From contig NC_087248.1 of assembly GCF_037042905.1 (NCBI RefSeq), positions 2,728,001 through 2,792,000 on the forward strand: a stretch of DNA of 64,000 bases. Direction: 5' to 3'. Positions 1-64,000 of this stretch are shown here, one piece after another; within the stretch, counting starts at the first letter, position 1, and the number at the start of each line of letters is the position of its first letter. Origin of the DNA: Lytechinus pictus (lineage: Eukaryota). Under the pieces are notes generated by a model. That model was given only the letters and a program-made list of their open reading frames with translations. It searched no databases and was not told the origin of the DNA. A program made the translations under genes and the position numbers.

Positions 1-374
1 CGTCTATTAGACGCCTATTTACAAAATCGGGGTTTGCCTTGTAGTTTTAGCTTTTCATTCTCAATAATGGTTGTTTTCAGGGTTTATTAGTTCTAATACA
101 TGCACTTGTACACATGTTTCATCTTGGTTTGATAATTTTTTAAATCGGCTGCTAACAAAGTTAAACAATACCTTTAAGGTTTTGTCAATCTTGATTTCTA
201 AGACTTTCTCATGAAAGCCTTGTTTGCTGAAATTACAGGTATTTAGCTCTTACAGACAACCTGAAAATGTGAAATAGGAGGAGATTAGTTACTAAATTCG
301 ACAGTCCAGAGGACCGTTTTATGAAATGACTTGTCCGGCAATTACCACAGTAGTAAGTTTGTCAATCAAAATCA

Positions 375-14379
<14,005 letters not shown>

Positions 14380-15481
14380 TTCCAATTCCAAATATGATGC
14401 CGGATCGAGAATTATTGATCTTGACTTGTGTGTCTCCAATTCACGAGATCGAGAGTTGTATGTACTGTAGCGCCACTTACGATACGAGATGATGATGCGC
14501 CAGTTATTTTTTGGTCCAGTGAAAATGAACTGAATTGGAAAAAAAAATTGAGATTTTGTGAAAAATTGTAGAGCCTAGGGCTAAGTCACTATAAAGGCAA
14601 GCTATGGGCATTTAAAAGGTTTGACTCAGAAATATATTTTTCCTTTGGAGTAAAAATGAAATAATAATAAGTAATCTATATCTAAACTCTTTTGGCTAAG
14701 AATAAACCTCTGTTTTACATTTTTTTTTTTTTTGATTGATTGAATTTATTTTTACATTATGTTCTGCCTTTTTTCTTTTTACTCTTAACATCATTTTTTT
14801 TATGTTTATGGTTTTTGCCCTTTAAAAGCACAGAACGGACAGCTAGGTACAGCTTTTGCCAGTAAATGGAAGGATCTCAGTATTTGATAAACTTTGATGA
14901 AAATGGATACCACAGTTTTTGAAAACGTAAATATTTGCATAGGGAAACGGTATAGGCCTACTACTTCACTGAAGCACTGCAAAAATTGGAAGAAGATTTT
15001 CTAACTTCTGTAATTGCTCTCCAATAAAAACTTAATGTTTATACCCAAGGATTTGACGCAACCTTATCACATTCTTGACAAAAAGCAATGCATATTTGAA
15101 ATAATCATTAGATTGTTCATTAGGTTCATAAAAGCTGTATAGTCTTGAATGGAATGAAAATGTCTGAAACATAATAAACTAAAGGCTTTTCAAAGTAATA
15201 ACTTGATAGACGTAATCGACTCATAAAAATTATAGCTTGAAGAATATTATTCAGAATTCTTTCCTATTTCGCCTTTTCTTATCCCAATACTCCCATCACT
15301 CTTAGATTGAAAATCAATCTAATTAATGTGTTATTATTAGGAACTAACCAAAAATAAATTTTAAATCAATGACATTGACTACCCATTCTATAATATTTAA
15401 AATTTGTGATCTCTGGTTCTCTGTCCCTAAATATACACTTCAAGGAGTTAAGATGTAGGGCGGGGTGTAGGGGGGGGGGGG

Positions 15482-15731
15482 CAGTGGCGTACCTAGGATT
15501 TTCCACAGGGGGGGGGGCAAAACCGTCCACCAAAAAATTTGAAAAGCAAAAAAAAAAAAAAAAAAAAGGTCTTCAAGCTCGTCAGGGGGGCAATAAAGGT
15601 CTTCAAGCTCGTCAGGGGGGGGGGCAAAACAGGTTTTTCAAGCCCGTCAGGTGGGGCAAAGATACGTCTTTTGCATTGGTTGTGACTCGTCAGGGGGGCA
15701 GAGTGCCCCCCCCCCCGTAGGTACGCTAGTG
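15482..15731. mobile_element. hAT-like MITE in a poly-G tract
   Basis: CAGTGGCGTACCTA...TAGGTACGCTAGTG with G-runs on both sides; internal repeats of TTCAAGCTCGTCAGGGG. Confidence 0.7.
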
Positions 15732-16155
15732 GGGGGGGGGGGTATCCGAGATCGCCAAGCCGCGTCTAATGTATAGTTTTTTAGGGGATTAATAAAGGTA
15801 TAATAAGGCCCCAAAAATGACATTCATGCAACTTGCTGCCCCCCCCCTCTCCGACCCATTACAATATAACTGATTACGTTATGCATAATTTGTATTTTGT
15901 CATTTCTGTGAGTCACCCGATGATACAATATCACAGATTGTCGTTTTATATATAAAATACAAATTACTATTTGAATTTCTGCTCCAAAAATGCAAAAAGT
16001 GTAAAATCATCATTATTGTAATTTATCATCAATTTAATATTTAAGAAAAAAATCAAGTTATACAGATTCTTCATAACAAGTCGAAATAATGCAATTAAGG
16101 CTATGAGAAAAACAAATAAAATTCAGGATTTTCACTTTAAATTTAAAGTGATCAA

Positions 16156-16757
16156 AGGTCTAGTCCACCTCAGAGTAATGTTGATTTGAATCAATAGAGA
16201 AAATCAAACAAGCATAATGCTGAACATTTCATTAAAATCGAATGTAAAATGAGAAAGTTATGACATTTTGAAGTTTCCCTTATTTTTCACAAAATAATTA
16301 TATGCACAATTTAGTCACGTGCAAATGAGAGAATCAATGATGTCCCTCACTCAATATTTCTTTTGTTTTTTATTGTTTGAATTATACAATATTTCTATTT
16401 TTACAGATTTGACAATATGCCTGAGGACCAACTTGACTGAAACATAAAATTTTAAACAATGGTAATTCCACATCAGGGAGAAATAAAACTTTGTTTCACA
16501 GGACAATGGGGAAAAATAGAATATTTCATATAATAAAATACAAAAGAAAATTACAGTGAGTGAGTGATGTCATCAGTTCCCTAATTTGCATACCAACCGG
16601 TATGTGCATAACAATTTTGTGAAATTAAGCGAAACTTAAAAATGTTATAATTTTCTTATTTTACATCCGATATTGATGACATTTTCAGCGTTATGTGCTT
16701 GTTGGATTTTTTTTTTTTTTTATTAAATTCAACTTTTTGTTGGGGTGGACTTGTTCT
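16156..16757. mobile_element. TTAA-type (Kolobok/T2-like) MITE
   Basis: AGGTCTAGTCCACCTC...GGGGTGGACTTGTTCT|TTAA with symmetric interior; a partial relative lies at ~12881-13070. Confidence 0.7.
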
Positions 16758-16946
16758 TTAAGGAAGGTATTCCTGTGGTGAGAAAGAGACAATAAATGAT
16801 AATCTGAAGATTTTAAAAAGATCGAAAATAAGTTGGGATAGACAGATTAGATAGATAAATGGATAGATATATTGGTTGATCGATAGATAAACTTTATAGA
16901 GGGGTGCCTATGGGAAGAAAGAAAAATGGGGGAAATGCCGTATTAA

Positions 16947-17436
16947 AGGGGAAGTTCACCCTGAAGAAAAGTTGGTTGTAAAAATAGCAGAAAAAAATAA
17001 TAAAAAATATTGGTGAAGGTTTCAGAAAAATCCGTTAAAGATTGAGAAAATTTTATTAGAATTTTAAGTTTTCGATTTGTGACGTCATAAACGAGCAGCT
17101 GCCCTCATTGTTATGTAATATAAAATGCATGAATTTCATTTTTTTAATGGTTCCTGATGACTAATTTTTGTTTTATTTTCATGATCGTGTGTAAAATTAT
17201 TTGTGTATTGATATACAAAAGGTACAGTCAAAGCCATGACATTTCATTGATTTTCTACCATTCGTTATGTAGGAATGCTACTCGCATAAATTATTATGAC
17301 GCCACTAATCAACTAACTGAAATTCTAATAAACTTTTTATTTCTTTGATGGATTTTTCTCAAACCTTCGGCGATATTTTTTATTGTTTTTTCTGCTATTT
17401 CTGCAATATTTGTTTTTGTCAGGGTGAACTTTCCCT
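16947..17436. mobile_element. TTAA-flanked Kolobok/T2-like MITE
   Basis: TTAA|AGGGGAAGTTCACCCTGA...TCAGGGTGAACTTTCCCT|TTAA; family copies at 26603-27086 and a partial at ~47390-47616. Confidence 0.85.
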
Positions 17437-18315
17437 TTAATGTCATTGAATTTCACCGTTCAATGTACTAAAGAACTGCTCATAAACGTATCAGAATGAT
17501 ATACATTATAAGATTCAGGTAATAATCATCAGTCATCATACATTGGTTGTGTACTTTTTTTAAAGGAACCTACCAGGCTACCCTGCATCGGCAGTGGGTA
17601 TTACAGGTATATTGTTCCGTATCGATTTTGAGGATATGAGGGAAAGTATTATTGAAGGGGCCTATTGTATCAAACAATGAACATCGCAGGTAGCAACAAG
17701 ACAATTCTGTTTACACTTCTTAACTACGAGCAGTCTGCCACTCTCTGGTTGGTACAGATAGGCGGATGGGAGGGGGGGTGGGATGTCAATCAAATTAATT
17801 GATCACGAAGTGTTTTTAAAAGATATTTAAAATAAAGGACAGAATGATTTTGTGGTATATTTCCTAATCATGCCATACATAAATCACCGTGCCTTCGACA
17901 TTAAAATAATTCTCTAAAGTTCATCTATGTGACTGTCTCAAAAACAATCTATGTTTGTAGTATGTATATAATATTTCATATAATTTTGATATAGACCCAC
18001 GATATGATGTTTTCCCTTTATTTAATGCACTTTGTATCTTATTGGAAGTCGATTTACGCCTGTAAATGAAATTCGTCATCACTGTTCCTATCATCCATTT
18101 TGAAAGTGTAATATTACTCATGTAATGAAATATTATACGCATGTAAGAACATCAAGTAAACTTAACATGATTCCAAACAAGATAGCGGATTGTAATATAA
18201 ATTTATTATCAAAAGGAAGAACAGGAATAGTTTTATACTTTTAAAGATTGAAGTCAGCAATTTAGCATAATCATGCAGAATTGCAATATTAGTTCGGTTT
18301 CATTTTGCTCTAGAT

Positions 18316-18590
18316 GTTGCTCCCGGCAACAGTATCTATGGGGTTTTATTTGTCTAAACGAACACAGACGACCCCCCCCCCACATGCACCATTCTTCAAA
18401 CAAGACAAGATAACAACAAAACAATCATCGATATTAGATTCGCAACCACTATAATGGCAACCTAACGATGCGAACTTTACAAGCAATACCAACGGCTATA
18501 AAGTGTTCGCTCGAGCTGATCGACTCATCGCCATTGGTCAATTATTTGTTTATGGTCAAGCCGCATAGCAACGGCTAAGGTGTATAAATG
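18316..18590 (+). promoter_or_regulatory. Alpha-tubulin proximal promoter: X-box (RFX) motifs, inverted CCAAT, TATA box
   Basis: GTTGCTCCCGGCAAC 18316-18330; half-sites ATGGCAAC and ATAGCAAC; ATTGG ~18533; TATAAA 18583-18588, ~140 nt upstream of the ATG. Confidence 0.6.
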
Positions 18591-18724
18591 AACGTCGGGG
18601 AGTGAAGTCGCCATATTCAGATTTTGCTCAAGACACATCGCACGTCGAAGGCATTTCGTGAATTTGCGACTTTTAAGTCAATATTTTTTCTTCGTTAAAT
18701 ACTTCATAACTCAAGAACTTCAAG

Positions 18725-20792
<2,068 letters not shown>

Positions 20793-21094
20793 ACAGGTTC
20801 TTACACTCATGACGCTAATCTACATTACGAACTGAAATGACCTATTACTTTCTAGCAATAATGATAAAATATTTGCTCTGAACTCTATATAATTTTGGAC
20901 TTTACCCAGTATCACAGATAAAGAGAAGATCTGTGCCACATTATTTCAAATAAACATGTCTCTGAACATAATATTTTTAAAGAAATACTCATTCCTTCTT
21001 TCCATTATTTTTGCAGCATCACAGGTTAAGATGATGTTTGGTCTGCGGGTGATTATAAAGGAGAATTGTAATAGATGTGATTTCATTGTGATTA

Positions 21095-21600
21095 NNNNNN
21101 NNNNNNNNNNNNNNNNNNNNNNNNNNNNNNNNNNNNNNNNNNNNNNNNNNNNNNNNNNNNNNNNNNNNNNNNNNNNNNNNNNNNNNNNNNNNNNNNNNNN
21201 NNNNNNNNNNNNNNNNNNNNNNNNNNNNNNNNNNNNNNNNNNNNNNNNNNNNNNNNNNNNNNNNNNNNNNNNNNNNNNNNNNNNNNNNNNNNNNNNNNNN
21301 NNNNNNNNNNNNNNNNNNNNNNNNNNNNNNNNNNNNNNNNNNNNNNNNNNNNNNNNNNNNNNNNNNNNNNNNNNNNNNNNNNNNNNNNNNNNNNNNNNNN
21401 NNNNNNNNNNNNNNNNNNNNNNNNNNNNNNNNNNNNNNNNNNNNNNNNNNNNNNNNNNNNNNNNNNNNNNNNNNNNNNNNNNNNNNNNNNNNNNNNNNNN
21501 NNNNNNNNNNNNNNNNNNNNNNNNNNNNNNNNNNNNNNNNNNNNNNNNNNNNNNNNNNNNNNNNNNNNNNNNNNNNNNNNNNNNNNNNNNNNNNNNNNNN
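21095..21600. other. Assembly gap
   Basis: Run of N. Confidence 1.
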
Positions 21601-21839
21601 GATGTGGTGGTAGTGGTGATGATGATGGCGTTGGAGTTGGTGGTAGCAGCGACTGATAGCGGATTGACACGTAAAGTCCCCCAAAAGGTTATCACCCAAA
21701 TCACACCCCCATTGACATTTTTCTATTTTCTTTTTCTAAAATATGAATAGTTTACCCTCCAGGGAGTTCCACCCATGCACCGCCTTGGAGGACAAAATAT
21801 CACATTTTAGAAATAGACCATAAGATGACTAGGTGAACT

Positions 21840-21955
21840 GGATGAATATGATGACGATGATGAATATGATGACGATGATAATGATGATGATGATGATAAT
21901 GATGAGGATAATGATGATGATGATAACGATCATGATGATGATAATGATCATGATA
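21840..21955. repeat. Degenerate (GAT)n microsatellite
   Basis: GATGATGATAATGATGAT... A similar degenerate tract lies at ~33610-33840. Confidence 0.85.
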
Positions 21956-22584
21956 TGAGTCTATTACGATTAAATAAAATTTAATTCAAGCTTTGAATAT
22001 GAAATGAGGTAAGAGAATACAATTCCCAGTTGAAAATACTATTTCTGGGATTATCAAAAGGTCCAAACACTTTATAAAAATTATATTTTTCAGGAGAATA
22101 AGTTTATGAGCGTCTCTTATATTTGATCATTCCATTTAAAAAGATATAGACTGTGTTGATGAAATTGTATAGATATAGTGATGAATCATAAATGGTTAGC
22201 AAGCTCAGTGATTGGCAAACTTCCACTACAACTTTATTTGGTAGTGCGGCATTTTAATAGTTTCCTGTCCCATGTTATTACATAAAATAGAGTGATTTAA
22301 CATATTTCCGATAGGTCAGTAGTTAGATGATCATTAGTGAATAAGGGGATGGACGTGGCACTTCACCCCAAAAGTTAGAAAAATGAAAAACAATATTCTT
22401 GTCATTTATAAAATTCTACATTTTTATTGAATAAAAAGTAGTCGAATGTGGGAAAATTGATATGATTCCAAAACAATCATTATTAAATTGAAAACACACT
22501 AAAAGCAAACTTGTACTATTACTGTTAAACGGGCTTGAAATTGACTGCATGTCATTTATTTTTAATAAAATTTGATTATGTGTC

Positions 22585-22710
22585 CCGGCCAGTTTGAATA
22601 ATCCTTGGACGCGTCAGTATGATGCTTTCCCTGTAATCAGAGAGTCGTGTGTTCGAATCCCACCACATCCTAGCGTCATTTGGCAAGGCATCAATCCACT
22701 CTTTGCCTTT
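22585..22710 (+). mobile_element. tRNA-derived SINE fragment
   Basis: B-box GTTCGAATCCC (~22650) followed by SINE-body-like CTAGCGTCATTTGGCAAGGCATCAATCCAC. Confidence 0.5.
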
Positions 22711-23551
22711 GGAATACTCAGTGAGTGCAGAAATTGCAAACATAATTGTGTGCGGGTATGTCAGGATTCGATGGAATAAACTCTATATAAGAAAGAAATA
22801 TAAATATCATTTTTATTGACTATATCCACCTATTATTACGTGTATCAATAGAACGTGTGTACTGGTGTATGGACCGTTTCAGACGGGTTTTTTATACCAA
22901 AAAACCCCAAACAAAAGAAAACAAAACACCTGTTGAACCAGTTACCTCCTGCAACCGCGCTGCATGTGTATACAGTATACACATAAGTATCTACGTTTCA
23001 CGCTATATAACATTTAAAGACATCAAAGTGGACGTATTATTTTCCCTATCATTCTGATGAAGGCTTCGTGACTGCTTATCGACTTGTAGGCCTATAGGCA
23101 ATGATAGGTATAAACATTTTCATCTTTTCTTGGTGATCGACTGGTCCCACTTTTTGAAGCAGTGCGGAATATGATTTTCTACTAATAAAGCGACTACCTT
23201 TCTGATTTTCCTGTAATTCGGCATATATGGTAAGAAGTACTCTTTATGATAGTTTGATCACACTTTTCGTCTATAGTATTGGGATAATCTCTTTAAAAAA
23301 TAGAGAGAATTATAAACTTCTCTGACAAAGGGAATACAACTTATAAATTAAGAGTGAAATTCAGTCTTTAAATCACATTTTTGTGAAGTATTCGTATGTC
23401 AACTTTAAATTTACTCTAACTTCACTTCATTATCAATTCGAGTGAAAACGGAGTGATTTTAAACCTAATTTAAACAAAAATCAAATTCTTGATAGATATT
23501 GACATAATATTCTGAAAATCATAATTTACACCTTTTTCATTACTTTTTCTT

Positions 23552-23590
<39 letters not shown>

Positions 23591-25180
23591 GGGGGGGGGG
23601 GGTCCATAGTCCCCAAGCCCCGCCTCTATATTCGCGGGTGGTAAGGACCATTGGTTATGAAACAAGGTGAAGGCTTATATAGAAGCTGTTACATTTAGCC
23701 AAAAATTATGAAAAGCGCCTTCTCTCCTTTGGTGGAGACAGCTAGCCACATTGTGATGAAAAATGACATTCCGTATTAATTTCAGTTAAGCAAAGCAACT
23801 GTGTGTTAACATATAAGTGACAAGAATATTTTTTACAAAGATTTAGCGTTATATCATATGTGCTACACAAGAACGATGTTTTATCACTTATTAACATTTC
23901 AAATCATATGCATGAAGGGGCGCACCTATTAATAACTGTGTTTTTCTTCCTGGACCAAGGTCGATAGGTTCTGTTTTTTGTTGTTGTTTTTTTTTGTAGT
24001 TCAGGGCCCAGTTTATAATGACCTGATGGCCGAATCCCATATTGATTTCTGTTAGGATGCCGGAAAACGCAGAACTTGGTATAAAGCGATGGTATAATCA
24101 TAATCAGGAGTCCAGAGTTCGAACCTATTCAACACGCTATTATGTGTCTGCCACAGCCACTGATCTGAATACTAACTTATAGTATGTACAATAACAGGTC
24201 GTACTGGCCTATTAACATCGGGAAGGTAACAGATATTCATTCGAGTCAACCCATGCTCAAAATTATTTTGAAATGGTTGATTGACAAGTGTATCATGATT
24301 GTCCATGTAACACTGATTCTATATTGGTAATTACTGAACTCAGTCCTTTTCTCAAATTGGGAAGAAATATCACCAACTTTGGAACTATATTTTTAATGAC
24401 GGAAGGATAAGGGTTATTTTACTGTTTCAGGTGATGAATTTGATCCCTGAGCTGGAGAGTCCTTTATAAATGCCGATTTATTTTAAAATTGAGCCAGTCG
24501 AGTGACCCTTTTCTAGTCAGATGTGGATTGTCAGATATATATCATATCCACTGCATGGTAGTAACATTCGACCCCCGAATTTCATCCTTATTTTTTAATG
24601 AATTTTTTAACACACGAGTCTATGGGAAATGTTTTAGGCCTGCGATGCCTATACAGATCCAATGATATAGTTAGCCTGCGTCATAAGAGTTTTTAGTATA
24701 GGCCTATATCTCTATGGTTTTACAGTTTGACGATTATTCGTGTTTTCAACAGCATGGAATGCAAATTGAATTGAATGTCGATTAGGAAAAAAACATTAAT
24801 GAATGTTGATTAACAAAATACAATGAAGGTGACCAGTGCTCCTTAAAAAATTGCAACTGATCATATTGGGATTGTAATTTATCATAATCAATTTATTCTT
24901 AATCATTCTTTAATGTATGCACATCAAAGTAAAATATCAACATCAAATCTTAATAGAAAAAACTTATTTTAAATAATGGGATCCGTAAAACAATTCTATT
25001 GCAATGATAATGAAAGATGTTCTCATTACTGTATAACACTTTTAAGTCATCCATAGTTATCTTAATTTTTTGTTGTTATATTTTAAATCGAGCATTTTAC
25101 CATCAGCTGATCTCGATCTTCTTCAAGCAGAGTTTATTTCAAAGGAATACACAAAACTATCGAAGGCTAATAGTAATAAA

Positions 25181-28100
25181 ATGGGTGAGTATATTCACTT
25201 AAATCTGATTTTTGAAAGTAAAATATAGAATTTGCCCGCGACGACAGAGCCTACTCAGTTGTGGCTCATTCACTCTGGAACTCACTCCCCCGTACTGCTT
25301 TTGAAATCTTTCTTCTCTTAATTCATTCAAAGTAGCGCTGAAGTCACAATTTCTAATAACAATAATTAAGTCTGCATTAGTTGACCAGTGCTAAATGTAT
25401 TGAATTAGTCAAGTTGTGAATTTATTGTAAAGCGTTTAGATATTTTTATTAGACGCTATATAAATCATTCTTAATTATTCTTATTTTTCGCCTTCGAAAG
25501 ACAGAAAAAGATGGCGACCAAACTCAAGAATGTTCTTTGCCTTCATGTGCTTTTGGTGTGTGACTTGCATGGATTCTTTACGTATTAACCCTAGCGTCGC
25601 CATCACGGCGATGGCTGTTTCCAATCACGCAAAAGAAAATGTATCACGTGGTCCAAACAACTCTACGCATGCGTGTATCAATGATGGAATCACAGAAGAT
25701 GCGGATGATACGGATATCAAGGTAAAAGAACAAAATATGATCCTCAAACAAACAGCACTAAGCTATATTGATCTAGGATGAATTAAATAAAAAAACATAT
25801 ATTTTGACTCCTTAAGTTGAAGGGTTTTTTTGGAGAAAATATAGGAAAGAGAAAGGAAATATAAATCTATGATGTTTCCTCCTGAGTAGAATTCTTCTCA
25901 TCGTTGTATTCATAGGCCTGCGCTTAATTTTCAATGATTGTTTTCAGATGATATTCCTGATTTTTCCATGACCTAATAATATAATAGTTTGGTACATTCT
26001 TTCTGGTCTTAGAACACCTTTAAGCATGTAAAGTGCAATGCGTTGAATCTTTCAGACCATGCAGAAAGGTGTGAAATTGCATCTGTAGGCCTATATAAAA
26101 CGTGTTTAGTGTGGCATTACTATAAAAGAATAAAGTTGTACTATTTCTTCTCATAGTACATCAATTAAATTATTTTCCTGATTACAGCCTGAATTCATAT
26201 GGAGCAGTCGGACACAAGAGCTTCTTCTTTCCGCGTTCTTCATCGGGCTACCCATAACCCAACTCCCAGGCGGCTGGCTCGCCGATAGAGTTGGCGGGAA
26301 ATGGGTAGTCATGATTGGAGGTGTAGTGACTGCTGTAATGAACATGCTCGTTCCTGTAGCAGCCAGGACAGGAGCTGGGTATTTCTTTGGAGTGAGGCTG
26401 TTGGCTGGACTAGCTGAGGTGAGTCAGGCATACTGATCGATTAACATTGACCATATTCATGATATTAGGATTTTGCAATATGGGGCACGGAGCAGGTATA
26501 CACAGAAAGTTGATCGATTTTGTTTGTCAGTTAACATTACAAGCGAAAAGAAGTAAAGATATCACTCCCTCAATTATTGTCGAAAATGATAATTATCCTT
26601 AAGGGGGAAGTTCACCCTTACAAAAATTTCATTTTAAAAATAGCAGAAAAAATAAGGTCTGAGGAAAATCCATCAAAGAAGAAGAAAGTTATTAGAATTC
26701 GAAGCTTTTTTTTTATATTTGTGCTGTCTTAGACGAGTAGCTACCCCCTATCGTTATGTAATATATGCATAAATTTCAATTTTTTAGTGGTTCATGATGA
26801 CTAAACAAATTATTCTTTCAGGAGCGGGTGTTGAATAATTTGTCTGTTGATATACTATAATAAGTATAATAAAACGCATTTTTTTCCTTTTTTTTTTTTT
26901 TTATAGAAAATGACATTTGATTTCAGTAATTCACATGTGAAGCTGCTCGCATGTGACGTCACAAATGAAAAAAATCTCTTTTTAAATCTTTGATAGATAT
27001 TCCTCGAACCGTCACCAATATGTTTTTATCATTTTTTCTCCGATTTTTACAATAAACTTCAATAAATTTCAGGGTATACTTCCCCTTTACAAATAATCTC
27101 AAAATAAGAATTGAAAAGCAATCGTCACACGACCCCAGATATTAAAAGGAGAAATACTTTTCTTTGGCGTCTTTACCATTAGTATGCATTTCCGTTCTAA
27201 TAGTTGCACACCAACAAAGTAACACAGGGGCATCGCCAGGAAATTTTGATAGGGAGGGGCGGGTGTTTTTTCTTTATTAAATCATAATAATTATTGGGTT
27301 AATATAGCCCATAACTTGTACCCTTCATCCTTCTCTCCTTCCCTTTTCTCATCCTTTCACTACATGAGCAATCATGTGGATGGTTACCCCATGCCCCCCC
27401 CCTTGTCACCGCTCCTTCAGTTAAAACCATTAAATCCTTGTTGTTGTTTTTTAAGGATGTTTTTATTGTATTCTCTCAAATCAAAATAAAACATTCACAT
27501 TCCATAAGCAAGTAGTACAAACTATTTGAAACATGATTATAAATTATACAATAAATCCATAACAAGTATAATTATACATCAAACTTCAAAGATACTGGAA
27601 ATTAATAATGCGTTTCAGCATTTACAAAATGAAATATTAACAAAATGTATGAAATGATAAGAGAAAAAAAAGTCATGTGATCGATATTGTCCTACTGAAC
27701 ATGAAAGAAAATACACTAAACCGCGACAAAACATTTTCACTGGTATGTAGCGAAGTGAGATCATGCTTCACTAGTCGTGCAAACAGTTTCAAAAAACAGT
27801 GATAAACATGAGGGATTCAATTTTGCATAAAACAAAAAATGGAAATACGTCCCAACTGCGTGAGAAATGTATGTAAAGTGTACTTTTGAAATAACTATAA
27901 TCATAACCATGACCCATAACTATTGACTATCAATTATTGTGCGTGGTTGATTGTATTACTGTTTCCTTTTAGGTTCAGGCAAAAGTTACATGGAGAGATC
28001 TGTCTGTCGTAACGGTCGTGTTCAACGAAAAATGTTATAAGCTACTGTGAATCCTTGCTTCTGATTGGCTGGGTGCAGATACGTCAGTAAAAATCACAGA

Positions 28101-31100
28101 CAAACCTCTTTATGAAATGCTTGCCTGGACTGCGGAAATGATGATCCAAGTCAACGTAATCATTTGTGATGTCACGTTGCTGATTAAAGCATGCGGCGAT
28201 GGTGGGGGGGGGGGCTCTTTTTTCATTCAAAAGATGTATTATTTCATTTAATTGAATTTAATTTCATTTTTCACAACAAAAATCTGGACAAGAGAATATT
28301 GACATCAAGACAATGAACAAAATAAATTTATATATAAAACATTAAAATGTATGTATCATACATAAATAAAAAATCTAAGTGGTATTTTCTGTTACACAAT
28401 AAATAAGATGGTTGCAACAAAAGCAAAGCTTGAAAGCGTGACAGCAATGGAGAATAACCAAAATAATTACATCTACTGGAAATAGGAAAAACGGGGGGAG
28501 AAAAACAGAAAGAAAGATTATTATAAATAGATGAATATGTAAGGTATCCTTACGATATCTCAAGGCCAGTATCATAATTATATAATTCGCTATATTTTTG
28601 TAATAATATGATTCAAAGGGCACCGTTGTTCCTGCTATGTTCACGTTACTCGGAAAATGGTCAACAGTCGATACCAACACAAGAATATCATCATTCGCTC
28701 TAGCTGGTAAATATTCTATTTCAAATCAATCTCATACAGCCCGGTGGTTTAGATATGCGTTTACAACTTTCTCTCCTATAGTTTTGATCATAATTTATCC
28801 TTTTCATGTGAAATTCCATGTTACCAAGTGTTTTTATAATTTGAGCAAGTAACTTTGCGAAACTAACTATACAAATTTCTTATTTCAATGTTAAAGATTC
28901 AATTTCATCCATTAATTGCTGTTTTGTTGTATTATGTTTACTGTGTAAATTGCTTCATCATTGTTTGATGGCAAGTGTAATTTACTCAAATTTGTATAAT
29001 ATACACTGTAAAAACTGTGGTGTTAAAACTGACACCAATTGGTGTTAATAGAGGACCACACCCTGAGGTGTTAAAATAACACCCTAGAGATTGAACATAA
29101 CACCAAAGAGTGTAAATGTTACAACCTTATGGTGTTGTAATAACACCTTTAGGTGTAAAACTAACACCACCAATTTAACATCGGTGTAAAATAACTGATG
29201 TGGTCCTCTATGTACACCGGTTAACACCACAGTTTTTGCTGTGTACAAGAAGTGAAACAATCCGTCCCAACATGATTCATGCTTAATAATATTGATTATT
29301 TTTGCTGGGATATAGGAAAAATCAATTGTTTCCTTTTCCTCGACACATCAGATAATTATGTTCCGCTCTGGAACTCTGCAAATGAAATGAAATAGTTTCC
29401 GTTGAAGTAGTATGTCGTGCTCGTTGCCGACGTTCACACAATGACTGCCGAATTCTCATAATAACCATCAACTTTACGTTTTCAATTGCCCGTATTCTAA
29501 AGTCAGGTTTAACTCAACCTCAGGTTTAAAGTTGTTGTTTAAGTATGGACAGCCAATTGTTACATAAATCACTAATGGTAGAGATATCATATTTCAGCTC
29601 ATTTGGCTCTCAAATCATTCATAATTGTCTAGGAAATATAAATAGATTATTGTCTTCACCTTCGATGAATCAGGAAAGAGCACAGTAAACATAAGAAACG
29701 TACAACTTGATAAAAAAATTTGATACTTTTGGCTTCCCATACTTAAACCACAACTTTAAACTTGAGTTTAAGTTAAACCTGACTTCAGAATACGGGCCTA
29801 TTGGTTTAATAGTATAATATCCAGTGATCATCGAACTGATCGCGTTGTGATAACACGAGACTAGAGCCAGAGATTATGAAGTAGTTTTCTTAACCACCAC
29901 GCACACACTTTTTTGAACGTAAACAATCTATTTTTAAAAGTTCTCAGTCTTTGTCGAAAATCGGTGAATCAAAACAGCGGGGACTGTGTATAGAAAACGA
30001 CATATTTGCCATTTTTCGTCCGCTCCGAATCTTACGACGAAGTGCTGTTCCGGTTCACTAATTTTCGACAAAGACCTCTTAGCTGCTCATTGCGATTTGA
30101 CAGGTATTTTCAATAGATTTACTATGTTTTCGAGTCCGTCCCCGTTGCAATTGCGAAAACATGATATTATCTTATGGCTCGAACTCTGGCTCGACATATG
30201 ATAAAAGGTTTTTGAGCTGCTGTAGGCCTGCAGCAATATTAATATACATCATCTATGATCATTTGCGGCGGAAGCCAAAAAAATTAGGGGGGTCCACCTG
30301 AAATTTTGGGATGGACACAGGTAAAAAATTGGACAAGCAAAAAAAAAAAAGAAAGGTTATCAACAGATAATTTAGGGGGGGGGGGGTCCGTCCCCCACCT
30401 CAAATTTAGGAGGGGAGAAATGACTCCCCCCCCCGCTTCCGTCGCCTATATCTATATATGTTCAGTGCCCCGTGACACAAAGCGTAGCGATCGATCGTAG
30501 CGCCGATTTTTACGGTTGTTTACATTAAATATTAATGCAATAAATCGTAGAAACGATCAATCGCTAAGGTTTGTGGCACGGGGCACTGATGAAAGATGAC
30601 GTACACTGTTAGAAAATGTATCCTTGAAATAAAAGAAGTTCCTGCAGTCTCGAGAACACCTGTAATCTTACCAGATTGCGTAATCTTACAGTAAATTCGT
30701 ATTTGGTGTATGGAACCTTTAAAATTTCCTATAATAAAACACCCTTTTCCCCTTTTTAAACAGACCTGTTCTGTTAAATTGCAGAAAAAAATCCTGTTTT
30801 ATGAATTTACAGAATTATTCTGTTATTGCTTTCTGCAAAATCTTATTTTTTCTGTAATATCACGTTTTTTTAACAGTGTATGATTGGTGTAGCAGCTCAA
30901 AGAGTTTGATCATACAGGACTCAGATCATCAACGAAGGTCTGGTGAAGCTTGTAGGATCGTCAACGAAAACTTGGAAATCAACTTGAAAAGGAAAAAAAA
31001 ATCGATGATTTTGACAAAAGAACTCATCATTTTGTAATTCTCAATTTTCAGGTGCTCCATTCGGATTGGCTGTAGGTCAAACTCTATCTGGTTTGATATG

Positions 31101-34100
31101 CTCAACCCCCTGGCTTGGATGGCCGTTCTCATTCTATATCTTAGGTATGATATAAATGTTAAGATGAACATATCAATTAATGATTGCCAACAATCCAGCA
31201 GAAAATATAGATTTATTTTTGATGTCTCATGCGAGAACCCCCCCCCCCTATTATGTCACTTTACATGAATTCCATGAGTTGACATTATCTCTGTCTTTTG
31301 CTTTTAACATTATGTGAAATGTTATTTAATTATTAATAACTTAAAGGGGATTGAACTGTGTGTGGTCTCTCATTGACTGTGTGTTATAAATACATAGTCT
31401 TAAAATATACGTTTTCAGATATCTACTAATACTATATACAGAGAATAAATTGACCTATAATTGTATTTGTAAAGAGAAACAACTAAAATGTTTTGAGAGG
31501 AAAAGTAATTATTTTGCTACTTGGTAACATAATTATTGCGGTACAAATGTATTGAGTAGTTAATTAGCATGTTATCATTCAAGTGGGTCTATATTACTAG
31601 ACTACACTAGCATTATGGGTCAGGAAACTGGCCAGGTATGAGTAGTTGAGGACTCGAGATGGCGCAATTGGTTCGTATCTGCTTTAAGAGTGGGAATTCA
31701 TGGAATTTATATCACGACTCAGTCAGTCCGCAAGCCCTGAAAAAGTAGCTTCTTTTATCAAAGTGATATTCATGACTAGAGGGTTTTTGCATAGTTAATG
31801 AGCTTGGTGCGAACCAAAACATCTCTCTTTATTCGGCCATTGCTGCTCTAAATATTGACCAAATTTCATGTTTTTGATATCTTTGTGAAGAAGAAGAATA
31901 ATTCTTTCAGGTCATGTGTTTGGATTTTTAAAAGAATGTTGTAATATAGGAAAAACTTTTGATCTAAAACATGAAACAAAATATTTTTTTCATGCAACAA
32001 AAGTTATTGTTTTCACACTTAATTTCTGTTTGGGCACAAATGATTTTTAGATCATGATAAAGCTGAAGATCTAAGCTTTAATATGATATAATTTTTTTAA
32101 GAAGATGTATTTTAGATGGGTCAGCCAGCTTTTCATAGGCCAAGTACATTTTGCAGCTCAAAAACAAGAATACTGCGCTCTGATTGGTCATATAGACCAC
32201 ACACCCACGCAAATTCCAATGTTCCCCACACTGGGCCTCTGCAAGGTCACACTCACCATGTGGTAATCTCTTCAAATTACCCGCGCCTGTTTGTTTTGAA
32301 AACAGTATTCAGCCAATTTCAGAAATCTCGTTTTGCATCTTGATGGAAAAAGCTGGCTGCTGACCCATCTAAAAGATGCCACATATCAAGAGTGACATTG
32401 TAAGAAAGTATAGAGTTTGAGCTTTCTGATGATATAAATAATGTTGGTGCCTAAAACACAAAGTGTTGCATAATTTGCAAGTGAAAACAGAGGAAGAAAA
32501 TTCTGTTTGATGCATCTTTTCAGGTAAAAAATTCACTTATTTATCATATTTCATTCAAAAGAAATGATCAATATAAAAGGGTAACATTAACTCTTGCCCA
32601 TGGTAAAAAAATAATCAATATTACTCAAGGAGAAAGTGGTTAAATTCTTTGAGAAAGAAAGTCTCACAATTCACGAGATTTTGCAGGGACATGAATTCAG
32701 CCACGAGAGGACTTGGATAAATCTTGCGGACTGACTGGACTATACTCGCATGTGTTGTTGTCACTCAATCAAAACAGTACAAACTCACGATATACTGGAC
32801 TTTTCTGGGGTTTTTTAATACCAATTGTGGTCAGGGTGGACTCCCCTTTTGATAGGAGTGTATATACTTGTCAAATAAAATGGAATAGGTCTTGTCAATT
32901 GGATGATGTTCAGAAATAAATTTCTGAGTAAAATGAAATGTTCTATTTCAATAGAATGAAAAGTTCAAATTCAATTTCATTCAACGGGGTACTGCACCAT
33001 AATACTTTTACTTTTTTTACCCCCCTGGTCCGCGCCTGGGAATGAATCTTGTAACTAAATAATGTGTTTGGAGTTCAGTACCCTTTTTAGACACGCTGAA
33101 ATTTCCTTAACCCCGTACTATATAGGTGGGGCTAAATTGCCATTTAGCCCCACCTATAGTACGGGGTTAAGCTTAGCCCACTTTCTTTTTACACAGCATT
33201 TTTGCAAAGTGGGTTAACCCCATCTTTAGTACGGGATTATTTGGCCCTGCAAAAAAAGCAGGGTTATTCCAGCAATTGCGGTGCTAAGAGCGATAGTACG
33301 GGGTTAAGATCGCTAGTGTAAAACGAAAGTGGGCTAAGCTTAACCCCGTACTATAGGTGGGGCTAAATGGCAATTTAGCCCCACCTATAGTACGGGGTAA
33401 AGGAAATTTTAGCGTGTGTAAAAAGGGTACGAGTGAATGAGCTACCACTAGTCCGGGGTTAGCGAGTTTCGTGTGTGAAAAGCAAGCATTCCTTATCCGG
33501 GGTTAGCAATAACAATTTGGCATGTGTGAAAAGGAAAAAAAATAGTACGGGGTTAAGGATAGTACGGGGTTAAGAAAATTCTGTGTAAAAAGGGTAAAAG
33601 TAATAAAGTGGTGACGATGCCGGTGATAATGGTCGTGATGAAGACGGGGTGATGATAATGATGGTGGCGATGATGGTGCTATAGTGATGCTGCTACTGCT
33701 GATGATTATGATTTATGTTGGTGGTGCTGGTGGTGATGCTGTAGTGGTAGTGATGCTAATGATGATGATTATGATGGTGATTATATAAAGATGATAATGA
33801 TACCATAATAATGATTTGATGATAATGATGGCAATAGTGGCATTGAATATGAAAATGTTAAACAAAAGTTCAGACTAATACAACCATCAAATGCACCAAA
33901 TGATCCCAAACACTTGATTTGTTTTGTGGTGTACAGGTTCAAACGCCCTTGTTTGGGCAATATGTTGGGGGCTCTTCATCAAAGAAAAACCTGATGAAGA
34001 TACACCGGCTTCGAGTGAAGATGTATCTCACAATGATGACCTACAACAAACACAGGAAAATAATTCGAAGAAGGTTAGTTATTCTGAGAGCAGGTTTCTA

Positions 34101-36799
34101 CTTTTCCTTGAAGGTCAAGTAGAAATGCTCCAAAATCGCTGCACTAAAGGAAATAATTTTGTCCGTAACATATCCCAAAACTATCTTTTTAATTTCACTT
34201 TATCAAACTGATCTTTCTGGAGGTGGAGGGTCACATAAACTATTTAAAGATATCAACGGATCAGTTTGGACGGGGAATGATGAGAGTGTGCACCAAATGC
34301 CCTCCCTTGATCAGCGCCATGACATTTCAAACCTCTTTAAATTTCCCCTGTCTATCTCCATCAGTAAATGTGTGGGTATCTATTAAAAAACACAAATGTT
34401 ATACGATCCCTTACGAAACGAAAAACATAATTTTATCTCTGATTTCGTTTTTTTTTTTTTTTTTTGCTTTTTCTTTACGGGCATCTTTTTGATGCCCGTA
34501 TATCATAAAGAGTTACAACTATGATATCACGGAACCCATAATAATCAAGGCCTCCATAAATGTAGTTACAAAAAAATTCAAAGTACTCGTATCCTCTTTG
34601 TATGACAATATCAACTCTTGGTAAATTCTATCTCACAGTCTCTATCTTCATCTTCCTCACCCAGAAATCCTACCCAATATTCAAAGTTCTGACGTCACTT
34701 CCTGTGTATGCCTTAATCATCCTGCGATTTTCAATCCATGGTTGGGTTGTGGGAACTCTGCTCACCAACCTACCTATCTTCATGAAGTACATCCTAGGAT
34801 TCAAAGTGAGAGAGGTAAGGAGATCTAAACAAAATCAAAATAACAAACAATCCAACGCGTGCAGAAAAAGGTATATTAAAGTTGTAATTTCTTTTTCTTC
34901 TATTTGTTTTTTTTCTCATTATTTTAATGTTATTCTGTATTCCAAAGTAAACTTTTCACCGCTACCATTAACCTAACCATGTTAACGTGAAGGTTGGAAA
35001 CCCTGTCTCGCGGAATGTGTTAATGGGTTTTTTTTTTTTTTGGGGGGGGGTAGAAATTTTGTTTTAATACCGAAACTAAAACAACAAAGCCAACAACACG
35101 ACCAGTGCAAAAAAGTGAATCACAATTTCTCATTCATTTTTTTTGGTCTTAATATCAATGTAAGGTTGGACTTTTGGCCTCTGTTCCCTACATCTGCCAA
35201 ATGATTACGTGTATAATTACGTCACAGATATCAGACTTTCTCATTGGTCGAGGCATCAGTGTGACGAAGGTTCGAAAGACATCAGCAAGCATTGGTGCGT
35301 ATTATTACCAGCTAAACATGATCTATATATCATTATTTTCCCGCGAGTTATGACCTTGTTAAATCTCTATTATATTAAATTGATATTTTTCCTGGGGGTG
35401 GAGGCGGGAGGTTGGCATTCGTCACTATGCATCCTTTCCATTGAAACAATCATCATAATAGGATGCAGGCATTATCATGTTCAATGCCTAGAGATCAGTA
35501 CCACCCCCCTCACATAATTCAAAAATCCCAAGCTCTATAATTGGAACCGTCTCATTAAAAAAAAATTATGAAAAGAATAATACTTCAGACTTTAAGAAAA
35601 GATTATTTGCCTTTAATCCTGAAATATGGAAAGTTATTTTTAAGGAAGCATTTATGGATGTATTCTGTAGATTTAATCTCACTTTTGTCACTTTTAATGT
35701 TGCTTTATGTTTTATTTTTCAAGGTGCCATACTGATAGCTGGGTCACTTATACCGGTTGCTTTTCTCGTATGTAACCGGTATTTCGGCATGGCACTGGTG
35801 ATCATCGCAACCATAGGAACCGGTGTGGCGTATCCGTCGGTTTTTTCAAATACGGTTGATTTGGCGCCCCGGTCAACGGGTACTCTATATGGAATATCAA
35901 ATACCATTGGGATATCCGCGAGTTTTATATCACCGTTGATAACCGGAATACTAATTGTCGACCAGGTAAATGATTTTTTTAATTATCATTTATTATAGGA
36001 ATCAACGACTTCATCACTACCATTGTAAAAAATAATTAAAAAATTGCTTGTAAGAAAAATGTGTGTATCTATATACTTACTCATGAAATTCCGGATTCGT
36101 TCCTATCTAGACCTGTTGGCCCCCCTAGCTCATTGCTCAATTTCTTTCTCTTTCTGCTTCACCATCTATATAATTATTACAGAATCTTTTCTTTTTCTTT
36201 CCTAACGCTGCATTCTCCTTGATATATGTCGCAAATTATTTTACTTAATTAGATGTTATGACGCGATGCAACTTGACAGAACACTTAAAATAACGCCACC
36301 ATTTATCGATTGAGGGAAGGGATGCGGCTGCATTTGATTGCGTAGAATCATTTTGTGGAAATACCAGCAGAAGAATTTATCCACCAATCAGAAATCGATG
36401 TATGAATAATGGTATAAATAGATACTAGTTGTTATTTATATATCATACCAAGGCTCCCCTTGTAATTAAATATCATCATTTTGATAATCAGCATTGCGAT
36501 CCAGAGGCCATTCTCCTGTTGATATTTCAAGTCCTTACGACGAAAGTCTCCATTTATGCATTCCTACTTTTTTCTATTATTTTTTTTCATAATTTCAGTA
36601 TGATCCTGTAAGTTGGAGGTATGTGTTTTACATCGCTTCAGCAATCGCAGCTTTTTCCGCTATTTTTTTCCATACGTTTGGATCGGGAGAAGATCAGAAA
36701 TGGGTCAAAGACGACGAGACAGAGGAAGTCGAGAATGCCAAGGAAATTGATTTTTATTCGAACCATGGTTATGACAATGGGCAAGATTTTGACAAATGA
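25181..36799 (+). CDS. SLC17/sialin-like MFS anion transporter, paralogue 1 (~498 aa, 10 coding exons)
   Basis: Exons 25181-25184 (ATGG|gtgagt), 25501-25721 (..LRINPSVAITAM..), 26188-26418 (..WSSRTQELLLSAFF..TQLPGGWLADRVGGK..RLLAGLAE), 28619-28706, 31052-31144 (..GWPFSFYILG), 33937-34073, 34665-34814, 35165-35294, 35724-35965 (..DLAPRSTGTLYGISNT..), 36599-36799 (..WRYVFYIAS..GSGEDQKW..*). Exon sizes and phases match the two paralogues. Confidence 0.9.
26603..27086. mobile_element. Kolobok/T2-like MITE (copy of the 16947 family)
   Basis: TTAA|GGGGGAAGTTCACCC...AGGGTATACTTCCCCT; colinear with 16947-17436. Confidence 0.75.
29004..29243. mobile_element. TA-flanked MITE with CAC..GTG ends
   Basis: TA|CACTGTAAAAACTGTGGTGTTAA...TTAACACCACAGTTTTTGCTGTG|TA with multiple internal TAACACC repeats. 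Confidence 0.8.
29488..29797. mobile_element. Palindromic MITE
   Basis: GCCCGTATTCTAAAGTCAGGTTTAACT...AGTTAAACCTGACTTCAGAATACGGGC. Confidence 0.8.
30262..30448. mobile_element. Short G/C-run MITE (hAT-like)
   Basis: GCGGCGGAAGC...GCTTCCGTCGC inverted ends. Confidence 0.5.
30466..30585. mobile_element. Palindromic MITE (CWG-flanked)
   Basis: cag|TGCCCCGTGACACAAA...TTTGTGGCACGGGGCA|ctg. Confidence 0.75.
30604..30878. mobile_element. TA-flanked MITE with CACTG..CAGTG ends
   Basis: TA|CACTGTTAGAAAA...TTTTTTAACAGTG|TA. Confidence 0.75.
31345..31683. mobile_element. TTAA-flanked element, near-identical to 40593-40923
   Basis: TTAA|AGGGG...GGTTCGTATCTGCT|TTAA; ~300 bp colinear with the 40593 copy. 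Confidence 0.8.
31690..32705. mobile_element. Probable ~1-kb non-autonomous DNA transposon
   Basis: Imperfect ends GTGGGAATTCATG / CATGAATTCAGCCAC; internal inverted pair TAGATGGGTCAGCCAGCTTTTC (~32113) and GAAAAAGCTGGCTGCTGACCCATCTA (~32345). Confidence 0.4.
33078..33596. repeat. Nested foldback/palindromic element
   Basis: Arms 33078-~33190 and ~33320-33430 are reverse complements, and each arm contains its own ~60-bp palindrome; further TAGTACGGGGTTAAG units run to 33596. Confidence 0.85.
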
Positions 36800-37698
36800 A
36801 CTTTTTTTAATTGAGTTGGTCAACGGATTTGTCGGGGCACGCTGCAGTGTTCTCTCTTACAATGACTTACAAAGGTTTTTTTTTTTATTGTTATTGATTT
36901 TGGAAAGCTAGCAACCTCGATCATGTGGAGAATTCGGATATAATACAAAATCCCATGCGGTATGAACTTGAAATATATAATTATCATTCATTAAGTAATA
37001 CTATAAATAAGTTCTCTATAAGTTTAACATTTACATGTTTTTAGGCAGTGAACATCACATAATGACGTTTTTTTGGAGGTTGGATGATATTTGAATCCTG
37101 ATGACGATCAAAGTATACTGGTCGAAACTTTTCATTAATTCCAACTTAAATGTATCTACAAGGTGTACTTTGAGGGCTGTTATTTCAATAACATTGTAAC
37201 CTTTATGAATGTCTTAATGTGAATAATGCTTAGACTTTGGAAATATATGTTAATGAACTGAAATAGAAATTGATTTTTTTTTAATGAAGCTTATCTCCGA
37301 TACTAAATGAAATGTGCATTTCGTGCGAATCATGGGTAAACTTCTTTGGACTTTAATCGAATAACAGACAGACAAAATAACACGATGCCTTATATCAGCT
37401 CGAAGAAAGTCAACAACAATAAAACAAAAAGAGAAAGATTGTTAATTAATTCATTTATTCAGGTATTTTTAATATACCTATTATCAAAAACATACAGAGG
37501 TAACAAACAAATTTGTGGATAATATCATGGCATAAACACTGAAATATACAAGTACATAAAAGTTTATAAAAAAAAAGAATATAATGTAAAAACTTTTTAT
37601 CAGGTGAAAATGTAGAACGAAAAAAATACTATTCTGCAAAACACGACCTTTTAAAGTGTAAAGTTCACTGTAACTTGTAAGCACTGATACAAGGTCCT

Positions 37699-37855
37699 GG
37701 CTCCGTAACACAAAGGTTTGCGATGAATTGCAAATATGAAAGAACCGCACTCATTGGCTCCCAGTCAGTATTTTAAACAGAGTGCGCATGCAACGATGAT
37801 CTTGATTGGTCATGGGTATTCAGCGATTGATTGCAAACCTTTGTGTTAAGGAGCC
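37699..37855. mobile_element. Palindromic MITE (family of 2119-2285)
   Basis: GGCTCCGTAACACAAAGGTTTGC...GCAAACCTTTGTGTTAAGGAGCC. Confidence 0.75.
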
Positions 37856-37989
37856 CTGATGAGTACTGTAATAAAGTAGATATTCCTATAAAACAATATG
37901 TTCTTTATCAACGGCTCGAGCATGCATAACTCAGAATGAAATAACTAACAAACAAAAAGGAAGTTGATAGGGGGCCTAGTCATCACGTT

Positions 37990-38541
37990 CACTGGCGGAT
38001 CCAGGGGGTGGGGGGCTCAGACGGCCCGTGCCCCCACCTTTGAGAGGCACAATTAAAATGTGTAATGTAACAATGCGGTTAAAACAGAAGTATGCCCTCC
38101 CCCTTTTGAAAATCAAGACCTTTTTTTTATATTTTTGCTTGTCAAATTTCTTCGGGGACGAAATGAAATGACCTTAGATTTTAGGTGGAAACCTTTTTTT
38201 TTGGCTTGTCGAATTTTTCATCGGGAAAATGCGCCCCCCCCCCCCCTTGGAAAATCCTGAGCCCTGTCTTACAAAGAGTTGTGATTGATCCGATCAATCA
38301 CAACTATGGACGGCCAGCAACGTCAACATCTAACATGCATGCATGTTTGTTTAAAATATTTTCTAAGATGTATATTCATACATTCATCGTTCTCTTGATG
38401 ATTCAGTGTGATTCTCTCTGTTTACTGGGGAGATTGCACACATTTACTGTAGAAAAAATTATGACACTGATGGATTTCCATATAGTTACGATTGATTCGT
38501 AATCGTAACTCTTTGTAAGACGGGGTCCAGGATCCGCCCGG
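37990..38541. mobile_element. hAT-like MITE with a nested palindromic MITE (38260-38527)
   Basis: ATCACGTT|CACTGGCGGATCC...GGATCCGCCCGG|ATCATGTT (7/8 TSD); inner ctg|AGCCCTGTCTTACAAAGAGTT...AACTCTTTGTAAGACGGGGTC|cag. Confidence 0.8.
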
Positions 38542-39488
38542 ATCATGTTCATACCTTATCCATTTGGATATTCATATAGCTTTATCACAATACCTCATCG
38601 CACGTTAAGACAAGTGACGGCATAGTCGCTTTAAACAGAACCGGCCTAAGACCAAAACTGTTCACAAAGTTCCTGGACCATTACCCATAATGCAATGTTC
38701 TGATATTGTAGTCTCAAGATTACATATATATATATATATCTTCTAAAATATATATATTTATATAATATATTCATATCAAATGTTTATTAAAAATAAAATG
38801 TTTACTTTTAATAAAAATAAAAAAATTAAATATTAATTTAAACCGAAATTCACAATAGATTTCTGATTATTTTGTAAAAGTACGCGTATCAAAGGTATCC
38901 TATATAGCGTTCATGATCTTATGGCAAGAATTCACTGTGTGAAAAGTCTCCTTGGCCTTTTATTATATCAAAATATGACTTGTGTGATGGAAAGATGAAA
39001 CTCGAGAGAGATGCTACTTATTAATAACAATGGTATCTCCATTCTTATCATTATAAAATAAAAAAATTGGATGTCGTTCGAATGCCCAAACCTAATAAAA
39101 ATGTATTTGGAGTGCAGTTGAAATATATTTCAATATACAACGGGCAATTTTTTCCCTCTCCAAATGCGCCTCGAAAGTTTTGCGACGTCCAACATTGTGA
39201 CCCAAAATAGAGCTCGCCGAACATGCACGGTTTTAGTTTGACAAAGTTTTAAGGAAAAAAGAGAGAAATTTTTGCAAATGGTTCTCTCTTTCTCGAACAA
39301 TATCTTAGGTTTTCAAACCGTTAAAAGTTTGCCTTAAAATCATTTTTATTTTTTTGTACGACATTCTCAAGGGGTTTGCTATTTCGACATAACAGGCTGC
39401 TGGCCTGTAAGATCAGGGAATTTCTACCTCCCAGCTCTCAGCGAAGATGGGTCACTATCTACGTTTGTTGAATAAATTAATGTTAACC

Positions 39489-42400
39489 TCACAAATCTAG
39501 GCCTATATCAAGCGAAGGGTTCGAATGGCATCCTTCTTCTAAATCTTCTTTCTGGTAATCATTTTTGGTAGGGACCACATAGGAAACTGCATTGGTGCTT
39601 ATATGGCTGACATGAATAGATTTATCCGTATATTTTTCCTCTTCTTTCTCGGGGTTTCTGGCCCAAGCTTGTTCCTCTCCAGATCCAAATATTTGAAAGA
39701 CGATGGCGACAAAGACTGCGATTCCTGAAGCGATATAGAAGACATCTCTCCATTGCTCCGGGTCTGACTGTATATTAAAATAAATTTGAAATAACAATTA
39801 ACAAATCATGCTTTATTAATTAATTATAACAGCAGTCCGAATGCTTGACCCAGAGTTAGAGATAAACCTAGTAGAACGATATTCAACATGGGAATCATAT
39901 TGTAAAAATAATTATCTGCGAAGATAGTTAACATTCATCATTTCTCACAAGATGAAAATGTAACAAAGTTTGGAAAAGGTTAAAATAAAGAAATAAAGTA
40001 AAAACATGCATGGTACAACCGGAAATAAAACGAAGGAAAACTATTTTTGTTCACTGCAATTTTGATTTTAACTTTGTAAAAAAAAAACAAGCGTGGAAAA
40101 TATGATTTTTGTCTTTCACTTGAAATATAATGCTACGGTACACTGTATGTTCCAAGAACAATGGTTTAGACCTGGATTTAGATAACAAGTGTCATAGGCT
40201 CTGCAAAGATATCTGGAACTTCCTTTCGTCAATTTTCGTATCTAATTTGACCTACCTGGTCCGTCACTAAATATCCAGTTACTATTGGTGATATAAAGCT
40301 GGCGGATAGTGCGACGGTATTTGCAAGACCCATCAGCGTACCCGAAAACCGAGGTGCCAGGTCCACTGCGTTAGAGAAAATTGACGGATAGGTGATTCCG
40401 GTTCCCGTGGCCGCTACTACGATCAAACCCAAACCGAGGAACCGATTGCAACCGATGAAGGAAACCGGAAGGAGTGTTGCAACGATGATCACAACACCTG
40501 TAAATAGGTATAATAACATTCCTGTTATGATTTATGTGCTTATTCCTTAAAAATAATATGGCAATCTGAATAACTGAATCAGATTTCTTTAAAGGGGGTG
40601 TGCATGTGAACTTTTTGTGGTGTCTCATTGAATGTGTGTTATAAATAAATAGTCTTAAAATATACGTTTTCAGATATCTACTAATACTACAGAGAATAAA
40701 TTGACCAATAATTGTATTTGTATAGAGAAACTAAAATGTTTTGAGAGGAAAAGTAATTGTTTTGCTACATGGTAACATAATAACTGCGGTATAAATGTAC
40801 TGAGTATTTAATTAACATGTTATCATTAAAGTGGGTCTATATTACACTAGCATTATGGGTCAGGAAACCGGCCATGTATGAGTAGTTGAGGACTCGAGAT
40901 GGGACTATTGGTTCGTATCTGCTTTAAGAGAAGGCTGACTTCTTTAAAATATTAGGTAAAATATGGTTCACCTTCTCTTGATCGCTTAGTGAAAAAGTTG
41001 AAGTGATATGAAATAGTTATTTCTCTTGCACGTTGAGATTGGCGAAAGAATACATATGTGGAGGCATGTATCAGAACATCACAAAATTCAAACTATTTTT
41101 CTCTCTCTCTTTTTTTTTTGGGGGGGGGTTCTAGAGACAACATACATACCGATGCACATCATTGCCTTGCGAATAAGCGTAACGCTGATATTTCGACCAA
41201 TCAAAAAGTCGGCCACCTGTGACGTCATCATCGATATTATCGTCTGACAAACATATGGTATTGACGCTAGTAATCCAATCTTGAAGAAGAAAAAAGAATA
41301 TGATTAAGGTTTAACGATTAATTGTTATCTTATATTTAGTGCGTTAGGGTATCAGTTATTCTTAAATCCAATCATTTTTCTTTCTTCAAGATCTTGTTGA
41401 AGAATGTGCTGCTTCAAGGATAGTACGTTTGTAATTCTGAAAAAAAATCCGTGTATGTATAGCTAGTCATTTTATTCTTACCACTGCTACTCAAACTACT
41501 CTGTTTTGTAGACAATTAACAAACTAGCAATCATAAAATGTAAAAAAGTAATTCTAATCATTAAAATAAAAAAATTGCAGCTTATATGGTAAATCATTGT
41601 TTTAATGTCGCAAAAATGGTGAGATTTTTAATTTCAGGTTAGAAATGGAAAAGGAAAAAAAAAAGAAATAGAATAGAATAACAATGAGAAAAACGAGAAA
41701 GAAGAAGTAGAAAAAGAGGAGGAGGAGAAGAAGAAGATGATGATGAAGAAAGTATACTAAGAGAATAAGACATATAAGAGACGATGATGAAAAAGAAGAA
41801 GGGACAGTACGAGGACAGGAGAAGAAGAAAGTTGAGAAAGTGAAAGATAAACGTACCTCTCTAATGGAGAATCCAAGGACGTATTTCATATATAGTGGAA
41901 GGTTGGTAAGAAGAGTTCCTACAACCCAACCTTGTATCCCAAACCGGATCAGAATAAATGAATATACAGGAAGTGACGTCAATAGGTCACGGACTGGTAC
42001 AGTGGCGCTAGGCTTAAATACGAAGGAAAAGAAGAAGAAAAAAATCATGTAAAATCAAGAAGTCACTAAATTTATATAATGACAGGGCAAAGGGTATGTT
42101 CGTTTATCACCCATTCACCTATAGATATTCTACCCTGATCAGATACTGGTGCATTTCTTCCTACCGGGTACCCATGATACTACACCCGAGTGTCAAATGC
42201 ATAGCTAACGCTTGGACAAAAGACACGAGTGTTGCGGTGGGATTTAGAACCCCGAACCTTGTGGTTCAAAGTTCAGGGGCCCGTTTCATAAAGAGTTACA
42301 ACTGTTGTACCTTTGCCATTATGGCAACTACCATGGTAACCTTGATTTTGATCGGCTGCTGAGCCCCGTTACCATGGTAGTTGCCATAATGGCAAAGTTA

Positions 42401-45400
42401 CAACAGTTGCAACTCTTTATGAAACGGACCCCTGATTTTTTACCACTGAGCCACCACATCTATACGTCACTGTATGCTTTTTTATCAGTAAAGAAACAAG
42501 GTCTATCCAACACAAAGTCAAATAACTTTTTTTTAAAGATGACAAAATTATGTAATAAATTGAATTTCTAAATGTTGACGAAGGTTTGTTTAACGTAAAA
42601 TTCTTACCAAATTAGAACAACAACAAAAATCACCTTTTTAATCTGACTGTCCTTTTCGCTCTCTTTCTTTTCTGACTGGCCTTCAACCTCTAAATTTTCC
42701 TTCGTTTCAATCGGACTCTCTCGTATTATAAGAACCCATAGGATGGCCCAAGTAAGATAACTGGAACCTAAAACAGATGAAAACATTTTACAATTGAAAT
42801 AAGTAATGGTGGTAAATACATAAGTTTCGTTTTAAAGGTTGTCGACATTTAAATAAAATACAAATTTAGTTAATCCTCATCATTTCATTTACTGCATTAG
42901 AAGGCTGTCTTCATAAGATAGTAACGTCCATACAATGTTCCTGTATTCGGCAATTATAATATTATGATTTATCTAAACACAGCGCTACTAGCAGTTTGAG
43001 GGTACTGTCATTCTTTCATTCGGCAATTAAATAAATATACTTTAAACAAAACGTGATTTTCGATATGGCTGTCATGCAAAAAGAATATAGAGAATATTTC
43101 AATGAAATGAATTCGATAAAAGGTGATGATTTACTATACCTAAGATGTAGAATGAGAAAGGCCATCCAAGCTGAGGGGTAGAGCAGATAAAACCTGATAC
43201 AATTTGTCCTATCGCCAGCCCAAATGGATTACCTGAAACATAAAAATAAATCGATTGTTTCCAACTTAATGATGGAGAGAATAATATTGATAGAAATGTG
43301 CGCCACATTGAGCAATATATACAGTCATTACAGTGCATTGGTAACTGAAATAGAAAGTTTAGATTATCAGTTTGAATATGTCTCTTGTTTTATTGAACTA
43401 TTCATGTACCTCCTTATCACACTGTGTGTTCATAGCGAGAAATACGACGAGTGAATTACAGTTTCACGTGGTGGGGCGTATAAACCGACACTGTGTAGTC
43501 AAATATAAGACTGTGGTTACTTACGATATGATCTTCACACGGATAATGACTAATAATAGTCGAATATGCAAACAATGTGAACACACTATTGGACACTGTG
43601 GACATATGCAAATACACACTCAACATACCGCGGGAAATTTTGAAGCTACTATGAACACACTGTGGACATTGTTGTGGCCCCACTCTGGGACCACACTGGG
43701 TGTACATGATGGGTTACTGTGAATACGCTGATGATATATAGACTGTGAACACACTGGGAACACACCACACTCTTTGAACACGTGTTGTGATCACTTTGAA
43801 CTTATTGCAGGAAAGTGTGAAGACACTATGCATACACTGTGAACGTTATTGTGGACACACTGGCACACACTATGGGATACGAGGAAAGCACTACAAAACA
43901 GACGGTTGTACATTGTTAACACAACATACTGAACACATTGAAGGTCACTGTGAACATGTAAAACACTGGGGGCACAAGAAAGGACAATGTAAACACATTG
44001 TGAATACACACTTTGAACACACTGGAAACACACGATGTAACATTGTGAAGATACTATAAAGGCGCATTGAAGACACCTCAAACACACTTTAGGACTGTTC
44101 ATACACCCACCTGCCATTGCAAACGATGTGACTCTAGTCTTGGTCTTGTTCGTAGTCCAGTTACTGATCAGTGTGAACATGGCTGGTACTACAGCACCCT
44201 TGAAAGGAGAAAGAGACAGAAAGTAAGAATGTGTTTGAGTGTGTGTGTGGGGGGTGGGGGTGTGTGAGAGAGAGGGGGCAAAATATCAAAATGTTGAGGG
44301 GAAAAAAAGAGAGCTCCCTTTTCCTGACTTAAATTTGTTCTACTTTTATAATTCAGTATTTTTATATATCTTTATTAATTCATTACTTATTGCTTACATT
44401 ATTTTCATTTAAAAAATCTATTTCCAACTTTTTTCATGACTATGATTATCTTTCTTATTATATATTCATTCATTAATATATTTTGATGGGGTCTGTTTAT
44501 CATTAGGCCTATTAAAACAAAAAAATATGAGCACTAAAACTTCCCGCCATATAAGCGTGTATAAATAGATCCAACATCATCAGTCATTGTGTCTATCAAT
44601 GTGATTTTTATGTCATTATTCACAAATTATTGTTTTCAAGTTTTCGTGCCATCCTTACCTCGAAAATCCCAGCTAATAACCTGACTACGAAGAAATATGA
44701 TGCTCCTGTTCGGGCCGCTACTGGTACAAGCATGTTCATAATGGCAGTCATCGCAGCTCCGGTCGCTACTACCCACTTCCCGCCTACTCTGTCGGCGATC
44801 CACCCGCCTGGGAGTTGGGTTATGGGTAGCCCGATGAAGAATGCAGAGAGGAGAAGCTCTTGTGTTCGACTACTCCAAGAAAACTCAGGCTGGACAAAAG
44901 AAAGTTTGATATTTTTTTTAATTAATCTTCGGCTATATATTGGTATCATAGTGGATCTGGGGTTATCAAACTCACAGGTTAGGGAAATAAAATGAATACG
45001 GAGTGGGGGGGGGGGGTAGCGGGAATGAGGAGGCCTGGGGAGCATTTCATGTAAGGAATTATGTTTTATCTCACAAGTCTTATTTTATCCGGCAGTTACC
45101 ACAGTAGCAGTGCTTCGCACCCATTCAAAATTATAGAAAGTTGTCAGATCTAACGATCGGATGACAAATGTTGATAAAACTCTCCACGGGTATAGAGCAA
45201 AATGCTGACTTCGAAGAGAGCATACTAACCGTAATATCATCAGTGTGATTTCCTTCTACGTCTTCATTTCGGTTCAAACAGCCGTGATTGGTCGCATTGT
45301 GGTCACGTGTCGAGTTGCTTGAACCGTGATTGGATGCTGCCATAGCAGTGATGGCAACACTCGGGTTGATACGGAGTGTGTTAAAATTAGCTACTCCCAA

Positions 45401-46095
45401 GAAACACATCAGAGCGAAAAGTATCCTCGAGTTCGTATAACAGATCTTTACAGCTGAATCGTATGAATAAAAACGGTATAAAGTAAAATCAAACATATTA
45501 ATAAAGTTTATCTTTTGACAAACTATTCAGAAAATTATATCATATTTCATCCTTTAGCCTTTCATTTTCTTCTCTTTTCTCCTTTATTTCTTGGTCGTGA
45601 AACTTTTTTTTTGGGGGGGGGAGCATAGCCCCTAAGCCCCCCTCCCATATGTAATTCAGCGACTCCAATACACAAAATGGTTATTATTCGACATTTTTCC
45701 TTTAAATTACATTTTCTCTTCATGAGGACATAAGACAATATGCTATAGGGCATATGTGTTATCTCTTGATTACTGCCCAAAGAGGAATATGCATTACTGA
45801 GAAAACAACTTATCTCCAATTATCAAGTTCACGTGCAGCCTATGGGAGAATTTTCCTAACAATGTCATGAAACTTGACAATGCAAATAAATCGTATAAGT
45901 CCCAGAATCAAGAATAATGGCGCTTTGCAAGAAAGTTGACTTGCAATGGCAACGCAAATCACAGACGAATTTGCGATTTATCAAATTGAAATCAACTACA
46001 AAAGGGACGTACGTTTTACTTTCGAATTGAACACTAGTTTCTTGTAACACCCTCATGACCCTACTAGATGTGTAGGAATCAATAAACTTACCCAT
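39489..46095 (-). CDS. SLC17/sialin-like MFS anion transporter, paralogue 2 (~526 aa, 10 coding exons)
   Basis: Exons 46095-46092 (ATGG|gtaag), 45453-45230, 44889-44659, 44198-44111, 43232-43140, 42767-42634, 42012-41857, 41279-41150, 40497-40256, 39767-39489; all GT-AG and phase-consistent. Confidence 0.92.
40593..40923. mobile_element. TTAA-flanked element in SLC17 paralogue 2 intron 8
   Basis: Copy of 31345-31683; absent from the homologous intron of paralogue 3 (~61750). Confidence 0.8.
42085..42457 (-). mobile_element. tRNA-derived SINE interrupted by MITE 42277-42431
   Basis: The minus strand reads A-box TGGCTCAGTGG, then the MITE, then B-box-like GGTTCTAAATCCC and SINE body. Confidence 0.65.
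43560..44100. repeat. Degenerate GAACACACT-type satellite in paralogue 2 intron 4
   Basis: Repeated TGTGAACACACT-like units; reverse complement of the 55045 minisatellite motif. Confidence 0.7.
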
Positions 46096-46550
46096 GATTT
46101 CTGTAATGATGCTGGATCTGAGTCTTGCTCCAATCAATCTCTAGTTCTCCCTCCATGCAGACTTAAGATCTGGATGGTTTATAGGTGACGAGGACCTATT
46201 ATGAAAGTATAATAATCAAGTAACCCGTCTGAGTTAGTCGTAAATACATCAGCAGTTTACTACCAAAAACTCCTTGTATGAATTTTTTTAATTGGTTAAA
46301 CTTTTAAGTAAAATGTTAGATAATTACATGGCTATTTATTCCCCTCTAGTACTCACCTACTTGCGTAATATGGTCTTCTTCCAACTCCCTGGTCTAGGTG
46401 ATAACTGCAATTGTACAATTTGTTTCTATGAATGTGTTCACATGCATGGGTTGTGTTCGTAAAGCTATACTTGATATCTCAGTTGGTCATAAGGCAATAT
46501 CGCATTACAGATCATAAATTGCTTCAGTAACTTTATGTCTTATCGTACAG

Positions 46551-46763
46551 CAGGGGCAGATCCAAGATTTTCCAAGGAGGGGGGGGGGCACATTTTCCCG
46601 ATGGAAATTTGACAAGCAAAAACAAACACAACAAAAAGTCCTCGCTTTCAAAAAGGGATGGGGAGTGCACACATGGGTTAAATGGCATTTTTACATTAAA
46701 AATTTTGATTATGGCTGTTAAAAGGGGGCACGAGCCGATGTGCCTCCCCTGGATCCGCCAGTG
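46551..46763. mobile_element. hAT-type MITE with perfect 8-bp TSD
   Basis: TCGTACAG|CAGGGGCAGATCC...GGATCCGCCAGTG|TCGTACAG; same family as 37990. Confidence 0.9.
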
Positions 46764-48514
46764 TCGTACAGTCATTTTATGATGGAAACGTATGACAGAA
46801 AATAAGCGGACGATGCTGTAAATATTTACACAAATTTTATAACGCACTTACATGTACTTTGTTCAGATATTTTTCAGAAGTCATAAAAAGCCTTTCTGCA
46901 TGAATAATATCGATTTGGTTTGCGACGTTTTAGCCCCCATTTTAGTGGAAGATTCGGGGAAGGGGTGGGTGGGTGTGTGTGTGTGTGGGGTGGTTCTTGG
47001 ACCCCATCTCAAGTCCTAAACTACTAATCTCTGCCCAGGTTTGTTAACCATAATGCAACATTCTCAATGTAATCTTGTAATAACACACAAATTCACTATA
47101 TTCGATACGTTCATACACACTGATTATGTTACCAAATAGCAAAACAGGTGCCTTTCCACTCAGAAGATGTATATAATTTTCTATACACAAATACAATTAT
47201 TGGCTAATTTGTCCTCAATGTTACTAATAGTTGTCTCAAAATATGTATTTTTTATAGCATATAGCACACAGCTCCATGGGAGGAAACAGACAGTGTTAAC
47301 TCGCCCGATCGCTCCGATTTCTAAAATTGTATAGAAGATATCAGGGAAATGTTTCTTAGATGCGAGGTGGGATGCCGCCAATGTCATTTCAGAAAAGAAA
47401 AAAAATAGTTATCATGAACCATGGTAAATTTGAAATTTATGTATTTCATATCACATAACATAACATGGGGCAGCTGCTCCTATATGACGTCATGAATCAA
47501 AAACTTAGAATTTTAATAATTCTCTGATGGATTTTTCCTCGAACCTTCATCAATATTTTCATGACTTTTTTTTCTGGTATTCAACGACAAACTCTTCGTC
47601 AGAGTGAACTTCCCCTAATGATATGTTTTCAAAACAAATAAGGGCTAAGGCAAATATTGAAATAAATATATACAATGAAAATTATTTGCAAAAAAAGTAC
47701 GATAATGTAAAAAGTTTTGAACACTATACATGTAGGTCTATTGTTGAAATATAAGATTTACAGTTACATTAAAAGTTATTTGTAAAATAAACACAATACG
47801 TACAGGACATAATAAATAAACGCATCTCATTTTCCAGTGTAGGCTTAATTTCCCTTCTTAATTCAATTTTAATCTAAATGTTATGCACGGGGCTATGTAC
47901 TTACCATGTGCAGCATTCAAAACAGTCTAAGTCTATGGTCTATGCATGGAGCTATTAGAGAGCTCTATGGTCTATGCTTATACCAAATAGACGGTACGTA
48001 CTCCGACATCCAATGCACTGACTGACTATTGTCCGAAGTCATCGCTGATGACCATTATAATGTTTATTGATTGCCTATAGGATGATCACATGTAAGGACA
48101 CGAGGTCTGCGTGAAAGAAGAGAGATCGTGGATGCACTTTCGGGCCCCTGAAAGTGAGATACGCCGGAGATACGTCGATGGAGAGACTTGAAATAAGGAA
48201 TGTGGAATCTTTGAAATCTGATGAAGCGTTTACTACGTAAAGATATCAATTAATGAAACAACATTATGACTGAATTCATTTCTAGTAGGTTACCCGTTGT
48301 AGCAGAACATCAACAATCAAAACCCGAGTCGGACTGGACACTGTGCGTGCACAGACTCTTCTCATCAGCGTACATGGCGTACATCTTGTCTTGACCAAAG
48401 TCTTTTAAGGTCTGACTGGACACAACAATGCCCACCCCTTTCTCTCTTACCTAGACCAAGGAGTTTACCAACTCCTTGCCTAGACACATATTCAATCAGC
48501 ACGACAAAACTTAA

Positions 48515-49039
48515 AGGAGAATGAAACCATTGGAACAAGATAGCAAGTGTGAAAACAGAAAAATCAAAGAAACAGATCAACGAAAGTTTGAGAAAAATCG
48601 GACAGATAATGAGAAAGTTATGAGCATTTGAATATTGCGATCAATAATGCTATGGAGATCCTCACAATGGGAATGCGACAAAGATGTGTGATGTCACTTG
48701 TGAATAACTCTCCCCATTACCTTAATATATATTTCACATAAACTGCCTCTTTTATCAAATTTATCAGTAGATAATGTGTTCTTTCAATAGGAGGGCATGT
48801 AATACAGATTTTTAAAGAATACATCATGGATAAAGAGTTTGTATAACCATAAGAAAAAGCAAAAAGAGGCATCATTTTGGGGGCATTTTATAGTCCATCA
48901 ACTGAGGGAAAGTTGTTCAAATGTGACATCTCATTACTTTCTCATTATTTGTCCGATTTTTCTCAAACTTTCTTTGTTCTTATTCGTTGATTTTTCTGTT
49001 TCAACACAAGCCTACTTGTTCCAAAGGTTTCATTCCCCT
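48515..49039. mobile_element. TTAA-flanked Kolobok/T2-like MITE
   Basis: TTAA|AGGAGAATGAAACCATTGGAACAAG...CTTGTTCCAAAGGTTTCATTCCCCT|TTAA. Confidence 0.85.
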
Positions 49040-49283
49040 TTAAACTGACCTTTATTAATTAACTTTCGACATAGCTCTTTACATTCAGTTTCCTTTTATT
49101 TTATACTGCATGACCTTCAGGTTTACAAACATAACAACATTATAATCCTATTGCTAGAAAAAAAAGTACATGTTTAGGCATATGTATCAAAAAGTGATTG
49201 TTAAATTACTGGATGACCATCAATTTTTGCAAACAAAATAATATAAGAGTGTATACATGGCTTGTATGCATAAAGTCGTTTAA

Positions 49284-50033
49284 CCCTAAAAGAGCCGGGT
49301 TATTTGGACCCATCTCACAGCCGAGGGGGGGGGGGGGGGCGGAATCCGATCTCGGTCTTCGATGGCGCGAGCGCCGCGACAATTTGCACGGTGGTAGTAC
49401 AATATACAAGGCTGTATGGTTATTTTTTTTCAAATAATAAGATTTTTTATTTAATGAATTAATTATGCTAATTTATGCATGAAATAAATCATTTGCTCTA
49501 ATCAACTATCATACGGCCCCAAAACTGCTATTTTTTTTATTCACAGACACTTTGTAGGATCCCGATCAAATGTACTTAAAAAAAATTGGTATCGCAAATT
49601 TTTTCTTCTGTATTTTATTGTTTTTTTTTAATTCTTATGTATTTCTTTGTTTTTCGACTTGTTGTTCTTTATTGTTTTTTCGATGGAAAATGTTGATTCT
49701 GATCATAAACAAGACAAAATTAATTTAGTTAAATCAGTAAAAGTACAAATAATGATACACTTATGAATTTTGGCTAAATACACAATTTGCATTGGATTTG
49801 TACATAATTTCACGTTTTTGAGCAGTTTTGGGTCTGACATGCACTTCCTTATTAATTTTGCGTAATTTCGTAACCGCCTACCCGGGCATCGCAAATTTTT
49901 TCTCAAAAGTTGTGCGAGATTTGAAAGTAAAAAGTCAGCAAGCGGCGCGGTTGAAAATTATCGCGCGGCGGATTTATCGCGAAAGATGTAGAGGGGGGGG
50001 GGGGGGCGGATTCCGCCCCCGGGCCTTTTAGGG
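49284..50033. mobile_element. piggyBac-like non-autonomous element
   Basis: TTAA|CCCTAAAAGAGCCGGG...CCCGGGCCTTTTAGGG|TTAA. Confidence 0.85.
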
Positions 50034-51654
50034 TTAAAGCAAGGAGTTCTGAGAATTCTTGGTTAAAAGTAATAAGAAGATATAGTTACGGATAGTGAGT
50101 TATAACATGGACCTGTCGAACCCGAAAGAGGGCGGTAATACCAGACAAAGATAATGAGTATCACTCCATGAGCTATATAGCCATCGGAATTCGACTGTGC
50201 ACAAAGCAGGTGATCAATAAAAAGATGATTTTCTTTATCATTAACACCAACATCGCTGTTAATATCGTTTGTATTGTTTTTGTTGTTGTAAAAATAACGA
50301 TTTTCAAACCAAGATATTTTTTTGTCAAATCCGTGATATTGAATTTTTAAAAGAAAGTCATAGGTACCAAATCAAATTCAAACCTCTTTTATAGTATTAC
50401 AATTCTGACAGATGACCCACTGACGTACAGAATCGGGATAATGGAAAAGAAAATGAGAAGAAAAAATTATTAAATATTATATTATGTCTAATTTTATCAC
50501 ACCCTTTTTTATATTTTAAAAAGGCCAAAATATTGACTCGCTTGCGAAGATATTTTTACACACATGCCATATTGTGCCCTCTTATTAGTATTACGCCACT
50601 GCAAAGAACTGACAAGTTTGATTACATGAATGCTCAGATATACTGAGCCTCAAGCCTAATATTACCTTTCATGCATTCAACCCTGTCGGACTTGACATCA
50701 ACCAGACTTAATTTTGCAGAAGTGCCTGCCGATCTCCGAACAGCGGAGGAACTGAAACGAGAGAGAGAGAGAGGGGGGGGGGGGGGGGAGAGATACCTGG
50801 GGCGTTTAATCAACATTTTCGTCCGACAAGTTGTCAAATCTGACAACTTTTCGTGGTTTTGATTGGCTGAGAAGCACTGTTACTTTGGTAAATGGTAACT
50901 GTCGGATAAAATAGAACTTGTCGGATGAAACAAGTCCTTTCGTGATAAGCTTCCCCGGGTTTAATGTGAAGGGACGCTGAAAATAAATTGTCATCAAAGT
51001 TCAATGCATCAGCAACAAAGGCCGATTATCGTTCGTTCGACTGGAAACATTTGTAAAGAAATCATCACAATATCATGATAAGTGTGATAATCACGGCCCT
51101 CGCGGTTAGAAGTTGTTGTTGTATAATGGACCCCACATAGTAGGTCCATGGTTGTATTGATAGTATTACCCGTGAGTGGTAGTGTAGCAATGAACTGGAA
51201 GTAGTATCACAAAGGGTACAGTTCATTGACCGGTTTCATGGGCTATCCTGTCAAGGTATTACTATATATTTTATTTGTACCTGTTTGCTGTTTCTGACTG
51301 TTTCTGTTATACCTCGCCAAAATCAAAATCAATCACCAAGGTCGGTTCGAGGTTTAACCGTCATTACTCTACAAGCGCTTTCAAATCTGATATGATTGAA
51401 ACTAACAATTATCAAAATATTCATCGAAGGATAGAGTTTGGCGGACTGCTTCCATGTACACCGAAATTTGCGCGCGTGTCTTGCGATCACTGGGATCGGT
51501 ACATTGATCAGTTGATGTTTTATACGTTTTAAGAGGTCATAGTCATCCTGCTGTTATCAACCTGAGCCGGTCAATGATGCAGCCTTCATAGAGGAAGGAG
51601 GACGTTTGAATTCGACTGGAACAAGAAACAGACGCAGAGGCGATTTCAGTAATC

Positions 51655-54600
51655 ATGGGTAAGTCCACATACAGCCGGGACTACAGCATATCAGGGGAAC
51701 CGATTCATAATAGGACTTGACGAATGTTTATATTCGAAAAGTTTATTTCATCAAACAGGCCTACCATTGTAGTATTGGATTGACACTTCTCAGCCAGTAA
51801 ACATGGTCAAAGTCAAAGAAAGTCGTTAGATCTGACAATTTGAAGAACGGAAAATGTTGGTGAAAAAAAGACCCCTATTGTGCGACGTTATACTAATAAA
51901 TGAATTCTTCCGATTTAAATTAATGTCGTGATCCTAAAAAGGTGAATTTCCAAAATGTAATTATAAATCTCATGAAAACGATGATGGGAGCGCGAAGTGT
52001 GAGCTGAATTATTTGTAAATCCTAACCTGAAAATTTTATGCTTTAAGGATTAGGGCCGGTTGTAGGAAGTTATGAACATGATATGTGTCTCACAAAGAAA
52101 AGTGCGAACACAGAGCTCGAGCCAATTTTTTTTTCCTGACCTGAAAACGGGACCATTTAAGCACATTCTTTAATAGTGAATAGCGTGCACATCTCATCAA
52201 GAATATATATTGTGAGCGCGAAGCTCGAGCTAGCTGTTCAAAACCTATTTTTGAGTATTGACTTGACAACATTTCATCAATTTTTTAATTGTAAATATGA
52301 ATACGATACGTCTCCCACTATTCATGCGAGCGCGGAGATCGAGGTGAAATTCAAATCAATACACTGACCTGGAAACGTTAAGGGTGGAAGTGTAGAAAGA
52401 ATTCAAACCCCTTTTGCCTAGCATGCATTATGGACTAAGGGAGGGAGAAGGGCTTTCCTTCATTATATTCACTTTAAGTATACAATATTCTAAAAAATGC
52501 AAAGTTAATGACTTTACTTCTTAATCAAGCATGATACGTTGTTTAGTAGGCCTATACATGATAAAATTGTAATATTGATTTGAATGAAAATTAATGATAA
52601 GCTGACATAATATAACACGGCCAGTCATTTTTGCTAAAATGAATGTTTGCTATTGACTGGTATTAATGACTTGTTCTATATATAGTTTTGAGATGAGGAG
52701 GTTTATCAAATAACAAGGATCCAAATCAATTTTAAGAATATTAAACGTATTATACACATCATTCTGCTTGGGCATTATAAAAATTACACATACTTTTTAT
52801 ACCTTTGAAACATTCATCACGCCCTCTCGGCTGTAACTCAGAAGTGTTCCAAAGATACCACATGCGTGTATAATGTCATCGATGATGTTATTATTAGCAT
52901 GATTAGTTTGTATGTTTTTTATCAAAATGTTTTACTCTATACATGTATTATACTGTTTTTTTTCTTCAAATGTCCTATGTTTCAGCTTTAAAAATCTGTT
53001 ATCCAAACTCGAGGATACTTTTCGCTCTGATGTGTTTCGTAGGACTCGCTGGCATTAACACACTCCGTATCAATCCGAGCGTCGCCATCACCGCTATGGC
53101 AGCATCCATTCACGGCCAAAGAAACTCGACACGTGACCACGATGTGACCAATGATGGTTGTTGGAAACGAGATAAAGCGTTCCAAGGAAACTACACGGAT
53201 GATATTAAAGTTAGTATACTCTCTTCGTATTCAGCATTTTGATATACCCCACCCCCTTCTCCCTCACCGCCCCTCCTCTCATAGCCGTTCACCCCACCCT
53301 TTCCCTCCTCTCGCTCCCCGCTCCCGATCCTCTTCTCTCCCTCTGACATGCTGGTGATGCTGGTTTTGAGCCCGTTAGTTGTCTATTTTGAATGTTCCAA
53401 TTAATGTTCACTGATATAAAAAAAATTCAGTTGTATAAACACCCATCATCTGGATTTTGTATGCACGCTGACTACTTCAATAATTGCTCATTGCCACGAG
53501 TTGAATTGGCCAATTAAACTTTATATGTTATTTTATGAGATGCTTTATTCACTTAATGATTTCCTATATATTCTTGAATAAAAAGGAAGGTATGAAAACA
53601 GGAAATCTTTAATATTACTCTCAACCTTTGTCTTTCCTTCTGTCTACCTAATGGTTTCCTTAAGGCCCTGTATAATGTATTGCGATTTAATGCCGTTCCG
53701 TTAATATCATTGATGATAATCTGCACGGAACTTGTCTAATGTGGTTCTCAGATATTGAGTCTCCTTTCACTTAAAATCCAAGTCAAATTTGAAAGAAAAT
53801 AGTGAAGAGTCCATGTCACTTTCTCTGATGGAAAATCATAATTATGATTAATCCAAACTTAAAATCTGATATCAAATCTAAACTTAGGCCTACCCTATCA
53901 TACCATGCTATTCTTGACCAAAAGCTCAATCACAACTTTACTCTTTTTCTCCTCAGAAATTGAGCCGGGCATTTACCGCAGGAAAAAAAATTATGTGGTC
54001 CCACAGTATAATCCATTATCCATTACCCCCTGTTATGTTCTTTTTAATCATTTCATCTCCCGAAATTAAGACAATTTCATCCACAATTATAAGTGGCAGA
54101 TTCGGGGGAGGGGAGTGCCCGAGGAAAATGTGATGTAACATAAGAAGACAAGAAAAAAAAAGTGTGAAAACCAGTTTTTGATGTTCGTGGGATTTGATTT
54201 GAGTGAAATTATTTGATGAAAAAGTGGGACTTCCCCGAAGAAAACCTTGAGATCTGATAGATCTGCAAACGTGAATGAATACAAAACCAACATAAATGAA
54301 GCCTAAGGATAACGTTCCAGCAGCCTTATAACTGTAATCATCATTTTTTTTTTGTCCAGCCTGAATTTTCTTGGAGTAGTCGAACACAAGAGCTTCTCCT
54401 CTCTGCATTCTTCATCGGGCTACCAATAACCCAACTCCCAGGCGGCTGGCTCGCCGATAGAGTAGGCGGGAAATGGGTAGTAGCGACCGGAGCTGCGATG
54501 ACTGCCATTATGAACATGCTTGCACCACTAGCGGCCCGAACAGGAGCATCCTATTTCTTCACTGTGAGGTTATTAGCTGGATTATGCGAGGTAAAAGAGA

Positions 54601-56549
54601 AAGAAAATGTTTCCATAAGCTAAAAGTTATGATTTTTGGAATAATAATAAACCAAAAACGCACCATAATTATAAAATTTTTAAAAGTAGAACAAATTGAA
54701 ATTAAGACAAACATTTAATTCTCTCATTCTCTTTTTTCACCTCTGTCTCACATTCTCACCCTCTGTCTCTTTCTCCTTTCAAGGGTGCTGTAGTACCAGC
54801 CATGTTCACACTGATCAGTAACTGGACTACAAACAAGACCAAGACTAGAGTCACATCGTTTGCAATGGCAGGTGGGTGTATGAATAGGAAACTTGATGAG
54901 TTGAGTTGATTGAGCTGATTTACCTTTTTTTCTTAAATTCCACATTAACTTCTCTTTGAAATCAAAGGTCATCATTTAGCAAGAAGCAATTTTCTATAAT
55001 CGCAACGGGACACACTATCATGATTGTATTTTAAGGGGGGTTTTGCAGTGTGTTCAATGTGTTCACAGTGTGTTTGTTGTGTGTTCTCACTGTGTGTTCA
55101 ATGTGTTCACAGTGTGTTTGTTGTGTGTTCACATTGTGTGTTCACAGTGTGTTTGTTGTGTGTTCACACTGTGTGTTCACAGTGTGTTTGTTGTGTGTTC
55201 ACACTATGTGTTCAATGTGTCCACAGTGTGTTTGTTGTTCGGTCAGACTGTGTGTTCAATGTGTTCACAGTGTGTTTATTGTGTGTTTACACTGTGTGTT
55301 CAATGTGTTCACAGTGTGTTTGTTGTGTGTTCACACTGTGTGTTCAATGTGTTCATAGTGTGTTTATTGTGTGTTCAAACTGTGTTCAATGTGACCACAG
55401 TGTGTTTGTTGTGTGTTCACATTTTTGGTAGCATATTCAGTGTGTTCACAATAAATTTATAGTGTGTTTAAGGTCTAGCACAGTATGTTCTGTTAATGAA
55501 AATGTGTTTATAGTGTCATCACAATATCACACATATTATGTCCAATGTATTCCCAGTGTATTGTCTCAGTGTCTCAAGGTACGGTGTTAAAATTTTGTTT
55601 ATAATGTTATCACGGTGTCCTACAGTGTGATCAGTGTGCTCATAGTGTGTTAATAGTATCATCACAGTATCCCAAAGTATGTTCTGTTTATTCATAGTGC
55701 GTTCATCAGTGGCGTAGACAGGTTCGTACACCTGGGGGGGGGATGACTGGGCTGCCAACGCTAGTGAGGGCGCGAAGCGCCCGAGCGAGAGAGCGAAGCG
55801 ACCGAGCGGGGGAGGGTGTGGGAGGTGGGTGTCCCCCCTCCCACGGTAGGGAGCTTTTGCAATTTTGAACTTGAAATCGTGCAATCTGATGCATACTTAA
55901 TGAGGTAAAATAACACACACAAGCGCGCACGCACATACACACATACTCACACACACCCCCCCCCCACACACACACACACACCCTCACACACACACGGGTG
56001 CGCGCAACACACACATACTACGCCTTGAATGGACAGACATACATCGACAAGATCTACACACCGTGGCATACGAATACAGAATGGACTGACACATAGTATT
56101 GCATATTGAACCACACTACGTATTTATTTATCTCTGTAAATTTTGCTGTTACACCTCTTCAGAAAAAAAAACCAATGTCAACTGTGTACACGCAGGTATA
56201 GTCTTTGTTGTCTTGATATGGGTATGTGGTTATGAATGAAAACAGCCTCTGTGGCCATTTGTGAATAGAACACATAAACAACAAACAAATAACAATATGT
56301 CTGTTCATTATAAAGCATAATAAATACGTACATACTATGCTTTTTTTTACCTCAAAGAAACAGGCATAGTATCCATACATGGATATTGGCTGGCGGCTCA
56401 TTAACATACAGATACAAAAAACATAAACAATATCACTATGATCCATGGAGTAACAATACTGCTTTGTAAGTTTGTGAAGAAATCGGAACCATAACGGCAT
56501 TGCATCGTTTCAAATTAGGGCATTATTTACTTCTATTTGATCTCAGTCT

Positions 56550-56599
<50 letters not shown>

Positions 56600-57681
56600 A
56601 CAGGTCTACAACAAATTGGGATGGTCTGGAATATGGAAGCAACGAACCTCGCCAACTACCTATCCAATCCACCTGATATACTGACGAGTATATCCCTCGA
56701 TTATGATAAATGTCAAGCAATATACTCCATTATTCAAGCAAGCATCTATCTTATTGGCACAACATCGACTGACACTACCCTACGGTGAAAAAGAGAAGGC
56801 AAGACTTAAATGCTCCTTTCACAAGAAACTTCAAGAGCAACTTAAATCCAAGCGACTTCATGGCCACCATGAAAAACAGACGCATCGGGAGTTCGTAGAC
56901 CAGAAAGACACCCATCAATGGCTTAAGTCGGCGGGACTAAGAGGTGAAACTGAAGGGTTCGTCTATGCTATTCAGGACCAGGTGGTGAGGACCCGTGCCT
57001 ACGAAAAATCTATCCTCAGAACAGACACAGACGACACTTGCAGGATGTGTGGAAAAGAGACCGAAACAATCATGCATTTGGTATCAGCATGTTCGACTCT
57101 TGCTGGAACTGAGTACATCACAAGACATGACAATATTGCCAAACTTATCCATTGGCAACTACTGAAGGATCGCGGTAAAATGACTTGTGATCACGCTTGG
57201 GAACATCAGCCACAAACGATCACCACGATCAATAACAGCACCATATATTGGAACTGTGGCATACTAACGGATAGAACCATCAACTGCAACAAGCCAGACA
57301 TCATCGTCAGAGACAACAACGTAGTAAATATCATTGAGGTCTCTGTTCCCCACGATATCAACATTGCTGTAAAGGAAAGAGACAAACGGCTCAAGTATCA
57401 AGACCTAAGGATTGAGATCGAGAGGATGTGGAACGTGAAAGCAGAGGTCACACCAGTCATCATTGGTCACTCAGGAATTGTGAAGAAGGGAATGGAAGCC
57501 TGCATAACCAAGATCTCTCCTCACCTTCGGATGTACGACATTCAGAAGGCAGCTATCTTGGGTACAACCAGATTGATAAGAAAGACTCTCGGACATTAGT
57601 AGTGTAAAGTTCCTAGTTGCACTTGAAATTACTTGGTGCTTTTTGTTAGAGCAAAAAATACGGACTTGATCCTGTTTAGAG

Positions 57682-57713
<32 letters not shown>

Positions 57714-60700
57714 TTAATAATAATACAAATAAAAAATAATACTAATACAAATAATAATGCTAATACTAATAGGTTCCTTTTATCTCGCATTTCAAGACAG
57801 GGTAAATTCACACTGCGCTTTACATGAAACAAACTTCTTTAAACATTTCAAACTTATGTCTTCATGCATCAATCAACATACTTTAAACGAATACAAAACA
57901 AAGTGCATCTTAAATAAAACAAAAATGAATAAATAGTTAACAATACAGAAAAGATGTAGCTGCTGCAAGCTTAACAACAAACTAATGTATACCAGTCAGT
58001 CCTGATATCAGTATTAGTGTAACAATAGTCATATAGTGGGAGCATGAAGTTGAACAATTCATGATTATACATAATTATATATGTTTGTTTGAATAATACT
58101 TGTTATAAAGATAGTAGTATGGTACTCTCTGTCACGAATTATTATGTATACTGTTGTATCACATTCATTTTCTATTCTGTTTTAGATTGCGCTGATGCAT
58201 TTTGCACACAATGTATAATGCCGAATACACGAGTGGGCCAGACCACACATGTATTTCAATAAAAACCGACTTGAGAAAATAACGTGTATATAAATATATA
58301 ATAAAAAAATAAATAAATGCATATAATGTATATATATATGTATAAATATCATATACCTGTAATATAATCTGATATAAACTAATAAATAAATAAATAAATA
58401 TAATACATATCATATATGAGAAGGTATTGCTAGTACTCGGTTCGTGCCTGAAAAGTAGTCTCGATGAAAAGAAAAAAGTTGTTGCTTCATTCCCATACCA
58501 AAAACAGCTTGATTAACAGTTGCTAATCAGATAATAGAGAAATCCGCATCCCTGATTTTCAATAGCTTCTTTCACACGTTAAAAGCCAATCTTGTGGTTA
58601 TCTTGTGGTTATCTTGTGGTTTACAATCTTAGAGGTATCTTGTGGTTATCTTGTGGTTTGCCCCATTTGAACACGCAAAACTCGTGGTTATCTTTTGGTT
58701 TCCACACCACGAGATTGCGCACACTGCAAAATATGCGCGATTAATCTTGTGGTTATCTTGTGGTTTCCAAACCACAAGATAACCACAGAATACTTGTAAG
58801 ATTTTCTTTTTTTACCGTCTGAATTGGCTTTCACCGTGTGAATGCAGCTAATAACAATAAACACAATTACAATAATGATGATTATTATTATTATCATCAC
58901 CATAATTATTATTATTATTAATATTATAATTGTTATCATTATTATTATTACTATTTATTATTATCATCATTATGACTTATTAAGTAACCAAATATCATTC
59001 CCCAAAACCTGGGGGGATGATTGTACATGCCATCCCCCCCACCTTGTGATGTGGGGGGGGGATGCATCCCCCTCATCCCCCCCGTTGTCTACGCCCCTGG
59101 CGTTCATCCTTTTTGTTTATTTCCACTTCGTCTAATGCTAATTCGTCCAATAGCCAACTCACCTACTATCATTTGGTCTTCCATCAGTTTGTCCAATATC
59201 CACATGGTCTAATTGCCTATTCGTCCACTCACCACTTCGTCTAATAACCAGCTTGTCCAATAGCCATTTTAGTCTATGTACCATTTGGTCTAATTGGACT
59301 AAGTGTTAATTGGGCGAACTGAAGGAAAATGAAATGGATATTAGACCAACTGGTTATGAGACGAAAACATGGTCATAGACGAAATTGTCATTAGACGAAG
59401 TGATGATTGGACCAAATGGTCATTGGACCAAATGGTTGTTAAACAAAAATGTTGATAGACGGAATGGCATTAGACAAAATGAAAGTAGGCAATGTGGTAA
59501 GTGGACGAATTGGCAATTTACCATCATTTGTATTCAACAGTGTGAATGTGGACACTTCTGCAGCGTATTTTACCACATAATGATGAGAGTGACATTGACA
59601 GAATCTCATATCTCACTGCCATGCTCACCAATGCCGCATTTTCTATCATTTTCTCCATATTTATGGAGTCGATTCAAACCATTCTTTGGTTTTGTTTCAG
59701 GTTGTCCATTTGGACTTGCGATAGGACAAATTGTATCTGGTTTTATCTGCTCAACCCCTCAGCTTGGATGGCCTTTCTCATTCTACATCTTAGGTATTGT
59801 AATGAGCAACTTTTATATCGTAATCCTTCGCTTCTATTGTTTTCGGCATTGGACATTTTTTGATATACACGGTAAAATGAGCGTAATTTATACAGGAAAT
59901 CTGCATAAACCATGGACTCAACCCTGGGTTTTCATCAAAATGCCAATGACGTGTACAGATGATTAACCGATCGTTACTATCTTATGAAGACAGCATTTCA
60001 TTGCAATCTACAGAAAACCTTGTCAACTTAATTTTCTTGTTAATCTGTACATATTTTAAATATATCTACACTTTGTGAAATAAATTTTATATCTACCACA
60101 TTTCTCATTTTTATGTGTTCATGCATTTTTTTTATATAGATTCCATCTATCTAACTTGGGCTATCCTATGGGCTGTTATTGTACGAGAAAGTCCGATAGA
60201 AACAGAAGAAAATTACCAGAATGTACCCCTGTCAGATAAACAGGAATATGAAAAGAGAAACCAGATTAAAAAGGTGACTTCCCCCCCCCCCCCTAACAAT
60301 GCCAGAACTATACGTTTATGTATTCATGTACCTTAACCAAATCTAAAAATGTGATTATGATAACCTATTTTTGGTCATTTAATTGATTTTATTTTGCTTT
60401 ATCTTTGGATCGAACTTTTTTTTCGGAGGAAGCAAATATCTATGCAAGATACAGTGATTATAACTAATGGATCTATCCACTGCAGATGCAAAAGAAAAGC
60501 AGTCATACGGTTGATAGATATTGAGAATCATTGGTATTATATTAAGCCATTTTTTTTTCTTCGCTTTTCAAGTCTCGCGCAACTGTACCAGTTCGTGACC
60601 TGCTGACGTCACTTCCTGTATATTCATTTATTCTGATCCGGTTTGGTATCCAAGGTTGGGTTGTAGGAACTCTTCTTACCAATCTACCTATCTACATGAA

Positions 60701-62671
60701 ATACGTCCTTGGATTCTCCATTAGAGAGGTACGGATTCTCCTTCACTTCCTTATCCTTCTCCTTTTCTCCTATTCTTCCTTCTTGTTCTTCCCCATCATC
60801 CTTTTCTTCTCAGTTTTCTTCCCTTTTTCCTCTCATCCCTTCTCTTCCTATTCCTCTTCCTCTTTGCTTTTGTTCTTTTCCTTTTCTTTTCTTTCTATTC
60901 CTTTTATTGTTGTTCATGTACTTGATTTTTCTCTTCGTTTTAACTCTTCCACACATTTCAATTCATTTATTTTATCTCTTTGTGAGGAAGTGTGTGTGTG
61001 TGTTTGGGGGGGGGGGTTATTATTTGATATGAATTTAATACACAATATTTTCTTACGAGGTTTAAATAATGCTTTTTTCTGTCAACTATACCATGATGAT
61101 GAACATAATTAGTTTAATATAAACAAATAATGTGTACACTGATTGCGCATTGGTATGAATATATATATACCCGATAACTCATCTCATTGAAGAAAAGAGT
61201 TAACTATTCTGATACAATAAATTTCAAATTAGTAAAATGTATACTCATTCAGGCGCTTTGATATCACTTAGCCGATTACATTGTTTTCTTTATTATACAT
61301 TATATTTCAACTCTACTTATATTTATTATTACGTTTACTATTTCTTTTAACTTTAAAAAACAATGATTATTATTATTATCCAACTAAAGCTATTTAATTG
61401 TCTACCGTAATCATTTTCTTTTTCCCATTGAAGGTTGGATTATTAGCGTCAATTCCTTATGTTTGTCAGACGATGGTAGCGATGGTGACGTCACAAGTGG
61501 CTGACTCTCTGATTGGTCGAAATAGTAGCGTAACTAATGTCCGCAAGACAATGATGTTCATTGGTATATATATGGTCTCTATATGAAATCGTGTTAATTA
61601 TGTCATGTTCTGTTACTATCATGCCTGCACAATATGTTGATACGTTAATCCGAATAAAAATGAATAAGTCTATGATATCCGTCCAACTTTTCATTAAGAA
61701 GATAAGAGAAAATGAACCGTATTTGTCTAATATTAGAGAAGTGGGTCTATACTCTGAAAGATGATTGATTCAGTTATTCAGATATCGTTTTATTTTTTTC
61801 TACAGGAATAAGTACATGAAAAATATAATATGAAATATCATACCTTACTTACAGGTGTTGTGGTCATCGTTGCAACCCTCCTGCCGGTTGCTTTCATCGG
61901 TTGCAATCGGTACTTCGGTTTGGGTTTCATCATAGTAGCCGCCACAGGAACCGGAATCACCTATCCGTCGGTTTTCTCTAACGCAGTGGACCTGGCACCT
62001 CGGTTTTCGGGTACGCTGATGGGTCTTGCAAATACCATCGCACTATCCGCCAGCTTTATATCACCAATAGTAACCGGTTATCTAGTGGACGATCAGGTAT
62101 GTATGTTAAGTCTATCCCATTTTGATTATTTAAGAGAATTAGTGACAACAACCTGATATTAATCACTGAGAGTGATTTATTTTGTTTTCAAAATTTTGCT
62201 TTTTATATTATTCAAGAACCAATTTATATAACTTAAAGTGTAAATTTGATTTATGCGACATGGTGAAAGAAAAATCAAATTGTAGAAAATGCAATCACGG
62301 CTGGTAATGTCTTTCTTAACAGCGCCAGCTATTTATTTTCAGTCATTCTTTCCACTGCCCTCGGTGTGGAAGGATTATCTAATAAAAACTGCAGTGAATG
62401 GATAAAGCTTTCTGTTATTTGCTTCTGAATACACCATAAATTGAATATATATTTTCGAATTAATCCTGACATACAGTCTGACCCGGAGGAATGGAGAGAT
62501 GTATTCTATATCGCATCAGGGATCGCAGTCTTTGTCACCATCTTCTTTCAATTATTCGGATCTGGAGAGGAACAAACCTGGGCCAAAGACCCAGAGAAAG
62601 AAGATGAAAAATACACGGATAAATGTCAGTCTAGATCTACAGAAAGGATGCCATTCAAACCCTTGGTTTGA
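51655..62671 (+). CDS. SLC17/sialin-like MFS anion transporter, paralogue 3 (~498 aa, 10 coding exons; frameshifted C-tail)
   Basis: Exons 51655-51658 (ATGG|gtaagt), 52986-53209, 54360-54590, 54784-54871, 59701-59793, 60140-60273, 60573-60728, 61434-61563, 61855-62096, 62477-62671; exon 1-9 lengths identical to paralogue 2. Confidence 0.92.
55045..55450. repeat. TG-rich minisatellite (~44-bp unit with ~35-bp variants)
   Basis: Unit GTGTGTTCAATGTGTTCACAGTGTGTTTGTTGTGTGTTCACACT; decays into degenerate copies to ~55700. Confidence 0.9.
56599..57682 (+). mobile_element. 5'-truncated R4-clade (Dong/Rex6-like) RLE non-LTR retrotransposon inserted in a (TAA)n tract
   Basis: ORF 56703-57599 has a CCHC knuckle (CRMC..ETIMHLVSAC), RHD, and a PD-(D/E)xK-type nuclease (KPDIIV..IIEVSVP..KRLKY); (TAA)n on both sides (56551-56598; 57683-~57770). 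Confidence 0.88.
58565..58848. mobile_element. Harbinger-like MITE with internal (TCTTGTGGTTA)n repeats
   Basis: GCTTCTTTCACACG...CGTGTGAATGCAGC ends; 11-bp internal repeats in both orientations. Confidence 0.65.
59120..59520. mobile_element. Degenerate palindromic MITE
   Basis: Left half carries CACTTCGTCTAAT/TTGGTCT motifs; right half carries their inverses TTAGACGAAGTG/AGACCAA. Confidence 0.55.
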
Positions 62672-63074
62672 AACCGGTTAGTGAGGTTAATATTATTGGT
62701 ACGACAAGAATGATCTTCAGATGATGTCTCATTGCGCTTGCAACTAGCAAGGTTTCCACTTTGGCGAGTTGGAGTTGCGAGTCATACGCGAGCTGCGCGA
62801 GCTCTAACTCGCCTTAGCTCGCACAAGCTCGCGTGAAATTTACATTTTTTCCTGGAATTTGCTTCAGTGACAAAATACTCAACATCGAGTTCACTACGCT
62901 CGTTGTACGAGTGAACCGAGCGCGAAACGAGTCAGGCCGAGCTTAGTATGAGTTGCGGTGACCTTTATACGACTTAAAGCGAGCTATGAACGAGTTATAA
63001 AGATTTTGTTACGAGTGATAAGAGTTTCATACGACCAAGGGGCGGGATATGCACATATTTGGCACTCAAAGATG

Positions 63075-64000
63075 GATGCCGGCGGCGGCGGCGTCAACAC
63101 CAAATCTTAACCGAAGGTTAAGTTTTTGAAATGGCATCATAACTTAGAAAGTATATGAACCTAGTTCAAGAAACTTGACCATAATGTTTATCAAGCATTA
63201 CTAAACATCCTTCTTGAGTTTCAGGTCACAAGACCAAGGTCAGAGGTCATTTATGGTAAATGAACTTAGACCATGTTTAGGGAATCAACATCAAAATCTT
63301 AACCTACGGTTAAGTTTTTGAAATGTCATCATAACTTAGAAAATGTATGAACCTAGTTCATGAAACGTGGACATAAGGTTATTAAAGTATATAAACATCC
63401 TGCTTGAGTCGAGTTTCAAGTCACATGACTAAGGTCAAAGGTCAATTAGGGTCAATGGACTTTGGCCAATTGGGGTATTTGTTAAATTAACATTATAGCT
63501 TTAAAAGTTTATGAATCTGATTCATGAAACTTGAACATAATAGTAATCAGGTATCACTAAAAATCCTGTGCGAATTTCAGGTCACATGTCCAAGGTCAAA
63601 GGTCATTGAACTTTAGTGATGTTCGGGTGATCTGTTGAATTACCATCATAACTTTGAAAGTTTATAGATCTGATTCATGAAACTTGAATATAAGAGTAAT
63701 CAAGTATTACTAAACATCCTGTGCGAGTTTGAGGTCACATGACGAAGGTCAAAGGTCATTTAAGTTCAATGAACTTTGGCTATGTTGGGGGTATTTGTTG
63801 AATTACCATCATAACATTGAAAGCTTATGGATATGATTCATCAACTTGGATATTAGAGTAGTCAAGTATCACCGAAAATATCATGCCAGTTTCAGGTCAC
63901 ATGACCAAAGTCGAAGGTCATTTAAGGTTATTGAACTTTGGCCATTTTGGAGATTAATACTATATTGCTGTCATAACTTTCAAAGTTTAGATACAGTTTA
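63075..64000. repeat. Tandem ~155-195-bp repeat array after (CGG)n, Helentron/HINE-like; runs off window end
   Basis: Units begin CAGGTCACATGACCAAGGTCAAAGGTCA at ~63222, 63417, 63578, 63731, 63893. Confidence 0.75.

What the first reader, a model, noticed from the sequence alone, without database searches (positions are those of the whole stretch)
55699..59107. Three-layer nested transposon: a 3.4-kb hAT-type shell carrying a site-specific retrotransposon and a MITE inside an SLC17 intron
Seen: 13-bp TIRs (CAGTGGCGTAGAC / GTCTACGCCCCTG, 1 mismatch) 3.4 kb apart with an exact 8-bp duplication GCGTTCAT on both sides. The interior holds (CA)n, unique sequence, an R4/Dong-like insertion, a Harbinger-like MITE and (ATT)n, but no transposase. 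The homologous intron of paralogue 2 (43233-44110) is only ~0.9 kb and lacks it. Known: 8-bp TSD plus CAG..CTG ends is typical of hAT. Inference: a large non-autonomous carrier whose internal TAA tract is a landing pad, so it could ferry a target-specific LINE to new loci by cut-and-paste.
Basis: partly seen in the sequence, partly recalled or inferred. Interest (0 to 1): 0.7.

Follow-up and report, generated by a model that had tools for sequence, protein, structure and literature searches.

The report
Species-hopping transposon with retrotransposon landing site
This is a gutted copy of a sea-urchin cut-and-paste jumping gene with over a hundred copies, whose TAA repeat holds retrotransposons in about one copy in eleven, likely from separate landings and with no sign of being carried along, and whose parent likely moved recently between sea-urchin species and possibly into a sea louse.

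Summary
TIRs, 8-bp TSD and the Dong-like insert are real. The shell is not unique. It is an internal-deletion derivative of a 5.1-kb hAT parent in the same genome (L133), in a family of at least 110 complete copies (96 with perfect TSDs). The 'unique' interior is the parent's 3' trailer, and the 'MITE' is also in the parent, so this copy has two layers, not three. The landing pad holds: 10 of 114 shell TAA tracts carry Dong-like LINEs of two families. Ferrying is not seen: all 11 inserts have different 5' junctions, and 77 of 84 family-A copies lie outside shells. Unexpected result: the parent transposase is 94-100% identical to proteins labelled Caligus rogercresseyi (a copepod) and 98.5% to one labelled Strongylocentrotus purpuratus. 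Its non-coding DNA is about 99% identical in runs whose match to a host GPCR exon is only about 83%. Recent horizontal transfer is likely; contamination of the copepod assembly is not excluded. This scan noted Dong stacks and nested hATs on other DNA of this genome; its look-ups returned nothing on this family or its transfer.

The parts
55699..55706 (+). left 8-bp target-site duplication GCGTTCAT
   Evidence: family-wide 96 of 110 perfect TSDs
55707..59099 (-). non-autonomous hAT copy: parent L133 bases ~1-1676 plus ~4638-5101; the ~2.96-kb transposase region is deleted. Strand given is that of the parent's transposase
55707..55719 (+). 13-bp TIR (end downstream of the parent's transposase)
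55913..55995 (.). (CA)n tract, also present in the parent
56551..56598 (+). (TAA)n target tract, left part
56602..57682 (+). 5'-truncated Dong-like (R4-type) non-LTR retrotransposon, family A: end of RT region, CCHC knuckle, restriction-like endonuclease, 3' UTR; frameshifted near 56734, 14-bp deletion in the 3' UTR
57683..57771 (+). (TAA)n tail and degenerate right part of the target tract
57772..58540 (-). parent's 3' trailer, up to the deletion
58530..58551 (.). deletion junction private to this copy (1 match in the genome at up to 1 mismatch)
58564..58850 (.). MITE-like hairpin (27-bp arms, 23 of 27 match, AAT on both sides); part of the parent's promoter-side end
58881..58982 (.). degenerate (ATT)n tract, also in the parent
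59087..59099 (-). 13-bp TIR (promoter-side end of the parent)
59100..59107 (+). right 8-bp target-site duplication
54872..59700 (+). host intron of an MFS transporter gene (flanking exons about 54784-54871 and 59701-59793)
   Evidence: splice sites read from the sequence

Best explanation
The element is an internally deleted, non-coding copy of a 5.1-kb hAT transposon found elsewhere in this genome; it was likely moved into this intron by that family's transposase acting in trans, and a TAA-targeting Dong-like retrotransposon likely landed in its TAA tract on its own, as in nine other copies, without being carried to new sites. Shown: the parent, the deletion series, TSDs, LINE junctions and copy counts. 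Inferred: the order shell first, then LINE (from divergences and unique junctions); trans-mobilisation (established hAT biology, Ac/Ds type); insertion by target-primed reverse transcription (established for RLE-type LINEs). The family likely entered this lineage recently by horizontal transfer: about 0.85 among sea urchins, about 0.65 that the copepod copies are real. That would explain its young burst (median 0.6% from the majority base).
For: Parent L133: 5101 bp, same TIRs, perfect TSD, three-exon transposase with DUF4371 (E 3.8e-23) and Dimer_Tnp_hAT (E 2.6e-9). Derivatives map as simple deletions of it. 96 of 110 complete copies have perfect TSDs, with T at position 2 and A at position 7 in 45 of 96 each, like the Hermes nTnnnnAn preference (PMC10368747, passage). 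TAA census: 112 sites, 97 plainly empty, 8 with a LINE, 7 with deletions or a MITE, plus 2 more LINE-bearing shells from the LINE-side census. All 11 inserts have different 5' junctions and sit in several deletion subfamilies. Pairwise substitutions among five family-A shells: shell 0.83-1.51%, LINE 0.35-0.74%. 77 of 84 exact-pattern family-A copies lie outside shells. Transfer: five Caligus-labelled proteins on five contigs are 94-100% identical, and an S. purpuratus-labelled protein 98.5% over 340 aa. They sit in one starred clade (100/99) with the parent. Contigs of runs X2 and X3 match the non-coding interior at 13 of 1501 and 14 of 1531 differences (summed by hand). The host GPCR exon beside copy L067 differs at 144 of 822 (X2), 171 of 971 (X3) and 164 of 974 (X12) (summed by hand). 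X2 and X3 contigs carry a 15-bp insert (also as loose ends in X12) found in none of the G000 loci then in hand, which argues against DNA of this genome in those runs.
Against: Five of 7 in-shell family-A copies belong to one LINE sublineage that makes up only 17 of 84 copies (Fisher p 0.003, post hoc). Timing may explain this, but a link between that lineage and the shell is not excluded. The census covers one assembly, exact or near-exact patterns, and 30 of 168 family-B candidates from the LINE side. The only complete parent has an in-frame stop, so the active helper was not found. The copepod evidence is protein-only. The GPCR match in the runs may be a paralogue, and the run organisms are coded. 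The second S. purpuratus protein is only 86-93% identical in pieces.
Confidence: 0.85

Rival explanations
1. One reading: a LINE lands once in a shell, and the composite then moves by cut-and-paste and seeds new loci; later deletions trim the LINE or remove it between the flanking TAA runs.
For: Composites of 1.9-8.5 kb keep both ends, several with perfect TSDs, and the parent itself is 5.1 kb. L074 and L075 show that a shell can move with a 578-bp passenger. L081 and L105 share a MITE near one site in one subfamily. Five in-shell family-A LINEs share diagnostic SNPs.
Against: None of 11 inserts share a junction. The window's LINE and shell deletion are single-copy. L061, L119 and L126 share deletion breakpoints with empty sisters. 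The shared SNPs also mark 12 free LINE copies, and two in-shell copies carry the other allele. LINEs are younger than their shells. The longest passenger (L061) is 5'-truncated and frameshifted.
Confidence: 0.08
2. The LINE specifically favours the shell (Tx1L/Tx1D-like targeting), for example because a source copy sits in a shell and its read-through RNA pairs with other shells.
For: Occupancy is 10 of 114 (8.8%); two LINE families insert in the same orientation just upstream of the same shell sequence; one sublineage is enriched (p 0.003).
Against: 92% of family-A copies are outside shells, and those shown end in TAA runs. Background occupancy is roughly 1-11%: about 250-320 LINE copies or candidates over 2,900-21,000 long tracts, extrapolated from 5 tracts in 451 kb. 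Enrichment is therefore not established. L119's right flank is of its own subfamily's type, not copied from a donor.
Confidence: 0.12
3. The cross-species identity is not transfer: the copepod proteins come from contamination, and the sea-urchin similarity reflects vertical descent or mixed samples.
For: The Caligus assembly paper reports filtering only for bacterial contamination in the passages read (PMC7878743). Caligus DNA was not seen. The run organisms are coded.
Against: Five Caligus proteins lie on five contigs of 14-36 Mb, and two share an internal gap absent from the sea-urchin proteins. Non-coding DNA at about 99% beside a host exon at about 83% does not fit vertical descent. The closest L. 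variegatus protein found is only 78% identical.
Confidence: 0.2

Closest known systems
hAT superfamily: Hermes and Ac/Ds-type deletion derivatives; ZMYM1-like (DUF4371) transposases
   Same: 8-bp TSD with an nTnnnnAn lean, short TIRs, unlike subterminal ends, hAT dimerisation domain, and a series of internal deletions. The four best PDB sequence hits are all Hermes, though weak (E 0.047-0.064).
   Different: A distinct family: the next relatives found are 73-78% and about 50% identical. It carries a long pure TAA tract in its 3' trailer. Repbase and Dfam could not be checked, so a consensus may already be named there.
Dong and Dong-like R4-clade retrotransposons (Bombyx Dong, DongAg, DongBg, Darwinula Dong1/2)
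   Same: RT, CCHC knuckle and restriction-like endonuclease, (TAA)n target, 5' truncation (PMC3812793 and PMC7998251, passages). Best solved relatives are R2 proteins (E 1.7e-26).
   Different: Nearest database proteins are 76-78% (unnamed) and then about 35-47% identical. Placement in the R4 clade was not tested by a tree.
Xenopus Tx1L inserted in the non-autonomous DNA transposon Tx1D
   Same: A target-specific LINE found inside a non-autonomous DNA transposon (PMC6719617 and PMC4494074, passages).
   Different: Tx1L targets the transposon's own sequence. Here the target is a generic microsatellite and 77 of 84 copies are elsewhere. The primary Tx1 papers were not held; that Tx1 composites were proposed to move as units is recalled.
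Horizontally transferred hATs such as hAT-6_XT in turtles, fishes and a frog
   Same: A near-identical hAT in distant aquatic animals (PMC11008031, abstract). hAT-like elements make up 29.93% of 5,952 transfers in a screen of 247 animals (bioRxiv 10.1101/2024.12.18.629015, passages).
   Different: This case joins echinoids and a parasitic copepod. That screen's main text has no 'echinoderm', 'sea urchin', 'copepod' or 'Caligus'; its supplements were not seen.

Membership tests
hAT DNA transposons | 8-bp target-site duplication | tested here: met
   96 of 110 complete copies perfect
hAT DNA transposons | short terminal inverted repeats | tested here: met
   13 bp, 1 mismatch; the same ends in the parent
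hAT DNA transposons | transposase with C-terminal hAT dimerisation domain | tested here: met
   in parent L133, not in the window copy: PF05699 37.2 bits against cutoff 21.4
hAT DNA transposons | DDE triad with CxxH and W motifs | tested here: met
   P0123 has D286, D352, C380xxH383, W450, E694; the W and E stretches align with Hermes; the roles of these residues are recalled
hAT DNA transposons | demonstrated cut-and-paste activity | not testable with these tools
   indirect only: identical copies L074 and L075 with different TSDs; the parent copy has an in-frame stop
R4/Dong non-LTR retrotransposons | RT followed by CCHC knuckle and restriction-like endonuclease | tested here: met
   RVT_1 E 1.8e-29 in L118; CxxC..H..C, RHD and PD..E motifs read in the window ORF (motif names recalled); best PDB hits R2
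R4/Dong non-LTR retrotransposons | insertion into (TAA)n | tested here: met
   3' ends run into AAT repeats in the family-A copies and the family-B copies
R4/Dong non-LTR retrotransposons | RT phylogeny groups with Dong/R4 | not tested
   no named reference proteins were fetched
PIF/Harbinger MITE (58564-58850) | terminal inverted repeats | tested here: met
   27-bp arms, 23 match (sequence shown)
PIF/Harbinger MITE (58564-58850) | 3-bp TWA target duplication (rule recalled) | tested here: not met
   the flanking repeat is AAT; the TAA/TTA register does not match on both sides
PIF/Harbinger MITE (58564-58850) | independent copies with their own flanks | tested here: inconclusive
   154 of 155 hits in held loci lie by a shell end, and the other is inside shell L098; the 10 unknown pattern sites fetched were all shells; the held loci are shell-biased
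Tx1L/Tx1D-type composite | LINE targets the DNA transposon specifically | tested here: not met
   7 of 84 family-A copies in shells
Tx1L/Tx1D-type composite | composite multiplies as a unit | tested here: not met
   no shared 5' junction among 11 inserts in 10 shells
Horizontally transferred transposon | identity far above that of host genes | tested here: met
   about 99% non-coding against about 83% for a GPCR exon in coded runs (one control gene, orthology unproven); 94-100% aa to copepod-labelled proteins
Horizontally transferred transposon | patchy distribution | tested here: inconclusive
   best L. variegatus protein found is 78%, but no genome of it was searched
Horizontally transferred transposon | contamination excluded (recipient flanks, TSDs, reads) | not testable with these tools

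The most novel reading that the evidence does not exclude
A hAT that has recently crossed between sea-urchin genera and into a parasitic copepod has a built-in TAA landing pad that collects resident Dong retrotransposons. It could act as a DNA vector that moves target-specific LINEs to new loci and even across species. The cross-phylum transfer alone I put at about 0.65; LINE carriage was not seen in 10 loaded copies.
Probability: 0.07. Interest if true: 0.8.

Novelty: new member of a known kind. Interest (0 to 1): 0.4.

Why it matters
The nest itself is ordinary: a microsatellite inside a multiplying DNA transposon creates over a hundred new targets for a microsatellite-specific LINE. The family does give a countable test of the old idea that composites spread LINEs, and the answer here is 0 of 10 so far. 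The likely recent transfer of an almost unchanged hAT between sea urchins and a salmon-parasitic copepod would add an echinoderm-arthropod link. Echinoderms were not among the phyla of the large transfer screen I read passages of. It also points to a transposase that works in very different animals.

Tried and rejected
Empty-site test in population reads: not achieved. None of the four runs laid covered the host flank at 55430-55574 or the exon end at 59635-59760. Contigs show presence only, so the lack of cover of the flank, and of the LINE in X2 (partial in X3 and X12), is not used as evidence. Run X1 holds the LINE at 6 differences in about 1069 bases but gave no cover of the GPCR exon; it may be low-depth DNA of a close relative and was not used. 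The junction-spanning DNA query split at the TAA run and only listed empty shells. The paralogue intron was rejected as an empty site (loose alignment). LINE transfer across species: no near-identical protein among the 120 listed (best 76-78%). A named host-gene control failed: the GPCR's only hit is unnamed, 71% aa. L064 and L066 as a ferried pair was rejected: different junctions and different alleles at a diagnostic site. Literature: searches listed no paper whose title or abstract start describes this family or an echinoid-Caligus transfer. The library omits most subscription journals, Repbase and Dfam, and no supplements were read, so this is weak. No structure or complex prediction was run.
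Full report
Observation. The ends are as described: 13-bp TIRs with one mismatch at 55707-55719 and 59087-59099, and GCGTTCAT on both sides. The interior holds (CA)n, a TAA tract split by a LINE fragment of about 1.08 kb, a hairpin and an ATT tract. The LINE fragment encodes the end of an RT region, a CCHC knuckle and a restriction-like endonuclease (motif names recalled). The element lies in an intron (about 54872-59700) of an MFS transporter gene; the SLC17 label was not tested. The paralogue's intron is 878 bp and has no match to the shell, but it aligns only loosely.

The shell is a family. The left end gave 740 first-look candidates, the right end 467 and the 'unique' interior 195; 40 were scored in each search. 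Among all loci fetched, 110 copies have both ends. They are 0.8-8.5 kb long (median 1.9 kb), and 96 have a perfect 8-bp TSD, with T at position 2 and A at position 7 in 45 of 96 each. Hermes prefers nTnnnnAn (PMC10368747, passage). In a 490-bp interior segment, 102 copies differ from the majority base by a median of 0.61%, so the burst is young.

The parent. Copy L070 held a transposase fragment. A search with it gave 11 places. One of them, L133 (G000:C2, 5101 bp, perfect TSD), is complete. It carries a three-exon gene on the strand opposite to the window's plus strand, with DUF4371 and the hAT dimerisation domain. It has one in-frame stop in exon 3; database protein P0128 of the same family reads through that region. 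A database protein labelled Lytechinus pictus is identical to exon 1 over 420 aa, so the host is a sea urchin, most likely that species. All copies map as internal deletions of L133 in recurring subfamilies; the window copy is parent 1-1676 plus 4638-5101, and its junction is single-copy. The 'unique' interior is thus the parent's 3' trailer. The hairpin lies between the parent's TIR and its promoter region. It may be an old MITE (23 of 27 arm match, AAT on both sides), but no free copy was found and its flank is not TWA. This copy has two layers.

Landing pad. An exact 21-mer beside the TAA tract occurs 109 times, of which 100 were listed. With extra sites from other searches I examined 112 tracts: 97 empty, 8 with a LINE, 2 with a MITE just right of the tract and 5 cut by deletions. 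A few of the 112 may be segmental duplicates (L096/L097, L149/L150). A LINE-side census of all 84 exact-pattern copies of family A found 7 in shells, two of them new. That gives 10 of 114 loaded shells with 11 inserts: family A in the window, L061, L118, L119, L126, L217 and L237; family B in L064, L065, L066 and L126. From the family-B side only 30 of 168 candidates were fetched, and 2 were in shells already known. Whether 8.8% exceeds background is open: 5 long tracts in 451 kb of flank extrapolate to 2,900-21,000 genome-wide, or roughly 1-11% occupancy. TAA targeting is the known habit of Dong elements (PMC3812793 and PMC7998251, passages).

Ferrying. No two inserts share a 5' junction. The closest pair (window and L217, about 8 nt apart) differ in LINE allele and in shell subfamily, and several free copies break in the same zone. 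The best other matches to the window's LINE are 98% identical and start at base 4 of the query. Among five family-A shells, the shells differ by 0.83-1.51% and their LINEs by 0.35-0.74% (pairs are not independent), as expected if the LINEs came later. Against my reading: 5 of 7 in-shell A copies belong to a sublineage that is 17 of 84 overall (p 0.003, post hoc). The other lineage includes older copies of 92-97% identity, so timing is the simplest cause, but this was not modelled. Carriage is mechanically open: L074 and L075 are identical over 2748 bp, share a 578-bp insert and have different TSDs and flanks. The longest in-shell LINE (L061, 6.3 kb) is 5'-truncated and frameshifted.

Horizontal transfer. 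The top protein hit of the parent's exon 1 is labelled Caligus rogercresseyi, 384 of 394 identical, including the acidic N-terminus. Its 15-member cluster has 5 Caligus proteins on 5 contigs, 2 labelled S. purpuratus, 3 labelled L. pictus and 5 unnamed. Identities to the parent are 94-100% for Caligus and 98.5% over 340 aa for one S. purpuratus protein; the other is 86-93% in pieces, and the best L. variegatus protein is 78%. In a tree of 20 selected proteins these form one clade (100/99), with other echinoderm families outside; direction was not tested. In coded runs X2 and X3 the non-coding interior differs from the window at 13 of 1501 and 14 of 1531 bases. A 1.6-kb host GPCR exon beside copy L067 differs at 144 of 822, 171 of 971 and 164 of 974 bases in X2, X3 and X12; all sums were made by hand from the listed pieces. 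X2 and X3 carry a 15-bp insert absent from the G000 loci then held. Limits: one control gene of unproven orthology, coded organisms, and no Caligus DNA. The Caligus genome paper mentions bacterial filtering only, in the passages read (PMC7878743). Transfer of hATs is common: 29.93% of 5,952 events in a 247-genome screen whose main text does not mention echinoderms or copepods (bioRxiv 10.1101/2024.12.18.629015, passages; supplements not seen); see also hAT-6_XT (PMC11008031, abstract). My searches (listings only) showed no report of this case. The LINE has no near-identical protein among the 120 listed.

Mechanism and verdict. A hAT likely arrived by transfer and multiplied. Deletions, likely from interrupted gap repair (established for Ac/Ds and P elements; recalled), made non-coding derivatives that kept both ends and a TAA tract. 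Resident Dong-like LINEs then likely hit those tracts one by one. It resembles Tx1L in Tx1D (PMC6719617 and PMC4494074, passages) but fails the tests of shell-specific targeting and of spread as a unit. PMC4640811 (passages) was read for background only. Earlier notes of this scan describe similar Dong stacks and nested hATs elsewhere in this genome; look-ups by sequence and words found nothing on this family or its transfer. New member of known kinds; interest 0.4, carried mainly by the transfer.

Noticed in passing
L061:1365-6281 (G000:C13): The long family-A ORF has an N-terminal module (acidic spacer plus a W-containing helical motif) repeated three times before the RT; possibly the Myb/SANT-like domain described for Dong.
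   Followed up: no
L062:4665-9901 and L063 (G000:C3:26.52-26.54 Mb): A near full-length family-A LINE (1085-aa frame, then 737-aa and 722-aa frames cut by the locus boundary) sits about 1.4 kb from an empty shell.
   Followed up: partly
L035/L036/L048/L050 (C16:24.79-24.80 Mb); L192/L193/L202/L206 (C3:77.82 Mb); L224: Head-to-tail arrays of Dong-like copies, each in the TAA tail of the previous one; some are tandem duplicates.
   Followed up: no
family-A LINE about 1.1 kb from its 3' end (window, L041, L217, L256, L257, L259): A cluster of 5' truncation points within about 20 nt, a possible stall site for reverse transcription.
   Followed up: no
L081, L105 and sisters L027, L073, L083, L098, L100, L108, L113: A MITE beginning TACCC sits just right of the TAA tract in two copies of one subfamily; sisters show short variant scars at that spot, like excision footprints.
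   Followed up: partly
window 59120-59530: A second inverted-repeat element starts just right of the shell's TSD; high depth in run X1 suggests a high-copy repeat.
   Followed up: no
window 55046-55421: A 44-bp TG-rich minisatellite; a degenerate version is in the paralogue's intron.
   Followed up: partly
window 26329-31145 (+), 43139-44748 (-), 54501-59794 (+): Three close MFS transporter paralogues, the middle one inverted.
   Followed up: partly
window 4544-7507: An endonuclease-plus-RT LINE open frame, broken by a stop after 756 aa.
   Followed up: no
window 19590-20792: A tubulin open frame of 400 aa.
   Followed up: no
window 15482 (+) and 50591-50601 (-): Other CAGTGGCGTA-type ends, probably unrelated small hAT-like elements.
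   Followed up: no
run X3, record 29: A 2907-nt contig starts at the window's deletion junction and runs on, probably through the transposase, at depth close to the shell interior; that organism may hold mostly full-length copies.
   Followed up: no
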